Shown: positions 1 through 64,000 of the stretch, one piece after another | Layout of the letters: each line of letters begins with the position of its first letter | How positions within the stretch are numbered: position 1 is the first letter of the stretch | Assembly: GCA_045566995.1 (NCBI GenBank) | Contig: JBJLDU010000009.1 | Coordinates: 50,019-114,018 of the forward strand | DNA length: 64,000 bases | Direction of reading: 5' to 3' | Origin: Candidatus Pelagibacter sp. | GTDB taxonomy: Bacteria > Pseudomonadota > Alphaproteobacteria > Pelagibacterales > Pelagibacteraceae | Position numbers and translations under genes: made by a program | The notes under the pieces: model-generated | The model's database searches: none | Told to the model about the DNA's origin: nothing | Seen by the model: only the letters and a program-made list of their open reading frames with translations

Positions 1-896
1 TAAATTCCTTTTTGTAGATATAGTCTTGAACCAGCAATACAACTCTGTCCGCTAGCTCCAAATATTCCTGCAGTAATTCCATTAATAGCATTTTCTTGAT
101 GAGCATCATCAAATACTGCAACAGGACTTTTTCCTCCAAGCTCTAAGCTTACTTCTGATAAATTTTCTGCAGAATTTCTAATAATATGTCTTGCAGTTTC
201 GGGTCCTCCTGTAAAAGCAACTTTTTCAACTAAATTATGTGTAGTTAAAGCTTTTCCACATGGGTCTCCAAAACCAGTAATAACATTTACTACTCCTTTA
301 GGAATACCTGTTTCCTCTATCAATTTTGCAAATTCAAACATTACTGCTGGGGCAAGTTCAGATGACTTAATTACCACAGTGTTTCCCATTGCTAAAGCAG
401 GTGCAAGTTTTGTTGCTGTTAAAAACATTTGGGAATTCCAAGGTACTATTGCAGCAATAACACCAATAGGTATTCTTGAAGTTATAGCTTGAATATTTGG
501 TTTATCTATTGGTAGAACTGTGCCTTCAACCTTGTCTGCCATACCAGCATAATAATCATAGTACTCAGCAATATAATTTGCCTGTTTATTTGTTTCTCTA
601 TAAAGTTTTCCAGTATCTATAGTTTCAATTTTTCCAAGTAATTCTGCGTTATCTCTGAGCTTATTTCCAATAGCTCTTAGAAACTTTGCTCTTTCTCGAG
701 GTAAAATTTTAGGCCAATCTGCTTCAAAGGCTTTTTGAGCTGCTTTAACTGCTTTATCTACATCAGAAGCACTTGCCTCAGGAACAATTGCCCATGGTTT
801 ATTATCCTCCGGATTTAAAGTTTCAAAAGTTTTCTTAGTATCAGAGTCAACCCATTCTCCTCCTATGAACATTTTATATTTTTTTAATTCAGGCAT
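1..896 (-). CDS. Aldehyde dehydrogenase, TgnC-like (3' end runs off window start)
   Basis: Not in the ORF track; translated by hand from ATG at 896 (ATGCCTGA overlaps the upstream stop): MPELKKYKMFIGGEWVD...IVPWNSQMFL...AFTGGPETARHIIRNSAENLSEVSLELGGKSP...GQSCIAGSRL. ALDH catalytic Glu/Cys motifs are present and the sequence strongly resembles trigonelline-pathway TgnC as I recall it. Confidence 0.9.
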   Translation of the reverse strand, partial: MPELKKYKMFIGGEWVDSDTKKTFETLNPEDNKPWAIVPEASASDVDKAVKAAQKAFEADWPKILPRERAKFLRAIGNKLRDNAELLGKIETIDTGKLYRETNKQANYIAEYYDYYAGMADKVEGTVLPIDKPNIQAITSRIPIGVIAAIVPWNSQMFLTATKLAPALAMGNTVVIKSSELAPAVMFEFAKLIEETGIPKGVVNVITGFGDPCGKALTTHNLVEKVAFTGGPETARHIIRNSAENLSEVSLELGGKSPVAVFDDAHQENAINGITAGIFGASGQSCIAGSRLYLQKGI

Positions 897-1662
897 TCTG
901 TATATGATCTTTAATTGCTTTATTTACATCATATGGGCATTCAATACTACATAGATGTTTGCCTACAGGTATTATTTTTACTTCAGAGTTTTTAATTTTT
1001 TTACTCAGATTATCAGACATTTCTGGAGTTGAGCCGATATCACCTTCTCCAGTCATCACAAGTGTTTTAATATTAATATTTTCAAATTTTTCGTTATCTT
1101 TGTGATTTACAAACAACGAGTAAACTTTAATAAAGTTATCCATATTATTATTTTCAAGAATTTTCATAATTTTATCTGAAATTAGAGGATTTTTTTCAAT
1201 AAAATCCTTATTAAACCATCTTTTAAGTGCGTCTTTCGTCAATTTTTTATCTTTTTTTGTCTGTTCAAACCTTTCATTTACTATCTTCTGTTCGTTATCA
1301 GATCTATTAAATATTGAGCACAACAATGTTAGGGATTTCAATCTATCACTAAATCTCGTTGCAAAGTTTCTTGCAATCAAAGAGCCTATTGAAAATCCAA
1401 CAAGGTGAATTTTACTAAATTTTAATTCATCAATTAGATAAATAATTTGATCTGAAAAATCATCAAAACTTATTTTTTCTTTATTTAAATTAGTTTTGCC
1501 GTGTCCAAGGATATCATAAATTAAAACTGTATTATCAAATTCATTAATTTGTGGATCCCATATATTATGATCAAGACCCACACCATGAATAAATACTATT
1601 GGAATTCCTTCTTTTTGGTTTAGTTTATAGAATGTACCTTTAGAGTCTGTTGCATTGATCAT
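889..1662 (-). CDS. Alpha/beta hydrolase (enol-lactonase/TgnD-like)
   Basis: HGVG oxyanion motif, GFSIG nucleophile elbow, C-terminal His (GKHLC); lies between DUF1185 and ALDH genes. Confidence 0.85.
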   Translation of the reverse strand: MINATDSKGTFYKLNQKEGIPIVFIHGVGLDHNIWDPQINEFDNTVLIYDILGHGKTNLNKEKISFDDFSDQIIYLIDELKFSKIHLVGFSIGSLIARNFATRFSDRLKSLTLLCSIFNRSDNEQKIVNERFEQTKKDKKLTKDALKRWFNKDFIEKNPLISDKIMKILENNNMDNFIKVYSLFVNHKDNEKFENINIKTLVMTGEGDIGSTPEMSDNLSKKIKNSEVKIIPVGKHLCSIECPYDVNKAIKDHIQNA

Positions 1663-1664
1663 TA

Positions 1665-2252
1665 TTATTTTGGTTCAATGCCCATCTCCTTCATATCTTG
1701 GTACCTATCACCTGTTCTTGCATGAGCTCTACCTGTCGAAGCACCACCAATTGCAATAACAATTTCATCATCAAATGGAGCGTCGTGAATTGTAAACTCA
1801 TGTGTAAGATAATATGGTCTTAAACCAGAGTCGGTTTTGTGCATCATTGGAATAGATATTTTTGATCCAGCCGGACCTCTTGTATTCGTAAAACTTAAAT
1901 AAGAAGTTCCTCCAACAGCATCTCTGAACTTATTACCAAATCTTAATGTATGAATAAATGCTGATGCATGTTCTATTTCTCCATTCAGTCCAACCACACC
2001 TGCTTTCCCGTAAGCTAATATTTTATCAGGATAGCCTATTTCTTTTATAAGTTCAGGAACCAATAAATCTCCGAGTTTAGGAGCTAGATCTAAAATAATG
2101 GGTTTTAAGTCTTCCACAAAACCTTTTCCATCCCAAGGATTTTTAAAAACTGCAGCAACAGAAACCATCAAAACTGGCTCTTTAGCTTCTTTTCCACCTT
2201 CAATAAAAGTCTTATCTACAAATTTAGTAAACTTACGTAATTCTAATTTCAT
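1665..2252 (-). CDS. DUF1185 / 'amino acid synthesis' family protein (TgnF-like)
   Basis: AAVFKNPW, AYGKAGVVGLNGEIEHASA, IPMMHK, DAPFDDEIV and GRAHAR motifs typical of the AA_synth/DUF1185 family. Confidence 0.85.
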   Translation of the reverse strand: MKLELRKFTKFVDKTFIEGGKEAKEPVLMVSVAAVFKNPWDGKGFVEDLKPIILDLAPKLGDLLVPELIKEIGYPDKILAYGKAGVVGLNGEIEHASAFIHTLRFGNKFRDAVGGTSYLSFTNTRGPAGSKISIPMMHKTDSGLRPYYLTHEFTIHDAPFDDEIVIAIGGASTGRAHARTGDRYQDMKEMGIEPK

Positions 2253-3949
2253 TTTTTAACTCTATGTGTAAAGCTATCTCTCCTAAAACTGTATAACGCT
2301 TTTGGATCTACATCAACATCTATAACAACTGGTTTATTTACTTTTAATGCACTTTTTACTGCCTCATTAACTTCTGATAATTTTTTAACTTTAATTCCTT
2401 TAGCACCGTATAGTTTCGCAACTTCATCAAAAGGAGGACTTTGAATATCAGCTCCTAAATATCTTTCACCATAAAAATCTTTTTGATAAGCTTTTTCTGC
2501 TCCCCAACTCTTATTATTCATTACAATTGTAATTGTGTTTATGCCATGCTCTACCGCTGTACTTAATTCAGAAATAGTCATTCCAAATCCACCATCACCC
2601 ATTAAACTAACAACTGTTTTATTAGGTTTTGCAACCTTTATTCCCAAACCACATGCAAATGAGAAGCCTACTAAACCAAAATCAAGGGGTGTGAAAAGGG
2701 AAGGAGGATTGTAATATTCTAAAGCATCTGTTGCTTGAAGACAAAGTGTTCCAGCATCAAGTGTTATCGCAGTATTTTTCGGAAGTACTTTTCTTAATTC
2801 TCTGAATAGACCATTCGGTTGGATTGGAAAATTTTTTGACTTAATATTATCTCTATCTTTAAGAAATTTTGATCTCTCTAATAAAAAGCTATTTGTCCAT
2901 TCTTTGTAATTGAAAATTTTCTTTTGTTTTCTTAATTCAGCTAAAATTTGATCTGTCACAAGTGCAGCATCACCATGAATACCTACATTAATTGGAAAGT
3001 ATCTTCCTATCATTGTTTTTTCTAACTCAATTTGTACAATTTTTGCGTTTTTATTTATATTGTCATACGAATAGAAAGTGGAATTGAAACCAAGTCTTGT
3101 GCCAATTGCAATAATTAGCTCTGCCTCTTTGACTAATCTTGATGCAACAATATTTCCTCTAGGTCCCATTTGTCCAGCATTTAACTTATGACTAAAGGGA
3201 ATTGCATCTCCATGTCCCGCTGCAGTTACAATTGGAATATTTAAAAATTCAGCAAGCTTTGTTACAGACTTAAATTTCGAATTATATTTTATTCCTCCTC
3301 CAGCAACAATTACTGTTTTTTTTGAGTTGAGAATAAGTTTTATAGTTCTATCAATTGAATTCTTTTTACTTTTTAAGTCACTTTCAGCTTTATAGGATTT
3401 TTTATTTTCATTAATCTTAAACTTTGAAGTATCAGAAAGAACATTTCTTGGAAGGTTTATACAAACTGGTCCTCTGCGTGGTGACATTGCAAGGTTAAAA
3501 GCATCTCTAAAGGCCGTTGGTATATGACTTGCCTTTTTTACTGTCCATGTTTTTTTTGTTATAGGATCAAAAAGTGATTGTTGATCAAGTCCTTGAAAGG
3601 CATCCTCCATCTTATCTTTAGTAGAATATAAACCTGCAATAGATACTACAGGAGAAAATGCTGCTTTTGCTTGAGCAATACCTGTAACTAAATTAGTTGC
3701 TCCTGGACCGTTTTGTCCAGCAATTATTACACCTGGTTGATTAGAGGCTCTTGCATATCCATCTGCCATATGCGTTCCAGTTCTTTCGTCTCTTACACCT
3801 ATAAACTTGATTTTCTTTTCATGATATAATGCATCAAACATCTCCATTGTAGCTGAACCAATTAAGCCAAAGACATGTTTAACTTTTTCTTTTTTTAAGG
3901 ATTTCACTGCCGCTTGACCACCGGTCAAGGTATTCTTGGTCTTGATCAC
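2249..3949 (-). CDS. ThDP-dependent enzyme, sulfoacetaldehyde acetyltransferase (Xsc)-like
   Basis: GDGGFG...NN ThDP motif; Xsc-type signatures GSA, HMADGYAR, GQNGPG, WGAEK..Q.DFY and C-terminal FRRD. The GTG start overlaps the upstream TGA. Confidence 0.8.
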   Translation of the reverse strand: MIKTKNTLTGGQAAVKSLKKEKVKHVFGLIGSATMEMFDALYHEKKIKFIGVRDERTGTHMADGYARASNQPGVIIAGQNGPGATNLVTGIAQAKAAFSPVVSIAGLYSTKDKMEDAFQGLDQQSLFDPITKKTWTVKKASHIPTAFRDAFNLAMSPRRGPVCINLPRNVLSDTSKFKINENKKSYKAESDLKSKKNSIDRTIKLILNSKKTVIVAGGGIKYNSKFKSVTKLAEFLNIPIVTAAGHGDAIPFSHKLNAGQMGPRGNIVASRLVKEAELIIAIGTRLGFNSTFYSYDNINKNAKIVQIELEKTMIGRYFPINVGIHGDAALVTDQILAELRKQKKIFNYKEWTNSFLLERSKFLKDRDNIKSKNFPIQPNGLFRELRKVLPKNTAITLDAGTLCLQATDALEYYNPPSLFTPLDFGLVGFSFACGLGIKVAKPNKTVVSLMGDGGFGMTISELSTAVEHGINTITIVMNNKSWGAEKAYQKDFYGERYLGADIQSPPFDEVAKLYGAKGIKVKKLSEVNEAVKSALKVNKPVVIDVDVDPKALYSFRRDSFTHRVKK

Positions 3950-5115
3950 GATACTTTTTTAACTTCAGTATCTAGATCATCTTTAAAGTTAGGCATTACT
4001 TTTTCAGTGAATAGCTTAATACTTTTCATACAATCTTCATGTTTAACACCAGGAAAGTTAGACCAAACTTGAAGATTTTGAAGATTAAGCTCTGATTGAA
4101 GTTCTTTAATTTTATCTGTTACATATTCAGGAGTACCAAATAACATATTTCGCTTATGTAAAAACTCGTAATTAAGAAGATCCAATTTACCTTTTGTTTC
4201 AGGAAGCTCTTCGCCAGGATCCATGTGATTACCAAGACCTCTCCAATGACAAACCCATTTCATATAATTTACCATATGTTGGCCAGCTTTTTCTTTGGCC
4301 TCTTCCATGGTGTCAGCGACAAACATATCTCTAACGAGAGTAACGCCTTCACCTAAAGGAACATTTTTTTTAGTAACTTCAGATCTTTTATTTTTATAAG
4401 CTTCAAATCTTATTTTCAATGCTTTGACTGTAGGTATCCACATAATTACATTTATATTATTTTCCGCAGCCCACTCAATAGATCTTATACCATCAACAAC
4501 TTGATGTATTGGAGGGTGTGGATTCTGATAAGGCTTTGGAAGAACACTAATTTTTTTCATAGTGCTATCACTCATATTCATAAATTCTTCACTTGGCGGG
4601 CTCATGTCATGCTGCCAAACATAATTTGGTGATGGATAAGTATAAAATTCTCCGTCATGATTAAAAAATTTCTCTGACCATGCTTTTTTTAAAATTTCTA
4701 ATGTTTCAGCAAATAATCTAAAATTTTTTGCCTGATCTTTTAAATCTGCTTCTTTGTTTAAATTAATTGCTTCTCTCCCATAAACACCTCTTGCAACACC
4801 AACTTCTACTCTTCCTTTTGAAAGTTGATCAAGTGTAGCTATATCTTCTGCTAATCTTATTGGGTTATGAAAAGTTATTACGTTTGCTGCTTGTCCTATT
4901 CTTATATTTTTTGTTCTTGCTGCAGCATCTGCTCCTAGCATTAAGGGATTAGTACATGACTCCATTCCCTCATGGTTAAAATGATGTTCAGTAAACCAAA
5001 TTGAATTCCAATTGTTTTGATCACAATATTCTGTGATCTGTTTAGTTTCATCTAATAATTTGTGATATGGTTTGTGTGTCCAATTTGTAGTATTACAAAA
5101 ATAACCAAACTTCAT
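3946..5115 (-). CDS. Luciferase-like (LLM class) flavin-dependent monooxygenase
   Basis: WFTEHHF, PIRLAEDIATLDQLSKGRVEVGVARG and PKPYQNPHPPI motifs; strong RBS AAAGGAGG upstream. Confidence 0.9.
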   Translation of the reverse strand: MKFGYFCNTTNWTHKPYHKLLDETKQITEYCDQNNWNSIWFTEHHFNHEGMESCTNPLMLGADAAARTKNIRIGQAANVITFHNPIRLAEDIATLDQLSKGRVEVGVARGVYGREAINLNKEADLKDQAKNFRLFAETLEILKKAWSEKFFNHDGEFYTYPSPNYVWQHDMSPPSEEFMNMSDSTMKKISVLPKPYQNPHPPIHQVVDGIRSIEWAAENNINVIMWIPTVKALKIRFEAYKNKRSEVTKKNVPLGEGVTLVRDMFVADTMEEAKEKAGQHMVNYMKWVCHWRGLGNHMDPGEELPETKGKLDLLNYEFLHKRNMLFGTPEYVTDKIKELQSELNLQNLQVWSNFPGVKHEDCMKSIKLFTEKVMPNFKDDLDTEVKKVS

Positions 5116-5138
5116 TAAAGCCTCCTTTAAAAATTAAT

Positions 5139-5198
5139 TTAAAGACGACCGATCCCACTTTCGTATATGAAATTACGACGAGTTATGTATCGCTTTAT
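5139..5198 (-). promoter_or_regulatory. Candidate structured cis-regulatory RNA upstream of the LLM operon
   Basis: GC-enriched island (22 of 56 nt G+C over 5141-5196) in an otherwise A/T spacer. Nested stems: TCGTA/TACGA (5161-5165/5174-5178), CGAT/ATCG, and TAAAG-CGA/TCG-CTTTA. It ends about 14 nt before the RBS. Confidence 0.45.
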
Positions 5199-5216
5199 AA
5201 AATAATATTATTATTC

Positions 5217-6188
5217 TTACCTTTGATATTCAATGAATTTTTTAAGGGATTTATTAAGAAATTTATCGTATCTAATGCCGCTATTAGTAAGTTTTTTCTT
5301 ATTTAAAAATGAAAGATTCATTTTAAAGTCATATGAGGGTTCAAAAAAGAAAGGAACTGAAAGCCTTTTTTGCTTGTTCCATAATACCCTATGATTAGTT
5401 GCTTTGAACCTTCCCTTACTTAAATATTCAAGCGCTCTTCCAGTATTTACAACTAAAGCATTTTTATCAAAGGGAACATCATGCCATTTTTTTGTTTTAC
5501 GGTTTTGTACTTGTAAACCGCCTTTTTTGTTTTGGTAAAGTACTGTAAAAATACCACTATCTACATGTGTTTCACATCCAAGAGCAACCCCATCTTGTTT
5601 AGAAATTTCAACAGGCTTTGATTGATTTGGATAATAATTAAAACGTAATGTGCTAAGAGTTTTTAATCTTGAAAATACTTTTTTTGATATATCGGTATCC
5701 TTATTGTAAATTTTAATAATACTTTTAAAAAGAGTATCACTTAAGTTAAATATGTCATCATAATAGTCAGATAATTTAGAAATTGAATTTGTGGTAAATG
5801 ATTTTTTTATATTTATAAATTCGATGTACTCATTTTTTACTTTTATTGAATATTTTTTTGTTACTCTTAAATCACCTAAATCTAATCCTTCTTTGCCATT
5901 TACATCATCTGGAAAATACCCTCTATAAATATTTTTATTTTTTTTATTCCATTTTTTTGGAGCTAATTTAAGTTTATTTTTTTTATCAGATTTAAAAAAA
6001 TTTTCTCCAACTGTGCAAATTTTATTTATATTTTTTAATTTAATCCCATGTCCTATTATTTGAAAAAAACCAACGTCTAAACAAGCTTTCTCAATTTCTT
6101 TAACTATTTTAAGGCTAGTTTTTGAATTAAAATTTTTTCTAAGTATAGAAGAAATATTTATTGTTGGAATGTAATTTTTTTTTATCAT
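5217..6188 (-). CDS. Isopenicillin N synthase-family Fe(II)/2-oxoglutarate oxygenase
   Basis: N-terminal IPTINIS...ACLDVGFFQIIGHGI; HxD (HVD), distal His (ATNHRV) and RxS (RLS) motifs. Confidence 0.85.
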   Translation of the reverse strand: MIKKNYIPTINISSILRKNFNSKTSLKIVKEIEKACLDVGFFQIIGHGIKLKNINKICTVGENFFKSDKKNKLKLAPKKWNKKNKNIYRGYFPDDVNGKEGLDLGDLRVTKKYSIKVKNEYIEFINIKKSFTTNSISKLSDYYDDIFNLSDTLFKSIIKIYNKDTDISKKVFSRLKTLSTLRFNYYPNQSKPVEISKQDGVALGCETHVDSGIFTVLYQNKKGGLQVQNRKTKKWHDVPFDKNALVVNTGRALEYLSKGRFKATNHRVLWNKQKRLSVPFFFEPSYDFKMNLSFLNKKKLTNSGIRYDKFLNKSLKKFIEYQR

Positions 6189-7132
6189 CTATTAGGTGTA
6201 TCTGACGCAATCATTTGACCTCGAACTTTTTCTCTAAAGTAAATATACACACCTGCTCCAATAATTATTGATGCGCCAAGAAAAGTTCTAGGCACTGGTA
6301 TAGTTTCAAACAATATGTAACCAGCTATCATTGCAAAAACTATATACGAATATTCAAATAGAGATACTACCGAAGGGGAAGCAATACTATATGCGGTAAA
6401 TACACAAAAAAATGATATTGATGCAACAATACCCATTACAAAAACATATGGCCAAGAAACAGCTGGGTTTACAAACCATTCTCTAAAAATGAACTGCATT
6501 GTAGGGTCAGAAAAACTATTAAACTTTCCATCCCCACTTATTAAAAATATTATAACACTCGCAATTACTGCAAAAATATAAAGTAAAGTTAACTGAGTAT
6601 AAATATTATCTTTTTCAGATGTATATTTTGTAATTGTCATAGAGCATGCATAACAAAGTGAACATGCAACTGGTGCCAATTTAAAATAATTAAAGTCTTC
6701 TAAAGTTGGATTAAGTACAACTAAAACACCAATAAAACCTACGGTTATTGCACTCCATCTCCTAATACCAATTTGTTCTTTTAAAAATATCTTAGCAAAT
6801 ATTGACATAAAAAAAGGACACGAAAAGAATAATGCACTAACCATTGCTAAAGACATAAATGTCAATGAAATGTAAAAGAAACTAAATCCAAAGAAAAAGC
6901 AGATTACTCTTAATAAAGTCAATAAAGGATAATGAGTTTTTAAAGTAAATTTTTTTTTTGTTATTAAGAAAATAGAAATGAGAACTGTAGCTTGTACAAT
7001 AGTTCTACCAAGATATAGCTCAAATAAAGCAATCTCTTCAAATATATATTTTATAAGTGAGTCTTGGATTGAAAAAAAAGCCATCCCAATCATAATGAAA
7101 AGGATGCCTTTAGTATTATTATTTGCTTCCAT
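6185..7132 (-). CDS. DMT/EamA family transporter
   Basis: About 10 hydrophobic helices; FLKEQIGIRRW and SLFEYSYIVFA motifs. Confidence 0.85.
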   Translation of the reverse strand: MEANNNTKGILFIMIGMAFFSIQDSLIKYIFEEIALFELYLGRTIVQATVLISIFLITKKKFTLKTHYPLLTLLRVICFFFGFSFFYISLTFMSLAMVSALFFSCPFFMSIFAKIFLKEQIGIRRWSAITVGFIGVLVVLNPTLEDFNYFKLAPVACSLCYACSMTITKYTSEKDNIYTQLTLLYIFAVIASVIIFLISGDGKFNSFSDPTMQFIFREWFVNPAVSWPYVFVMGIVASISFFCVFTAYSIASPSVVSLFEYSYIVFAMIAGYILFETIPVPRTFLGASIIIGAGVYIYFREKVRGQMIASDTPNR

Positions 7133-7135
7133 AAG

Positions 7136-8716
7136 TTAATTCAAAATGAAGTCAGCAGCTCTCTCGCCTATCATTAATGTTGGTGCATTTAGATTTCCAC
7201 TTGTAATTTCTGGCATTACAGATGCATCCGCTACCCTTATATTCTCAAGACCATGAATTTTTAATTTTTCATCTACAACTGCCATATCGTCTATACCCAT
7301 CTTTAAAGTACATGATGGGTGATATGCTGTTTCTGCTTTTGACCTGATATATTCTTCAATTTCCTCGTCTGAATTTGCATTATCTCCTGGTCCAATTTCT
7401 TTACCAGCATAAGGTTTCATAGAATTTTGACCTAAGATTTTTCTTGCTACTCGAACACATTTTATTGTCTCTTTAAGGTCATATTCATCCTCCAAATAAT
7501 TAAATTGTATTTTTGGATAATCATAAGGGTCTGAACTTTTTAAAGTAATTTCGCCTCTGCTCTTTGGTTGGTTTAAACTTGCATGTAATTGGTATCCGTG
7601 TCTATCAGGATCTACTAAACCATGGTCTATTACAAATGCTGGGAAAAAATGAAATTGTATATTTGGATATTTTTTATCTGGAGATGATTTGCTAAATCCA
7701 CCTGCCTCTAAAAAAGAGGTAGAACAGGGCCCACTTTTGTTTAAGAACCACTGAATACCTACCTTTACCATATTAAATTTATTTACATATGAATATAATG
7801 TATCTGGAGTTTTACATTCTTGTTGAATATAGGTTTCTAAATGATCTTGTAAATTTTTTCCAACTCCTTTTGAATCATGAATAACCTCAATTCCTTTTTC
7901 TTTAAGATGATTGCTTGGACCAACACCTGATAACATTAATAATTGTGGAGAATTAATTGATCCACCACTTAAAATAATTTCTTTATTTGCGTAAATAGTC
8001 TTCGTTTCATTTTTTATTTTAACTTGAATTCCAATAGCTTTTTTGCCATCAAAAATAATCTTTTCTACAAATGACTCAGTAAATACTTTTAAATTTTCCC
8101 TGCTTTTAGCTGGTTTTAAATAGTATTTTGAAGCACTTGCTCTCTCTCCTTTATGAATAGTAACATCGTACATTCCAAAGCCTTCTTGGTCTTCTCCATT
8201 CATATCACTATTTATTTTATGTCCTGCCTCTTTAGCCGAGTCCAAAAAAGCTTTAAAAAGGGGATTTTTGTTATTTGATTGATTTACAGGCAATATACCT
8301 TTTCCACCTCTATAATTATTTTCTCCACCTGACCATGTCTCAATTTTTTTAAAAAAAGGTAAAACATTTTCGTAAGACCAATTTTTTAACCCAAATGAAG
8401 CCCATCTCTCATAATCATTTTTATTTCCTCTGACATAAACCATTCCATTATGCGCGGAACAACCACCAATCATCTTTCCCCTAGGACAAAATAATTTTCT
8501 ATTGTTTAAGTGTGGCTCAGGTTCAGAATAATATTTATAATTATATTTTGGGTCATGCATTGCATAAAGTATTGCAAGGGGCATGTTTACTTTCCATATA
8601 TCACTATCTTTACCAGCTTCAAAAATTGCAACGTTATTTTTACTTTGTTCAGTTAATCTATTAGCGAGAACACATCCTGCTGTACCTGCTCCAATTATTA
8701 AATAATCAAATTTCAA
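7136..8716 (-). CDS. betA: Choline dehydrogenase-like GMC oxidoreductase
   Basis: GAGTAG FAD motif, PRGK..GG.S..NGMVYVRG, NLQDHLE, ETAYHPSCT, GNLNAPT; TTG start. Confidence 0.8.
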   Translation of the reverse strand: MKFDYLIIGAGTAGCVLANRLTEQSKNNVAIFEAGKDSDIWKVNMPLAILYAMHDPKYNYKYYSEPEPHLNNRKLFCPRGKMIGGCSAHNGMVYVRGNKNDYERWASFGLKNWSYENVLPFFKKIETWSGGENNYRGGKGILPVNQSNNKNPLFKAFLDSAKEAGHKINSDMNGEDQEGFGMYDVTIHKGERASASKYYLKPAKSRENLKVFTESFVEKIIFDGKKAIGIQVKIKNETKTIYANKEIILSGGSINSPQLLMLSGVGPSNHLKEKGIEVIHDSKGVGKNLQDHLETYIQQECKTPDTLYSYVNKFNMVKVGIQWFLNKSGPCSTSFLEAGGFSKSSPDKKYPNIQFHFFPAFVIDHGLVDPDRHGYQLHASLNQPKSRGEITLKSSDPYDYPKIQFNYLEDEYDLKETIKCVRVARKILGQNSMKPYAGKEIGPGDNANSDEEIEEYIRSKAETAYHPSCTLKMGIDDMAVVDEKLKIHGLENIRVADASVMPEITSGNLNAPTLMIGERAADFILN

Positions 8717-8721
8717 GGTAT

Positions 8722-9555
8722 TTATTGTGGGTGGTCACCTTCAATAGCAATTCTATCCATTACTCTTTCATATCCTAATCCTCTACCTGGATAAAAATCT
8801 GCAATTGCAAAGTGAATAACACTTCTATTATCCCATATACAGACTGTATTTTCAGTCCAGCTAAATCTACAGGTTAATTCAAGTCGTGCTTGGTGTTCAA
8901 ATATTTTTTTTAAAATTTCGTCGCTTTCTTCTTGTTCAAGTCCAATTATTTTTTTTGTGTATGTCCAATTGACAAATAGAATTTTTTTTCCAGTCTCAGG
9001 ATGTGTTCTTACTATTGGATGTTCATTAGAATATTCATCAAAATTTCTTTTTTCATTTCCCTCCATTTTTTTATATTTTTCAATAAAAAATTCTGCGCCA
9101 AGAGAACTATGGATTGCTTTTTTATCTTTTATCTTCTCTTTTATATCTTCATCTAATGTTTCCCATGCAAGCTCCATGTTTGCAAAGCATGTATCACCAC
9201 CAACAGGAGGAATTTTAATTGATTTTAATATTACTGCTTTCGTTGGTTTTTCATTGTAACTAACATCACTATGCCAATTCTCACCCCATTGGTTTTTTTC
9301 GTCTTCTGCTTTAATTATTCTTACTATTTCGGGATGTTTACTTAATCCTTTTACATATGCATGTGTTTCTAATGGTCCAAATTTTTCAGCTAAGGCTATA
9401 TGTTGCTCAGCATTAATTTTTTGGTCTCTAAAGAAAATAACTTTGTGTTCTAATAATAAATTATTAATTTCCTTGATGTTTTGATCAGATGTATCTTTAA
9501 GATCTATCCCTGTTATTTCTGCACCTAGTGCTCCTGACAAAAGTTTAATTTCCAT
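8722..9555 (-). CDS. TauD/TfdA family Fe(II)/2OG dioxygenase (sulfonate/alkyl-sulfate type)
   Basis: LGAEITGIDL, WHSDVSY (HxD), GGDT, HPIVRTHPETG, WDNRSVIH. Confidence 0.88.
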   Translation of the reverse strand: MEIKLLSGALGAEITGIDLKDTSDQNIKEINNLLLEHKVIFFRDQKINAEQHIALAEKFGPLETHAYVKGLSKHPEIVRIIKAEDEKNQWGENWHSDVSYNEKPTKAVILKSIKIPPVGGDTCFANMELAWETLDEDIKEKIKDKKAIHSSLGAEFFIEKYKKMEGNEKRNFDEYSNEHPIVRTHPETGKKILFVNWTYTKKIIGLEQEESDEILKKIFEHQARLELTCRFSWTENTVCIWDNRSVIHFAIADFYPGRGLGYERVMDRIAIEGDHPQ

Positions 9556-9558
9556 AAC

Positions 9559-10026
9559 TTATTTTTTTAGCTTACCAGAAAACACTAAATTTTCTGAGTT
9601 AAAAGAAACCTTATTTTTATTTATAAAGTCATCCATTATTTGGATTTTATCTTGTTCAAATTCTGTGACCTTTCTTTTATCCAGATCAATATAAAGCGAC
9701 AGGCTTTCAATAGTTGCAGCGAGTTTATTTGACTGCTTTTCATACATTTCGCATTTTAAATGTAATCTTTTTTTATCATGATCAAAGAAGGTGCAATAAA
9801 CATCTACTTCATCATTTTCTTTCACTTCATTGTCATAGGTAGTTCTTGTATCTACAACCATAGTACTTCTTTTATTAATTTGTGCATTTGAACCACCCAT
9901 ATGAAACTTATTAAGCATTGTTTCCCATGCTTGATCAAAAATTAGAACATAGTATGCCATATTCATATGTTCATTGTAGTCTGTCCATTCCTTAATAACT
10001 TTTCTAGTGGCAAGATGAAATGACAT
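9559..10026 (-). CDS. Hot-dog thioesterase (CdhB/betainyl-CoA thioesterase-like)
   Basis: EWTDYNEHMNMAYY motif as in carnitine-dehydrogenase-associated thioesterases; near cdhC/cdhA. Confidence 0.75.
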   Translation of the reverse strand: MSFHLATRKVIKEWTDYNEHMNMAYYVLIFDQAWETMLNKFHMGGSNAQINKRSTMVVDTRTTYDNEVKENDEVDVYCTFFDHDKKRLHLKCEMYEKQSNKLAATIESLSLYIDLDKRKVTEFEQDKIQIMDDFINKNKVSFNSENLVFSGKLKK

Positions 10027-10034
10027 AATTTAAT

Positions 10035-10895
10035 TTAAACTTTATTTATTTTATCTGCTATCAATATTTTCCTTTTCATTTCTCGAAGGACAGGTTTTTC
10101 TATAAGTTTACCGTCTATGACTACTAGACCTGTATTTGAATTATTAAATTCTTCTAAAATTTTTTTAGCCTTGATAATTTCATCTTGAGGTGGTGTAAAT
10201 ACTTCATTTAAAATTTTAATTTGTTTTGGATGAATAGAACCTTTTCCAGTAAAGCCTAAGTTTCTTACTTGTTCAGCCTCTTTCCTCATTCCTTCCATAT
10301 TCTCTAAGTCTAAATAAGGTACATCTATTACATCTACACCAACACTTGCACCTGCATGAACTAATTTAGATCTCGCATGGACAAGATTTTCCCATTTATT
10401 TTCAACTCTAAGCTCAGCTGCCATATCAACTCCACCAAAATATAGAGCAACTATTCTTTTACTGGCATGAGCAATATTATAAATATTTTCTAAAGCCTCA
10501 TTTGTTTCCATTATTACATGAAGATCCGTATCTAAATTACAGTCTGTTAAAAGGTCATCTATAAACGTTATTTCATCTGGAGTTTTAACCTTTGGTAACA
10601 TGATAGCCTTTAGATTTATTTTGCTAGATATGAAAGCTTCTAAATCTAAAAGACCAAACTTTGTTCTTTGATTATTTAATCTGACAACTAACTCTACATC
10701 ATTTTTTACTTCGAGAGTTTTTAGAGCCTCTATAGTATTTTTTCTAGCTTCTGCTTTATCATTGATTGCTATCCCATCCTCTAATTCAATACAAACCATG
10801 TCTGCACCTGATGCAATTGCTTTAGGAAACATTTCTGGATGAAGTCCAGGTGTAAAAATAAAACTTCGTCTTACTTTTAATTTGTTCAAGTCCAT
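10035..10895 (-). CDS. CitE/HpcH-HpaI family acyl-CoA lyase
   Basis: RRSFIFTPG, ELEDG, MLPKV, GFTGKGSIHPKQI, DGKLIEKP motifs. Confidence 0.85.
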   Translation of the reverse strand: MDLNKLKVRRSFIFTPGLHPEMFPKAIASGADMVCIELEDGIAINDKAEARKNTIEALKTLEVKNDVELVVRLNNQRTKFGLLDLEAFISSKINLKAIMLPKVKTPDEITFIDDLLTDCNLDTDLHVIMETNEALENIYNIAHASKRIVALYFGGVDMAAELRVENKWENLVHARSKLVHAGASVGVDVIDVPYLDLENMEGMRKEAEQVRNLGFTGKGSIHPKQIKILNEVFTPPQDEIIKAKKILEEFNNSNTGLVVIDGKLIEKPVLREMKRKILIADKINKV

Positions 10896-11627
10896 TTAAT
10901 TTTTGTAATCAGGTTCTTCTTTATCTAAAATTAATCTTATTTGAGATAGGAATAGATTTGCAAAATCAGTTGGAAAGTTTGCATGTTCTTCTGCAGTTTT
11001 CTCTGCAACTTCATGGCTGACCACATTAAGTTCTTGGTTTGTTGAAAGAGCTGTAAGATATGTTTGTGCCGCTCTTTCAAAATAATAAAGGGAATTAAAA
11101 CCTTCAGCCACAGTTTCTCCTGTTGTTAAAATTCCATGATTTGCGAGTAACATGTGCTGTTTATTCCCAAGAGAATTCGCCATTTTAATGGATTCGTCCT
11201 CAAGTCCTAAACCTCCAAATTCATTGTATGTAGATACTCTATTATAAAACATCATCGTATTTTGATCGATTGGTTTCAAGACTGGGTCTTTTAGCGTAGA
11301 AAGAGCAGTTGCATATTTAGAATGGACATGAAAAATACATCTTGCGTGTGGAGCTTTTTCATGAATTGCACCATGGATATACAAAGCTGTTGGATCAATA
11401 ACGTCTGGCTTATTCTTCAACTCATCTTTATTTTCTTTAGTTACTAAGATCAAATCACTAGCCTTCATTCTACTAAAATGAATACCTGCTTTATTGCAGT
11501 AAAAATCAGATGTACCAGGTATGCATGCACTAAAATGGTTTGCAACTCCCTCATGCATATTAAGTCTAGCCGTCCATCTAAAAGTTGCAGCTAAATCCTT
11601 CTGTAATTCTGATATTTCCATTTGCAT
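10896..11627 (-). CDS. Class II aldolase/adducin family protein
   Basis: EGVANHFS, IHGAIH, HVHS metal motif, LANHG. Confidence 0.85.
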   Translation of the reverse strand: MQMEISELQKDLAATFRWTARLNMHEGVANHFSACIPGTSDFYCNKAGIHFSRMKASDLILVTKENKDELKNKPDVIDPTALYIHGAIHEKAPHARCIFHVHSKYATALSTLKDPVLKPIDQNTMMFYNRVSTYNEFGGLGLEDESIKMANSLGNKQHMLLANHGILTTGETVAEGFNSLYYFERAAQTYLTALSTNQELNVVSHEVAEKTAEEHANFPTDFANLFLSQIRLILDKEEPDYKN

Positions 11628-11656
11628 GATTTTAAAATATAGTTGAAAAATAAATT

Positions 11657-12544
11657 ATGAACAACAACGTTTTTGTATCATGTGCTGTAACAGGGTCAGG
11701 AGATACTGCAAGCAAACACCCTGACTTACCTAAAACACCAGAACAAATCGCTAAATCAGCAATAGAGGCAGCAAAAGCTGGAGCAGCAATTGCACATATT
11801 CATGTAAGAGAAGAGGATGGAACACCAAGTAGAAGGCTAGAATTATATAAAGAAGTAGTTGATAGAATTAGATCAAGTGAAACCGATGTAATTTTAAATT
11901 TAACAACAGGGATGGGTGGTGATTTAGATATTGGACAAGGAAAAAATCCTCTAGATTTTGGCCCTATGACCGACATGGCAAATGTTATGGAAAGAATAGC
12001 TAATGCAGAACAATTCTTGCCAGAAATCTGCACATTAGATGCTGGAACATTAAACTTTGGTGATGGTTCAGTTATTACAGTTAATACTCCTAATGATTTA
12101 AGAAAAGCTGCAAAAAAGTTGCAGGAAATTAAAGTTAAACCAGAGATAGAGGCATTCGATTTAGGAAATATGTGGTTCGGCTCTCAATTATACAAAGAGG
12201 GTTTGCTAGATGATCCTCCAATGTTCCAAATGTGTTTAGGTATTCCTTGGGGAGCCCCAGCTACTCCTTTAGCGATGCAAGCTATGAAAGATATAATGCC
12301 AGAACAAGGGGTTTGGTCAGGTTTTGCTATATCAAAAAATGAAATGCCTTTTGTGGCACAAACAGTTGTTATGGGTGGAAACCCAAGAGTTGGTTTAGAA
12401 GATAATTTGTATATATCAAAAGGTAAACTTGCAACCAATGCTCAGTTAGTTGAAAAAGCGATTAGAATTGTAACTGATCTTGGAGCATCAATAATGACTG
12501 CAGAAGAAACAAGGAAAAAACTAAAGCTTGTTAAACACAAGTAA
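11657..12544 (+). CDS. cdhC: Beta-keto acid cleavage enzyme (BKACE/DUF849), 3-dehydrocarnitine cleavage type
   Basis: CAVTG, AGAAIAHIHVR (HxH Zn motif), PEICTLD.GTLNF, RVGLEDN; directly upstream of carnitine dehydrogenase. Confidence 0.8.
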   Translation: MNNNVFVSCAVTGSGDTASKHPDLPKTPEQIAKSAIEAAKAGAAIAHIHVREEDGTPSRRLELYKEVVDRIRSSETDVILNLTTGMGGDLDIGQGKNPLDFGPMTDMANVMERIANAEQFLPEICTLDAGTLNFGDGSVITVNTPNDLRKAAKKLQEIKVKPEIEAFDLGNMWFGSQLYKEGLLDDPPMFQMCLGIPWGAPATPLAMQAMKDIMPEQGVWSGFAISKNEMPFVAQTVVMGGNPRVGLEDNLYISKGKLATNAQLVEKAIRIVTDLGASIMTAEETRKKLKLVKHK

Positions 12545-13488
12545 TGTCCAGAATAAAAAAAGTTGCAGTAATTGGAACAGGTGTAATTGGAGTAGGGTGG
12601 ACAATAAGACTTTTGGCTCACAACATAAAAGTTTTAGCATACGATAAAAATTTAATTCAAAGAAATAATTTAATCCAAGAAATAAAAAGAGCCATACCAT
12701 TTGTAAAAAAATTATTTAATAAAAAAAAAATAAATTTAAATAATTTAAAATTTTTTTCTTCATTAGAGAGTGCTGTTAAAGATGCAGACCTAATTCAAGA
12801 ATGTGCTCCTGAAAACTATAAACTTAAAACTCAATTAATAAGTAAAATTTCAAATAATTGTAAACCTGAGGTCTTGATATCTTCTAGCTCGTCTGGATTA
12901 TTGCCCTCAAGAATTTTTTCAAAATGTAAAAATAATGAAAGGGGTATCATTGCCCATCCATTTAATCCTGTTTATTTACTACCTTTAGTTGAAATAGTCC
13001 CAGGAAAAAAAACTAGTTCTAAATCATTAAATGAGGCAAATAAATTTTATAAATCGATCTCAATGAACCCAATTATACTTAAAAAGGAGCTACCAGGCTA
13101 TCTATCTGATAGACTTCAAGAAGCTTTGTGGAGAGAAGCACTTCATATTATAAATGATGGGTATGCCTCAACAGAGGATTTAGATAGAGCTATTGAGGAC
13201 GGTCCAGGCTTAAGATACTCATTAATGGGAACATTTTTAACTTTTCATTTAGCAGGAGGAAAAGCCGGAATGAAACATATGCTTGAACAATTTGGGCCTG
13301 CATTAAAACTCCCTTGGACTAAGCTTAAAGCGCCAAAGTTGTCAAAAAAGCTCTCAGAAAGATTGATTTCTGGTACAAAAAAGCAAGCAAAAGGAAAATC
13401 AATCAATCAATTGTCAAATATAAGAGATGAGTATTTAGTTGAACTTCAAAATCTTAGAAAAAAATATGAAAATAAAATTAGAAAATAG
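12544..13488 (+). CDS. cdhA: L-carnitine 3-dehydrogenase
   Basis: GTGVIGVGW, QECAPE, SSSSGLLPS, HPFNPVYLLPLVE, DRLQEALWREALH, GGKAGMKHMLEQFGPALKLPWTKL; no fused thioesterase domain. Confidence 0.88.
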   Translation: MSRIKKVAVIGTGVIGVGWTIRLLAHNIKVLAYDKNLIQRNNLIQEIKRAIPFVKKLFNKKKINLNNLKFFSSLESAVKDADLIQECAPENYKLKTQLISKISNNCKPEVLISSSSSGLLPSRIFSKCKNNERGIIAHPFNPVYLLPLVEIVPGKKTSSKSLNEANKFYKSISMNPIILKKELPGYLSDRLQEALWREALHIINDGYASTEDLDRAIEDGPGLRYSLMGTFLTFHLAGGKAGMKHMLEQFGPALKLPWTKLKAPKLSKKLSERLISGTKKQAKGKSINQLSNIRDEYLVELQNLRKKYENKIRK

Positions 13489-13524
13489 ATATCTAAAGAA
13501 AACTTAAAATGGTAATTTAGTTAC

Positions 13525-14559
13525 ATGGATTTTAATCATTTTTTAACAAGTTACATGCCAGACACAAGCATGGGTTCAAGGCAGCATTTTAAAAATATGC
13601 TTGAAGAATGTGTAACTGCTGAAAAAATTGGTTATGCAACTGTATCAATACCAGAGCATCATTTAATAAATTTACTGATGATGCCATCACCATTACAGAT
13701 GGCTGTAAAAATTGCATCAGTTACAAAAAATATTAAAATAACAACAGGTATTGTTGTTTTACCTCTACACGACATGAGAACATATGCTGGTGAAGTAGCT
13801 ACTGCTGATATTTTAACTGATGGAAGATTAATCTTAGGTGTAGGAAGAGGAGCATTTCCATGGGAAATGAAAAGACTAGGTACCCCAATAGAACAATCAA
13901 AAGAAAAATTTGTAGAATCTTTAGAGGTTCTACAATTGTTATTAAAAAATAAAGAAGTTTCGTATAAAGGCAAATACTATGACTTCGAGCCATTAACTAT
14001 AATGCCTCGACCCATAAGCAATCCAATACCAATGATGGTTGCCGCAATGAATTTAGAAAGTATAAAAGATGCAGCTTCAAGAGGATTTCACGTTCAATCA
14101 ACAGTATTATCAGGAACAAAAGATCTTTTATTAAGTAGAGTTAATGCATTTAAAGAAGGTTGCGCTCAGTTAGGTGAAAATGGCAAGTTACTCAAACTTT
14201 CAATGCAAAGAATGGCTTATCTAGCAAAAGATGAAAATGAAGCTAAAGAAAAAACAAAACTTGCTTACGAATATTATAAAAGATTTGATAATATGTTTAC
14301 AGGACCAGGAAAAGTAAAAGAGGGAAATATTGAAGCTTTGCCAAGAAAACAAACTTTAGAAGAATTAAAAGAAAATCTTTTAATTTGTCCTTTAAATGAA
14401 ATGATCGATAAACTTAGCGTTTATGCTGAAGCAGGAGTTGATGAGGTAATTCTTAGTTCAAGTTTTGGACAATCACAAGAAGACCTAATAGAGTCAATGT
14501 ATAGAATTGGTGAAAACGTAATCCCATATTTCAAAAAATCTAATATACAAGTAGCTTAA
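13525..14559 (+). CDS. LLM class flavin-dependent monooxygenase, TgnB-related
   Basis: PEHH, AGEVATADILTDGRLILGVGRGAF and GFHVQST motifs resemble trigonelline monooxygenase TgnB as recalled. Confidence 0.85.
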   Translation: MDFNHFLTSYMPDTSMGSRQHFKNMLEECVTAEKIGYATVSIPEHHLINLLMMPSPLQMAVKIASVTKNIKITTGIVVLPLHDMRTYAGEVATADILTDGRLILGVGRGAFPWEMKRLGTPIEQSKEKFVESLEVLQLLLKNKEVSYKGKYYDFEPLTIMPRPISNPIPMMVAAMNLESIKDAASRGFHVQSTVLSGTKDLLLSRVNAFKEGCAQLGENGKLLKLSMQRMAYLAKDENEAKEKTKLAYEYYKRFDNMFTGPGKVKEGNIEALPRKQTLEELKENLLICPLNEMIDKLSVYAEAGVDEVILSSSFGQSQEDLIESMYRIGENVIPYFKKSNIQVA

Positions 14560-14565
14560 ATATCT

Positions 14566-15336
14566 ATGAGTATCATAGATTGTAATTACTCAGTTACAGG
14601 ATCAGGACCTGCAATATTTTTAACTCATGGAGTTGGAGGTGCAGAAGATGCATGGAGATTTATTACTCCAAAACTTAAAAGCATGTTTACAGTTGTGACA
14701 TATGATTTAAGAGGTCACGGAAAATCACCTGTAGATAATAAAGATTTTAATTTAGATGATCTTGTATTAGATCTTGAAAGAGTAAGAGAAAAGACAAACA
14801 TCCAAAAAGCCCATTTTATGGGACATTCTTTAGGGGGCATGATTGCCCCTGCTTATGCTAAAAAGTTTCCTGAAAGAGTTTTGTCAGTAGGCCTATTATC
14901 AACAGTTGCAGGAAGATCTGATGAAGATAAACAAAAAGTATGGAATGTCATTTCAGATCTAAAAAATAGGGGCGTTGAACAAACATTAAAAAATCTTACT
15001 AGCAGATGGTTTACAGACGATTTTATTGAAAAAAATCCGGACCTAGTATCTAGACGATTAAAACAGGTAATAGATACTGATAAAGATGTGTTTATAAATG
15101 TTTTTAAAATTTATGCAGAAACTGAGATGATCTCATGGTTAAAAGATATAAATAAACCCTGTCTATTTATGACAGGAGAAAATGATGGTGGATGCACTCC
15201 TTTTCATAACAAAAAAATGTCAAATGAGATAAAAGATTCTAAATTAGTTATTATACCAGATGTTAAACACTCTTTTTTGATAGAGGCTCCTGAGCAAATT
15301 GCAAATAACTTAATAGAATTTATTGAAAATATTTAA
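14566..15336 (+). CDS. Alpha/beta hydrolase (TgnD/enol-lactonase-like)
   Basis: HGVGG, YDLRGHG, GHSLGG nucleophile elbow, GENDGGCTP, KHS. Confidence 0.85.
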   Translation: MSIIDCNYSVTGSGPAIFLTHGVGGAEDAWRFITPKLKSMFTVVTYDLRGHGKSPVDNKDFNLDDLVLDLERVREKTNIQKAHFMGHSLGGMIAPAYAKKFPERVLSVGLLSTVAGRSDEDKQKVWNVISDLKNRGVEQTLKNLTSRWFTDDFIEKNPDLVSRRLKQVIDTDKDVFINVFKIYAETEMISWLKDINKPCLFMTGENDGGCTPFHNKKMSNEIKDSKLVIIPDVKHSFLIEAPEQIANNLIEFIENI

Positions 15337-15340
15337 ATCT

Positions 15341-16126
15341 CTAATGCATTCTTAAAGTGTTACCATCAACACCAACTACTTGACCAGAAATCCTAGAAGA
15401 CTCGTCAGAAATTAAATAGCAACACATTTTACCAATATCTTTCTCGTAAACCCAAGTATTAAGAGAAGTCATAGAAACAAATTCACTCTCCACTGCTTTT
15501 TTTGAAATTTTTAAAAATTTAGCTTTGTCTCTAATAACTCTTCCCATTCTATCTCCTTTTACAGTTCCTGGACAAATTGCGTTTACTCTAATTTTAAACT
15601 TTCCTAATTCCATTGCTAAAGTTTTTGTCATTCCAACTACCGCCCATTTACTTGCTGAGTAAGGAGACCTTAATGGAAATCCAAATATACCTGCTGTAGA
15701 GGATAAATTAACTATTGAGCCACCTTTATTTTTTTTTAACATTGGGATTGCTAATTTTGAAAAAATAAAATGACTAATTACATTTATCTTTAAAGTTTGT
15801 TCCCAATCTTTTGTTTTAAGTTTGTCCATAGTTCCTGTTGGGCCTGCAACCCCAACATTATTAATTAGTGCATCAATCTTTTGTGTTTTTTTTTTAATTT
15901 CTTTAAAGAAGTCTATAACATCGTTTTCATTTGAGGCATCGCAATGAAAAGAAAACAATCTTTTATTATTTAAAGGATTTTTTTTTAATTTATTTATAGA
16001 TTTTTTATCAACGTCACAAACGAATACCCTTGCACCTTTTTCAAGACACTCTTTTGCCGTTGCCCATCCAATACCTGATGCCCCAGCTGATATAATAATT
16101 TTTTTGTTTTTGAAATTGTATGACAT
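15341..16126 (-). CDS. Short-chain dehydrogenase/reductase
   Basis: SAGASGIG, NNVGVAGP, catalytic YSASK, RVNAICPG. Confidence 0.88.
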   Translation of the reverse strand: MSYNFKNKKIIISAGASGIGWATAKECLEKGARVFVCDVDKKSINKLKKNPLNNKRLFSFHCDASNENDVIDFFKEIKKKTQKIDALINNVGVAGPTGTMDKLKTKDWEQTLKINVISHFIFSKLAIPMLKKNKGGSIVNLSSTAGIFGFPLRSPYSASKWAVVGMTKTLAMELGKFKIRVNAICPGTVKGDRMGRVIRDKAKFLKISKKAVESEFVSMTSLNTWVYEKDIGKMCCYLISDESSRISGQVVGVDGNTLRMH

Positions 16127-16977
16127 TAATCTGTTAATCCATCGGATCTAACTTTATTTCTTTCTAAATGTATGGGCAATACTTTTCCGTAAATTGCTTT
16201 TGAGTGTTCAGGTGTGTTTACTCTCCATGGATCCAATACATAGGCAGGTATACACATAAATCGCGATGTTTTTCCTATAACTTTAGTTACTCTATGCATA
16301 GTAAATCTACCTTTAAATATTTGTAAATCACCAGGTTCTAGCTCAAGTCTTTTTACTCTTGATCGATCTCCATCAAGTACTTTCTTCACCTCATCAAATT
16401 TTTCGTTACCTGGTTCTCTTATGTTAGGGCAATATTCAAATATTCCTCCTTTTTCAGGTTTCTGAATCATTAAACTCAAAGTAAATTCACAACTATCAAA
16501 ATGCCAAGGCAATATTCCATTAGGTTCCATAACATTATATGCATGACAGGCTAAAGGATCAGCCCATCTATATATAGGTGCAATACCTAAGCATGCAGAT
16601 ACAAATTTTAATAATTCCTCAGTTTCATAAAGAAATTTCATCTCCGAATTTTTTGCAAAACAATCAGAATTTAAATATCCATTAAATCTATCCATAAATA
16701 TTCTTTTTGGGTGATCTTTGGGAAGAGCAGGATCGTCTTTTGCATAAAGATATGCGTTTATACTTTCCTTAGACATATAAACTTCATTAAGCTGTTGCTC
16801 TAATTCTTTTTTCATTACATTTAAAGAATTTGGTAAAATAAAATTAGGAATTACCGAACAACTATCGCTATCTAATTCAGTTTTACATTTTTCAATTATT
16901 TTCTTGATCTTTGGTGATTGTAAATCATGAATTGGATATTTAACTAAATCAACGATGTTACTTAAACTTTTTTTCAT
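16126..16977 (-). CDS. Fe(II)/2OG oxygenase, HalD/BesD-like family, hydroxylase-type (HxD)
   Basis: LPWHFDSCEF, GGIFEYCPNIR, PGDLQIFKGRFTMHRVT and distal Arg; about 280 aa. Confidence 0.7.
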   Translation of the reverse strand: MKKSLSNIVDLVKYPIHDLQSPKIKKIIEKCKTELDSDSCSVIPNFILPNSLNVMKKELEQQLNEVYMSKESINAYLYAKDDPALPKDHPKRIFMDRFNGYLNSDCFAKNSEMKFLYETEELLKFVSACLGIAPIYRWADPLACHAYNVMEPNGILPWHFDSCEFTLSLMIQKPEKGGIFEYCPNIREPGNEKFDEVKKVLDGDRSRVKRLELEPGDLQIFKGRFTMHRVTKVIGKTSRFMCIPAYVLDPWRVNTPEHSKAIYGKVLPIHLERNKVRSDGLTD

Positions 16978-16992
16978 AACTATTTAATCTAA

Positions 16993-18018
16993 TTATGAGT
17001 TTGAAAGTGATTCTTGCAATTCTTTATTAGAAATATAGCCTTTAGCATTTCCTTGTTTATCAACTACTTCACAATTAGAGTTACTACAAACAACTTGAGG
17101 TAGAAATTCCTCTATAAATTGATCTTCTTCTACTTTTATCAAGTTTGATTTGTCAATATCATCTGATTGATTTACTGGTTTCATGATAATCTTTGCTTTA
17201 ATAACCTTAGTTCTATTTACGTCTTTAACAAATGCCTCAACGTATTCATCAGCAGGGTTCATTATAATTTCTACAGGTGTTCCAACTTGAACTAGTTTTC
17301 CTGCATTCAAAATTCCAATATGATCTCCTAACCTTAATGACTCATCAAGATCATGAGTAATAAATACTATTGTTTTTTTTAATTCTGATTGGAGGTCTAT
17401 TAGTTGTTTTTGCATATCACTTCTAATTAAAGGATCTAATGCAGAAAAAGCTTCATCCATTAACATAATATCTGTGTCAGTAGCCAGAGCTCTTGCAAGA
17501 CCTACTCGCTGTTGCATACCTCCAGAAAGTTGTGCAGGATATTGATTTTCAAATCCAGTCAATCCGACAGACTCAATTTTTTCCATTGCAACAGAATTTC
17601 TTTTTTCAATCTCCATACCTTGCATCTCGAGTCCATACCCAACATTTTGTAAAACTGTTTTGTGTGGGAATAGTCCAAATCGTTGAAATACCATACTCAT
17701 TTTCTGTCGTCTAAATTCAATTAATTGTTCTTTGTTTAGAGTGGTAACATCTTTGCCTTCTACTAAAATTTCTCCAGAGGTTGGGTCTATTAATCTATTT
17801 AAATGTCTAATTAGTGTTGATTTTCCTGATCCAGACAAACCCATGCAAACAAATGTTTCTCCTTCTTCAATTTTTAAGGATACATTATCTAATCCAACTG
17901 TATGTCCAGTTTTTTCTAGAACATCTTCTTTTGTAGCTCCTTCTTGCACCATTTTAAGAACGCTATCAGGTTTTGGTCCAAAAATTTTGTATACGTTATT
18001 GATTTCGATTTTAGACAT
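16993..18018 (-). CDS. Quaternary-amine (ProV/OpuAA-type) ABC transporter ATP-binding protein
   Basis: [37 protein letters not shown]. Confidence 0.92.
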   Translation of the reverse strand: MSKIEINNVYKIFGPKPDSVLKMVQEGATKEDVLEKTGHTVGLDNVSLKIEEGETFVCMGLSGSGKSTLIRHLNRLIDPTSGEILVEGKDVTTLNKEQLIEFRRQKMSMVFQRFGLFPHKTVLQNVGYGLEMQGMEIEKRNSVAMEKIESVGLTGFENQYPAQLSGGMQQRVGLARALATDTDIMLMDEAFSALDPLIRSDMQKQLIDLQSELKKTIVFITHDLDESLRLGDHIGILNAGKLVQVGTPVEIIMNPADEYVEAFVKDVNRTKVIKAKIIMKPVNQSDDIDKSNLIKVEEDQFIEEFLPQVVCSNSNCEVVDKQGNAKGYISNKELQESLSNS

Positions 18019-18132
18019 TTATTTCAAGTTTAGTTCTTTTAGTACATCAAAGCAAATCAACAATAAAATAACTTTATTTGATTCAACTATTAATTGAATT
18101 GAAATTTTTTTGGTTTTATATAATAATTTATT

Positions 18133-19266
18133 ATGAATTCGATTTCTAAAATCGCAAAAAACAGCACTTATTTACAAATTACTTGGAATGATGGTGAAGA
18201 AAGTAAATTTAATTACATGTGGTTAAGAGACAATTGTCCTACAGCACATGATAAAGATTCAAGACATAGAATGTTTAACATCTTAGAGGTATCAAAAGAA
18301 ATAAATCCCAAAAAATATTCTTTAAATGGCGATGGCAAATTAGAAATAGAGTGGAGTGAGGGTGACCACACAAGTTATTATGATCCTAAGTGGTTGAGAG
18401 ATAATTGTTATACTATTAAAAATAAACAAGAATATGTTTCACCATATCAACTTTGGGATAATAACTTAGAAAAAGATTTTGAATCTATATGTATTGAGCA
18501 CGATGAAGTGATAGACTCTGATGAAGGACTGATAAAATGGTTAGAGCTATTGCACCACAAAGGTATAGCAATAGTTAAAAATTCACCAACAGAAAAAAAA
18601 TCAGGTTTTGAAATTCTTCATAGAATAAGTCATGTAAGGGAAACCTTTTTTAAAACCCCCTTTGAAGTAATCAATATTCCAAAACCAAATAATTCCGCTT
18701 ACACAGCTCATGCATTAAGAAACCACATGGATTTACCTTGGTTTGAATTACCACCTGGTTATCAGTTTTTACACTGTTTGGTAAATGATGCAAAGGGTGG
18801 AGACTCCTCTGCAATAGATGGCTTTGCTGTTGCTGATTATTTGAGGAAAAATGAAAAAGAAATTTTTGAAACATTAATCTCTGTGCCACTAAAGTTTAGA
18901 GATAAAGATTATACTCAAGAATCTCACCGAAGCTTTCACGCCCCAGCAATTAGTTTAACAAAAGATAAAGATTTTCATGATATTAGGTTTAGTGTAGCAA
19001 CAATGGATGCTCTAGACTGTCATCCTGACAAAATGCACCAAGTTTATAAAGCTCATCACAGATTTGGCAATCTTTTACATGATGACAAATTTCAAATTAA
19101 ATTCCGACTAGGACCAGGAGACATATTTTCTTTTAATAATAGACGTGTTTTGCATGGCAGAACAGCTTTTGATCCAAATTCAGGTCATCGTCATCTTCAA
19201 GGCTATTATTTAGATAGAGATGAGATAATTGGCAGATTAGAATATCTAAAACAATATAAATCTTAA
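18133..19266 (+). CDS. Gamma-butyrobetaine dioxygenase (BBOX)-like Fe(II)/2OG enzyme
   Basis: GBBH-like N-terminal domain (WLRDNC), AYT...HMDLP (HxD), PGYQFLHCL, NRRVLHGRTAF, RHLQGYY. Confidence 0.82.
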   Translation: MNSISKIAKNSTYLQITWNDGEESKFNYMWLRDNCPTAHDKDSRHRMFNILEVSKEINPKKYSLNGDGKLEIEWSEGDHTSYYDPKWLRDNCYTIKNKQEYVSPYQLWDNNLEKDFESICIEHDEVIDSDEGLIKWLELLHHKGIAIVKNSPTEKKSGFEILHRISHVRETFFKTPFEVINIPKPNNSAYTAHALRNHMDLPWFELPPGYQFLHCLVNDAKGGDSSAIDGFAVADYLRKNEKEIFETLISVPLKFRDKDYTQESHRSFHAPAISLTKDKDFHDIRFSVATMDALDCHPDKMHQVYKAHHRFGNLLHDDKFQIKFRLGPGDIFSFNNRRVLHGRTAFDPNSGHRHLQGYYLDRDEIIGRLEYLKQYKS

Positions 19267-19351
19267 ATTTTTTTAAGGATGCTCTAAAAAGATTTTAGAC
19301 AGTTTTCTTTTTAATTCTTATTAACAATTCCTCTATGAATTATATGCATGT

Positions 19352-19383
19352 AAAAAAAAAGGGCTCTGTTTTCACAAAGCCCT
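19352..19383 (-). terminator. Rho-independent terminator after the betaine-family binding protein gene
   Basis: Minus strand GGGCUUUGU-GAAA-ACAGAGCCC followed by U9. Confidence 0.85.
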
Positions 19384-19407
19384 TAATTATTTTTTAAAGT
19401 TTAATTT

Positions 19408-20418
19408 TTAGTTAGGTAACCAACTTTTCCACTTATCTGGATTGTTGTCTAACCATTCATTCACAACTTCTTTTACATCTCTTTTTTTGATGTCAACTTC
19501 AACAAGCATCTTAGCTTGATCTAAGTTGTCTAATTTCATTCTTTCAAAAAAAGCTTTTGCTTTAGCATGTTCTGGTTTTGCAAATGTATCAGGATTTCCA
19601 TAGTTCATAGTATAATCTTTATCCCAACCAGTTGCTGGCCATCCGTCTGTACCACAAGTCTTCCAGTTGTTTGCTTCAGTAAATGTATCTCCTGCACAAG
19701 TTTTGTAGTCAGGAAGACCTACTCCTACCATATCAAACTCACCAAAGAACCAGTGTGGTGACCATAGGTATAATAAGAATGGCTCTTTTCTCATATAAGC
19801 AGCTTTAGCTTCTGCAACAGCAGCAGCCTCTGTTCCTAGTTCATCTGCTTGAAAGTCGATTCCTAAAAGATCTAATCTTTTTTGGTCATGACAGTTCCAA
19901 CCAGCTACAGGACATCCAATTAATCTTCCTTTACCACCTGTTTCAATAGTAGCAAATTCTTTTTTATATTTGTTTAAATCTCTCCAAGATTTAATTCCAA
20001 ATTTTTCAGCTGCATATCTTGGGATCCAGTAATCAGACATACCGATAATTCCAGTTGTTCCTAAAAGATCAACTGTTCCATCTCCCTTGTATGATTTTAC
20101 AACTTTACCATCATAGATTAAATCTTCGTTAAACATCACGTCATCTGCTTCTGCATAACTCGGCCAGCTTTCGCAAGCAAAATCAAGTTCACCAGCAGCA
20201 ATTGCTTCCCATAATCCAGTTCCTGAAGGGAATACTGTTTGTTTAACTTTGTAGCCCATTTCTCTTTCAAGAATTCCTACTGCAACTTCACAAGTAATAA
20301 TTCCACCTGTCCAGTCTGCAATAGCAGCATGTAATCTTTTTGCATTTGCCTGAGTAAGACTAGCAAATAAAATTACGAAAGATAAAAATAGAGCTGATAT
20401 TGTTTTTGATAATCTCAT
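19408..20418 (-). CDS. Glycine betaine/ProX (OpuAC)-family ABC substrate-binding protein
   Basis: Signal peptide, DWTG, ESW, GKGRLIGCP..GW, YLWSPHW, C-terminal WLDNNPDKWKSWL. Confidence 0.85.
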   Translation of the reverse strand: MRLSKTISALFLSFVILFASLTQANAKRLHAAIADWTGGIITCEVAVGILEREMGYKVKQTVFPSGTGLWEAIAAGELDFACESWPSYAEADDVMFNEDLIYDGKVVKSYKGDGTVDLLGTTGIIGMSDYWIPRYAAEKFGIKSWRDLNKYKKEFATIETGGKGRLIGCPVAGWNCHDQKRLDLLGIDFQADELGTEAAAVAEAKAAYMRKEPFLLYLWSPHWFFGEFDMVGVGLPDYKTCAGDTFTEANNWKTCGTDGWPATGWDKDYTMNYGNPDTFAKPEHAKAKAFFERMKLDNLDQAKMLVEVDIKKRDVKEVVNEWLDNNPDKWKSWLPN

Positions 20419-20508
20419 TTATTTCCTCTCATTTAATTAATTAAAGATATATTTTAAAACAAAAAGTAGTCGTTTGTAAACTGAGAAAAATGTATCTTTT
20501 GCTTGATT

Positions 20509-22626
20509 TTATAAACCCAAGGCTTCTCTTTGTTTTTTTGTCCAAGCGAGTGATATTCTGTCTATAATTATTGCTAATAATACTATTCCTATCCCTGCCG
20601 CCAGACCTCTACCAGTATCTGATCTTGCTAATCCATTAAACACTTCCAAACCTAGCCCCTTTCCACCAATCAAAGGTGTAACAATTTGCATAGCAAAAGC
20701 CATAATTACAGTTTGATTAAATCCAATCACTAAACTTGGAACCGCTAATGGGAATTTAATTTTATTTAAAGTTTGCAATAAAGTACCACCAAATGAACGT
20801 GAAACTTCTGAGTAGGTTCCAGATACTTGAGTTAAGCCTAAAGAAGTTAATCTAATAATAGGTGGTATGGAGTATATAACGGTTGCTAATATAGCTGAAA
20901 CAACACCTCCTCCAAAAAACATTAATACAGGAATTAAATAACAGAAGTAAGGCAATGTTTGCATAGCATCTAAAACCACATTTTGAATATTTCTAAATCT
21001 TTCATTGTAAGAAGCAATTATTCCGAGAGGAACTCCAATGATAAAACATAAAGCTACAGAAACTAAAACAGATGATAGTGTTATCATTGATTGAGGCCAT
21101 ATCCCACAAGCACCGATAAACAGTAATAACAAAGCAGTGATAATTGCAAATCTAATACCAACAGTGAAATATCCAATCGCAGAGAATACACCTAAAGTAT
21201 ACCACCATGGTACGTGAGTTAAAAATATGTCAAGCGGGCGCAAAAGCTTAAGATAAACAAATCCTCTTAGAGCCTTAGTAAATGCAATAAAGCCAGGATT
21301 TACTGTTAATGAATCTACAGCACTAGAAATTGGTTGTCTAATTGACAATCTCCATTCTTCAGGAAAAGAACCTATGCTAATCATGTAAGAGTCAATGAAA
21401 GAAATAGCCAGAACAAGTAAAAATGAAGGTATGATATAATATCTTCTTGTTATAGCTTCACCTATATCTCTTCCAGTATTTTTATTTGATAATGAAATAC
21501 AAAATTCAAATACATAAGCAATTGATCTCGTTAAATTAATACAGACAAAATTTGTTAATCCACTTAAAAATTCTAAAGGTTTTTCTATAAGTCTTGCAAT
21601 TAAATATTTTTCCCAAGATTGAGGGAGTAAATAAAATCTTTGAACATTAGAAGGTAGAGACTGCTCTGTTTTACTGAAAGACATACTAAATCTGTCAAAC
21701 ATTATTGCCATAAAAAGAATACAAAGTCCTCCTTCCATTGCCCATCCGACATCAAGTCTTCGAATTGCTTGCCACACTTGACCACCAATTCCTTCAGCTC
21801 CGATAAAACATGCAAGAACCACAAGTGCCAATGCCATCATTATAACTTGGTTAATACCCATCATTATACTTGGTAAAGAAAGTGGAATTTTAATTTTAAA
21901 TAAAAGTTGTAATTTACTTGAGCCAAATGACGTTGCAGACTCTATTGTCTCCGCCGAAACTTGTCTAATTCCTGTATTTGTTAGTCTAATTATTGGGGGC
22001 ATGGAATAAATCATAGTAGCTAATATTGCAGGCGCTCCTCCAATACCAAAAAAGAATAGAGCAGGAAATAGATAAACAAAAGCTGGCATCACTTGCATTG
22101 TATCTAAAATAGGTTTCATAAAATTTTCAAATCGATCACTCTGAGAGCACATAACTCCCAAGGTTACACCCACAACTACACACATTAATACAGACAAACC
22201 CATCAGTGCCACAGTTTGAAGAGATGGTTCCCACATACCTGTTGCACCCCAAAAATAAATTACAAATAAAGAATACAGACCCAATCTTAAGCCACCTGCA
22301 ATTAAACAAGGTAAAAATATTAATGCTGCAATTAAAAGCCAAGGGGAGTCTAGAAGAAAGTCTTCAACAAAGTAATAAATATTTTTTATATAACTAGCTA
22401 TTATTTTTGTAATCCATCTATAATTTTTTTTTAAATAATCCTCACCTTCATTAACCCATGCCGTAAATGTAAATTGATCAGTTACAACTTTCGGCATTTT
22501 TGAAGGACCTTCACTTTGAAAAGATAACCATAAAGCAACTAAAAAAGTTAATAGAACTAAAGAATATGTAATTATATTCTTAGATGAAATTGGTTTACTT
22601 TGAATACTTGAGACTTCAGATGACAT
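20509..22626 (-). CDS. Fused double ProW-type ABC permease
   Basis: Two ProW repeats (PILDTMQVMPAFVYL / VVLDAMQTLPYFCYL; PPIIRLT occurs twice); 705 aa. Confidence 0.9.
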   Translation of the reverse strand: MSSEVSSIQSKPISSKNIITYSLVLLTFLVALWLSFQSEGPSKMPKVVTDQFTFTAWVNEGEDYLKKNYRWITKIIASYIKNIYYFVEDFLLDSPWLLIAALIFLPCLIAGGLRLGLYSLFVIYFWGATGMWEPSLQTVALMGLSVLMCVVVGVTLGVMCSQSDRFENFMKPILDTMQVMPAFVYLFPALFFFGIGGAPAILATMIYSMPPIIRLTNTGIRQVSAETIESATSFGSSKLQLLFKIKIPLSLPSIMMGINQVIMMALALVVLACFIGAEGIGGQVWQAIRRLDVGWAMEGGLCILFMAIMFDRFSMSFSKTEQSLPSNVQRFYLLPQSWEKYLIARLIEKPLEFLSGLTNFVCINLTRSIAYVFEFCISLSNKNTGRDIGEAITRRYYIIPSFLLVLAISFIDSYMISIGSFPEEWRLSIRQPISSAVDSLTVNPGFIAFTKALRGFVYLKLLRPLDIFLTHVPWWYTLGVFSAIGYFTVGIRFAIITALLLLFIGACGIWPQSMITLSSVLVSVALCFIIGVPLGIIASYNERFRNIQNVVLDAMQTLPYFCYLIPVLMFFGGGVVSAILATVIYSIPPIIRLTSLGLTQVSGTYSEVSRSFGGTLLQTLNKIKFPLAVPSLVIGFNQTVIMAFAMQIVTPLIGGKGLGLEVFNGLARSDTGRGLAAGIGIVLLAIIIDRISLAWTKKQREALGL

Positions 22627-22707
22627 AATTTATCAAAATTTTAAAATAAATAATTTTACTTTTAAAGGAAAATATTGTCTATTTTTATGTTATTAAAATA
22701 ACAAAAT

Positions 22708-23754
22708 ATGAGCAATCAAGCAAAAATAACTTGTACTAATGTCTGGAAATTATTTGGTCCAGACGAAAAAAGAATTATTAAAGATTTGGATAAAAATTTA
22801 TCAATAAAAGAAGTCCAAGAAAAAACTGGACATGTTGTTGCCGTTAAAGATGTAAGCTTTTCAATTGAGAAAGGTGAGACATTCGTTGTAATGGGTTTAT
22901 CTGGAAGTGGAAAATCAACTTTAGTTAGATGTATATCAAGATTAATTGAGCCAACTTCTGGTACGGTTAAAATGGATGATGTTGATGTAACAAAAATGAA
23001 TGGAAGAGATCTTTTAGATTTAAGAAGAAATAAAATGAGTATGGTTTTCCAACACTTTGGATTATTCCCACATAGAACAGTAGTTGAAAATATTGGTTAT
23101 GGATTAGAGATTAGAGGTAACAAAAAAAATGATCGAATAGAAAAATCAATGGACGTTTTAAAAATGGTAGGCTTGGAAGGTTGGCACAATAATTATCCAA
23201 GAGAACTTTCTGGTGGTATGCAACAAAGAGTTGGACTAGCAAGGGCACTTGCAGTTGATCCAGAAATCTTAATTTTTGATGAACCTTTTTCTGCACTTGA
23301 CCCACTAATTAGAAGAGAAATGCAGGATGAATTGTTAAAAATTCAAGAAAAACTTCAAAAGACAATGGTTTTTATTACGCACGATTTCTTAGAAGCCATA
23401 AAGATGGGAGATCATATTGCTATTATGAAAGATGGAGAGGTTTCACAAGTTGGTACTCCAGAGGAAATTGTTGCAAATCCTAAAGATCAATATGTAAAAG
23501 ATTTCTGTGAAGATGTTCCAAAATATAAAGTATTAAGTGCAAGCAAGGTAATGAGAGAAGAGTGTTGTGATGATACAAAAAAATTGTTTGAAGATGGATC
23601 TAATAATATTCCACATGACTCAAAAATTGAGACATTGATTGATAAACTAGTTGATACAGATCAGAAATTTCCAGTTGTAGATGCAGATACAGGAAAATTG
23701 ATTGGTGAAATTGATAGAGCAATAGTTATGAAGTCAATGAAGTCTGCTAATTAA
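22708..23754 (+). CDS. Second ProV-type ABC ATP-binding protein
   Basis: [41 protein letters not shown]; CBS-like tail. Confidence 0.92.
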
Positions 23755-24679
23755 TCTCTCTACTTACCTTAGTACTTTTTTGTTTAACCTTATCTCTCCA
23801 AATAATTATCATTCCTGCAAACACAATCACAAAAACTCCAGGAAATAATTGTTCCCAAGGTGCCTCATTAAAAAACCACCAACCTAAAACAAAAGATGAT
23901 GGGATACCAAAATATTCAAAAGATGCCATCTTGCTTGCAGAAATTAATCTATAAGCATAAATGAAAAGTATTGCAGCAGTCCCACCTAGTATTCCAGTCA
24001 ATACCATTAACAGAAAGTCTTGAGTACTTTTAATATCTGTATGTCCAGTGGTTGTTAAAAATAATATTACTCCACCAATTACATTAAAGATTAAAGTATA
24101 AAGTTGTATTTTTGCCGTTGAGTGCCCATCAGGTATAAATTTTAAAATTATAACTGTAAAAGCCCAAGCAATTGCAGTTAATATTGGAAATATTGAATAA
24201 AAACTAAATATGTCGCTTCCTGGCTGAACAATTAAAACAACTCCAAAAAATCCAATAAATATTGCTGACCATCTATAAATACCCACTTTATCATTTAAAA
24301 AAATTATTGATAAAATTACTATGAAAAATGGTGACGAAAATGTAAGAACCATTGCAGTTGCAAATTCAAGGTTAATTACTGAAATAAATATGAAGATATT
24401 CATAGACAAGAAAGCAAGTCCTCTTAAAAAGCTTAAAATTATAAATTTGTTGTTTAAATTTTTGAAAATTGAGAAATACTCTCTTGTAAATAGAATTAGA
24501 ATAAAAAGAGGAATAACACCTGCAATATTTCTAAAAACAGCAAGCTGAATTACCGAATACTCATCTCCTAAAAACTTAATTACAACCATATACATGTCTA
24601 CGCATAGAATTGCTAAGAGCATTGTAACTATTGCCAGATAAGTATTTTTTAAATCTGTTTTTTCGGACGAAATATTCAT
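23747..24679 (-). CDS. DMT/EamA family transporter
   Basis: 10-TM pattern; FLNDKVGIYRW, ASFEY. Confidence 0.85.
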   Translation of the reverse strand: MNISSEKTDLKNTYLAIVTMLLAILCVDMYMVVIKFLGDEYSVIQLAVFRNIAGVIPLFILILFTREYFSIFKNLNNKFIILSFLRGLAFLSMNIFIFISVINLEFATAMVLTFSSPFFIVILSIIFLNDKVGIYRWSAIFIGFFGVVLIVQPGSDIFSFYSIFPILTAIAWAFTVIILKFIPDGHSTAKIQLYTLIFNVIGGVILFLTTTGHTDIKSTQDFLLMVLTGILGGTAAILFIYAYRLISASKMASFEYFGIPSSFVLGWWFFNEAPWEQLFPGVFVIVFAGMIIIWRDKVKQKSTKVSREIN

Positions 24680-24715
24680 TTATAATTTTTTAAAATTGTA
24701 TACTTTATCTAGGAT

Positions 24716-25906
24716 ATGCAAAGTTTTAAACTTAATGAAACTGATATTCTATCCAATCAAGACTGGACATTTCCTACTAACATTGCTTATGGTCCTGGTA
24801 GATTAAAAGAAATAGGAAGTATCTGTAATAATTTAGATATTAAAAATCCGTTGATAGTTACAGACAAAGGAAGTCCAAAATTACCATTTATTTTAAATTT
24901 ACAAAGCTATCTAAATAGCTCAAATATAAAATCAGATTTATTTTTTGATATATCTCCAAATCCTCGAGAAGACGAGGTTTCAAATGGAGTAAAAAAATTT
25001 AAAGACGGTAATCACGACTCTATAATTGCAATAGGCGGAGGTAGTGCAATGGATGGTGGTAAATTGATATGCCTTACAGCAAATAATGATGTACCACTTA
25101 GAAATTTTGAATTTGAATTAACTCCTCCTATAATTAGTAAAGATAATCCTTTTCCAAAAATTATAACCATTCCTACTACTGCAGGTACTGGTGCTGAAAC
25201 AGAAATCACAGCTATGGTTACTTATTTAAAAGAAGGTATGAAATTTTGTATGTGGCATCCAGATGTTAGACCGTCCTTAGCATTGTTAGATCCAGAACTT
25301 ACAATTGGATTGCCAGCAAACCTAACTGCGTGGACAGGTGCAGATGCTTTAATCCATGGCATAGAAGGTTATTGTGTTCCTGGTTTTAATCCAATGTGTG
25401 ATGGTGCTGCTTTAGAAGGTTTATCTTTGATATCAAAATCTTTAGTCACAGCTGTAGAAGATCCTAGCAACATAGTTGCCAGAGGTGGAATGCATGTTGG
25501 ATCATGTTTAGCAGGAATTTCTTTTTTAAAAGGTTTAGGATTAGTACATGCTATTGCTCATATGGTTGGAGCTGAATACAATACTCATCACGGGCTAACC
25601 AATGCAATAATATTGCCTGTAGTTCTAAAATATAATCTTCCAGGCATGGAAGAAAAAGTTAAAAGAATGTCAGAGGCTATGCAATTTGAAGATCATTCTG
25701 TAGAAGCATTTATATCAAACATTGAAAACCTTCTTGATAGAATTAAAATTCCAAAAAGTCTAAGTGAAATTGGTGTGCCCGAAGATTGTGTTGATAGAAT
25801 CGCAGAAAAATCAATGAAAGATCAGGCCTTTGCAACAAATCCAAGAATAGCAACTTTAGAAGAAACAAAGGAAATTACTCTAGCATCTATAAAAAAAGCT
25901 AGGTAA
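24716..25906 (+). CDS. Iron-containing alcohol dehydrogenase
   Basis: GGGSAMD, PTTAGTGAE, DALIH, GLVHAIAH, HHGLTN. Confidence 0.9.
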   Translation: MQSFKLNETDILSNQDWTFPTNIAYGPGRLKEIGSICNNLDIKNPLIVTDKGSPKLPFILNLQSYLNSSNIKSDLFFDISPNPREDEVSNGVKKFKDGNHDSIIAIGGGSAMDGGKLICLTANNDVPLRNFEFELTPPIISKDNPFPKIITIPTTAGTGAETEITAMVTYLKEGMKFCMWHPDVRPSLALLDPELTIGLPANLTAWTGADALIHGIEGYCVPGFNPMCDGAALEGLSLISKSLVTAVEDPSNIVARGGMHVGSCLAGISFLKGLGLVHAIAHMVGAEYNTHHGLTNAIILPVVLKYNLPGMEEKVKRMSEAMQFEDHSVEAFISNIENLLDRIKIPKSLSEIGVPEDCVDRIAEKSMKDQAFATNPRIATLEETKEITLASIKKAR

Positions 25907-25918
25907 TAATAAATTCTA

Positions 25919-27349
25919 ATGCTTGAAAATAGATCAGTAAAAGAAATTATTTCTTTAATTCATAAAAAAGAGATTTCAGTAAGAGAAGTTGTTAGCTTTT
26001 ACTTAGAAAGAATTAAAAAATACAACCCTTCTCTAAATGCTATTGTCTCAATAAAAGATGAAGAAGAGATAATAAATGAGGCTAATGATAAAGATAAAAA
26101 CTTTGATGCAAGTAAACCATTGTTTGGTCTTCCCTTAGCATCAAAAGATTTATTGGATGTAGTTGGTTTTCCAACTACTTGTGGTTTTCCTGGATATAAA
26201 GATAACTTTCCAAAAAAAAATTCTATAATCGTTGATCGTCAAATAGATGCTGGTGGAATCATGATTGGAAAAACAAATACAGCTGAATTAGGAGTTGGCG
26301 CACATACAGCAAACAGACTATTTGGAATAACGCCCAACATATATGGAAATACTCAATCATCAGGCGGATCAAGTGGTGGAGCTGGTGTAGCTGTTGCAGC
26401 AGAGCTACTACCGTTTGCAGATGGAACAGATATGATGGGCTCTTGCAGAACTCCTGCAGCCTATGCAAATGTTTATGGTTTCAGACCTACCCCAGGACTT
26501 CTGCCTGACCTTCGAACAAATGAAAAAAAAAAGAGTCTACCAATTATCTCAACGCCAGGATGTCTTGCAAGAACACCTGAAGATATGTCTATTCTTTTAG
26601 ATGTTATAGTTGGAGAACATAAAGAAGATTCAATTTCTTTTAGTTTAAATACTTCATTTAGAAATACTAATTTAAATGATCAAGAATTTTCAAAGATAAA
26701 AATTGGATGGTTATCTGATATGAATGGTAAATATCAATATGATCCTGAGTTAGTTGAAATATGTAGCAAACAATTAAATAATCTTGAAAAGCATAAAGTT
26801 TCAATTGAATATTTAAAACCAAAAATAGACGCCAATAAATTATGGAATTGCTGGGGTACATTGCGAGCCAAAAGTATTTATGAAGATATTAATGAGGAAA
26901 TTATTGCAATGAATATTAAAGATGTTAATGAAATGACGCCACAGGCGATATGGGAATACAAAAAAGGCATTAAGCTCACAGATGAAGATGTAAAATTAGC
27001 TCTTAATTCAAGAATTGAATTATCAAATGATGTAAATAGTTTATTTGGTAGCTTTGATTTTTTAGCTTTACCATCTCAACAATCATTCCCTTTTGATAAA
27101 AATTTAAGACACCCTGAAAAAATTAATGACCAAGTAATGGATACTTACCATAGATGGATTGAAATACATATATTTGCTAGTCTTTTTTACTTACCATCGA
27201 TTTCATTGCCAATTGGGTTTAATAAAGATGGATTTCCAATTGGTATTCAAATTATAGCTAAACATAAAGAAGATTTAAAAGTTATATCTTTTGCAAAAAG
27301 ATATGAGGAAATCTTTAATTTTTCTAATCACAAACCAAAACTAAATTAA
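25919..27349 (+). CDS. Amidase signature family enzyme
   Basis: Lys (SKDL), GKTN, GGSSGG, GTDMMGSCR catalytic triad. Confidence 0.9.
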   Translation: MLENRSVKEIISLIHKKEISVREVVSFYLERIKKYNPSLNAIVSIKDEEEIINEANDKDKNFDASKPLFGLPLASKDLLDVVGFPTTCGFPGYKDNFPKKNSIIVDRQIDAGGIMIGKTNTAELGVGAHTANRLFGITPNIYGNTQSSGGSSGGAGVAVAAELLPFADGTDMMGSCRTPAAYANVYGFRPTPGLLPDLRTNEKKKSLPIISTPGCLARTPEDMSILLDVIVGEHKEDSISFSLNTSFRNTNLNDQEFSKIKIGWLSDMNGKYQYDPELVEICSKQLNNLEKHKVSIEYLKPKIDANKLWNCWGTLRAKSIYEDINEEIIAMNIKDVNEMTPQAIWEYKKGIKLTDEDVKLALNSRIELSNDVNSLFGSFDFLALPSQQSFPFDKNLRHPEKINDQVMDTYHRWIEIHIFASLFYLPSISLPIGFNKDGFPIGIQIIAKHKEDLKVISFAKRYEEIFNFSNHKPKLN

Positions 27350-28242
27350 TGGTCAGACACAAACATCATTTTAAAATAGCTTTTGCATTAGCTATAGCTG
27401 CTGGGTCATGGGGAGTATATTGGCTTCCTCAAAGAATTTTAGAAGATGGCGGCTTAACTGGAGGTTGGGGAACTATTTCTCAAATGATGATAGGAATTAT
27501 ATTGCTTACACCTTTATCTTTATGGAGAAAATATAAAGGTCGAACATCAGGATTAGAAATTCCATTTATTGGTTTCTTAACTGGTAGTGGTTTTATTTGT
27601 TACGCTTTAAGTTTTTTATTAACAGATGTTGTCCGTGCATTGATTATGTTTTACATGATACCTATCTGGACCACCATATTTGAGATATATTTTTTAAAGA
27701 AAAGACCTGGTATAGAAAGAGTTTTAACTTTAAGTTTAGCGCTTGGAGGTTTGTGGGTTGTTTTTAGCCAATCTAATATCATACCATTACCACAAAATGC
27801 AGGTGATTGGTTGGCGTTAGTAGGAGGTGTGCTTTTTGGAGCCGGCTTAGTACGTTTAGAAATTACAAAAACAGATGGTGTTTTCCCAGTAATATTTTCA
27901 TTTTTTGTTTATGGAACAATATTTAATATTTTTGCTGGCTTTATTTTAAAAGATTATCTAGGACCAATGCCACCCATTGAGGCTTTTTCATCAATGTTTA
28001 CTTTTTTAGTTCTTATTTCAGTATTTTATTTTATTCCAACAGGGGTAGTTATCATGTGGTCACCCTCAGTTTTAGGAGCAGGTCTTTGCGCAATATTATA
28101 CTTAAGCGAAGTAGTTGTTGGAGTTATATCAGCAGGAATTTTAACAGATGAAACATTTGGTTGGCGAGAAGTTGTAGGTAGTGCAATGATTGTTTTAGGA
28201 GGAATTTTAGCAGTAGTGCTCGCCCCAAAAGATGAAAAATAA
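27349..28242 (+). CDS. DMT/EamA family transporter
   Basis: Hydrophobic 10-TM protein; WGVYWLP and SEVVVGVISA motifs. Confidence 0.8.
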   Translation: MVRHKHHFKIAFALAIAAGSWGVYWLPQRILEDGGLTGGWGTISQMMIGIILLTPLSLWRKYKGRTSGLEIPFIGFLTGSGFICYALSFLLTDVVRALIMFYMIPIWTTIFEIYFLKKRPGIERVLTLSLALGGLWVVFSQSNIIPLPQNAGDWLALVGGVLFGAGLVRLEITKTDGVFPVIFSFFVYGTIFNIFAGFILKDYLGPMPPIEAFSSMFTFLVLISVFYFIPTGVVIMWSPSVLGAGLCAILYLSEVVVGVISAGILTDETFGWREVVGSAMIVLGGILAVVLAPKDEK

Positions 28243-29232
28243 ATGCTTTTTAAGGAAAAGTTAAAATCAAAATCAAAAATATTTTTAGATGGAGGAAATG
28301 GATCAGAAATAGCCTCTCTTGGGGGTGAAATGTCTCCTGCTTTTTCTGCCTTAGCCTCAATAATATCTCCAGAAATAGTAATTAAAGTACATGAAAAGTT
28401 TATTGATGCAGGTTCCGATTTGATTACAGCAAATACTTTTAGTTCAACCAAACATAATCTTGAAAGTATTAATCGTGGAGCAGAAACTAAAGAATTTATT
28501 AAACAATCAGTCAAATTAGCTAGACAGGCAATAATAAACAAAGGTAAAGAAAATAAAATTGGGGTTGCTGGAAGTTTATCAAATTTTTTTTCATTAAAGG
28601 AAAATGAATTTGTGCCAAATCCTAGGTACATACCTTCTTTTAATCAAGAGGAACAAAATTATAAAGAAGCTGCTAAAATTTTAAAAGAGGAGGGAGCAGA
28701 TATTTTAATTTTAGAAATGTTACTTGATATTGATCATTCAAAAATTTTATTGAATGCTGCTTTAGAAACTGGGTTACCAGTTTGGGTTGGGCTAAGTTGT
28801 TGTATAAGCAAATTTGATAACAGTGTTATTGGTAGAAATTTTAGTGCGGAAAAAGAAAATTCGTTAATTTATGATGAAACCAAATATAAAGAGCAACCAA
28901 AATTTATACCTGATGATAAAATTGTACTTTTAGAAGATATTGTAAAGTCACTTACTAGCATAGGTGGAGATGTTTATGGCATCATGCATACCTGGTTGGT
29001 CGACTCTTTTGAAGGATTGCAAGTAATTAAAAATAATTGGAATGGTCCGATGATGTTATATCCTGAGATACATAAGTTTGATACAAAGTCTCATAAAGCA
29101 ATTGTGACTTCTTCCGAAGAAGAATTTGCTTATGAATGTGAAAAGTTAATTGATAACCAAATTCAAATCATTGGGGGATGCTGCGGTGTTACAGATAAAC
29201 ATCTAAAAAAATTAATTGAAAGATATTCTTAA
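28243..29232 (+). CDS. Homocysteine S-methyltransferase family protein
   Basis: FLDGGNGSE, HEKFIDAGSDLITANTF, VAGS, IIGGCCG. Confidence 0.88.
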   Translation: MLFKEKLKSKSKIFLDGGNGSEIASLGGEMSPAFSALASIISPEIVIKVHEKFIDAGSDLITANTFSSTKHNLESINRGAETKEFIKQSVKLARQAIINKGKENKIGVAGSLSNFFSLKENEFVPNPRYIPSFNQEEQNYKEAAKILKEEGADILILEMLLDIDHSKILLNAALETGLPVWVGLSCCISKFDNSVIGRNFSAEKENSLIYDETKYKEQPKFIPDDKIVLLEDIVKSLTSIGGDVYGIMHTWLVDSFEGLQVIKNNWNGPMMLYPEIHKFDTKSHKAIVTSSEEEFAYECEKLIDNQIQIIGGCCGVTDKHLKKLIERYS

Positions 29233-29233
29233 T

Positions 29234-30397
29234 TCAATATTTTTTATTAACTAAATCTATCAGCATATTAATCATATCAGTTTTATAACTTTCTTTCGTT
29301 GCTGATTTTGTCTCTAGAACAGAAAAAAAGGCTGCTACATTTCCAGTTTTAAAGTTTGTTGCAAGAAACTGACCACCATATCCTGAATGCCCAATCATGT
29401 TGCCTGAAACCATTGTAGAATTTGAATAATATAAATATTTGTCCTTAGATAAATCCATATATTTTGGACCTACATTATCAATTGTTTTATTAAAAAATGA
29501 TGAAGATCCAACTTTTCTATTTTCAACACCCATACCTTTTCTTGCAAAAAGTAAACCCATTCGTAAAAAATCTCTTGTAATTAAGCAACCACCCCCAGAC
29601 ATCCATGGCATACCATATCTATCTGATGCAATATATAATCCATCTTCAAATCCTGCAGCCTCAACTGCAGATAAAACCCAATCTCTTAAAGTTCTACCAC
29701 TAACTTTTTCTATTATTAATCCAACTACATCTGTATTTGCGGATTTATAAAAAGCATATTCAGAATTATTAATCAAACTTTTATTTTTTGATTTTTTAAT
29801 TGTATTTAAATATTCCTCCTGGCTTAGATGATTTTTAAGATTTTTAGGCAGTCTCCATCCCCCAACAGGTTCGTGTAAAAACGAAGATGAGTATGACTTG
29901 GTATAATCTTCAGTATAAGAGTTTATAATATTCATGTTTAAGACATCTTGGATTTTTGCGTTTGCATAGCCACTTCCAATTTTTGGTAAATAGTAAGAAA
30001 CTTTTTTATTAAGATCTATTAATCCTTTAGTAATCAATTCTCCAGTAAATAAATTAACGAACATTTTTGTAATTGACATAATTGTTTGAGGTTGATTTTT
30101 TTTAAAATCTTTAGCGTATTTTTCAAATAATATGTCTTGATGATTGCCTACAATTAAAGAACAAAAAGATTTATTTTTAGTCATCTTCTTAACTAGAGGA
30201 AGCTTACCGATAGTTTTATTTGGTTTAGACTTTAATTTTAGAACTAAGTCAGATCTTAAAAAAATACTGTATCTATTAATTTTATGTAAATTTCTATAAC
30301 CTAACCTTCTTGTTTTAGGAATGTTCCATAAGGCCTTGTTATCTTTAACTGTTGTTAATTCTGGATTTCTGACAGAGACTAATTTTTTTTTCTTCAA
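29234..30397 (-). CDS. Serine hydrolase, beta-lactamase fold (6-aminohexanoate-dimer hydrolase NylB-like)
   Basis: SxxK (SITK), YKSANTD, GYGGQ. Confidence 0.8.
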   Translation of the reverse strand: MKKKKLVSVRNPELTTVKDNKALWNIPKTRRLGYRNLHKINRYSIFLRSDLVLKLKSKPNKTIGKLPLVKKMTKNKSFCSLIVGNHQDILFEKYAKDFKKNQPQTIMSITKMFVNLFTGELITKGLIDLNKKVSYYLPKIGSGYANAKIQDVLNMNIINSYTEDYTKSYSSSFLHEPVGGWRLPKNLKNHLSQEEYLNTIKKSKNKSLINNSEYAFYKSANTDVVGLIIEKVSGRTLRDWVLSAVEAAGFEDGLYIASDRYGMPWMSGGGCLITRDFLRMGLLFARKGMGVENRKVGSSSFFNKTIDNVGPKYMDLSKDKYLYYSNSTMVSGNMIGHSGYGGQFLATNFKTGNVAAFFSVLETKSATKESYKTDMINMLIDLVNKKY

Positions 30398-30846
30398 TAT
30401 TTTAATGATTTTTTTTGTTCGTACTTTTGGTGATAATCTTCGGCTTTACAATAATTTTTTTCTTTTGATACTTTAGTCGAAACTTTTCCATCTAATTTGC
30501 TGTTGACTTCGTTTAAAACTTTTTCTGCAATTAGCTTTTCCTCTTCTGTGCTATAAAATATTTCAGAACGATACTGAATTCCAACATATGTGCCTTGTCT
30601 ATTTACCTGAGTTGAGTCGTGCAATTCAAAAAATAAATTGACCATGTCTTCATATGACTTTTCTTTTTCATCATATTCAACTTTGACCACTTCTATATGC
30701 CCTGTATCTCCACCACAAACTGCTTTGTATGTAACATTTGGCTCATCTCCACCACAGTAGCCACATTCTGTTGAGACTATACCTTTTATACCTTCATACT
30801 TCTTTTCATCCCAAAAGCAGCCAATACCGCCGATAAATGTTTTCAT
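30394..30846 (-). CDS. msrA: Peptide methionine sulfoxide reductase A (short form)
   Basis: GCFW, GY.GG, TGHIEVV, HDSTQVNRQG..VG.QYRS, AEDYHQKY. Confidence 0.88.
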   Translation of the reverse strand: MKTFIGGIGCFWDEKKYEGIKGIVSTECGYCGGDEPNVTYKAVCGGDTGHIEVVKVEYDEKEKSYEDMVNLFFELHDSTQVNRQGTYVGIQYRSEIFYSTEEEKLIAEKVLNEVNSKLDGKVSTKVSKEKNYCKAEDYHQKYEQKKSLKY

Positions 30847-30863
30847 AATACCTAAAATATACT

Positions 30864-31778
30864 TTAGTTTTTTAAAATTGAAATTGCTTTTATTTCATCT
30901 ACACCGATCCCACAGCATCCACCTATAATCTGAGCTCCATTTTTAATCCATGACCTAACTTCATTTAAATACCCAGTTGGCGTCATATCATCTACAAATC
31001 GCCAATGTGGTTTTTCATAATAACCTTTATTAGGATATGCTCCAACTACCCCATCATAATTTTTCTTTGCAGCTTGAATTGCTTGACCCGTAATATTTAT
31101 ATCTGAATGAGCAACTAAAATTGGACCATTGTGTAATTTTTTAAAATTTTTTATGGATGTCTCAAAGTTTTCATAGACATGTGTATCAGAATCAATTGTA
31201 TCATTATATCCAAGCATTATATTTTTTTGATCATCCATTACACAAGATACTGATAACCAAACAGGTATATTTACTTTTGTTGAACAATTTAACATTGCTT
31301 CAACTATGTCAGCTTGTGAAGACATAGCTTCTAAAATAATTAAGTCTACTCCAGCGTCAGATAAAATTCTTAGTTGTTCATGAAAACCAGGTATCATTGC
31401 TTTGATACCAAGTTTATAAAAGTTTCCAAAAGTTGATACACTTCCAGCTAATGTAGTTTCTTTGTTTGTACTTTCTATTGCTTCTCTTGCAACCTTAACA
31501 CTTTTTTGATTGAATTTTTCTATTGAGTTTTCATAACCGTACTGTCTCATTGATATTGGAGTAGTACTATAAGTATTAGTTGTAATTACATCGGCTCCCG
31601 CATTTATATAATCCTCATGTACTTTTCTAACTAATTCAGGATGATCAACAGAACACTTTCCGCACCACATATGCTTATCCATTTCAGCACCATTTTTTTC
31701 TAGTTCTGCACCCATGCCTCCATCTAAAATAATGATTTTATTGTTTTCTAATTTTGTCTTGATAGAGTCGTATGACAT
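30864..31778 (-). CDS. Homocysteine S-methyltransferase family protein (second copy)
   Basis: ILDGGMGAEL, HEDYINAGADVITTNTY, AYPN, IIGGCCG. Confidence 0.88.
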   Translation of the reverse strand: MSYDSIKTKLENNKIIILDGGMGAELEKNGAEMDKHMWCGKCSVDHPELVRKVHEDYINAGADVITTNTYSTTPISMRQYGYENSIEKFNQKSVKVAREAIESTNKETTLAGSVSTFGNFYKLGIKAMIPGFHEQLRILSDAGVDLIILEAMSSQADIVEAMLNCSTKVNIPVWLSVSCVMDDQKNIMLGYNDTIDSDTHVYENFETSIKNFKKLHNGPILVAHSDINITGQAIQAAKKNYDGVVGAYPNKGYYEKPHWRFVDDMTPTGYLNEVRSWIKNGAQIIGGCCGIGVDEIKAISILKN

Positions 31779-31783
31779 AAACT

Positions 31784-32170
31784 TTATTCTTTATTATTTG
31801 TAAAGGCGCAAATTTTATTTCCATCTAAATCACGAAGATAAGAATAATAAACTCCAGAGCCTTCTGGTCTTTCACCACCAGATCCCTCACTAGTTCCACC
31901 TGCTTTTAAACCTATTTCATGAAATTTATCTACGTTAGATCTTGATGAAGTTAAAAATGTGATCTGCGTTCCATTTCCAAAGGTAGCATCTTTTTTATTG
32001 AAAGGTTTGGTGACGTAAAACTCAATATCTTTGGTCCCTTTTGCTCCATATGCAGCATAATCATCTTCTATTGTCTCGTTTCTATCTAAACCAATTACTT
32101 CTAAAACCTTATCATAAAAATTAATAGCATCATTTAAATTATTAGTACCTACCATCACATAACCAATCAT
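31784..32170 (-). CDS. VOC/glyoxalase family protein
   Basis: IGYVMVGTN, GNGTQITF, YLRDLDGNKI. Confidence 0.85.
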   Translation of the reverse strand: MIGYVMVGTNNLNDAINFYDKVLEVIGLDRNETIEDDYAAYGAKGTKDIEFYVTKPFNKKDATFGNGTQITFLTSSRSNVDKFHEIGLKAGGTSEGSGGERPEGSGVYYSYLRDLDGNKICAFTNNKE

Positions 32171-32212
32171 ATAAACCTCTTAACTAATTCTGATTATAAG
32201 TTATTTAAACTA

Positions 32213-33643
32213 TTAATTCCAACCGGTAATTGCTTTAACTTCTAAAAATTCAGTAAAACCCCAGACACCACCTTCACGACCATTACCAGATTGTTTATAA
32301 CCACCAAACGGCATTCCAGTATCTGTGGCTTGACCATTGATATAAACTGTTCCAGCTTTTACTTTTCTAGCAACCCTTTTTGCTTTTTCTTTATCTTCAG
32401 TTTGTAGATAATTACCAAGTCCATAAGATGTATCATTTGTAATTGCTATTGCCTCTTCCTCAGTTTCAAATGGTATAATTGAAAGTACAGGTCCAAAAAT
32501 TTCAGTTCTTGCAATTTTCATATCATTATTTACATCTGAAAAAATTGTTGGTTTAACAAAATAACCTTTGTTAAGTCCATTTGGCAAATCTGGTCCACCC
32601 GCAGCTAACGTTGCACCTTCTTTAATTCCTTCATTAATAAGATTAACAACTTTATCGTATTGTACTTTTGAAACTACAGGTCCAATGTGATCACCTTTTT
32701 TAGATGCAAGATCAACTTTAATTTTGTTTGCCTCATCAGCAGCCTCTTTAACTGCTCTTTCATAGATTGGTTTTTCAACCAACATTCTTGTTGGAGCATC
32801 ACATGATTGCCCTGAGTTACTCATTATATTCCTCACACCATCTCTAACAGCATCAGGATATGAATCTGCGAAAACTATATTCCCACCTTTACCACCCAAT
32901 TCAAGAGTTACTTTTTTTATAGTATCAGCTGCATTTTTTTGAATTAGTTTTCCAGCTCTTGTTGATCCTGTGAATGAGATCATATCAATGTCTGGATGAC
33001 CAGACATGTGATTTCCAACAACTTCTCCATTTCCATTCACTAAATTAAAAACTCCAGCAGGAAAGCCAGCTTCGTCAATCATCTCAGCAAACAATACTGC
33101 TGACACTGGAGCAATTTCAGACGGTTTTAATATCATTGTACATCCAGCAGCTAAAGCAGGAATAACTTTTAAAATGATTTGGTTCATTGGATAATTCCAT
33201 GGCGTAATTAATCCACAAACTCCAATTGGTTCATATCTGATATGGTTATTAGATTTAGGATCAAATTGATGTTCAAAATTAAAATCTTTTAAAATCTCAA
33301 TGTTGTTCCTGCAAATATCAGCACCCATTTTAGTATGAGTTTCTGATGCAAAATCTAGTGGTGCACCCATTTCTTTAGATTGAGCCTCAACCATTTCATT
33401 CCATCTTCTTTTATAAATTTCATCAAACTTTTCAAGCAAAGCTAATCTTTCTTCTTTTGTGGTTTCTCTCCAGGTCTCAAGCGCAATTCTCGCTGCTTTT
33501 ATTGCTTTATCTGCATCTTCAGCAGAGCCTAAAGATATTATTGCAAAAGCTTCCTCAGTTGAGGGATTAATTACTTCAAAGTCATTTGGCTTAGTGGGAG
33601 AAACCCACTTTCCATCTATATAAAAATGTTTCTTTTCAATCAT
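32213..33643 (-). CDS. Aldehyde dehydrogenase
   Basis: ITPWNYP, FTGSTRAG, LELGGK, GQSCDAPTRM, EIFGPV. Confidence 0.93.
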   Translation of the reverse strand: MIEKKHFYIDGKWVSPTKPNDFEVINPSTEEAFAIISLGSAEDADKAIKAARIALETWRETTKEERLALLEKFDEIYKRRWNEMVEAQSKEMGAPLDFASETHTKMGADICRNNIEILKDFNFEHQFDPKSNNHIRYEPIGVCGLITPWNYPMNQIILKVIPALAAGCTMILKPSEIAPVSAVLFAEMIDEAGFPAGVFNLVNGNGEVVGNHMSGHPDIDMISFTGSTRAGKLIQKNAADTIKKVTLELGGKGGNIVFADSYPDAVRDGVRNIMSNSGQSCDAPTRMLVEKPIYERAVKEAADEANKIKVDLASKKGDHIGPVVSKVQYDKVVNLINEGIKEGATLAAGGPDLPNGLNKGYFVKPTIFSDVNNDMKIARTEIFGPVLSIIPFETEEEAIAITNDTSYGLGNYLQTEDKEKAKRVARKVKAGTVYINGQATDTGMPFGGYKQSGNGREGGVWGFTEFLEVKAITGWN

Positions 33644-33664
33644 AAACTTATTGTAGCATAAAAT

Positions 33665-34606
33665 TTAAATTTCATAACCTTTTTCTTCAGGCTCATTGTC
33701 AATTAACTCCTCAGGAAAACCTTCAGCTCTAAAATTAATTTTATTTAAGTCTTCCATTCTTTTTACTATCATCGAGGACCAAGCTCTTGATCCATATTTT
33801 TTTTGACCATCCTTAAATATTTCAACAATTTTTGGAGAAATTTCTAAAGGTGCATTTAATTTTTTTGCTAGCTCATCAAATAGACCTGTATCTTTTAAAA
33901 CAAGATCCATAGTAAAGTTAATATTGTAAGAACCATTTAATATAACTTGGCTTTCGGTCTCATGCACAAATGAATTACCTGAGGAAACTGCGATTCCTTT
34001 GTAGGTTTTTGCAAGATCTAGGTTTGATTTTTTTGCAATTGTCCATGCTTCACCAAGTGCAACTAAGTGTGCAGACGCTAGATAATTTGTAATTACCTTC
34101 AATACCGAAGCAGTACCTAATTCACCTGTATGTAATATTTTTCTTCCCATAGTTGTTAAAGCAGGTAATATTTTCTCAAACGTTTCTCTATCTCCACCAA
34201 TAAATATTGCTATGTTTCCTGTTGCAGCTCTATGACAGCCACCGCTTACTGGACCATCTAATGGGATAGCTTTTTTTTCAATAACTTTCTCTCCTATTCT
34301 TTTAACTTCTGCCTCATCAGTAGTGCTCATTTCTAACCAAATTTTATTTTCAGAAAGACCTTCCAATATTCCATCTTCTCCTTCCATAACTTGTGCACAA
34401 ATTTTAGGAGAAGGAAGACATGTTATTATTAGATCAACTTCTTCAGCCAATTCCTTTGCGGAGTTTGCAATTTTAGCTCCCAAATCTTTAAATGAGCTCG
34501 TTAAGTTTTCATCCAAGTCTCTCACTGTTAAATCAAAATTATTTCTTAATAAACTTCCAGCAAGTTTGCCTCCAACATTTCCCAAACCAACAAAACCTAT
34601 TTTCAT
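33665..34606 (-). CDS. Beta-hydroxyacid dehydrogenase (3-hydroxyisobutyrate dehydrogenase family)
   Basis: GFVGLGNVG, DGPVSGG, catalytic Lys (LKVITN), FTMDLVLKD. Confidence 0.88.
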   Translation of the reverse strand: MKIGFVGLGNVGGKLAGSLLRNNFDLTVRDLDENLTSSFKDLGAKIANSAKELAEEVDLIITCLPSPKICAQVMEGEDGILEGLSENKIWLEMSTTDEAEVKRIGEKVIEKKAIPLDGPVSGGCHRAATGNIAIFIGGDRETFEKILPALTTMGRKILHTGELGTASVLKVITNYLASAHLVALGEAWTIAKKSNLDLAKTYKGIAVSSGNSFVHETESQVILNGSYNINFTMDLVLKDTGLFDELAKKLNAPLEISPKIVEIFKDGQKKYGSRAWSSMIVKRMEDLNKINFRAEGFPEELIDNEPEEKGYEI

Positions 34607-35469
34607 TATGTAACCTCCTTCTTATTTTTATACAGTATCATTATCACTCCAAATATAATCACAGTTCCACCAATAAATAATTCTGATGTTGGCTTTTCAC
34701 CTAATAAAAATATTGCTGCTAGTAATCCAGTAGGCGGTATGCCCATAGTTACTATCGGCAATACTTTATATAATGGGTTATTTTTTAGCACATAATAAAA
34801 ACAACCATATGTTATTGGCTGCATCATAAATCCCAAATAAAATGCAATTATCCAATGATTGATTTCAGCTGTTGTTAGATGAGATATCGTATCACCCTCA
34901 ATGATTGCAGAAATAAAAATTAAAGTTGGTCCAGAAAATAGTGCTAGCCATGCAACTAATGCCAAAGGATTAATTTCTTTACTTAGTGGTTTTACGATTA
35001 CTTGCCCAAAAGCCCAAATTGCAGATCCTAAAATTGTAAGTGAGATACCAAATATCTTTCCATCTAAATTTGGTGAGCCTGTTAAAATATAAACACCTAT
35101 GAATGCTATTCCAATACCAATCAAAGCTCTAAAGGTTGGTTTTTCACTTAACATAAAAAAAGCAAATATAACTCCAAATGGAACCTCTGTTTGTACCAAC
35201 AGAACTGCTGCAGACGCATCGATATGATTTAATCCTGTATAGGTAATACTATATTGCAGTGTATTTGCTATAAATGAAGCAATTAAAATTTTTATTAAAT
35301 AACCTCTTGGGATTGGAAACCACCAGATTAAAATAGCTGCAGCAAATGAAAATCTTAATCCCATTAAAAGAATTGGAGGAAAAGATTCAAAAGCAGGTTT
35401 TGCAATTACAAATCCAAATCCTAAAAAAATTGGAACAAGAGATGCAATTAAAGTGTCTTTTAGATTCAT
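34606..35469 (-). CDS. EamA/DMT family transporter
   Basis: PPILLMGLRF; two EamA repeats; LLGEK. Confidence 0.85.
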   Translation of the reverse strand: MNLKDTLIASLVPIFLGFGFVIAKPAFESFPPILLMGLRFSFAAAILIWWFPIPRGYLIKILIASFIANTLQYSITYTGLNHIDASAAVLLVQTEVPFGVIFAFFMLSEKPTFRALIGIGIAFIGVYILTGSPNLDGKIFGISLTILGSAIWAFGQVIVKPLSKEINPLALVAWLALFSGPTLIFISAIIEGDTISHLTTAEINHWIIAFYLGFMMQPITYGCFYYVLKNNPLYKVLPIVTMGIPPTGLLAAIFLLGEKPTSELFIGGTVIIFGVIMILYKNKKEVT

Positions 35470-35520
35470 TTTATAATAATGATTAATTAAGAACTTATGA
35501 TATATTCACTCTTTTAAAAT

Positions 35521-36261
35521 ATGAATTCAACAAAAATAGAACCTAAATACATAAGTAAATCAAATCCACGGGTCGGTCTTATTGCACTCGCAAGTGATTT
35601 TATGATTGAGAGAGATTTTATAAATGTAATTAAAGATCGTGATATAGATTTTTTTGTAAATAGAATTGAGTGTTATAATCCTTTAACTAAAGAAAATTTG
35701 ATCAAAATGTCTAATAAAGTAACCATTGTAACAAAAGATATTTTGCCTGATCAAGATATTGATTGTGTTGTCTACGGATGTACTTCTGGAACTATTGCTG
35801 CAGGCTATAACTCTATTGAGCAAAAGGTAAAAGCAGCAAAACCAATGGCTCAGGTTACAACACCAAGTACAGCCGCAATAAAAGCGTTAAAAAAGTTAAA
35901 TATTAAAAAGCTTTCACTATTTACCCCCTACAGCAAAAAACTTAATGATGAAGTTATGGGATATTTTAAGTCAGAGGGATTTGAGATAACATCCAATTCA
36001 TACTTTGATATAGAGGCAGATTACGACATTGGTAAAGTAGACCAAAATTATTTGTATGATGTCTTATCTAAAATAGATTTAAATGGAGCGGACGCATTAT
36101 TTGTATCTTGTACAGCTCTTCCTGTATTGCCAATAATTGATAAACTTGAAAAAAAACTCAACACGATTGTTTTATCAAGTAATCAGGCTTTAATTTGGGA
36201 TACTCTTGTCCAAATAAATAAAAATAACCTTGTAGAAGGTTTTGGTAAATTATTCAGATAG
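35521..36261 (+). CDS. Asp/Glu racemase-maleate isomerase family protein (EutA-like)
   Basis: Two catalytic Cys (YGCTSG, VSCTAL), TPY, SSNQA; immediately upstream of an ectoine hydrolase-like gene. Confidence 0.8.
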   Translation: MNSTKIEPKYISKSNPRVGLIALASDFMIERDFINVIKDRDIDFFVNRIECYNPLTKENLIKMSNKVTIVTKDILPDQDIDCVVYGCTSGTIAAGYNSIEQKVKAAKPMAQVTTPSTAAIKALKKLNIKKLSLFTPYSKKLNDEVMGYFKSEGFEITSNSYFDIEADYDIGKVDQNYLYDVLSKIDLNGADALFVSCTALPVLPIIDKLEKKLNTIVLSSNQALIWDTLVQINKNNLVEGFGKLFR

Positions 36262-36267
36262 AAATTT

Positions 36268-37437
36268 ATGTCATTTACTAAAGACGAATATAAACAAAGA
36301 TTAAAAAAAGTTCAGTCGATGATGCAGGATAAAGGTATCGAACTATTGATTTCTCACGATACTAATAACATGAATTATTTAACTGGTTATGACGCCTGGT
36401 CTTTTTATTATGCACAGTGTGCTATTGTTCATGTTAATGCTGATGAACCTTTATGTTTTGTAAGAGCTCAGGACTCAGGAGGTGCTTACATAAAAACGTA
36501 TCTCAAAGATGAAAATATAATTGTGTATGATGAAAATTATATTCATACATGGCCAAAACATCCTTACGATTATTTAGTACAGATTATTAAAGACAGAAAT
36601 TGGGATAAGCTTTCAATTGGAGTTGAGATGGACGCTCATTATTTCACTGCTTTTTGTTATGAAAAGATAAAACAAGGTTTACCAAATGCAAAAATAAAAG
36701 ATTCAGAAAGATTAGTAAATTGGGCAAGATTTGCAAAATCTGATGCAGAAATTAATTACATGAAAACTGCTGCACTAATTTCAGAAAAAGGAATGAAGAC
36801 TGCAATGGAGGTAATAAAACCGGGTGTCAGACAATGCGATGCAGTAGGTGACATACAAAAAACTTTATTTTACGGGACACCTGAGTTTGGAGGAGAGTAT
36901 TCTAGTATCGCAACACTCTTACCAACTGGAAAAGGAACATCTGCATCTCATTTAACAGCAACCCAAGATAAGTTTGTTGAAGGCGAAGCGACAATCGTTG
37001 AGTTATCTGGAGTTTATAAAAGATATCATGCGCCAATGGCAAGAACAGTCTTACTTGGAAAACCTGATCAATTAAAAATAGACACGATGAACAAAACTAT
37101 CGAAGCTCTTCAAGCTGGAATTGATGCTACAAAACCTGGGAATACAGCAAATGATGTAGCGCAAGCTTTTTGGGGTATTTTAGATAAATATGGAATAGAA
37201 AAAAAATCAAGAACTGGTTATTCAATTGGAATAGGTTACCCGCCAGATTGGGGAGAGCATACTCTTAATATATATAAAGGAGAAATGACTGAACTAGTAC
37301 CTAATTCGTGTTTTCATATGATAGCTGTAATGCAATTTGGTGATTGGGGAGTTGAAGCATCGGAGGCTATAAGAGTTACTGACAAAGGATGTGAATTATT
37401 CTGCAATTTTCCAAAAGAGTTACACATTAAGAGTTAA
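36268..37437 (+). CDS. doeA: Ectoine hydrolase-like M24 family protein (DoeA/EutD)
   Basis: NMNYLTGYDAWSFY, RYHAPMART, SRTGYSIGIGYPPDWGEHT are DoeA/EutD signatures. Confidence 0.8.
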   Translation: MSFTKDEYKQRLKKVQSMMQDKGIELLISHDTNNMNYLTGYDAWSFYYAQCAIVHVNADEPLCFVRAQDSGGAYIKTYLKDENIIVYDENYIHTWPKHPYDYLVQIIKDRNWDKLSIGVEMDAHYFTAFCYEKIKQGLPNAKIKDSERLVNWARFAKSDAEINYMKTAALISEKGMKTAMEVIKPGVRQCDAVGDIQKTLFYGTPEFGGEYSSIATLLPTGKGTSASHLTATQDKFVEGEATIVELSGVYKRYHAPMARTVLLGKPDQLKIDTMNKTIEALQAGIDATKPGNTANDVAQAFWGILDKYGIEKKSRTGYSIGIGYPPDWGEHTLNIYKGEMTELVPNSCFHMIAVMQFGDWGVEASEAIRVTDKGCELFCNFPKELHIKS

Positions 37438-37482
37438 TTAATTGTTGCAAACAACCTAACTAAATGTTTTAAAAACTAACCT

Positions 37483-38568
37483 ATGTCAAAAAAAGAAGAT
37501 TTCGTAAAATTTGATAAAGTCGACAAAAGTTACGATGGAAAAGTATTAGTAGTTAAAGATTTGAATTTAGACATCGAAGAAGGTGAATTCGTAACAATGC
37601 TTGGACCCTCTGGTTCTGGAAAAACCACATGCTTGATGATGCTTGCTGGTTTTGAAACCCCAACTAATGGAGAAATTTATTTAGATAAAAATCCAATTTC
37701 AAATATTCCTCCACACAAAAGAGGTATTGGAATGGTTTTTCAAAATTATGCTTTGTTTCCTCATATGACAGTTTTTGAAAATTTGGCTTTCCCTTTAAGA
37801 GTAAGAAAAATTTCAAAAGATGATATAGATAAAAAAGTTGAAAAGGCATTATCTATGGTTTCATTGTCAGGATTTGGAAACCGTATGCCAGGACAACTTT
37901 CAGGAGGTCAACAACAGAGAGTAGCCGTAGCAAGAGCATTGGTATTTGATCCATCAGTAGTTTTAATGGACGAACCTTTGGGTGCTTTAGATAAAAATTT
38001 AAGAGAAAGTATGCAGTACGAAATTAAACATATTCATGAAAGCATTGGTGTAACCGTTGTCTATGTTACACACGACCAAGGTGAAGCATTAACTATGTCA
38101 AACAGAATAGCAGTATTTAACGATGGTAAAGTTCAACAACTCTCGAGTCCAGATAAGTTATACGAAGAACCTGTAAATTCTTTCGTTGCAGAGTTTATTG
38201 GAGAGAATAATACTTTTGCTGGAGAAATTTCAGATATATCAAATGGATCCTGTAAAGTTAAACTAGATAAAGGTGAAATAATTGCAAATCCAATTTCAGT
38301 TAGATCTGTTGGAGAAAAAACTACAGTTTCAATTAGGCCTGAAAGAGCACTGATCAACCCTAAAGATAAAATGGATAACAATCAAAAAGGTATAATAGAA
38401 GAGGTTATATATCATGGTGACCACACAAGAGTAAGATTGAATTTACTTGGTAACTCTGAATTTATTTTAAAAGTTCCAAATAGTTCTCAAAATTTAGATA
38501 TTAAATTAGGTAACGAGATTAATATTGGCTGGAATAGTCATGATGCAAGAGCATTAGACCCAAAATAA
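37483..38568 (+). CDS. potA: PotA-type ABC ATP-binding protein
   Basis: GPSGSGKTT, MVFQNYALFPHMTV, LSGGQQQRVA, C-terminal TOBE domain. Confidence 0.9.
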   Translation: MSKKEDFVKFDKVDKSYDGKVLVVKDLNLDIEEGEFVTMLGPSGSGKTTCLMMLAGFETPTNGEIYLDKNPISNIPPHKRGIGMVFQNYALFPHMTVFENLAFPLRVRKISKDDIDKKVEKALSMVSLSGFGNRMPGQLSGGQQQRVAVARALVFDPSVVLMDEPLGALDKNLRESMQYEIKHIHESIGVTVVYVTHDQGEALTMSNRIAVFNDGKVQQLSSPDKLYEEPVNSFVAEFIGENNTFAGEISDISNGSCKVKLDKGEIIANPISVRSVGEKTTVSIRPERALINPKDKMDNNQKGIIEEVIYHGDHTRVRLNLLGNSEFILKVPNSSQNLDIKLGNEINIGWNSHDARALDPK

Positions 38569-38667
38569 GCTAAATTATTACAAAATTGTTAAAATCCCCT
38601 GTTGACTCTCTTTTCCTATGTTGCTGTACTTCGTTTTTTATAAAAAAAACGTTTAAACGGAGGATAA

Positions 38668-39786
38668 ATGAAAAAATTAAGTAAATTATTACTTGCCGTA
38701 ACTTTTGCTATCTCAGTATCTTCATCAGCATTTGCAGTAGTTGTTGCATCATGGGGTGGAGCTTACACAGAAAGTCAAAAGCTAGGATATGGTGATCCAA
38801 CTGCAAAAGCATTGGGTATACCAATCGAATGGGTAGATTATTCTGGTGGATTATCAGAAATCAAAGCCCAAAAAGAAGCAGGAGCGATTACATGGGATAT
38901 TATAGATGTATTTGCTTATGATACTATTAATGGTTGTGACGAAGGTATATTTGTTGAATTTGATTTTGATAAAGACTTTCCACCAGCTCCAGATGGTACA
39001 CCTGCAAGTGAAGACTTCTTTACAGATATGCCAAGTAAATGTGCTGTAGGAAATATTTTATATTCTTGGAACTATGCTTACAACAGTGACTTATTAAAAA
39101 GCACACCAAGTACTATTAAAGATTTCTTTAACACAAAAAGATTTCCAGGAAAAAGAGCTATTTACAAAAGTGCTCTTACAAACCTAGAAATTGCTTTAGC
39201 AGCTGATGGTGTAAAAATGGGTAAAGGTGGAGAATTTATTTACAAAAAATTAGAGGATCCAGCTTACGTAACTAGAGCTATGGACAAAATCAAAAAGCTT
39301 TGTGAAGATCCAAATGGTGGATGTGTATTTTGGTCAGCAGGAGCTCAACCACCAGAATTGTTAATGAGTGGTGAAGTTGTAATGGCAACTGGTTGGAATG
39401 GTAGATTTTTCAATGCTGCAACTGGAGAAGGTGCTCCAATAGTTCAAGTTTGGGACGGACAAGGTCTTGACTATGAATATTTTGCATTAGTTAAAGGTGG
39501 ACCAAACGAAGCAGATGCTAAAAAAGCTTTAGCAATGATGACAAATACTGAAATGTTAGCAGGAAGTGCAAAATATATTGCATATGCTCCATGGAGAAAA
39601 TCATCAATTGCAGTTATGGAAGCAGGAGAGCCTTGGTACAAAGATGGAAAAACGAACATGGTTCCACATATGCCAACAGCACCAGCTAACCTTAAAAAAT
39701 ACTTCTTAGTAAACGCTGAGTACTGGGCTGATAATGGTACAGAGCTTGGTGAACAGTGGGAAGCTATGAAAGCTAGTATTAAATAA
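38668..39786 (+). CDS. potD: PotD-family ABC substrate-binding protein (likely broad osmolyte-binding)
   Basis: Signal peptide, SWGGAYTESQ, WDIID, GWNGR; strong RBS GGAGGA. Confidence 0.85.
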   Translation: MKKLSKLLLAVTFAISVSSSAFAVVVASWGGAYTESQKLGYGDPTAKALGIPIEWVDYSGGLSEIKAQKEAGAITWDIIDVFAYDTINGCDEGIFVEFDFDKDFPPAPDGTPASEDFFTDMPSKCAVGNILYSWNYAYNSDLLKSTPSTIKDFFNTKRFPGKRAIYKSALTNLEIALAADGVKMGKGGEFIYKKLEDPAYVTRAMDKIKKLCEDPNGGCVFWSAGAQPPELLMSGEVVMATGWNGRFFNAATGEGAPIVQVWDGQGLDYEYFALVKGGPNEADAKKALAMMTNTEMLAGSAKYIAYAPWRKSSIAVMEAGEPWYKDGKTNMVPHMPTAPANLKKYFLVNAEYWADNGTELGEQWEAMKASIK

Positions 39787-39821
39787 TTAGAGTTTTAAAC
39801 ACTTTAATTTTATATTATATT

Positions 39822-39851
39822 AAGGGCGGTTACTACAACCGCCCTTTTTTT
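39822..39851 (+). terminator. Intrinsic terminator/attenuator hairpin between potD and potB
   Basis: AAGGGCGGTT-ACTAC-AACCGCCCTT plus a T-run directly before the potB ATG. Confidence 0.8.
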
Positions 39852-41105
39852 ATGAGCTCAGAAACACAAAAAATACTATCTACTGATGGAATTCCTTTAG
39901 AGGAAAGCCTTAAGCAAGCAGAAAAAAAAAATAAAATAAAAGCTTTTCTTTTAGTAACACCATTACTCTTATTTCTAATTATTACTTACATCATTCCTAT
40001 CGCAGACATGTTCTCTAGAAGTATAGATGACAAAATGGTTACCAATATGCTGCCCAAAACATATAAAGCCATGGAGCAGTGGGATGGAAAAGAACTTCCA
40101 TCCGAAGAAGTGTTTAAAGCTTTTTATTTAGATTACAAAATTTTAGTAGAGAATAAGACAGCAGGAAAGTTACAAACCCAACTAAATTATGAAAAAAATG
40201 GCTTTAAGAGTGTTCTTAAAAAACTTGCAAGAAAACAGAAGAAGTTTGAGGAAGGAAACTATAAAGAGCAAATCATGAAAGTGCATAAAAGGTGGAGAAA
40301 TGTAGATTATTGGAGAGCAATTAAAAGAAGAGCTCCATCTTATACATATTCAAAGTATTTAAAGGGCGTAGATATGTACTCAAATGAAGAGGGTAAAATA
40401 GTACAAGTTGCTGAGAATAGAAGAATTCATAGAATTTTATGGTCACGAACGTTAGAGGTAGCTTTTTTTGTAACTTTTTTTTGTTTTTTAATGGCTTATC
40501 CAATTGCACATTTATTAGCAACTCTTCCAATGAAGTATAGTAACTTGCTCATGATTTGTGTGCTGCTTCCATTTTGGACCTCATTACTTGTAAGAACTGC
40601 TAGTTGGATGATTTTATTGCAGCAGCAAGGATTGGTTAATGATTTTTTTGTTTGGATTGGTTTAGTGACAAACGATAATAGGCCAGAGATGATGTACAAT
40701 AAAACTGGGACTTATGTTGCAATGACACAAATACTTTTACCATTTATGGTGCTACCTTTATATAGTGTCATGAAAACAATCTCTCCAAGTTTAATGAGAG
40801 CTGGAAAATCTTTAGGCGCAACTCCTGGAGTGGCTTTTTTTAAAATATATTTCCCACTTACAATACCTGGAATTGGAGCGGGCTGTTTATTAGTATTTAT
40901 ACTTGCAATTGGTTATTACATAACTCCAGCCTTAGTAGGGGGAGCTTCTGGAACGCTCATAAGCAATCAGATAGCCTATCACATGAAGAGTACTTTAGAT
41001 TGGAGTTTTGCTTCGGCAATGGGATTAATGTTGTTGACTGGAGTGTTAGTTATTTATTGGATTTATAACAAACTTGTAGGAGTTGATAATATCAAACTAG
41101 GATAA
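39852..41105 (+). CDS. potB: PotB-type ABC permease
   Basis: LLPFWTSLLVR, LPFMVLPLY, EAA-like RAGKSLGA, ITPALVGG. Confidence 0.88.
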   Translation: MSSETQKILSTDGIPLEESLKQAEKKNKIKAFLLVTPLLLFLIITYIIPIADMFSRSIDDKMVTNMLPKTYKAMEQWDGKELPSEEVFKAFYLDYKILVENKTAGKLQTQLNYEKNGFKSVLKKLARKQKKFEEGNYKEQIMKVHKRWRNVDYWRAIKRRAPSYTYSKYLKGVDMYSNEEGKIVQVAENRRIHRILWSRTLEVAFFVTFFCFLMAYPIAHLLATLPMKYSNLLMICVLLPFWTSLLVRTASWMILLQQQGLVNDFFVWIGLVTNDNRPEMMYNKTGTYVAMTQILLPFMVLPLYSVMKTISPSLMRAGKSLGATPGVAFFKIYFPLTIPGIGAGCLLVFILAIGYYITPALVGGASGTLISNQIAYHMKSTLDWSFASAMGLMLLTGVLVIYWIYNKLVGVDNIKLG

Positions 41106-41107
41106 TT

Positions 41108-41962
41108 ATGGCTTTACCAAAATATACTGAACCCCATTATAGAATCTGGCATTATTTTTATCTTTTTGTATGTGGATGTGTATTTTTCTTTTTAATTGCA
41201 CCATTGTTTGTAATTTTTCCATTATCATTTAATGCAGAAGAATTTTTAGTTTTTACAGATGGAATGAAGAGACTTGATCCAGATGCATTTTCTACAAGAT
41301 GGTACAAAGATATGGTCTATGGAACAAAAAACCCTTGGGGCTTAGCTGCAAAAAATAGTTTTATAATTGCAATATTTGCAACCATTGGTTCAATTATACT
41401 TGGTACATTAGCTGCCTTAGGTTTGAGCAGCAGACATATGCCTTATAAAGGTTTGATAATGGCGATTTTAATTTCTCCCATGATAGTTCCCTTAATTATT
41501 TCAGGTGTTGCAATTTTCTTTTTTATGGCAAAAGCAGGTTTAGCCGCAACACACTTAGGTATAATTTTAGCCCATATTATTTTAGGAACTCCATTTGTGG
41601 TAATCACAGTTACTGCAACACTATCAGGGTTTGATCATAGCATAACTAGAGCTGCATCTAGCTTGGGCAGCAATCCTTTCAATACTTTTATGAAAATCAC
41701 TTTACCATTAATTCTACCTGGTGTTATTTCTGGTGGTTTGTTTGCATTTGTAACATCTTTCGACGAAGTGGTGGTTGTATTATTCTTAGCTGGTTTAGAT
41801 AATACTACAATACCAGTCCAAATGTGGACTGGTCTTAGAGAACAACTCAGTCCTACAATTTTAGCTGTAGCAACATGTTTAATTATTTTATCAATATTAA
41901 TTTTACTTACAGCTGAGCTTTTAAGAAGAAGATCTGAGAGACTAAGAGGAATAAATAGATAG
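41108..41962 (+). CDS. potC: PotC-type ABC permease
   Basis: SPMIVP, RAASSLG, SFDEVVV. Confidence 0.88.
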   Translation: MALPKYTEPHYRIWHYFYLFVCGCVFFFLIAPLFVIFPLSFNAEEFLVFTDGMKRLDPDAFSTRWYKDMVYGTKNPWGLAAKNSFIIAIFATIGSIILGTLAALGLSSRHMPYKGLIMAILISPMIVPLIISGVAIFFFMAKAGLAATHLGIILAHIILGTPFVVITVTATLSGFDHSITRAASSLGSNPFNTFMKITLPLILPGVISGGLFAFVTSFDEVVVVLFLAGLDNTTIPVQMWTGLREQLSPTILAVATCLIILSILILLTAELLRRRSERLRGINR

Positions 41963-43087
41963 TTAGTTAACAGACTCGATTACAGTAGCAATTCCCATTC
42001 CTAAACCAATACACTGAGTTGAAAGTGCATACTTTTTATTTTCTCTCTGAAGTAATTCAGCCGCTTTACCTGTAATTCTTGCACCTGTTGCTCCAAGAGG
42101 GTGACCAAGAGCAAGTGCTCCACCATCTAGATTAACTTTATCTTTGTCTATACCTAAATCTTTAATGCATGCTAAAGATTGTGAAGCGAAAGCCTCATTT
42201 AATTCAACAATATCAATTTTATCTGCTGACAAATTAGCTCTTTCTAAAGCTTTCCTTGATGCTCCAATTGGACCTAATCCCATATAGTCAGGGTCACAAC
42301 CTTGTACTGCCGTAGACACAATTCTTCCCAAGATATTTAAATTATTTTCCTTTGCATAACTTTCTTCACAAATTAATGTTGCAGCTGCACCATCGGTTAA
42401 AGGTGAAGAAGTTGCTGCTGTAACAGTGCCATTTTCATCAAATGCAAGTTTTAACCCATCTAATTTTTCCATTGTGCTACCAGGTCTAATATTTCCATCA
42501 GTATCACAATCTCCAATAGATACTATTTCATTTTTAAAATTTCCTTTTGTTTGAGCTTCATGCGCTTTTTGATGACTTGAGATTGCAAATTCCTGTTGTT
42601 CACTTCTTGAGATATTATATTTTTTAGCAACATTTTCAGCAGTAGTTCCCATTGAAAAGTATACATGAGGATTATCATTTTTATTTTCAGGATAAGGTAT
42701 TGGATCAAACCCTGTATTTACTCTGGTCATACTTTCAACACCTCCACAAATAAATACTTTTCCTGCACCTAATGAAATTTTACCTGCAGCTATATGAATA
42801 GCCTCCATTGAAGAACCGCACCATCTGTCAACTGTCATACCTGACGTTTTGACATCCATATTAGTTAAAAATGTTGTTAACTTTCCAATATTAAATGACT
42901 GCTCTCCAGTTTGGAATGCGCAACCTACAACAATATCCTCAATATCTTCTTTTTTTATATTAGATTTAGAGACTAAATTTTTAATTACTTCGGCCAATAG
43001 ATTTACTGGCTTTGTATCAATGAGTGCACCTTTTCTTGCCATCGTAAAAGGTGATCTTGAGAAGCCGGCAATAACAGGTTTAAACAT
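41963..43087 (-). CDS. Acetyl-CoA C-acyltransferase (thiolase)
   Basis: RWCGSS, NEAFASQ, GHPLGATG, CIGLGMG. Confidence 0.93.
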   Translation of the reverse strand: MFKPVIAGFSRSPFTMARKGALIDTKPVNLLAEVIKNLVSKSNIKKEDIEDIVVGCAFQTGEQSFNIGKLTTFLTNMDVKTSGMTVDRWCGSSMEAIHIAAGKISLGAGKVFICGGVESMTRVNTGFDPIPYPENKNDNPHVYFSMGTTAENVAKKYNISRSEQQEFAISSHQKAHEAQTKGNFKNEIVSIGDCDTDGNIRPGSTMEKLDGLKLAFDENGTVTAATSSPLTDGAAATLICEESYAKENNLNILGRIVSTAVQGCDPDYMGLGPIGASRKALERANLSADKIDIVELNEAFASQSLACIKDLGIDKDKVNLDGGALALGHPLGATGARITGKAAELLQRENKKYALSTQCIGLGMGIATVIESVN

Positions 43088-43103
43088 AATGATAAATATA
43101 AGG

Positions 43104-44270
43104 TTAATCTGGAAATGGTAAAGAAGTTATAATGCCTTTTCTGTTTTTTCCATTGAAAGTATTTACAAAAACTTCGTTTCCAATTTCCCAGTAATCTTTC
43201 AAAATCATAGAAAGACCTATATTCTTTTTAAATCTTGGAGAATAAATTCCAGAAGCAATTTGGCCAATTTTTGTATTATCTTTTGAATATACTGGAAGGG
43301 GCACCCCCGTTGGCTTACATGGGTCTCCATCAAACAATATTCCTCTCATTTTTTGAGCTATTCCATCAGATTGGATCTTTCTTAAAGCTTCTTTACCTAT
43401 AAAATCATGATCATCTTCCTGTTTGCAATATTTTTCAAGATTACACTCCAATGGATTATTTTCTCTTGTAAAATCATTTCCATAGGACATTAAACCAGCC
43501 TCAATTCTATCAATTAAATTTGGACATCCTGGAGAAATATTAAATTTTTGTCCATTCTCCCACACAGTATCCCAAAGTTTTTCTCCAAGCTCTATTTCAT
43601 TAAAGTGGGTTTCAAATCCTTTAAAATATATTTCAAAACCATCTTGTTTACTATATCCTGATCTAGCAATAATTTGTTTAGTTCCTAAAAAATCAAATAC
43701 TTTAAAATTAAAAAATTTTAACTTCTTTATATCTTCACCAAAAATTGAAATTAAAAGATCTTCAGATTTAGGACCTTGAATAGCTAGTGGATAAACATCT
43801 GGTTCAATAATTTCTACATTTAATTTTGATCCTAATGCAATACCTTTTGCCCAAAGCAAAATATCTGAGTCTGCAATCGAAATCCAAAACATATCATCAT
43901 CTAGCTTTAATAAAACTGGATCATTAATCATACCGGCTGTTTCATCAATTATTGGAATATAAAAACATTTACCGGTTTCCATTTTTTTTATGGATCGGGG
44001 TGTCATTTTTTGTACAAGTTTTTCAGCATCTGGACCTGTAATTTGTACTTGTCTTTGACAAGACACATCCCAAACTTGAACCTTTTCTCTTAAATGCCAG
44101 TAATCTTCTTCAACGGTATTTTTAAAACCTTTTGGCAGTAGCATATGATTAACTACAGTAAAATCTGACACACCACATTCCTCTACTTTATTTGTAAATG
44201 GAGTTCGTCTGATACGTCTAGACATATTTAATTTTATATTTTTTTGAGGAATTAAATTTTCTTTACTCAT
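43104..44270 (-). CDS. dmdA: Dimethylsulfoniopropionate demethylase DmdA (divergent clade)
   Basis: SRRIRRTP, NHMLLP, WDVS.QRQV, NDPV, WISIADSD, ARSGYSKQ.GFE, GCPNLIDRIE; matches DmdA motifs. Confidence 0.82.
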   Translation of the reverse strand: MSKENLIPQKNIKLNMSRRIRRTPFTNKVEECGVSDFTVVNHMLLPKGFKNTVEEDYWHLREKVQVWDVSCQRQVQITGPDAEKLVQKMTPRSIKKMETGKCFYIPIIDETAGMINDPVLLKLDDDMFWISIADSDILLWAKGIALGSKLNVEIIEPDVYPLAIQGPKSEDLLISIFGEDIKKLKFFNFKVFDFLGTKQIIARSGYSKQDGFEIYFKGFETHFNEIELGEKLWDTVWENGQKFNISPGCPNLIDRIEAGLMSYGNDFTRENNPLECNLEKYCKQEDDHDFIGKEALRKIQSDGIAQKMRGILFDGDPCKPTGVPLPVYSKDNTKIGQIASGIYSPRFKKNIGLSMILKDYWEIGNEVFVNTFNGKNRKGIITSLPFPD

Positions 44271-44271
44271 T

Positions 44272-44607
44272 TTATTTAGACCACCAAACTGTATAGCTAT
44301 TTTTAGAAATTATAATTGGGATATGATATTTTTTATTTTGATCTTCCATTTTAAATTTAATGTTAATTTCTGAAACTATTTTTTTTTCTGAAAAATAATT
44401 GCCAGTTTTACAAACCATTTCATAATCACACTTGCAGTCGTCTTTACTTAATTCAAATTCTTGAAGTATTCGACCACCTTCATCAGATTTAGTTTCAAAA
44501 AAAACTTTTTTTTCTCCACTTTCATAAACTTGATAAATAATTACATCAACATTTGCAGCGTGCGAGCCATTTGTTGCATCTAATAAATGAGAAGAGAAAG
44601 TTGCCAC
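44272..44607 (-). CDS. Transthyretin-like protein (HIU hydrolase family), atypical C-terminus
   Basis: SSHLLD, GGRI, YHIP; ends WWSK instead of the canonical YRGS. Confidence 0.78.
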   Translation of the reverse strand: MATFSSHLLDATNGSHAANVDVIIYQVYESGEKKVFFETKSDEGGRILQEFELSKDDCKCDYEMVCKTGNYFSEKKIVSEINIKFKMEDQNKKYHIPIIISKNSYTVWWSK

Positions 44608-44609
44608 AA

Positions 44610-46352
44610 TTATTCTATTGATGATTTCTCTCTTTTACTTGCAACTGCAGAGACTATTGGGCTTAATACAGGTTTTGCTTTAACATTTACGCATGCTGGT
44701 TTTCCACTTTCTAAAGCTCTTTTAAGTGCTGGGCCTAATTCTTCTCTTTTATTAACTAATTCTCCATGTCCTCCAAAACCCTCAAATATCTTATGAAATG
44801 GTATATCACGAAAATCAGTTCCTACACTTTTTCCACTTTTAAATAATCTTTCTTGTTGTTGGCCAATTGAAGCAAGACCCCCGTTATTATCAATTACAAC
44901 AGTAATAGGTTTTTTTTCGTAAAATACACTTTCAATAGACATACCTCCTGATAAAAACGCACCATCTCCACTAATCAGAACTACATTTGAGTCTGGACTG
45001 TGGTTTTTAGCAGATAAAGCGAATGAAACTCCAACACCTAACATGCTAAAAGTTCCAGGATGCAATATTCCTTTTAATTTTTTTCCTTTAGCACCCGCAA
45101 TGTTAATTGCAATCTCTGACCAAAAATGAGTGTTTCCTCCATCGATAACAAGCCAATCATTTTCACCCATTGCATCTTGAACATCCAATGAAAGTTGTAA
45201 AGGGTGAATTTTTCCTCCATTTTTTTTAGATGCCTCAGCTTCAATTTCTAAATCTTTTAATGATTTATCAACCCATTCTTTCTTCTTTTTTTTATTCTCT
45301 TCAAACCACTTTTTATCCAAAGACCATTTATTATTTTTTTTTAAGTTGGACAATGTATCTAAAAAAACACCAGGGTCACTTAGTAAACTAAAATCTGCAG
45401 CTCTATTAAGTTCTAATTCTTCATGTGAACCGTTCACACAAACTAATTTTGTTGTTTCTGGTATAAAAGGTGGATTTCCAAAATTCAATTGATTATCTAA
45501 TCGTGCTCCAACCACAAGAACTAGATCTGAATTATGTAATGCAAATTCTGAAGGAGGGTATTGATGTATATCAGCCAAACCCATATAAGCGTTAGCTTCT
45601 TCTCCTAATAATTTTTGATGATAAGGAACATTAAAAATTGGAATATTTAAATTATTACCAGCTGCCTCAAGATTTTTTTCTGAATGTGACCACCAAACAC
45701 CGTGTCCACCAATAATAAGTGGTTTTTTTGAATTACAAGCAAGCTCTAATATTTCCGAAAGTGAATTTGGATCTGGCCAAGCTTTGGCTAAAGGTTTTGC
45801 TTTTTGGGAATATGGTCTTTCTTCTAATCCAACTTCCTCAGCAAAAGATGAAAACATTATATCAACTGGAAGACTAAGATGTACGGCTCCAGGATACCCA
45901 TTAGTTGCAATATGATATGCTTTATCCACAAATTCTCTTATTCTAGTTCCATCAGTAATACTCGCGCTATATTTAGTTAAAGGGGCTGCAATTGAAACAT
46001 CATCAATTTCTTTAAAACCACCTGAGCCTTGCCTTTTAAGACTGCTAGATCCGGTAATATAAATAATTGGACTTCTCTCCCCCCAAGCCTCCATCATTGA
46101 AGGGACAGCATTTGTAAATCCTTCGGGTCCAACTAAACATACTGATGGTTTACGAGTAATTCTTGTATTACCATCCGCTAAGTGACCTGCAATTTGTTCA
46201 TGAGGAGTATTAATAACTTCAATTTGGCATTCAGCAAAACCTTCAATTGCTGGGTTACAAAAACCTCCTGAAAGCGTAAAAACTTTGCTAATTCCTTTAT
46301 CTTTTAGAGCTCTCGCAAGTACTGCTCCACCTCTAATTTTATTTTCACTCAT
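44610..46352 (-). CDS. ThDP-dependent lyase/decarboxylase (HACL/benzaldehyde-lyase/ALS-like superfamily)
   Basis: HEQ catalytic Glu, GFTNAV, GDGAF...DNN ThDP motif. Confidence 0.8.
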   Translation of the reverse strand: MSENKIRGGAVLARALKDKGISKVFTLSGGFCNPAIEGFAECQIEVINTPHEQIAGHLADGNTRITRKPSVCLVGPEGFTNAVPSMMEAWGERSPIIYITGSSSLKRQGSGGFKEIDDVSIAAPLTKYSASITDGTRIREFVDKAYHIATNGYPGAVHLSLPVDIMFSSFAEEVGLEERPYSQKAKPLAKAWPDPNSLSEILELACNSKKPLIIGGHGVWWSHSEKNLEAAGNNLNIPIFNVPYHQKLLGEEANAYMGLADIHQYPPSEFALHNSDLVLVVGARLDNQLNFGNPPFIPETTKLVCVNGSHEELELNRAADFSLLSDPGVFLDTLSNLKKNNKWSLDKKWFEENKKKKKEWVDKSLKDLEIEAEASKKNGGKIHPLQLSLDVQDAMGENDWLVIDGGNTHFWSEIAINIAGAKGKKLKGILHPGTFSMLGVGVSFALSAKNHSPDSNVVLISGDGAFLSGGMSIESVFYEKKPITVVIDNNGGLASIGQQQERLFKSGKSVGTDFRDIPFHKIFEGFGGHGELVNKREELGPALKRALESGKPACVNVKAKPVLSPIVSAVASKREKSSIE

Positions 46353-47516
46353 TTAGTAATTTACCTTATTTACAGTACTATCTATTACTATATTAGAAGT
46401 AACATCATTAATATCGTTTAATCCCACTAACCCAAGTGTTGTGCTGGCTTCTTCCTTGATTATTTCCACAATTCTCCTTAATCCTTTTTTACCATCAGCT
46501 CCCATTGCGTACATCACGGGCCTACCAATCATTGCATAATCAGCACCAAATGCAAGCGCTCTTACAATATCACTTCCACTTCTTATTCCACTATCAAAAA
46601 TTAGAGGGAAATCACTTCCCACTGACTTTCTTATTAATGGAAGCATATTTATTGCTGCTGTAGCACTATCTAATTGTCTACCACCATGATTTGAAACTTG
46701 AATTGCATCTGCACCAGCTTCTTTTATTTGTTTTGCATCATCAGGAGACATTACTCCTTTAATTATAAGTTTACCCTTCCATTTATCTCTTACTCTTTTA
46801 AGTGTATCCCAATCTGTAGAGCCTCTACTTTCTTTTCTTTTAAAAATACCATCTCCACTTTTAGATGTAACATAGTTCATTGGTTTAGGAATGCCGCTTA
46901 GCAAAGTCGATAAAGACCAAGTAGGATGAGTTGCAAAATCAAAAAATTGTTTTGGACCAATCTTGAAAGGGTAGGAGAAACCATTTTTATCATCTCTAGT
47001 TCGTCTGGATAGTACTGGGACATCCACAGTTAATATTGCAACTTCGTATCCTGTATTCTTAGCTCTATCTAAAAGTTCCATAACAAAATTTTCATCCTGA
47101 AATATATACAGCTGCATCCATGAGTGACCTTCTGAAAGTTCATACATTTTTTCTAAAGTTGTTGTAGAAGCCATAGAAACACAAGTAGGTATATTGTTTC
47201 TCGCACTTTCAGCTGCTAACATAGAGTCTGCCCCAGGCCATGATAAATTAGTCATTCCCATTGGAGCAAAACCAAATGGAAAATCAAATTCATACCCTAA
47301 TACTTTTTTTTTAAGAGATCTTTTTTCAACATTTCTTAAAACTTTAGGTTCAAGTCTAATTTGATCTAAAGCTCTGCTATTTATTTCTGCTAATTTTTCA
47401 TCTCCTGATGCACCATCAATAAAATCAAAAACTAATTTAGGTAGACGTTTACGTGACAGTTCCCTTGCATCTTTAATGCTAAAAATTTTTTGACTTGGTA
47501 AAATATTATCACTCAT
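46353..47516 (-). CDS. FMN-dependent alpha-hydroxy acid oxidase/dehydrogenase
   Basis: FDFIDGA, WMQLY, LTVD, KGV, SNHGGRQLD, DSGIRSG. Confidence 0.92.
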   Translation of the reverse strand: MSDNILPSQKIFSIKDARELSRKRLPKLVFDFIDGASGDEKLAEINSRALDQIRLEPKVLRNVEKRSLKKKVLGYEFDFPFGFAPMGMTNLSWPGADSMLAAESARNNIPTCVSMASTTTLEKMYELSEGHSWMQLYIFQDENFVMELLDRAKNTGYEVAILTVDVPVLSRRTRDDKNGFSYPFKIGPKQFFDFATHPTWSLSTLLSGIPKPMNYVTSKSGDGIFKRKESRGSTDWDTLKRVRDKWKGKLIIKGVMSPDDAKQIKEAGADAIQVSNHGGRQLDSATAAINMLPLIRKSVGSDFPLIFDSGIRSGSDIVRALAFGADYAMIGRPVMYAMGADGKKGLRRIVEIIKEEASTTLGLVGLNDINDVTSNIVIDSTVNKVNY

Positions 47517-48201
47517 TATTAATTTTAATATATTCTTTTAAATTAAGTTGTTTATTTTGATCAACAAAATAAGCATTATGACTTTCTCTGGAAGAATAAA
47601 CCTCAGTTGGTTTTCCGTCAATAAAAAGTACTGCAACTCCATCATCTACAGCTACACCATTTGGTAAATTTTTATTTTTTATATTTTCTCTGTATTTATC
47701 CGCTCTTTTTGCATCTGAATAATGTGGGGTAAAACTTCCAGATATAAGCCCTATGCCACGTAATGGTTTGAAGCCAGGGCCATCTGAGTCTGTCAGAAAA
47801 TAATCAAACCAACATGCTGCACCAGCGCTAACACCAGATAGAATTATACCTGCATTATAAATTTCATTGAAAAGCTCAATCAAATTATTTTTTTTCCATA
47901 ATTCGAGCATGAATTTTGTATTTCCCCCACCAATATAAACAGCATCTAAGTTTGAAAGCCATCTTTCAAAACCCTTAATGCTAGATACAAGATCAAAATG
48001 GGAAACTTTTAGGCTAGTATTTTCAAATCTTTTATAAAATAGTTTAGTTTTTTTTGCGTCGTCATTACTAGCGGTTGGTAAAAATCCAATAGAGCAATTT
48101 TCTTTGCTCAATTTATCAACAAAAAATTGATCTAAGTCTCTATCTTCATTATGAGTAAAACCCCCACCTCCAACTGTTATTATTTGTTTTTTACCCTTCA
48201 C
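47509..48201 (-). CDS. Peptidase E (S51) / class I glutamine amidotransferase-like protein
   Basis: FLPTAS, IGGGNT, GVSAGA nucleophile, PHY. Confidence 0.85.
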   Translation of the reverse strand: MKGKKQIITVGGGGFTHNEDRDLDQFFVDKLSKENCSIGFLPTASNDDAKKTKLFYKRFENTSLKVSHFDLVSSIKGFERWLSNLDAVYIGGGNTKFMLELWKKNNLIELFNEIYNAGIILSGVSAGAACWFDYFLTDSDGPGFKPLRGIGLISGSFTPHYSDAKRADKYRENIKNKNLPNGVAVDDGVAVLFIDGKPTEVYSSRESHNAYFVDQNKQLNLKEYIKINNE

Positions 48202-48213
48202 TAACTCAAGTTT

Positions 48214-49443
48214 TTAATTTTTGGTTTTAATGCCAGGCCAAGGATTTGGTTCTTTAGGAATGTTCCTGTTTATACCTCTAACAATTTCTCCTTCTGTATC
48301 GTACATTGGTAATTTGCAGATTTCACCTTTGTGAACTTTTCCATCAGTACATTTAACATCGACAACATCTCCAGGACCATTTTCATTATTATCAAGGTGA
48401 ACGATACCAACACCACAAATTTGATAGGGTGACCAAGTACTTGAAGTTATTTTGCCAATATTTTTTTCATTAATTTTAATACTTTCTCCTTTGATTGCAG
48501 TTCCATCTGCTACTCTAATTCCCCAAGTCTTACATGTTTTGTCTGATATCATTAAAGCCTCTTTTCCAATAAAATCTTCTTTATCAAAATTTATAAAACG
48601 TCCAAGGCCAACTGAAAATGGATCAGTTTTTTTTGAAAAATCTTGCCCTGCAGAAAGTAAACCTGCCTCAATTCGTCTACATCTAAATCCTGGAGTAGCA
48701 ACTAAAATCATACCTAACTTTTTTCCTTCCTCAAGAATATAATCTCCAATCTTTTCAGTTTCATTTTCAGGTCGAAAATAAATTTCCCAACCAAGTTCGT
48801 TTGTGAAACCACTTCGGCTTATAATTACTTTTTGATCTAAGATTTGTAATTCTTTCCAATCAAAGTACTTCCAATCATTTTCTGAAAAACCTTCAGCTAT
48901 ATTTTCAAGTAGCTTCATTGAAAGTGGGCCTTGAATTTGACTTACCCATACATCAGGATCTTTGATTTCAACATCCATTTCTTTAGAGTGAGCTTTATAC
49001 CAAGAAAAAAGATCTCCATCTGCTTGAGCAAACCAATATTTATCTTCTTCAATTTTTAATAGAATACCATCTGTAATCATTCCTCCATCGTGATAGCAAG
49101 CGAACTGATAAGAACATCTACCTTTTGATATTTTTGATACATCTCTTGGGAATATTTTTTGTAATAACTTCAATGAATCTGGGCCAGATATTTCAAATGG
49201 ATGTTCACCAGTATGTCTAAATATTATTTCTTGTCGTCCTTTCCAATACATTTCCTCGGGACTTACATTAGATAATTTTTCAAGTGTTAATCTCCCAGCA
49301 TAATTAGAATACTCAGGATCATAGGGTAGCTCTTGGTAGGTCAATGGATGAACTTGAATTGACCTTGCAAGCTCCAAAGAGTTAGAATTTTCAAGATTAA
49401 CAGGCTTTACTGTAAACCTATATTTATTAATTAAATCTTTCAT
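48214..49443 (-). CDS. GcvT-family aminomethyltransferase/THF-dependent demethylase
   Basis: GGMITDG, QIQGP, SRSGFTNELGWEIY, RRIEAGL, DFIGKEAL, WSP. Confidence 0.88.
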   Translation of the reverse strand: MKDLINKYRFTVKPVNLENSNSLELARSIQVHPLTYQELPYDPEYSNYAGRLTLEKLSNVSPEEMYWKGRQEIIFRHTGEHPFEISGPDSLKLLQKIFPRDVSKISKGRCSYQFACYHDGGMITDGILLKIEEDKYWFAQADGDLFSWYKAHSKEMDVEIKDPDVWVSQIQGPLSMKLLENIAEGFSENDWKYFDWKELQILDQKVIISRSGFTNELGWEIYFRPENETEKIGDYILEEGKKLGMILVATPGFRCRRIEAGLLSAGQDFSKKTDPFSVGLGRFINFDKEDFIGKEALMISDKTCKTWGIRVADGTAIKGESIKINEKNIGKITSSTWSPYQICGVGIVHLDNNENGPGDVVDVKCTDGKVHKGEICKLPMYDTEGEIVRGINRNIPKEPNPWPGIKTKN

Positions 49444-49558
49444 TATTTTTTTTCTAAATAATCAAAATACATCAATAAAACAAATAAAAAAGAACCATTT
49501 TCACTGTTGCTATATAAGTTGCTAATTGTTACCTTTTATTTTTTAAAGAGAGGAAATT

Positions 49559-51046
49559 ATGAAAAACATTTTTAAATTGATATCAATTTCATTGGTATCA
49601 CTATTTGTAACATTTTCTTTTGCCAATGCATCAAGCGGCGTATTTAAATTATCTCATGATGTTGGTTTTGGAAAAGATACAAATTTAGACGCAATTACTA
49701 AGGGACGACTGTTTCAGGTAGTAATAATGACACAGAACCGTCTTGTTAGAAAAGATCTTAAAGGGGTTACATCGCCTGAGCTAGCAACAGACTGGTCAGG
49801 AAATGCAGATGCAACAGAATGGACTTTTAACTTAAGAAAAGGTGTTAAATTCCATGATGGATCTGAGTTTGATGCAGAGGATGTAAAATACTCTTTGATG
49901 AGAGTTAAAGATCCTGAAATTGGTTCGCCTGCTAAGAAAAGTATGAGTGCAGTAACAGATATTGAGGTTGTAGACTCACACACAGTTAAAATGAAGTTGA
50001 ATACATCTTTTGCAGATTTTCCACTTTTACTGACAGATTATAGACTAAGAATGATACCTAGTGGATCAGGTGATACTATTGGAAAAACTGGAATTGGAAC
50101 AGGACCTTTTATAGTAGAAAAATTTGATGCTGAGGGAACAACAATACTTAAAGCAAACCCAGATTATTGGGAAGGAGCACCTAAACTTGCTGAAGTACAA
50201 GTAATAGCTATTCCAGATGGTCAAGCTAGAATTCAAGCTTTGCTTACTGGTCAAATAGATATGAATAGATATGTTCCATTCAATCAGAAAAAAATATTTG
50301 ATGGTAATCCAAAATTCAATGTATCAGTGATACCCACAGGAAACTGGAGAGGTATGGTAATGAGAACTGACGTTGCACCATTTGATGATCCTAGAGTAAG
50401 AAAGGCTGTCAGAATAGCTGTAGATAGACAAGAGTTAGTTGATTTAGTTATGGCTGGAGCAGCAACAGTATCTTGTGATACTCCAGTTGCCCCGTCTGAT
50501 CAATACAGAATGAAAAAGAAGTGTCCACCTCAACATGCAACTGCTAAAAAACTACTAGCAGAAGCAGGTTATCCAGATGGTATTGATTTCACAATTCATG
50601 TATCTACAAAAGAACCAACATGGCCTACTATTGCTGAGGTTTTACAACAACAATTTGCTAAAGCTAACATAAGAGCAGATATTCAAATGACACCTTCAAA
50701 AAGTTATTGGAATGAAACTTGGATGAAAAAGCCTGTAGCAATGACACGTTGGAATGAGAGACCTGCGGACAGTATTTTGCATGAAGCTTATCATAGTGAA
50801 GCAAAATGGAATGAATCTTTCTACAAAAGTGCATCTTTTGACAAAAATTTAGCTGAAGCTAGAGGTGAGTTAAATTTCAGTAAAAGAAAAGCTGCATATA
50901 TCAATGCTCAGAAAACACTATGGGAAGAATCTGGAACTATGATTCCTTACCATGTATCTAGATTGGTTGTCACATCTTCTAAAGTAAAAAATCTCGACGA
51001 AGTTGAGTATTTTTCAATAAGATGGCACACAGTTAGTGTTGACTAA
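49559..51046 (+). CDS. ABC transporter substrate-binding protein, family 5 (Dpp/Opp/opine type)
   Basis: Signal peptide, PELATDW, LRKGVKFHDGS, GTGPF, DPRVRKA. Confidence 0.9.
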   Translation: MKNIFKLISISLVSLFVTFSFANASSGVFKLSHDVGFGKDTNLDAITKGRLFQVVIMTQNRLVRKDLKGVTSPELATDWSGNADATEWTFNLRKGVKFHDGSEFDAEDVKYSLMRVKDPEIGSPAKKSMSAVTDIEVVDSHTVKMKLNTSFADFPLLLTDYRLRMIPSGSGDTIGKTGIGTGPFIVEKFDAEGTTILKANPDYWEGAPKLAEVQVIAIPDGQARIQALLTGQIDMNRYVPFNQKKIFDGNPKFNVSVIPTGNWRGMVMRTDVAPFDDPRVRKAVRIAVDRQELVDLVMAGAATVSCDTPVAPSDQYRMKKKCPPQHATAKKLLAEAGYPDGIDFTIHVSTKEPTWPTIAEVLQQQFAKANIRADIQMTPSKSYWNETWMKKPVAMTRWNERPADSILHEAYHSEAKWNESFYKSASFDKNLAEARGELNFSKRKAAYINAQKTLWEESGTMIPYHVSRLVVTSSKVKNLDEVEYFSIRWHTVSVD

Positions 51047-51054
51047 TAATTTTT

Positions 51055-51086
51055 GTTTTACAGGCCTTTAAGTAGGCCTGTAAAAC
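51055..51086 (+). terminator. Perfect 13-bp stem-loop after the family-5 SBP gene (terminator or mRNA stabiliser)
   Basis: GTTTTACAGGCCT-TTAAGT-AGGCCTGTAAAAC; only a weak U-tract follows. Confidence 0.7.
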
Positions 51087-51129
51087 CTCTTTCATTTCTA
51101 AATAAATAATTTAAAATTTAAGTATTCTT

Positions 51130-52086
51130 ATGCTTTTTTTAATTATAAAGAGAATTCTATTAGGTCTAATAACTTTATTTATTGTATCATTAATCACTTT
51201 TGTTGGAACAGAAATTTTACCCGGTGATGCATGTACAACGTATCTTGAAAGACAAGCATTTGGAGAGCAATTAGAGGCTTGTTATAGAAGATTAGGTTTG
51301 AATGTTCCTGCATATGAGAGATATGTATCCTGGGCAGTAAATGCTATTCAAGGAGACTTTGGTTATTCATTGAGTGGAGAAATGCCGATTAAAGAGGTTC
51401 TAGGGCCACGTATTAAAAATTCATTAGTTTTAGCATCAGCTGCTATTTTCATTGGTATACCAATCGCTCTAATACTTGGAATAGTAACTGCCCTTTGGAG
51501 AGATAAATTGCCAGACGTAGCAATTTCAACAGTAACTATATTTGCAATGACTATTCCAGAGTTTATCAGTGCTACATTATTGATTTTAATAATTGCAATA
51601 TGGTTAGAGTGGTTACCTGGTATCGTGATAGTCCCAACTGATGTTTCATTCTTTGAACTATTACCAAACATTATTTTACCAGTAATAGCTATTGCAATGA
51701 TTATGACAGCTCATATGGCGCGGATGGTAAGATCAAGCGTCATACAAGTTATGGCAAGTGAGTATGTTCAAATGGCAATTTTAAAAGGTGTTCCATATTG
51801 GAAAATGGTTTTTAAACATGTTTTACCAAATGCATTGTTACCAGCGATTAATGTTGTAGCTCTAACAATTGCATGGCTTTTAGGTGGTGTTGTTGTAACT
51901 GAGGTTGTCTTTAATTATCCTGGTCTTGGAAGGTTGGTTATAGAGTCTATTTCAAATAGAGATTTACCAACAGTTCAAGCTTTAGCAATAATTCTTGCAT
52001 CTATATATGTTAGTATAAATTTATTGGCAGATCTAATGACATTGATGCTTAATCCAAGATTAAAAACGTTACAGATAAGAAAATAA
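51130..52086 (+). CDS. Family-5 ABC permease (DppB-like)
   Basis: PGD, GDFGYS, EYVQMAILKG, EVVFNYPGLG, RDLP. Confidence 0.9.
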   Translation: MLFLIIKRILLGLITLFIVSLITFVGTEILPGDACTTYLERQAFGEQLEACYRRLGLNVPAYERYVSWAVNAIQGDFGYSLSGEMPIKEVLGPRIKNSLVLASAAIFIGIPIALILGIVTALWRDKLPDVAISTVTIFAMTIPEFISATLLILIIAIWLEWLPGIVIVPTDVSFFELLPNIILPVIAIAMIMTAHMARMVRSSVIQVMASEYVQMAILKGVPYWKMVFKHVLPNALLPAINVVALTIAWLLGGVVVTEVVFNYPGLGRLVIESISNRDLPTVQALAIILASIYVSINLLADLMTLMLNPRLKTLQIRK

Positions 52087-52087
52087 T

Positions 52088-52981
52088 ATGAAATTAGATA
52101 ATATTTATCAGGAAGAAAAGAAAAGTAATTTCGCAAAAGTCTCTGAGATAATCATTACAATGGCCTCAAGACCATCAGGGTTTATTGGGTTAAGTATATT
52201 GATTTTCCATGTAATACTTGCATTTATTAGCCCTTATATTGCGCCATATGATTTTAAAGCAATAAACCCAACTTTGATGCTACAAGCTCCTTCTGCTGAA
52301 TATTGGTTTGGAACTGATGATCTTGGAAGGGATGTTTTTACTAGAACAATTTTAGGCGGAAGAACAGCTTTAACAATTACTTTCTTTGGATCTTTAATAG
52401 CACTACTTTGGGGTGGTCTATTAGGAATTTTTTGTGGACTAGTTGGTGGTAAAACTGACGATATAGTGATGAGGATTGTTGATGCATTTTTATCTATACC
52501 TTGGATATTAGCAATGTTGTTGATTGTATCTTTATTAGGTACATCGACTGAAGTACTAATACCTGCATTGGGTTTCTTTTATGGTAAAGGAATTGTTAGA
52601 GTTGCAAGAGCTGCAACTCATGATGTAATTGCTAAAGATTTTATTGTATCAGCTAGAGCAAGAGGACACAGTAATTTTTCAATAATATGGAATGAAATAA
52701 TTCCAAATGTAAGAGATGCAATTTTAGTGGAAGGTGCAATGAGATGGTCATGGATGTTACTTGGCTTCAGCTCTTTGTCATTCCTAGGTTTTGGCGTTAG
52801 TCCTCCAACTCCGGATTGGGGACTGATGATTTCAAATGCGAGAGGATTAATGTCCTTTGCTTATTGGTCAGTGATAGCTCCAATAGTTGGTTTAAGCAGC
52901 TTAATAATTGGTATTAATTTGACAGCCGATGCCTTTGCTAAAGCATTAGGTATAGATAGATCAACAAAAGCTCCAGTTTAA
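52088..52981 (+). CDS. Family-5 ABC permease (DppC-like)
   Basis: WFGTDDLGRDVF, LSFLGFGVSPPTPDWG. Confidence 0.9.
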   Translation: MKLDNIYQEEKKSNFAKVSEIIITMASRPSGFIGLSILIFHVILAFISPYIAPYDFKAINPTLMLQAPSAEYWFGTDDLGRDVFTRTILGGRTALTITFFGSLIALLWGGLLGIFCGLVGGKTDDIVMRIVDAFLSIPWILAMLLIVSLLGTSTEVLIPALGFFYGKGIVRVARAATHDVIAKDFIVSARARGHSNFSIIWNEIIPNVRDAILVEGAMRWSWMLLGFSSLSFLGFGVSPPTPDWGLMISNARGLMSFAYWSVIAPIVGLSSLIIGINLTADAFAKALGIDRSTKAPV

Positions 52982-52982
52982 A

Positions 52983-55010
52983 ATGACTGAAATAATTCAA
53001 AAAGTAAAAAATTTATCTATTGGATTTAAAAGTAAAAAAGGAGAAGAAATTTTAATATTAAGAAACATTAGCACAAATATTAAAAAAGGCGAAACTGTTG
53101 GTATTGTTGGAGAGTCTGGATCTGGAAAAAGTACTCTTGCATTAGCTATGATGGGGTATGTTAAACATGGTCTCTATACTATTGGTGGAGAATGTGAATT
53201 CAATTCATCAAATCTTTTAAAAATGAAAAATAGAGATTTGGAAAAAATCAGAGGAAGGAAAATCGCAATGATACCACAAAATGCTGGGCAGGCATTAACA
53301 CCAAATTTAAAAATAGGCTATCAAATTGATGAGGCATTACAGTTGCATTCTGATTTAAAGGAGGAGGAAAGAGAGCAAAAAATTTCTGAATTGTTAAATA
53401 AAGTGAGACTTCCTTCACCAGAAACAATTGCTCTTCGATATCCTCATGAACTTTCAGGAGGACAACAACAAAGAGTTGCTGTTGCAATGGCATTAGCTGG
53501 AACTCCTGACCTTTTACTATTGGACGAACCTACCACTGGCTTAGATGTAACAACACAAGCTCACGTTTTAGAACTGCTTAATTTCATTGCCAAAGACACT
53601 GGAACATCAATGGTTTATGTAAGCCATGATCTGGGAGCAATAGCTCAAGTAAGTGATCGTATTATCGTAATGTACTCCGGTGAAATAGTATTAGAAGGGC
53701 CTTCAAGAGATATTCTTAAAAAACCAATTCATCCGTATACCTATGGTTTGCTCAAATCTATTCCAAAATTATCACTAGCTGGACTTCCACAATCAATGCC
53801 TGGTAGCCAACCTCAACCTGGTACAATGCATAGGGGCTGCAGTTTCTTTGATAGGTGTGATTTTTCAGAAGAAAAATGTAAAAATAACTCTCCTCAACTT
53901 GAGTACTTAGAGGAGTTAAACACTAGTGTTAGATGTTTCAATCATAAGAGTTTAATGAATGACAGTCAGGTTAATCAAACCTTAAATGAAATTAAGACGA
54001 GTACACAGGATAAAGAAATATTAAACCTTTCAGAAGTTTCAATAAGTTACGCTAAGCAAAAACTTTTAGATCAAGTGTTAAATAGAATTTCTGACGATAA
54101 TCCAACTGTAAAAGATATTAATATTAATATTAAGAAGGGTGAAACTATAGCTCTTGTTGGAGAGTCAGGTAGTGGAAAGTCAACAATTCTTAAATCTATT
54201 GCTGGGTTACTCAGAACCAAAGGTGGAATAATAAAATTTGATCAAAATAGAAATTTATCCTCTGATCTTAAAGAGAGAGATCCCAATGATTTAAGAATTA
54301 TTCAATTAATTTTTCAAAATCCAGATGAGTCTTTAAACCCAAACCATACTGTTGAAGAAATAATAGCACAACCATTAAAGTTATATTTTGGTTTAAAGGG
54401 TGAAGAATTAAAAAAAAATATTATAGACCTATTACAAAAAGTAAGACTTGGAGAATTTTATATGTCTAGGTACCCTAGACAATTATCTGGTGGTGAAAAA
54501 CAGAGAGTTGCAGTTGCAAGAGCTTTTGCAGCTAAACCAGATATAATATTATGTGATGAGGTAACATCTGCGTTGGATGTATCAGTTCAGGCGGCCGTAT
54601 TAAATTTGTTACAACAACTTAAAGAAGATTTTGGAACAACATATATATTTGTTTCACATGATTTAGCTGTCGTAAGAGCTATAAGTGATAGAGTTGCTGT
54701 TCTTTATCAAGGAAGATTGTGTGAAGTGGGACCATCAAAAGATGTTTATCAATTTCCATCACACCCTTATACAGAGGTTTTGTTAGGAGCAGTGTTAGAA
54801 CCAGATCCAGATATCAAACCAAAATTAGTTGCGGAAGATATTGTAGAGGAAAAGCCACCTCAAAAGGGGTGTAGTTTTCAGGGGAGATGTTCAAGAATAT
54901 TAGGTGATATTTGTAAAAATGAAGTGCCACCTTGGCAAATAACTAGCAGCGGAAACTCCATCAGATGCCACATACCACTAAAAGAATTACAAAAAGACCA
55001 GATTAATTAA
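52983..55010 (+). CDS. Fused DppD/DppF ABC ATP-binding protein
   Basis: Two GESGSGKST Walker A motifs, two LSGG signatures, HPYT and Cys-rich oligopeptide-ABC tails. Confidence 0.92.
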   Translation: MTEIIQKVKNLSIGFKSKKGEEILILRNISTNIKKGETVGIVGESGSGKSTLALAMMGYVKHGLYTIGGECEFNSSNLLKMKNRDLEKIRGRKIAMIPQNAGQALTPNLKIGYQIDEALQLHSDLKEEEREQKISELLNKVRLPSPETIALRYPHELSGGQQQRVAVAMALAGTPDLLLLDEPTTGLDVTTQAHVLELLNFIAKDTGTSMVYVSHDLGAIAQVSDRIIVMYSGEIVLEGPSRDILKKPIHPYTYGLLKSIPKLSLAGLPQSMPGSQPQPGTMHRGCSFFDRCDFSEEKCKNNSPQLEYLEELNTSVRCFNHKSLMNDSQVNQTLNEIKTSTQDKEILNLSEVSISYAKQKLLDQVLNRISDDNPTVKDININIKKGETIALVGESGSGKSTILKSIAGLLRTKGGIIKFDQNRNLSSDLKERDPNDLRIIQLIFQNPDESLNPNHTVEEIIAQPLKLYFGLKGEELKKNIIDLLQKVRLGEFYMSRYPRQLSGGEKQRVAVARAFAAKPDIILCDEVTSALDVSVQAAVLNLLQQLKEDFGTTYIFVSHDLAVVRAISDRVAVLYQGRLCEVGPSKDVYQFPSHPYTEVLLGAVLEPDPDIKPKLVAEDIVEEKPPQKGCSFQGRCSRILGDICKNEVPPWQITSSGNSIRCHIPLKELQKDQIN

Positions 55011-55066
55011 AGTTTTATATTTATTATTTTTAATTTGTATTTAAGTATGTTTAAATACCTTTTAGG

Positions 55067-55630
55067 ATGAAAAATAATTCTACTTTGATTAAAAATTTAT
55101 TATCTGATTTTAGAATAAATATTTATTTTCAGAATATTTCTTTGATGTTAATAGGTACACTTATCCTTGCTTTTTCGTCAAAAGTTCAAGTTCCATTTTG
55201 GCCAGTTCCAATGACAATGCAAACTTTTGCAGTTTTCATAATTGGAATGACATTTGGTTCAAAGTTAGCGTTTTTTACACTTGTATTGTATCTCTTCGAG
55301 GGAGCTATTGGACTTCCAGTTTTTGCAAAAGGCGGTGGATTACTTTATTTAACAGGTCCTACCGCTGGCTATCTTTATGGAATGACGATCGCAGCTGGTG
55401 TTGTTGGTTATTTAGCAGAAAGAAATTTTAACGACTCTTATATCAAAAGTTTAATTTCTCTTTTGCTAGCAACTTCTATTATTTTTATTGTTGGAGTGGG
55501 TTATTTGGGCTCAGTTATCGGTTATGAAAAGGCTTTAGCTGGTGGTCTATATCCTTTTTTACCAAGTGAATTATTCAAAATTGCTCTAGCAGTGGCAATA
55601 ATTCCATCAATTACAAAAATAATTAAATAA
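55067..55630 (+). CDS. bioY: Biotin transporter BioY
   Basis: PVPMTMQTF, GLPVFA, GPTAGYLYG. Confidence 0.9.
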   Translation: MKNNSTLIKNLLSDFRINIYFQNISLMLIGTLILAFSSKVQVPFWPVPMTMQTFAVFIIGMTFGSKLAFFTLVLYLFEGAIGLPVFAKGGGLLYLTGPTAGYLYGMTIAAGVVGYLAERNFNDSYIKSLISLLLATSIIFIVGVGYLGSVIGYEKALAGGLYPFLPSELFKIALAVAIIPSITKIIK

Positions 55631-55701
55631 TAATAATATAATATTTGATGCCTTTAAGTTGCTCTTGAATAAGATATTCATTATAAACTTTTATTCTCAT
55701 T

Positions 55702-57924
55702 ATGAAAATTAATAAAGTAGTAGTTATAGGGTCTGGCACAATGGGTAGTGGAATAGCTGCTCAATTATGTAATGCAAATGTTCCAGTAACACTGTTAGAC
55801 TTAAGCACTGAAATTTCTGAAAAAGCTAGAGAAAGAATTTTAAAGTCTAGACCTCCTTTATTAATAGATAAGTCAAAAATAAATAATATTAATGTTGGAA
55901 ATATAAATGATAATTTTAATGAAGTCGGTGAAGCAGACTGGATAGTTGAAGCTGTCGTTGAGAGAATTGATATTAAACATAATATTTATGAAAAAATTTT
56001 TAAAGAAAGAAAAAAAGGATCAATAGTTTCTTCAAATACATCTTCTATTCCAATTAAAGTTCTTTCAGAGAAACTTTCAGATGATGAAAAAAAAGATTTT
56101 TGTATAACTCACTTCTTTAATCCAGTTAGATATATGGATTTGTTAGAAATTGTAAAAAATGAAAATAATGATTTAGATCAAATAAACTCACTTAAAAGTT
56201 TTTGTGAAAAAGATTTAGGAAAAGGAGCATTAATTTGTAATGATACTCCAGGATTTTTAGGAAATAGAATTGGTGTCTACGCTATGCAAGTGGCTATGAC
56301 TGAAGCTTTTAAAATGAAATTAACAATTGAAGAAGCTGATGCTGTTTTTGGAAGACCAATGGGAATACCAAAAACAGGTGTTTTTGGACTCTATGATTTA
56401 ATTGGAATTGATTTGATGGCTGATGTTTTAAAAAGTTTTATAAAAGAACTTCCAGAAACTGATGACTTTCAAGTAGTAGCGAAAGAAATACCACTAGTTA
56501 AAAAACTTATAGAAACTGGGTACACTGGGAGAAAAGGAAAGGGTGGTTTCTATAGAATGAATAAGTCTGATAATAAAAAAATTCTAGAGGGTATAAACTT
56601 AGAAACAGGTGAATATTCGCTGTCTAAAAAGTTCAATTTAGGATCAGAAAAAATGGATATTGTTGGTCTTATAAACAGAAAAGATAAATATGGTGAATAC
56701 GCTTGGTCTGTAATTTCAAAAATTATTAAATATGCTTCATCTTTAGTTCCAGGCATTACAGATAAATTTAATGATATCGATGAAGCAATGAGACTAGGGT
56801 TTAACTGGTCTAAGGGACCTTTTGAAATGTTAAAAGAAATCGGTGTTAAGGATTTTTTTGAAAGAATAGATACATTTGAAAACAATAAGTTTCTTGAAAA
56901 CTTATCACAAAGTAAAGACGAAAACTTTTATGGTGAAAGACAACAATACACTGATTTAGAAACTTTAGGAAAAATAAAACCCAGAGCAACTAAATTAGAT
57001 AAAAATAACTCTGCTGAGATCTATAGATTTGATGATTTTAATATTGTTGAATTCACAACTAAGGCTAATGCTTTAGATTATGACTCAATGGATAGCTTAA
57101 AAAATGCAACAGACAAACCTTTAATAATAATAAATGAGGCAATGCAATTTTCAGCCGGTGTAAACTTGTCTTACACAATGAATTTTGCAGACAAAGGAGA
57201 TTTTAAATCTATTGAAAAGTTTGTTAAATATTTTCAAGAGACCTGTAAACATTTAAAATATTCTAAATATCCAGTTGTATCAGCGCCATCAGGATTGGCA
57301 TTGGGTGGTGGTTTTGAGGTTTTATGTCAAAGTAATTTCGTTGCATCCCATACCAATATTGTAGTTGGCTTAGTTGAGACTATGGTTGGATTAATTCCAG
57401 CAGGCGGAGGATGTAAAGAAATGCTTTGGAGATGGTCTCAAACTGAAGAAGCTAAAAATGATCCTGATTATGCTCCTTTAAAAGTTTTTGATATTATTGG
57501 ATATGCTAAAACTGCAACATCACCAATTGAAGCTGAACCATTAAAATATTTAAGACCAGAGGATAAAAAAATAATGAGTAGAAATAGTTTATTACAGGTT
57601 TCTAAAGAGATAATTCAAAATAATAAAGATTTTTCTCCCCCAGAGGAATGTACATTTAAACTTTCAGGAAAAAGTGTTTATGACAAAATGGTAAAAATGT
57701 TAGAAAAATTATACAATGAAAAAATTATTCTTGATCATGGCATGGAAGTTGGAAAAGAACTAGCAAAAGTTTTAAGTGGTGGAGATACTACTTTAGAAAA
57801 AACTTTATCAGAGGATGATCTATACAAATTAGAGTTAGATGCATTTATGAAGCTAATTGAGACAGAAAAAACCCAAGATAGAATTAAACATACATTGAAA
57901 ACTGGCAAACCTCTGGTAAACTAA
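55702..57924 (+). CDS. 3-hydroxyacyl-CoA dehydrogenase / enoyl-CoA hydratase fusion (FadN-type domain order)
   Basis: GSGTMGSGIA, SNTSS, HFFNP, DTPGFLGNRIG, C-terminal crotonase domain (GGGFE), ends TGKPLVN. Confidence 0.9.
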   Translation: MKINKVVVIGSGTMGSGIAAQLCNANVPVTLLDLSTEISEKARERILKSRPPLLIDKSKINNINVGNINDNFNEVGEADWIVEAVVERIDIKHNIYEKIFKERKKGSIVSSNTSSIPIKVLSEKLSDDEKKDFCITHFFNPVRYMDLLEIVKNENNDLDQINSLKSFCEKDLGKGALICNDTPGFLGNRIGVYAMQVAMTEAFKMKLTIEEADAVFGRPMGIPKTGVFGLYDLIGIDLMADVLKSFIKELPETDDFQVVAKEIPLVKKLIETGYTGRKGKGGFYRMNKSDNKKILEGINLETGEYSLSKKFNLGSEKMDIVGLINRKDKYGEYAWSVISKIIKYASSLVPGITDKFNDIDEAMRLGFNWSKGPFEMLKEIGVKDFFERIDTFENNKFLENLSQSKDENFYGERQQYTDLETLGKIKPRATKLDKNNSAEIYRFDDFNIVEFTTKANALDYDSMDSLKNATDKPLIIINEAMQFSAGVNLSYTMNFADKGDFKSIEKFVKYFQETCKHLKYSKYPVVSAPSGLALGGGFEVLCQSNFVASHTNIVVGLVETMVGLIPAGGGCKEMLWRWSQTEEAKNDPDYAPLKVFDIIGYAKTATSPIEAEPLKYLRPEDKKIMSRNSLLQVSKEIIQNNKDFSPPEECTFKLSGKSVYDKMVKMLEKLYNEKIILDHGMEVGKELAKVLSGGDTTLEKTLSEDDLYKLELDAFMKLIETEKTQDRIKHTLKTGKPLVN

Positions 57925-57928
57925 TATC

Positions 57929-58150
57929 ATGGCAAACAGACCAACAAAAAAACAATCAGACAATGCAACAAAAATTCTAATATCTTGGAAGAAAAAAATG
58001 CCATTTTATTATGCTGCAGCTATTATAATTGCTTTAATAATAATTCTAGTTTCTTCAAATTCGAATAAAGAGGTTTCTATGTATCAAAAAAATATCAATG
58101 ATTTTAAAAAAGCAGCTGAATTTATTCATAGAAATAGCTCTAAAAATTGA
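57929..58150 (+). CDS. Small hypothetical single-TM protein
   Basis: Fills the gap between two genes exactly (4 nt after the upstream stop; overlaps the downstream start); one hydrophobic helix. Confidence 0.6.
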   Translation: MANRPTKKQSDNATKILISWKKKMPFYYAAAIIIALIIILVSSNSNKEVSMYQKNINDFKKAAEFIHRNSSKN

Positions 58151-59103
58151 AAGATAAAAACAAAAAACCAATCCAACCAGTAAGTGGAACAAAAGTTCCA
58201 AGATATGCGGGACCATCAACCTTCGCTAGATTACCGGAATTAAGAGACGTTGAAAGTTGTGATGTTGCAATTGTTGGAGTTCCTTTTGATTCAGGAACTA
58301 GTTACAGACCTGGAGCACGATTTGGACCGCAAAGTATAAGACAAGCTTCAAGACATTTGAGAACAAATTATCACCCAAGTTACGATGTTGAACCATTTAA
58401 AGTACAACAAGTTGCTGATGCAGGAGATATTGCATGTAATCCATTTAATATTGATGAAGCTATAAAACAAATAGAAGTTGGTGCTACAGATCTTTTAAAT
58501 AAAGTAGGAGGGATTATTAGTCTTGGCGGCGATCATACAATAGCTGTTCCATTGCTTAGAGCAATTAATAAAAAAAATAAAGGTCCAGTTTCATTAGTCC
58601 ATTTCGATGCTCACCTAGATACTTGGGATACTTATTTTGGAGCACCTTACACACACGGCACACCATTTAGGAGAGCTAGAGAGGAAAATTTATTTTTAGA
58701 TGGTGCATCAATGCACGTTGGAATTAGAGGTCCACTCTATAGCAGGGAAGATATCAAAAATGATGAAAGTTTTGGTTTTAAAATAATTCATTGTGATGAA
58801 TTTCAAACAGAAGGTATAGACAAAATAGTTGAGAGAATTAGAAAAAGAGTAGGAGACAATGCCTTATATCTGTCGATAGACATAGACGTCTTAGATCCAG
58901 CTTTTGCTCCTGGAACTGGCACACCAGAGATAGCAGGTATGACAACTAGAGAAATTGTAAATGTTATTAGAGGATTGTCAGGCTTAAACTTAGTTTCAGC
59001 TGATGTAGTTGAGGTAGCACCAGCATATGATCATGCAGAAGTAACTTCTTTAGCAGCTGCAACAATTGTTTATGAATTGACAAATTTGTTTGCAAAAGTC
59101 TAA
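58147..59103 (+). CDS. speB: Agmatinase/guanidinobutyrase (ureohydrolase)
   Basis: GGDHT, DAHLD, HGTPF, SIDIDVLDPAFAPGTGTP; TTG start. Confidence 0.88.
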   Translation: MKDKNKKPIQPVSGTKVPRYAGPSTFARLPELRDVESCDVAIVGVPFDSGTSYRPGARFGPQSIRQASRHLRTNYHPSYDVEPFKVQQVADAGDIACNPFNIDEAIKQIEVGATDLLNKVGGIISLGGDHTIAVPLLRAINKKNKGPVSLVHFDAHLDTWDTYFGAPYTHGTPFRRAREENLFLDGASMHVGIRGPLYSREDIKNDESFGFKIIHCDEFQTEGIDKIVERIRKRVGDNALYLSIDIDVLDPAFAPGTGTPEIAGMTTREIVNVIRGLSGLNLVSADVVEVAPAYDHAEVTSLAAATIVYELTNLFAKV

Positions 59104-59122
59104 AGAATAGATAGCTTAATAT

Positions 59123-60556
59123 ATGTTAGAAAAAAGAAATTTTTATATAAATGGTAAATGGGTAGAGCCAAAAAATTCTAAAGACATTCAAGTAATAAAT
59201 CCTGCTACAGAAAAAAGTTGTGCAGTTATTTCACTGGGTGGAAAAGAAGATGTTGATGATGCAGTATCAGCTGCAAAAACTGCTTTTCAAACTTGGGGTT
59301 TCACAAAAAAAGAGGAGAGGATTAAACTATTAGAAAAGTTTTATGAGCTATATAAAAAAAGATGGAATGACACTACAGAAGCAATAATGATGGAAATGGG
59401 TGCTCCAAAAGATTTTGCATCCAAACTACAAACTGGTACAGGAGCCAGCCATACAAAATCATTTATAAAATATCTTAAAGCTTTTGATTTTGAAAAACCT
59501 TTAGGAGATCATGCACAAGATCAGAGAATTATTTATGAACCCAAAGGAGTTTGTGTATTAATAACACCTTGGAATTGGCCAATGAATCAAGTTTGTTTAA
59601 AAGTAATCCCAGCTTTAGCAGCAGGGTGTACTATGATTTTAAAACCTTCTGAGCTAGCACCTTTATCATCAATAATACTTGCAGAACTTATTGATGAGGC
59701 AGGTTTTCCAAAAGGTGTGTTTAATTTAGTTAATGGAGATGGAGAAACTACCGGTAATGCACTGACCAGTCACAAAGATGTGAATATGATATCTTTTACA
59801 GGCTCAACAAGAGCAGGAGCTCTAATTTCACAAAATGCAGCAAAAGACTTTAAGAGGGTAAGTCTTGAATTAGGTGGAAAGGGAGCAAATATTATTTTTA
59901 AAGATGCAGATTCTGAAGCAATTGAAAGAGGAGCCGCAAGATGTTTTAGAAATTCAGGTCAATCATGTAATGCACCTACAAGAATGCTGGTAGAAAAATC
60001 AATTTATGACGATGCAGTTAATAGATTAAAAAAATTTGCTAATGAATATAAAGTTGATATTCCCCAAAAAGAAGGAGATCACATTGGTCCAGTAATATCA
60101 GAAACACAATATAATAAAATTCAAGGTTTAATTAAAAAGGGTATAGACGAAGGTGCTAATTTAATAGCAGGAGGACCTGGAAAACCTGATGGTTTTGAAG
60201 ATGGTTATTATGTAAAGCCAACTGTTTTTGCCGATGTAAATAATAATATGGAAATTGCCAGAACTGAGATTTTCGGTCCAGTATTATCAGTAATTCCATT
60301 TGAAACAGAAGAAGAGGCAATAGAAATCGCAAATGATACTCCTTATGGTTTGACAAACTATATTCAAACTGAAGATCAAGAAAAAGTTAAAAGAGTTGCA
60401 AGAAAACTTAGATCTGGGATGATAGTTGCAAACACGGCTTCACTTGCTGTAGACGCTCCATTTGGAGGATTTAAACACTCCGGAATAGGAAGAGAAGGTG
60501 GGAAAGAAGGATTATTAGAATTTTTAGAAGTAAAATCTATAGGTGGTTGGAATTAA
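59123..60556 (+). CDS. Aldehyde dehydrogenase (paralog of 32213..33643)
   Basis: ITPWNWP, FTGSTRAG, LELGGK, GQSCNAPTRM. Confidence 0.93.
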   Translation: MLEKRNFYINGKWVEPKNSKDIQVINPATEKSCAVISLGGKEDVDDAVSAAKTAFQTWGFTKKEERIKLLEKFYELYKKRWNDTTEAIMMEMGAPKDFASKLQTGTGASHTKSFIKYLKAFDFEKPLGDHAQDQRIIYEPKGVCVLITPWNWPMNQVCLKVIPALAAGCTMILKPSELAPLSSIILAELIDEAGFPKGVFNLVNGDGETTGNALTSHKDVNMISFTGSTRAGALISQNAAKDFKRVSLELGGKGANIIFKDADSEAIERGAARCFRNSGQSCNAPTRMLVEKSIYDDAVNRLKKFANEYKVDIPQKEGDHIGPVISETQYNKIQGLIKKGIDEGANLIAGGPGKPDGFEDGYYVKPTVFADVNNNMEIARTEIFGPVLSVIPFETEEEAIEIANDTPYGLTNYIQTEDQEKVKRVARKLRSGMIVANTASLAVDAPFGGFKHSGIGREGGKEGLLEFLEVKSIGGWN

Positions 60557-61740
60557 TTCAAAGATTTATTTTTAACACCATCTAAAAAACTAATACATTT
60601 TTTAATTTCAGATAATTTTATAAACTCATCAATCTTATGAGCTTGCTTTATAGATCCAGGTCCACATACAACTGTACTTATTCCAATTTCTTGAAATAGT
60701 CCTGCTTCTGTTCCAAATGAAACTACTTCTCTAGAATTATCACCTGTTATACTTGAAACAAATTCACACGCTTCTGAGTTAGAAATTCTATCGAAACCCG
60801 TTATTTCACCAATAATATGTTTTTTAATTGAAGACTCTGGATAAATTTTTTTCATTTCGGGTAAAAGAATTTCTTTTGTAAATTTATCTATTTCGTCATT
60901 TAAAAAAATTCCATCTTCTTTAACAACTGGTCTTGTTTCCCAGTTCACATGACATTTATCAGCGATTACATTATGTGCTATGCCACCAAAAATCCCACCA
61001 ACTTGTAAAGTTGAGTATGGAGGATCAAATATAGAGTCTTTAAGCTGTCTTTCTTTAAGTTTTTCTTTTAATTCTAAGAGTTTATTTACATATCTTGCTG
61101 CAAATTCAACCGCACTTACACCTTTATCTGGTTGAGAACTATGACCTGCAAGACCTTCAAAATAAGTAGTATATTCATAGCATCCTTTGTGTGCATCTAT
61201 TATTTTCATATTAGTTGGTTCACCCACAATACAAATACAATCATGTATTTCCCTTTTTTTTAATTCTTTAATTAAAATAGGCGCGCCTTTACAAGCAGTT
61301 TCCTCATCGAAAGTAAATGAGAAGTGAATATCTCGATCCAAATTTGATGAGGAGAAAATAGGAGCATATGCCAATGCACATGCTATAAATCCTTTCATAT
61401 CACATGAGCCTCTACCAAATAGTTTATCTTCTTTAATTGTTGCATCAAAAGGATCTGTTGCCCATCCTTTAGAAACTGGAACCACATCAGTATGACCAGA
61501 TAGAATTATTGGTTTTTTGTTACTCTCTTTTTTAGCTTTTATAGTTGAAAATAGATTTACTCTTTTTTCTTCTTCATCATATGTTCTAAAGGATACCGCA
61601 CCCAATGAATTTAAAATGTTATCACAATAGTCAATTAGTTGAGTATTGTTTTCACCAGATACAGTTTTAAATGCAATTAAATCTTTTAGTATTTTAATTG
61701 AATTACTATATATTTCTTCTAAATTATTTCCTGTACTCAT
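60553..61740 (-). CDS. argE: Acetylornithine deacetylase (M20)
   Basis: SGHTDVVP, GRGSCDMKG, DEE, GEPT, GTEAG, AHKIDE. Confidence 0.88.
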   Translation of the reverse strand: MSTGNNLEEIYSNSIKILKDLIAFKTVSGENNTQLIDYCDNILNSLGAVSFRTYDEEEKRVNLFSTIKAKKESNKKPIILSGHTDVVPVSKGWATDPFDATIKEDKLFGRGSCDMKGFIACALAYAPIFSSSNLDRDIHFSFTFDEETACKGAPILIKELKKREIHDCICIVGEPTNMKIIDAHKGCYEYTTYFEGLAGHSSQPDKGVSAVEFAARYVNKLLELKEKLKERQLKDSIFDPPYSTLQVGGIFGGIAHNVIADKCHVNWETRPVVKEDGIFLNDEIDKFTKEILLPEMKKIYPESSIKKHIIGEITGFDRISNSEACEFVSSITGDNSREVVSFGTEAGLFQEIGISTVVCGPGSIKQAHKIDEFIKLSEIKKCISFLDGVKNKSLN

Positions 61741-61765
61741 TTGTTTTTAATTATATATTAAATCT

Positions 61766-62107
61766 ATGAAAGAACAAATAACCTACGACATTTATGATAA
61801 AGTAGATATCAGAGTAGGAACAGTAATATCGGTAAAAAAAAATGAAAAAGCAAGGAAACCATCTCTAGTTGTTGAGGTTGACTTTGGGAAAGATATAGGA
61901 ATTAAGCAATCATCAGCACAGATAACTCATTATTATAATGAGGAAAATCTAGTCGGAAAACAAGTAATTGGCATATGTAACTTTCCTGAAAAAAATATAG
62001 CAGGTATTGTGTCTCAGGTTTTAATACTTGGTTCTATAGATGAGGAAGGCAAAGTTGTTCTTGTTCACCCATCCCAAAAAGTAGAAAATGGTTTGCCTGT
62101 AGCTTAA
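61766..62107 (+). CDS. csaA: CsaA / tRNA-binding OB-fold protein
   Basis: DIRVGTV, SSAQIT, NFPEKNIAG, VLILG. Confidence 0.85.
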   Translation: MKEQITYDIYDKVDIRVGTVISVKKNEKARKPSLVVEVDFGKDIGIKQSSAQITHYYNEENLVGKQVIGICNFPEKNIAGIVSQVLILGSIDEEGKVVLVHPSQKVENGLPVA

Positions 62108-62109
62108 AC

Positions 62110-62700
62110 ATGCACCCCGAATTACTGTCTCTATGTTTGTTTATGTTTGTTACGAGCTGTTCACCAGGACCAAATAATATTGTTGCCTCTCACTCTGGGT
62201 TTAATCACGGTTTTAAAAAAACTATTCCTTTAATGTTGGGAGTAATTTTTGGATTTACATTTATGCTCGCAGTAATTAACTTTGGTTTAATTAATATATT
62301 TAAGCTTTATCCAATACTTCAAAAAGGTTTAATCATAACGGGTACAATCTTTTTAATATATTTGTCTTATAAAATATCATTTTCAAAATCATCAAGTGAA
62401 AGTGATAATTTAAAACCCGTAAATTTTATTGAAACATTTCTATATCAATTTCTAAACCCTAAAGGAGTAATTGTTGCTATAATTGCAGTTTCTACCTATG
62501 TAGAATCTGGTGGTAACTTTATTTCATATTCAATTTGGTTATTAAGCATTGCCTTTTTGTTTGCAGTTATTAGTATTATTTTTTGGACTATAATTGGAAA
62601 ATTTATGAGGAAATTCGCGACAAATGAGAAATTTATTAAATGGTTTAATTATGTTATGTCGGCACTCTTATTAAGCTGTATTGCAACTTTTTATTACTAA
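62110..62700 (+). CDS. LysE family translocator
   Basis: SPGPNN, FQ/YQFLNPKG, 6-TM pattern. Confidence 0.85.
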   Translation: MHPELLSLCLFMFVTSCSPGPNNIVASHSGFNHGFKKTIPLMLGVIFGFTFMLAVINFGLINIFKLYPILQKGLIITGTIFLIYLSYKISFSKSSSESDNLKPVNFIETFLYQFLNPKGVIVAIIAVSTYVESGGNFISYSIWLLSIAFLFAVISIIFWTIIGKFMRKFATNEKFIKWFNYVMSALLLSCIATFYY

Positions 62701-62703
62701 ATT

Positions 62704-64000
62704 ATGAAACCAGGAAACCAAAATTCATTTAATTGTCTAAAGGAACTGTCAGTAAATGGAAAAAATTATTCTTTTTATTCACTAAAAGAAGCTGAGAAAA
62801 ATGGTTTAGAAGGTGTAAATAAATTACCAAAATCAATAAAAGTCTTACTTGAAAATCTTCTTAGATATGAAGACAATGTAACAGTAAATAAAGACCAGAT
62901 TTTAGCAATTAAAGAGTGGCTAAATTCAAAAAAATCTAAAACTGAAATTGCATATCGACCTGCAAGAGTACTTCTGCAAGACTATACAGGAATTCCTGCT
63001 GTTGCCGATCTTGCTGCAATGAGAGATACAGTTAAGGAAAAGAACAAAGATCCAGATACAATCAACCCTCTTTCTTCAGTTGATCTTGTAATAGATCATT
63101 CTGTTCAAGTTGATAAGTTTGCAACTAAGAATTCATTAAAAGAAAACGTTGATATTGAGTTTGACAGAAACTTCGAGAGATATTCTTTTTTAAAATGGGG
63201 TCAACAGGCCTTTAATAACTTTAGAATTGTTCCACCAGGTACAGGAATTTGTCACCAAGTGAACTTAGAATATTTATCAAAAGTAGTGTGGAACGAAAAA
63301 TTTGAAGATAAAGAGTATTTGTTTCCAGATACTCTAGTTGGAACTGATAGTCATACTACAATGGTTAACGGTTTATCAGTACTAGGTTGGGGAGTAGGAG
63401 GAATTGAGGCAGAAGCAGGTATGCTGGGGCAGCCAATATCAATGTTGATACCAGAAGTGATTGGTTTTGAAATGAAAAATAAGCTTCCTGAAGGCACAAC
63501 TGCTACAGACTTAGTTTTAACAGTTGTTAAAATGTTAAGAGATAAAGGTGTAGTTGGTAAATTTGTAGAATTTTATGGAGAAGGTCTAAAAAATCTAACA
63601 CTTGCTGATAGAGCAACTATTGCCAATATGGCGCCCGAGTATGGAGCTACCTGTGGATTTTTTCCAATTGATGAAGAAACATTAAAATACCTAGAATTTT
63701 CAGGAAGATCAAAAGAGAACATTCAAATCGTAGAAAAATATGCAAAAGAACAAAATTTGTGGGCAAGTGAAGACGTTGTTTTCACTGATACTTTATCTTT
63801 AGATATGTCCACAGTAGTTCCTACAATTTCTGGACCAAAAAGACCTCAAGATAAAGTTCTTTTAACAGAAGCATCAAAAAATTTTATTAAAGTTTTTGAA
63901 GAAGTATGTAAAAAAACTGATCCAACAGTAGCAAAAGTTAAAGACACAGATTTTGAGATAAAAGATGGAGATATATTAATAGCCGCTATTACATCATGTA
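62704..64000 (+). CDS. acnA: Aconitate hydratase A (runs off window end)
   Basis: Translated by hand from ATG at 62704: KVLLENLLRYED, PARVLLQDYTGIPAVADLAAMRD, DLVIDHSVQVD, GICHQVNLE, GTDSHTT, IAAITSC. Confidence 0.95.
   Translation, partial: MKPGNQNSFNCLKELSVNGKNYSFYSLKEAEKNGLEGVNKLPKSIKVLLENLLRYEDNVTVNKDQILAIKEWLNSKKSKTEIAYRPARVLLQDYTGIPAVADLAAMRDTVKEKNKDPDTINPLSSVDLVIDHSVQVDKFATKNSLKENVDIEFDRNFERYSFLKWGQQAFNNFRIVPPGTGICHQVNLEYLSKVVWNEKFEDKEYLFPDTLVGTDSHTTMVNGLSVLGWGVGGIEAEAGMLGQPISMLIPEVIGFEMKNKLPEGTTATDLVLTVVKMLRDKGVVGKFVEFYGEGLKNLTLADRATIANMAPEYGATCGFFPIDEETLKYLEFSGRSKENIQIVEKYAKEQNLWASEDVVFTDTLSLDMSTVVPTISGPKRPQDKVLLTEASKNFIKVFEEVCKKTDPTVAKVKDTDFEIKDGDILIAAITSC

Follow-up and report, generated by a model that had tools for sequence, protein, structure and literature searches.

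The window analysed here, a 64,000-nucleotide stretch of Candidatus Pelagibacter sp. DNA, opens with a run of five genes on the minus strand, which we delimited by open reading frame calls and Pfam matches. The first gene, at 3946..5115, encodes an LLM-class flavin-dependent monooxygenase of 389 aa (PF00296, 148.8 bits). It is followed by genes for a ThDP-dependent enzyme of 566 aa that begins at a GTG start (2249..3949; PF02776/PF00205/PF02775), a DUF1185 (AA_synth) protein of 195 aa (1665..2252; PF06684, 216 bits), an alpha/beta-fold hydrolase of 257 aa (889..1662; PF00561) and a TgnC-like aldehyde dehydrogenase (ALDH; 1..896; PF00171, 534.6 bits for the whole protein). The N-terminal 298 of the 493 ALDH residues lie in the window; the 3' end of the gene is 586 nt past base 1, and the complete gene can be read at L001:915-2396. 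Read from the sequence, the LLM and ThDP genes share a 4-nt overlap (GTGA), as do the ThDP and DUF1185 genes (ATGA), with a gap of 2 nt between the DUF1185 and hydrolase genes and an overlap of 8 nt between those for the hydrolase and ALDH. The reading frames, Pfam content and junctions thus agree with an initial annotation of this DNA, which had described a five-gene minus-strand run with overlapping or near-abutting stops and starts.

Upstream of the LLM gene, on the same strand, is a leader with a riboswitch-like motif (5116..5216, core 5120-5202). It is laid out as ACAUAACUC, a variable hairpin and GAAAGUGGGAU, followed by a helix able to sequester the Shine-Dalgarno sequence. When the proposed partners were aligned, 91.7% of cells paired, compared to 32-49% with the partners slid, and compensatory changes were found at 5 pairs, compared to 1.2 in shuffles; the fold z-score was -2.4. 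An Rfam search of the leader returned no family, with matches at chance level only, and a promoter and terminator scan of positions 1-6300 gave sites not above the level of shuffled sequence. The motif occurs once per genome in 5/5 genomes and is invariant across cassettes whose LLM proteins are merely 55% identical.

Past base 1 we found genes for an EamA transporter and a Peripla_BP_6 (Liv-type) binding protein, and then a divergent Liv-type ABC importer. The initial annotation had suggested that a flavin reductase or pta might lie there, but neither was present among the genes read. Further upstream, on the same strand, most of the related loci described below as type A carry genes for a choline-dehydrogenase-like GMC enzyme and a TauD-like enzyme. 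We conclude that the five genes are a conserved operon with translational coupling, headed by a leader RNA motif of its own.

Conservation and the two cassette types

The ThDP gene lies directly behind the LLM gene in all 80 Pelagibacteraceae loci that we fetched, across which the LLM protein is 93-99% identical. DUF1185 is encoded in 77 of these loci, the hydrolase in 75 and the ALDH in 72, with the order kept wherever the contig continues. Because every locus keeps the LLM-ThDP pair and the other genes follow where the contig allows, the run is more than a chance arrangement, and the pair is always accompanied by tgnC/D/F-like genes, contig permitting, as a neighbourhood check proposed in the initial annotation had asked. 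The same order recurs in another SAR11 family (L011), with a ThDP enzyme of 49% identity, and a minimal LLM-ThDP-hydrolase unit, which has no ALDH gene, is found at L016. All of the best 120 homologue matches for both the ThDP enzyme and the LLM protein were SAR11-like, and therefore these matches indicate abundance only. Four seawater studies have RNA libraries whose contigs covered all cassette genes and bridged their junctions, although such contigs can contain DNA. Thus, the operon is real and widespread in SAR11, and it is probably expressed. A literature search for this operon in SAR11 turned up nothing relevant.

The ThDP gene is missing from about half of Pelagibacter cassettes. In a survey of 150 Pelagibacter species genomes, an LLM gene was present in 68 and the ThDP gene in 34, and no genome showed a second cassette. 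In those ThDP-bearing genomes that had an LLM match, its identity was always at least 83%; the 35 genomes with an LLM protein at 73-78% identity were all without the ThDP gene. A cassette of one kind or the other was found in 15/27 high-quality Pelagibacter species genomes. We refer to the ThDP-bearing form as type A and to the ThDP-less form, which has the order LLM-DUF1185-hydrolase-ALDH-EamA-SBP (SBP, the binding protein), as type B. The two types share the leader motif and the same genomic neighbours, and their proteins are similar (DUF1185, 87-95% identity; ALDH, 74-91%; SBP, 78-90%; LLM, 74-78%). They differ in the missing ThDP gene and in the hydrolase, which is only 45-58% identical between types. 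Within type A, hydrolase identity ranges over 58-95%, and no other gene of the cassette evolves as fast.

The ThDP and LLM trees are congruent, both following the topology (G026,(P0121/L016,(type A))), and on these trees the ThDP enzyme has co-diverged with the LLM protein. The most parsimonious history on the LLM tree has the ThDP gene gained once and lost once. The gene therefore looks ancestral and later lost, rather than inserted into the operon as the initial annotation had it. The same annotation had taken the ThDP gene to mark a different substrate, a claim weakened by the ThDP-less cassettes of sister species, which share the unique leader motif as well as closely similar SBP and DUF1185 proteins. 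Because type B cassettes keep these three components, they argue for a substrate class common to both types and not for a sulfonate-specific route.

Placement of the encoded enzymes

The best NCBIfam match of the ThDP enzyme is to a subfamily model of sulfoacetaldehyde acetyltransferase (Xsc), the enzyme that converts sulfoacetaldehyde to acetyl phosphate and sulfite. The match falls well below its cut-off (NF005713, 401.6 bits against 620), as does that to the Xsc equivalog model (TIGR03457, 387.8 bits against 676.4), so that the scores are 57-65% of the cut-offs. The orthologues from G026 and P0121 are likewise under both. The acetolactate synthase (ALS) model TIGR00118 gave 396.5 bits compared to a cut-off of 538, and the genome has two ALS genes of its own at 787-789 bits, above that cut-off.

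In a ThDP tree, the 14 Xsc sequences that pass the cut-offs form one clade (support 100/99). The ThDP enzyme, 27-35% identical to true Xsc sequences, lies outside it, in a distinct clade of 12 rows, the sister of a 22-row clade holding those 14. The LLM-linked ThDP clade has support of 100/99, and the group that it forms with a relative from Ruegeria pomeroyi is sister to the Xsc clade with support of 100/98. The ALS clade is separate (100/100). Thus, the phylogeny that the initial annotation had called for places the enzyme with the Xsc super-clade and not with acetolactate synthases. At 86 columns where Xsc is invariant in a residue that ALS lacks, the ThDP enzyme keeps 35 and has changed 51; 22 of the 35 are shared by all five LLM-linked orthologues, and the kept columns include the WGAEK and FRRD stretches. 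No Xsc structure was among the solved-structure matches of the enzyme. Glu55 and a GDG-X25-NN motif (451-479) are present, and the enzyme is predicted to be catalytically intact. Judged by scores and tree, it is not a sulfoacetaldehyde acetyltransferase proper, and is best placed in an uncharacterised clade whose sister clade contains Xsc.

The surroundings of the gene were also surveyed. In or beside the operon, at any of the 80 loci viewed, we found no tpa, tauABC, taurine/sulfonate transporter, sulfite exporter or pta gene. This genome (70% complete) yielded no true Xsc. No acetate kinase was found either. A small Pta-like (PTA_PTB) gene was considered as a marker of type A and rejected because ThDP-less genomes carry it too; it is an unlinked core gene of type A and type B genomes alike. 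Four relatives of the ThDP enzyme at 40-43% identity (P0122, P0123, P0124 and P0126) have heterogeneous contexts, including PrpD with TctABC, NMT1 binding proteins, LysR and an ABC permease; none has an LLM gene beside it, and they gave no functional lead.

The closest cultured relative is SPO_RS21380, encoded on the megaplasmid of R. pomeroyi DSS-3, which is 40% identical and sister to the SAR11 LLM-linked clade (support 97/88). It is the last gene of an operon in which LysR is followed by MttB, a class III aminotransferase and two DMGDH-like enzymes, and, unlike the SAR11 cassette, this operon has no LLM, DUF1185 or hydrolase gene. R. pomeroyi has a separate true xsc, SPO3561 (PMC9870897). 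A search of the literature on the SPO_RS21380 locus found nothing relevant.

The other four proteins were compared to the trigonelline (tgn) cluster. Our reference was the RefSeq-annotated tgnA/tgnB/tgnC cluster on plasmid NZ_CP094644.1 of Acinetobacter sp. PK01, and copies in Leisingera and Chimaeribacter were also compared; roles were taken from RefSeq gene names and from PMC7913881, PMC13236597 and PMC8269262. Over 491 aa, the ALDH shares 50% identity with annotated TgnC, compared to 32% with the cluster's SSADH. It reaches no NCBIfam equivalog cut-off; we assign it as a TgnC orthologue. DUF1185 is 55% identical to the DUF1185 protein of the Acinetobacter tgn cluster and 57% to that of Leisingera, and by these identities it is orthologous to the protein at the TgnF position. 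TgnF itself, a homologue of DUF1185, has a stimulating effect on TgnE (PMC7913881). The tgn-like character that the initial annotation had seen in the cassette is supported by these two proteins. The hydrolase has the same fold as the TgnD-position hydrolase but is only 31% identical to the Acinetobacter protein (23-31% over the tgn copies compared), and its best NCBIfam and PDB match, 3-oxoadipate enol-lactonase, is under cut-off. The LLM protein is 22% identical to annotated TgnB (~345 aa) and 44 aa longer. A second LLM protein, encoded at 13525, is 26% identical to TgnB, so that the first is indeed the less TgnB-like, as had been noted, with both far from TgnB. No NCBIfam family reaches its cut-off on the LLM protein, the NtaA/DmoA and SsuD models score very low (39.8 and 30.6 bits), and its nearest solved structures are LuxA and 3,6-diketocamphane monooxygenase. 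We assign it by these matches to the luciferase / type II Baeyer-Villiger branch, not as a TgnB orthologue.

Possible roles of the operon

Our best explanation, to which we give about an even chance, is that the operon is the ThDP-bearing (type A) form of a SAR11-wide, tgn-type catabolic cassette, and that its substrate is small, probably an N-heterocyclic or N-methylated zwitterion. The LLM protein, supplied with FMNH2 by an unlinked reductase, would oxygenate or open the substrate to an aldehyde or lactol, which the TgnC-like ALDH would oxidise. The hydrolase, assisted by DUF1185, would free small N- and C1-fragments. The ThDP enzyme would act on a carbonyl intermediate, whether aldehyde or 2-oxo acid, by way of an acyl or 'active aldehyde' group bound to ThDP; either an Xsc/phosphoketolase-like elimination or a decarboxylation would fit. 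No PF01613 (TgnA-type) reductase was found in any of 5 genomes; PF03358 FMN reductases are present in those five, unlinked to the operon. Because about half of Pelagibacter cassettes have lost the gene, the ThDP step would be helpful but dispensable. The case for ring opening is one of analogy rather than demonstration, as the LLM protein is not orthologous to TgnB and the hydrolase resembles TgnD only distantly. The leader could sense a common downstream metabolite rather than the substrate.

A different chemistry, N-dealkylation followed by a lyase step, strikes us as unlikely but worth weighing. Here, an NtaA/SsuD-style LLM enzyme would hydroxylate an N-adjacent carbon and release an alpha-substituted acetaldehyde, such as betaine aldehyde, (methyl)aminoacetaldehyde or glycolaldehyde. 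Elimination on the ThDP enzyme would then give acetyl-ThDP and from it acetyl phosphate or acetate plus the leaving group, with the ALDH as an alternative sink. The chemistry of the sister Xsc clade is exactly such an elimination, and the MttB/aminotransferase/DMGDH-like operon of R. pomeroyi would yield an aldehyde or ketone from a trimethylated amine. This demethylation-transamination context, which is not one of ring cleavage, fits N-dealkylation at least as well as it fits our best explanation. The L016 unit, with a ThDP but no ALDH gene, and type B cassettes, with an ALDH but no ThDP gene, are consistent with two alternative aldehyde sinks, and the GMC and TauD-like enzymes upstream in most type A loci also speak for this proposal. 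However, the ALDH and DUF1185 are 50-55% identical to proteins of the trigonelline pathway, which handle a ring-opened lactol, and the LLM protein scores very low against just those models, NtaA/DmoA and SsuD, that the proposal draws on. The acetate kinase that was not found, and a Pta-like gene that is core to both types, likewise count against it.

The initial annotation had instead proposed a route for a sulfonated N-alkyl or heterocyclic betaine (for example a methylated taurine or N-sulfoethyl heterocycle), in which the LLM protein would release sulfoacetaldehyde for the ThDP enzyme acting as Xsc. Xsc is indeed the closest named family and a sister clade, the 35 kept columns include WGAEK and FRRD, no true Xsc was found in the incomplete genome, and a gene upstream is TauD-like. 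But the enzyme is far under both Xsc cut-offs and outside the clade of 14, most Xsc-specific columns have changed, and none of the 80 loci links the operon to tpa, a taurine transporter, a sulfite exporter or pta. In addition, the host of the nearest relative, R. pomeroyi, keeps a true xsc elsewhere, and the leader, binding protein and DUF1185 are common to cassettes that have no ThDP gene. With no sign of a sulfonate substrate, the proposal is unsupported, and we regard it as improbable.

About as improbable, in our view, is a reading in which the ThDP enzyme would supply the LLM protein with reduced flavin. It would then be a pyruvate-oxidase-like enzyme (ThDP plus FAD) that draws on a 2-oxo acid as reductant and replaces the TgnA-type reductase not found in the five genomes. 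Its gene adjoins and is translationally coupled to the LLM gene, much as tgnA adjoins tgnB, the two proteins co-diverge, and the gene is dispensable, as reductase components often are; yet the enzyme groups with the Xsc clade and not with pyruvate oxidases, and its R. pomeroyi relative has no monooxygenase partner. Finally, that the ThDP gene is a passenger of unrelated function, such as a spare acetolactate synthase, might be read from its absence in half of cassettes and its 396-bit ALS score, but is hardly credible given the genome's own ALS genes, the position outside the ALS clade, neighbours that are LLM and DUF1185 genes with no adjoining ilvH/ilvN small-subunit gene, 4-nt overlaps on both sides, and a tree congruent with that of the LLM protein across SAR11 families.

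Beyond the type A catabolic cassette that we prefer, a more specific picture is possible, if doubtful. The ThDP clade may perform an undescribed elimination or internal redox reaction in which an aldehyde, ring-opened or derived from an amine, is turned into an acyl phosphate or acid with no need for NAD, within a riboswitch-controlled SAR11 osmolyte pathway. The substrate of that pathway would then be an abundant marine osmolyte not yet linked to SAR11, and the MttB-aminotransferase-DMGDH-ThDP operon of R. pomeroyi would be a second route to the same chemistry.

SAR11 ranks with the ocean's most abundant bacterial groups. Three features of the operon give experimental access to its substrate: the dedicated leader, whose RNA may bind either that substrate or an intermediate; the binding protein, likewise dedicated; and its presence in a cultured strain, Candidatus Pelagibacter sp. 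HIMB1709. The unstudied clade that the ThDP enzyme defines beside Xsc has a second member in the genetically tractable R. pomeroyi DSS-3.

Comparison with known systems

The ThDP enzyme and Xsc (TIGR03457 / NF005713) share a three-domain ThDP fold, the catalytic Glu and the GDG...NN motif, but the ThDP enzyme is found without a pta, tpa or sulfite-export context. The initial annotation had also placed a core of LLM, DUF1185 and alpha/beta hydrolase genes in the marine homarine (hom) operon. The text of the source on that operon names no such core, and gives its genes as HomA (FAD-binding, ~700 nt), HomB (~1,700 nt), HomC (a peptidase) and HomD (ALDH-like) (PMC13236597). Two other regions of the window, 35521-38568 and 41963-49443, were considered as candidates for a hom operon and set aside, their Pfam content giving no clear match.

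The trigonelline catabolic cluster of Acinetobacter baylyi ADP1, reportedly described by Perchat et al. in PNAS in 2018, is said to be organized as tgnR / tgnF-D-A-B-C-P-E. The tgn cluster and the SAR11 cassette have four families in common: an LLM oxygenase, an alpha/beta hydrolase, an ALDH and DUF1185. The cassette differs in gene order and lacks the tgnA reductase, the second ALDH (tgnE), the GntR regulator and the cytosine-permease-type transporter, in place of which it has an RNA leader, an EamA transporter and a Liv-type binding protein. By the families that it encodes, the operon thus resembles the known trigonelline pathway, with one addition, a ThDP enzyme from an unstudied branch sister to Xsc.

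Operon architecture, surroundings and conservation

ORF calling and Pfam bore out the coordinates and families that the initial annotation had given to the five minus-strand genes at 1-5115, which encode an LLM monooxygenase (3946-5115, 389 aa), a ThDP enzyme (2249-3949, 566 aa), a DUF1185 protein, an alpha/beta hydrolase and an ALDH. The overlapping or near-abutting stops and starts it described were also evident from the junction sequences: the LLM stop and ThDP start overlap by 4 nt (GTGA), as do the ThDP stop and DUF1185 start (ATGA), while a 2-nt gap separates DUF1185 from the hydrolase and the hydrolase and ALDH genes overlap by 8 nt. The ALDH gene extends past the window end, and its full product is 493 aa. 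The initial annotation was wrong to suggest a flavin reductase or pta past base 1, because that region is occupied by an EamA transporter and a Peripla_BP_6 binding protein, downstream of ALDH on the same strand, and then by a divergent Liv-type ABC importer. In five Pelagibacter genomes, two of them closed, neither of two flavin-reductase families was linked to the operon: PF01613 occurred in none of the five, and PF03358 FMN reductases were present at unlinked sites.

The window (G000:C9:50019-114018, GC ~31%) belongs to an assembly of 0.94 Mb that is 70% complete. Its first 16 kb form an osmolyte/methylamine gene island, whose members include a carnitine dehydrogenase/BKACE set, a GMC choline-dehydrogenase-like enzyme, a TauD-like enzyme and a 2OG oxygenase. 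The carnitine genes are followed, at 13525-15336 on the plus strand, by a further LLM and hydrolase pair. Within a minus-strand gene run at 44610-49443 there is another ThDP enzyme, HACL/oxalyl-CoA decarboxylase-like, accompanied by an FMN-dependent 2-hydroxy-acid dehydrogenase, an S51 peptidase, a transthyretin-like protein and two GcvT-like proteins.

A scan for LLM relatives, using one genome per species, yielded 509 loci. All of the best 80 belong to Pelagibacteraceae (single-cell genomes and Candidatus Pelagibacter sp. HIMB1709); in these, the ThDP gene stands behind the LLM in 80/80, DUF1185, hydrolase and ALDH come next in every locus whose contig extends far enough, and the binding protein is found in 68. 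The cassette also occurs in a genome from another SAR11 family, G026 (ThDP enzyme 49%, LLM 55% identity), and a shorter form, LLM-ThDP-hydrolase, on TARA contigs of 27% GC. RNA-library contigs from four independent seawater studies span all of the genes, junctions included, which is consistent with transcription in the sea but no proof of it, because such libraries can contain DNA. Locus L119 (G342:C116:1-20000), from a GC-rich alphaproteobacterium, encodes the LLM in duplicate (43-45% identity to the LLM here), along with an ALDH (53%), DUF1185 (59%), a hydrolase, TetR, an aldo-keto reductase, an isochorismatase-like protein, a cupin, an ABC importer and a distant ThDP enzyme; this is a larger relative of the cassette, in a lineage that is likely culturable.

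The ThDP enzyme and its relatives

The ThDP enzyme has both the catalytic Glu and the GDG-X25-NN motif. Its scores fall under every curated cut-off, whether for Xsc (388/676 and 402/620 bits) or for ALS (396/538 bits), and it is 27-35% identical to 14 cut-off-passing Xsc sequences and 27-29% to ALS. In a maximum-likelihood tree, five LLM-linked ThDP sequences form one clade (support 100/99) with Ruegeria pomeroyi SPO_RS21380 as its sister (97/88), and the wider clade of 12 sequences is sister (100/98) to a clade of 22 that contains all true Xsc sequences. ALS is placed elsewhere, so the grouping with acetolactate synthases that the initial annotation had listed as counting against its idea did not appear. 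Of the 86 columns invariant in Xsc and different from ALS, the enzyme keeps 35. Calling it Xsc-like is thus fair as a statement of kinship but not of membership, and we rejected its assignment to Xsc proper, on scores and its place outside the true-Xsc clade, as well as to ALS. The assembly holds two ALS large-subunit genes (G000:C9:13753-15444 and G000:C5:4834-6525; 789 and 787 bits, both above the curated cut-off), which may be a true duplication or a sign that sequence of another strain entered the assembly (contamination 2.86%).

In locus L170, on the R. pomeroyi DSS-3 megaplasmid (NC_006569.1, 339974-350270), a LysR gene adjoins an operon of an MttB-family methyltransferase, a class III aminotransferase, two DMGDH-like enzymes and, as its last gene, the ThDP enzyme SPO_RS21380. 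Our literature search found no paper on this operon, which would convert a trimethylated amine to an aldehyde or ketone and resembles a complete route. Together with the separate xsc gene of R. pomeroyi, it suggests that the substrates of the ThDP clade are amine-derived carbonyls, as opposed to sulfoacetaldehyde.

Two cassette types and a common leader

Across 150 Pelagibacter species genomes, the LLM was found in 68 and the ThDP gene in 34. ThDP-bearing genomes with an LLM match all have an LLM at least 83% identical to the one here (type A); 35 genomes, all without the ThDP gene, have an LLM 73-78% identical (type B), and no more than one cassette per genome was seen among the 150. The type B order is LLM-DUF1185-hydrolase-ALDH-EamA-binding protein, with identities to the operon here of 87-95% for DUF1185, 74-91% for ALDH, 78-90% for the binding protein and 45-58% for the hydrolase. 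Types A and B each form a monophyletic group (SH-aLRT 100 and 99) in an LLM tree with TgnB as the root, where the topology is (GC-rich alphaproteobacterium,(G026,(TARA form,(type B, type A)))). Because the ThDP-bearing forms branch in the same order on the ThDP tree, a long-standing LLM-ThDP association and a single loss in type B make a more parsimonious history than three independent insertions, contrary to the earlier description of the ThDP gene as inserted.

One Pelagibacter genome has an in-frame TAA within its ThDP gene (G548:C5:9505-11151); the copy may be decaying, and that would agree with dispensability of the gene. In some type A loci an additional ORF of 346 aa separates the ThDP gene from DUF1185 (L071:4234-5274, L091:12867-13907), with no Pfam or NCBIfam match, and others carry an extra 103-aa ORF (L080:12860-13171) with no Pfam match.

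A riboswitch-like leader motif lies within the 101-nt spacer ahead of the LLM (5116-5216, minus strand). Its invariant cores, ACAUAACUC and GAAAGUGGGAU, flank a variable hairpin. The motif is kept in all cassette forms, type B and the divergent G026 and TARA cassettes included, with one copy per genome in 5/5 genomes, and matched no family in an Rfam search. Pairing as proposed is possible in 91.7% of cells, compared with 32-49% when partners are slid, and compensatory changes occur in 5 pairs, compared with 1.2 in shuffles; a single-sequence fold predicts a second, alternative helix that would sequester the Shine-Dalgarno sequence. In locus L079, the stretch separating the 2OG oxygenase from the LLM holds an inserted minus-strand gene of 356 aa and, next to it, a partial second copy of the motif (8396-8470), which looks like a duplication made by an insertion.

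Since types A and B have the leader and the binding protein in common, both probably take up and respond to one compound or closely similar ones. The reading we rate most likely, with roughly even confidence, is a tgn-type catabolic operon for a small N-compound, in which the ThDP enzyme would handle a carbonyl intermediate and be dispensable. N-dealkylation plus a lyase is a serious rival, albeit an unlikely one. The initial annotation had proposed that the ThDP gene marks a different, sulfonated substrate, possibly a betaine; kinship to Xsc is the sole positive support for this route, and the leader and binding protein shared with ThDP-less type B are the main argument against it, leaving it improbable. 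A flavin-reducing role for the ThDP enzyme is a minor option, marginally less probable again, and the gene being a mere passenger is the most improbable of all.

Comparison with the trigonelline and homarine systems

Our tgn reference was an Acinetobacter plasmid cluster (tgnA, tgnB and tgnC named as in RefSeq) with the order GntR, then DUF1185-hydrolase-tgnA-tgnB-tgnC-permease-...-SSADH; the core order is the same on Leisingera and Chimaeribacter plasmids. For the homarine (hom) operon, the text of the homarine paper (PMC13236597) lends no support to the LLM/DUF1185 core that the initial annotation had ascribed to it. The LLM at 3946-5115 is indeed less TgnB-like than that at 13525 (22% versus 26% identity), but the latter, at only 26%, is no TgnB orthologue either. 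The ALDH is 50% identical to TgnC and 32% to the SSADH of the Acinetobacter cluster, the DUF1185 protein 55% to the TgnF-position protein, and the hydrolase 31% to the TgnD-position protein; TgnF is described as a DUF1185 homologue with a stimulating effect on TgnE (PMC7913881). The claim of a tgn-like core holds in part: judged by sequence identity, two of the four enzymes in common, the TgnC and TgnF-position counterparts, are clear orthologues, whereas the LLM here falls in a different lineage from TgnB, one closest to luciferase and the type II Baeyer-Villiger enzymes.

Follow-up and report, generated by a model that had tools for sequence, protein, structure and literature searches.

The window, a 64,000-nt stretch of Candidatus Pelagibacter sp. 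DNA (GCA_045566995.1, contig JBJLDU010000009.1, positions 50,019-114,018 of the forward strand), carries seven minus-strand open reading frames between 41963 and 49443, with coordinates checked on the window itself. The first gene of the operon encodes GcvTL, a GcvT-fold THF-dependent methyl/aminomethyl transferase (48214-49443; PF01571 and PF08669). It is followed by an S51 serine hydrolase of the PepE/cyanophycinase family (47509-48201; PF03575, 127 bits), an FMN-dependent 2-hydroxyacid dehydrogenase of the LldD/MdlB type (46353-47516; PF01070, 399 bits), an orphan ThDP enzyme with three ThDP domains (44610-46352), a transthyretin-fold protein, TTR (44272-44607; PF00576), a DmdA paralogue that we name DmdA2 (43104-44270; NF009133) and a FadA-like thiolase (41963-43087; TIGR01930, 418 bits). 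From GcvTL to the thiolase, consecutive genes lie 12 nt apart, overlap by 8 nt, abut without a gap and then lie 2, 1 and 16 nt apart. Pfam and NCBIfam bear out the family calls of all seven genes, and the order and tight packing given in the original prediction hold, as does its statement that dmdB, dmdC, dmdD and acuI are missing from the neighbouring genes. RNA-library contigs from four seawater studies cover most of 41963-49443 and span all but one of the six gene junctions; they are consistent with expression of the operon and stop short of proving a single transcript.

A divergent, AT-rich spacer of 115 nt (49444-49558), presumed to be the promoter region and without a match to any Rfam family, separates the operon from a plus-strand importer of the Dpp/Opp type, called by Pfam. 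The importer comprises a family-5 binding protein (49559-51046), two permeases (51130-52086 and 52088-52981) and a fused double ATPase (52983-55010). Beyond it, also on the plus strand, lie bioY (55067-55630; PF02632) and a FadB-like 3-hydroxyacyl-CoA dehydrogenase/enoyl-CoA hydratase gene (55702-57924; Pfam). The window also carries two homocysteine S-methyltransferase genes and msrA near these genes.

Gene order is the same in 80 of 80 related Pelagibacteraceae loci, as far as each contig reaches, in four further genomes (G006, G019, G126 and G141; three genera, 54-82% protein identity) and in metagenome contigs. Conservation across SAR11, which the original prediction had named as a check on itself, is thus found, and identical order in the 80 loci and four further genomes is therefore not a matter of chance. 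The genes also travel together: of 150 sampled genomes of the family, the 4 that have GcvTL are exactly those that have the ThDP enzyme and those that have the family-5 binding protein. Two genomes, G114 and G080, show an empty site, in which the FadB-like gene adjoins the thiolase, divergently and 105 nt apart, between identical outer flanks. Thiolase orthologues are present in four sampled genomes that do not have the block, and in same-genus genomes of this kind the FadB-like gene is about 80% identical and has the thiolase beside it. From this it follows that, in a minority of Pelagibacteraceae, the block was inserted between the two genes of a resident fadB/fadA-like pair. The thiolase, initially counted as the seventh member, is a resident neighbour downstream of the conserved block, and its FadB-like partner is the resident flank on the other side. 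The block proper, about 12.6 kb (43088-55701), consists of six translationally coupled enzyme genes and the divergent Dpp-type importer. BioY, which lies between the importer and the FadB-like gene, is a passenger that varies: it is present in L014, but L025-L027 and L028-L030 lack it and have the FadB-like gene directly 3' of the ATPase gene.

DmdA2 scores 533.7 bits against NF009133, the NCBIfam DMSP demethylase model (cut-off 410), and 392 bits against structure 3TFH. The "DmdA" of the block is a paralogue, sharing 48% identity with the canonical DmdA of the same genome, which is encoded in a dmdC-dmdB-dmdA cluster on another contig. One could envision DmdA2 as a second DMSP demethylase isozyme whose neighbours serve an unrelated purpose or a downstream DMSP-linked step. 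Orthologues from other lineages also pass the DmdA equivalog cut-off (551 and 580 bits), the folate residues Glu204 and Tyr206 are kept in DmdA2 and all orthologues, and one to three dmdA copies have been reported per Pelagibacter genome (10.64898/2026.04.03.716430). In one genome outside SAR11 (G358), the crotonase gene that follows DmdA2 recalls DmdD, which falls within the crotonase superfamily (PMC5395565). Against these points, the Trp of DmdA that is reported as key to, and specific for, the interaction with DMSP (Trp197; PMC7487153) is replaced by Tyr in DmdA2 and every orthologue, and a complete canonical cluster already exists in the genome. DmdA2 proteins from different lineages are nearer to one another (57-66% identity) than to canonical DmdA (44-49%), and the gene lies 1-30 nt after the TTR gene in every SAR11 locus and in three other lineages. 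We consider the isozyme explanation quite unlikely. The DMSP pathway of 'Ca. Pelagibacter ubique' HTCC1062 and Ruegeria pomeroyi (DmdA-DmdB-DmdC-DmdD/AcuH) has in common with the block a GcvT-fold THF-dependent methyltransferase, whereas DmdA2 is tied in the block to three proteins foreign to that pathway: the FMN dehydrogenase, the ThDP enzyme and TTR. Judging from its sequence, DmdA2 is probably a methyltransferase from a sulfonium, or another onium compound, to THF.

The FMN enzyme has the SNHGGRQ catalytic motif and falls under the LldD cut-offs of NCBIfam. Among solved structures it is matched best by 7f22, an L-lactate oxidase, and 6bfg, the full-length (S)-mandelate dehydrogenase, and the alignment with 6bfg runs end to end, membrane segment included (252 bits). 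The original prediction called this enzyme a 2-hydroxyacid oxidase; it matches the membrane-type dehydrogenases LldD and full-length MdlB best, so it does not necessarily use O2. The mandelate core of Pseudomonas putida, MdlB-MdlC(-MdlD), likewise has a membrane-type FMN dehydrogenase followed directly by a ThDP enzyme. Here the likeness ends: the block has no racemase or aldehyde dehydrogenase (ALDH), TTR and the methyltransferases are extra, and the ThDP enzyme is of another kind. It was proposed to be a 2-oxoacid decarboxylase, but no such enzyme, benzoylformate decarboxylase included, is among the 60 solved-structure matches listed. The closest are 2-hydroxyacyl-CoA lyase (HACL) and oxalyl-CoA decarboxylase (OXC) structures (8vzc, about 188 bits; 7pt2, about 175 bits; also 2q27). 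It shares their three-domain architecture, and has both the catalytic glutamate of PHEQ and the GDG...NN motif. It lies under all NCBIfam cut-offs (best PRK05858, 275 bits), and its HACL and OXC scores of 244 and 212 bits are far under the equivalog cut-offs of 600 and 557. With 67-71% identity to orthologues in high-GC Alphaproteobacteria and a mean column identity of 82% (17 sequences), the enzyme is an orphan that forms its own very highly conserved family, nearest to 2-hydroxyacyl-CoA lyase/oxalyl-CoA decarboxylase.

Together with TTR, it constitutes an invariant core across Alphaproteobacteria, high-GC lineages included. TTR shares the PF00576 fold with 5-hydroxyisourate hydrolase (HIUase) and keeps the active-site His, Arg, His and Pro, but scores 70.2 bits against TIGR02962 (cut-off 87.45). 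Relative to HIUase, it has lost the Asp of the DGR motif and gained an invariant His16 (PMC13751858). Ten orthologues from five lineages all have His7, His16, Arg46, Tyr94-His95, Pro97 and Trp108. The C-terminus reads WWSK in place of YRGS, and with this signature replaced by an invariant WW(S/P)x the protein is not a hydroxyisourate hydrolase. No uricase or OHCU decarboxylase is among the genes annotated in this analysis.

The core recurs in several arrangements outside SAR11. In G358, genes for a homocysteine S-methyltransferase, GcvTL, the FMN dehydrogenase, the ThDP enzyme, TTR, DmdA2, OsmC and a crotonase follow one another. A Pelagibius genome has FMN dehydrogenase-ThDP-TTR-DmdA2 adjoining a DctPQM TRAP system. 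In a Methylocystis-labelled MAG, the same four genes lie by a Dpp system and an S51 gene and are followed by a MetF-like gene (a weak match) and purU, an arrangement that fits 5-methyl-THF as a product. G214 has the FMN dehydrogenase-ThDP-TTR trio with a TAXI-TRAP system and no adjacent DmdA2, so the core can do without removal of a methyl group; one 5.4-Mb genome has ThDP-TTR alone. TRAP systems occur where S51 is missing and the Dpp importer accompanies S51. This pattern fits uptake of a free acid in the former and, in the latter, of a conjugate that needs hydrolysis.

In another reading the core is a general, non-sulfur route whose substrate is a small 2-hydroxy acid, for instance glycolate, lactate or a compound of the alpha-hydroxyglycine/oxalyl type. 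A 2-oxo or oxalyl product would come from the FMN enzyme, CO2 would be removed by the HACL/OXC-like ThDP enzyme to leave a C1/formyl unit, TTR would hydrolyse the product and the GcvT-fold proteins would hand C1 units to THF. The affinity of the ThDP enzyme to those of oxalyl-CoA/formyl-CoA chemistry is in line with this proposal, as are the ureide hydrolysed by the closest TTR relatives, the PurU of the Methylocystis-type cluster, the TRAP carboxylate importers of two variants and the spread of the family across Rhizobiales-type lineages. One ThDP-TTR pair lies near glcDEF-like genes, but this neighbourhood occurs only once, and on the opposite strand. DmdA-type enzymes catalyse redox-neutral methyl transfer and not methylene capture (PMC5395565), and DmdA2 in the Methylocystis-type cluster is followed by a gene whose weak match to the methylene-THF reductase family fits methyl-THF as the product. 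There is no formyl-CoA transferase or CoA ligase near the module, and homocysteine S-methyltransferases are repeatedly beside it. A general route of this sort seems to us rather improbable.

GcvTL is under every NCBIfam cut-off (best DmdA, 190 bits against 410) and 33% identical to DmdA2. It has FRHTGEHP at the site of DmdA WDV(S/A)..RQ and extensions at both termini, and its homologues of no more than 48% identity are found in contexts unrelated to this one. The S51 protein is under the PepE and cyanophycinase cut-offs and keeps the GVSAG serine and PHY histidine motifs. The family-5 binding protein is closest to GsiB/YliB (1uqw) and HbpA, but under the GsiB cut-off. In the Methylocystis-labelled MAG, the Dpp system adjoining the module is orthologous (51-61% identical) and the S51 gene is 35% identical.

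Methionine-transamination DMSP synthesis (Met, MTOB, MTHB, DMSHB, DMSP) proceeds through methylated 2-hydroxy and 2-oxo acids, just the kind that the block enzymes could handle. SAR11 is, to our knowledge, not a known DMSP maker, and the single DMSHB decarboxylase described, DsyD (PF04115), is from another family than the block enzymes. A catabolic variant would have DmdA2 convert DMSHB to MTHB, the FMN enzyme oxidise MTHB to MTOB, and the ThDP enzyme yield methional for oxidation by an ALDH to MMPA, unless MTOB were transaminated to methionine. The first two reaction types, a methyl donor to THF and a 2-hydroxy acid to a 2-oxo acid, fit the gene families, and both the FMN and the ThDP enzyme are in the block. 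DmdA2 belongs to the DmdA family, above the cut-off, and Tyr in place of Trp197 would suit a related but different sulfonium (PMC7487153). Methionine-related genes are close by, SAR11 requires reduced sulfur (10.64898/2026.04.03.716430), some producers accumulate DMSHB, and the enzymes acting on it, including the converting step, are unidentified in most organisms (PMC11306096). This route is still unlikely in our view. The ALDH that the route needs is absent from the block, and the ThDP enzyme is nearest to HACL/OXC. S51, the importer, GcvTL and TTR are given no role, though ThDP-TTR is the invariant core and, in a distant high-GC lineage, is again accompanied by importer and S51. The trio also occurs where no DmdA2 adjoins it, as well as in MAGs assigned by label to lineages, for example Methylocystis and Rhizobiaceae, that are not known to be marine, which weakens any strictly marine-sulfonium reading. 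The ilvE downstream in three genomes is, by its equivalog score, a housekeeping BCAT.

We somewhat favour a different interpretation, in which the block is a self-contained route by which an imported compound of the methylated 2-hydroxy-acid type is catabolised or scavenged. No published description of this module was found in the literature, and we infer all substrates and the order of steps. Some features count against the proposal: two THF-dependent transferases cannot work successively on a single dimethylsulfonium group, and the nearest relatives of the ThDP enzyme use CoA thioesters, yet the block has no CoA ligase or CoA transferase. The trio without DmdA2 and the labels of the high-GC relatives speak against it too. 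Import would be the task of the ABC system with its family-5 binding protein, and the S51 hydrolase would split an amide bond. DmdA2 would then transfer the activated methyl group to THF, giving 5-methyl-THF, and GcvTL would do likewise for a second methyl donor. The LldD/MdlB-type dehydrogenase would oxidise the 2-hydroxy acid to a 2-oxo acid, which the orphan ThDP enzyme would decarboxylate or cleave; the WW-type TTR, whose gene is always directly after that of the ThDP enzyme, may perform a coupled follow-up step. The substrate is most likely a sulfonium, imported at least partly in amide-linked, dipeptide-like form.

The six minus-strand enzyme genes and the divergent Dpp-type importer at 43088-55701 form a block that is real, abundant and undescribed. 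It encodes a putative pathway built from known enzyme superfamilies, and our literature search found no paper on the module. The original prediction read seven minus-strand genes as one run, and their order and coordinates proved exact: a GcvT-like protein (GcvTL, 48214-49443), an S51 peptidase of the PepE/cyanophycinase family of serine hydrolases (47509-48201), an FMN-dependent 2-hydroxyacid dehydrogenase (FMNdh, 46353-47516), a ThDP enzyme (44610-46352), a transthyretin-like protein (TTR, 44272-44607), a DmdA-like paralogue (DmdA2, 43104-44270) and a thiolase (41963-43087). Pfam and NCBIfam matches uphold all seven family assignments, and the packing is as tight as described, every junction falling between an 8-nt overlap and a 16-nt gap. 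Divergent from GcvTL, across a 115-nt spacer, lies a complete Dpp/Opp-type ABC importer comprising a family-5 binding protein, two permeases and a fused double ATPase; the genes of a PotABCD-like importer converge on the thiolase, the last gene of the run. The window has a GC content of about 32%; among public sequences, single-cell genomes with the label Pelagibacteraceae come closest (ThDP protein identity, 99%). An Rfam scan of 27000-60000 returned no riboswitch or leader, only two matches at chance level.

The operon is conserved across SAR11. The order from the divergent Dpp genes through GcvTL-S51-FMNdh-ThDP-TTR-DmdA2-thiolase to the convergent PotABCD-like genes is identical in all of the best 80 loci, which come from species-level genomes and were read as far as each contig extends. 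Metagenome contigs show the same gene order as the window. Within an even sample of 150 genomes of the family, one and the same set of 4 encodes GcvTL, the ThDP enzyme and the family-5 binding protein; the thiolase occurs in 8, including 4 without the block. Two complete genomes of the same genus that lack the block, G114 and G080, have the outer flanks of the window, and their thiolase gene stands 105 nt from a FadB-like gene, in divergent orientation. Because the thiolase occurs in block-free genomes, adjoining the FadB-like gene, the unit is six enzymes plus importer, inserted: a block of about 12.6 kb, here also carrying BioY, within a resident fadB/fadA-like pair. The proposal that all seven genes form one unit thus holds for six of them, the thiolase being resident. 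We had ourselves first drawn the thiolase into the block from four same-genus genomes that lack both, an assignment refuted by the wider search and by the empty sites of G114 and G080. Aligning the empty-site spacer with the block ends exposed no recognisable remnant or repeat.

Several features of the neighbourhood deserve mention. The run at 35521-41962 (an Amdase-like gene of the arylmalonate decarboxylase/racemase family, a creatinase-type M24 peptidase and the PotABCD-like importer) is a flank conserved in genomes with and without the block; a distant GcvTL homologue at another locus (L016) likewise lies near a creatinase-type M24 gene. On the other side, at 58147-61740, are genes for an arginase-family protein, an ALDH and an M20 peptidase, and block-free genomes have this trio beside their FadB-like gene as well. 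Roughly 10-15 kb from the block, 28243-31778 has a methionine/methyl-sulfur scavenging theme, with two homocysteine S-methyltransferase genes (28243-29232, plus strand; 30864-31778, minus strand) and MsrA, a peptide-methionine-sulfoxide reductase (30394-30846), directly 3' of the second. In three genomes (G126, G141 and G006) the operon is split between GcvTL and S51 by an opposite-strand gene for a family-3, amino-acid type binding protein (L026:9739-10467 and L024:9482-10207). The same three carry a class IV aminotransferase 3' of the thiolase, which we considered as a pathway transaminase and rejected as a housekeeping BCAT (NF005726, 463 versus 396 bits). At L014, on a 1.25-Mb contig of a nanopore assembly, the binding-protein, S51, ThDP, TTR and DmdA2 genes look split; these are probably homopolymer errors of a polished long-read assembly rather than pseudogenes.

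Judged by sequence, the window's DmdA-like gene is a paralogue of canonical DmdA. DmdA2 has the GcvT fold (PF01571 and PF08669) and scores 533.7 bits on NF009133, the NCBIfam equivalog for DMSP demethylase, against a cut-off of 410; therefore, routine annotation would name it DmdA. It also reaches 392 bits against 3TFH, the structure of HTCC1062 DmdA. Its identity to the canonical DmdA of the same genome is 48%, and DmdA2 proteins of different lineages are 57-66% identical to one another versus 44-49% to canonical DmdA. One report describes a Trp ('W171') as key to the DMSP-specific interaction (PMC7487153); the offset of the folate residues close by places it at Trp197 of 3TFH. The position is Tyr in DmdA2 and in 7 of 7 other aligned orthologues, from five lineages, and Trp in the genome's canonical DmdA. 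DmdA2 thus shares with the DMSP demethylase its fold, its equivalog score and the folate-binding Glu204/Tyr206 ('E178/Y180', motif E-I-Y), but lacks both Trp197 and the association with dmdB and dmdC. Neither of these genes lies within the block, in line with the original prediction; the canonical leuCDB-dmdC-dmdB-dmdA-asd-sdh cluster of this genome is on another contig (C3). That cluster is a 12-gene block reported to be conserved among Pelagibacter, in at least 121 of 135 genomes (10.64898/2026.04.03.716430). The genome has a third DmdA-related gene of the GcvT fold (contig C6:67427-68497), which scores 238 bits on NF009133, under the cut-off, and may be the counterpart of SAR11_1265, which adjoins metF in HTCC1062 (PMC3160333).

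FMNdh is a member of the 2-hydroxyacid family (PF01070, 399 bits) and has the catalytic motif SNHGGRQ, with its catalytic His and Arg. It aligns end to end with 6bfg, a full-length membrane-type (S)-mandelate dehydrogenase of the MdlB type, and its best NCBIfam matches are LldD-type lactate dehydrogenases, under their cut-offs. The family given in the original prediction stands, but with matches to dehydrogenases of these kinds its 'oxidase' label is not established. The FMNdh and ThDP genes abut, FMNdh first, just as an FMN dehydrogenase gene is directly followed by a ThDP gene in the mandelate MdlB-MdlC pair. In that pathway, however, the partner is of the benzoylformate-decarboxylase type and an ALDH follows, whereas the block has no ALDH and its ThDP enzyme is nearer to 2-hydroxyacyl-CoA lyase and oxalyl-CoA decarboxylase (HACL/OXC).

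The catalytic Glu and a GDG...NN motif are in place in the ThDP enzyme, whose conservation is unusually high: mean column identity is 82% across sequences ranging from SAR11 to the Rhizobiales type. Among solved structures it comes nearest to 2-hydroxyacyl-CoA lyases/synthases and oxalyl-CoA decarboxylases, followed by benzaldehyde lyase and acetolactate synthases. HACL/OXC enzymes are thus its closest solved kin, yet it misses equivalog-level similarity to them (NF058623, 243.6 bits against a cut-off of 600; NF006721, 211.5 against 557; TIGR03254, 197.7 against 739) and falls under every NCBIfam cut-off. The block contains no CoA-activating gene. A search of the ESM Atlas with the ThDP sequence reached generic ThDP clusters only, and a predicted complex of the ThDP enzyme with TTR received a score of zero, which is evidence neither way.

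TTR is, on its residues, a distinct subfamily and no 5-hydroxyisourate hydrolase (HIUase). It scores 70.2 on the HIUase model TIGR02962 (cut-off 87.45). HIUases have ten conserved residues, among them a C-terminal YRGS (PMC13751858). Of these, the block's TTR shares the His, Arg, His and Pro, with Ile as a conservative substitute for Leu107, but the Asp of DGR is lost and all four YRGS residues give way to an invariant WW(S/P)x C-terminus; it has an additional invariant His16. S51 retains the GVSAG (Ser) and PHY (His) motifs and is far from both PepE (NF003642, 35 versus 156 bits) and cyanophycinase (TIGR02069, 33 versus 127 bits). GcvTL is 33% identical to DmdA2, with terminal extensions and FRHTGEHP at a conserved motif. 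Its distant homologues, at no more than 48% identity, lie in unrelated contexts that offer no clue to function.

Variants of the module occur in other lineages. G358, a low-GC genome of another family, combines genes for a binding protein, a homocysteine S-methyltransferase, GcvTL, FMNdh, ThDP, TTR, DmdA2, OsmC and a crotonase. A Pelagibius genome has FMNdh-ThDP-TTR-DmdA2 beside a DctPQM TRAP system and a LysR gene. In a Methylocystis-labelled MAG of 61% GC, an orthologous Dpp system (binding protein 51% identical, permeases 58-61%) accompanies S51, LysR and FMNdh-ThDP-TTR-DmdA2, which is followed by a weak methylene-THF-reductase match and then by PurU. G214 (59% GC) has FMNdh-ThDP-TTR followed by a TAXI-TRAP system, with no adjacent DmdA2, and a 5.4-Mb genome carries ThDP-TTR alone, close to glcDEF-like genes. 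The ThDP and TTR pair is thus the invariant heart of the module, with FMNdh and DmdA2 as frequent partners. A phylum-wide sample of 400 genomes gave no match besides the window's own; the order to which G214 belongs comprises three genomes only. With the ThDP enzyme as query at E <= 1e-100, PLSDB plasmids gave no match. Two high-GC lineages have IS-type transposase genes as neighbours of the module (L119:12572-13396; L120:15345-17746), and one of the two has an integrase gene as well, a hint that the module is mobile there.

The importer is of the TRAP type where S51 is absent and of the Dpp type where S51 is present. A carboxylate could be taken up free via TRAP, or via Dpp as an amide-linked conjugate that S51 would split. 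The imported carboxylate would be a 2-hydroxy acid and, in most lineages, would bear an activated methyl group for transfer to THF by DmdA2; one variant has, 3' of DmdA2, a weakly matching MetF-like gene and PurU, in keeping with 5-methyl-THF as the product. Homocysteine S-methyltransferase genes stand beside the module in G358 and at the Methylocystis-type locus; two more, along with MsrA, lie in the window no more than 15 kb away. Given this recurring methyl-sulfur and methionine flavour, we favour as the substrate a 2-hydroxy acid with an onium group, probably a sulfonium, or a conjugate of it.

The specific route of the original prediction, through 4-dimethylsulfonio-2-hydroxybutyrate (DMSHB), is one possible instance of this reading. 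DMSHB accumulates in some producers and the enzymes that convert it are largely unknown (PMC11306096), which speaks for such a route; it leaves the importer, S51, GcvTL and TTR without a role, however, needs an ALDH that the block does not have, and fits awkwardly with relatives whose labels name lineages not known to be marine. In a bolder reading that we consider rather unlikely, the ThDP enzyme and the WW-type TTR would be a new two-protein catalytic unit acting on an onium-bearing 2-oxo acid (for example, the missing conversion of a DMSHB-type or other sulfonium 2-oxo acid), the two Trp at the C-terminus of TTR, both invariant, would serve as a cage for the cation, and DmdA2 would be no DMSP demethylase at all. 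The original claim of a candidate new catabolic pathway is upheld in part: gene content, packing and conserved order survive, thiolase membership does not, and the 'oxidase' label is not borne out.

In four seawater studies, RNA-library contigs reach 27-29 of 30 bins and bridge the thiolase/DmdA2, DmdA2/TTR, TTR/ThDP, ThDP/FMNdh and FMNdh/S51 junctions. The S51/GcvTL junction (48059-48312) is almost uncovered in 3 of 4 runs and permits no conclusion. Such contigs are blind to strand, transcript ends and single transcripts, may include DNA carry-over, and weakly support expression of the block in seawater. The block is abundant in seawater data: a single 90%-identity cluster of GcvTL has 819 member sequences, an exact ThDP sequence recurs in 327 indexed blocks of an assembly collection, and relatives of the ThDP enzyme are encoded by 515 or more species-level genomes.

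The ocean's most abundant heterotroph is SAR11, and studies of marine sulfur cycling use dmdA as a standard marker. DmdA2 would be annotated and counted as a DMSP demethylase, although its context, together with a reported substrate-contact residue, favours another methyl donor. If DmdA2 is no DMSP demethylase, a share of the 'dmdA' counted in ocean metagenomes would report on a different, unrecognised compound. The presence/absence polymorphism of the block inside one genus is a natural experiment for culture work. The substrate, once known, would add a further algal metabolite that feeds SAR11, assign a role to an orphan ThDP family and to a new transthyretin-fold subfamily, and reveal what fraction of the environmental 'dmdA' signal truly reflects DMSP demethylation.
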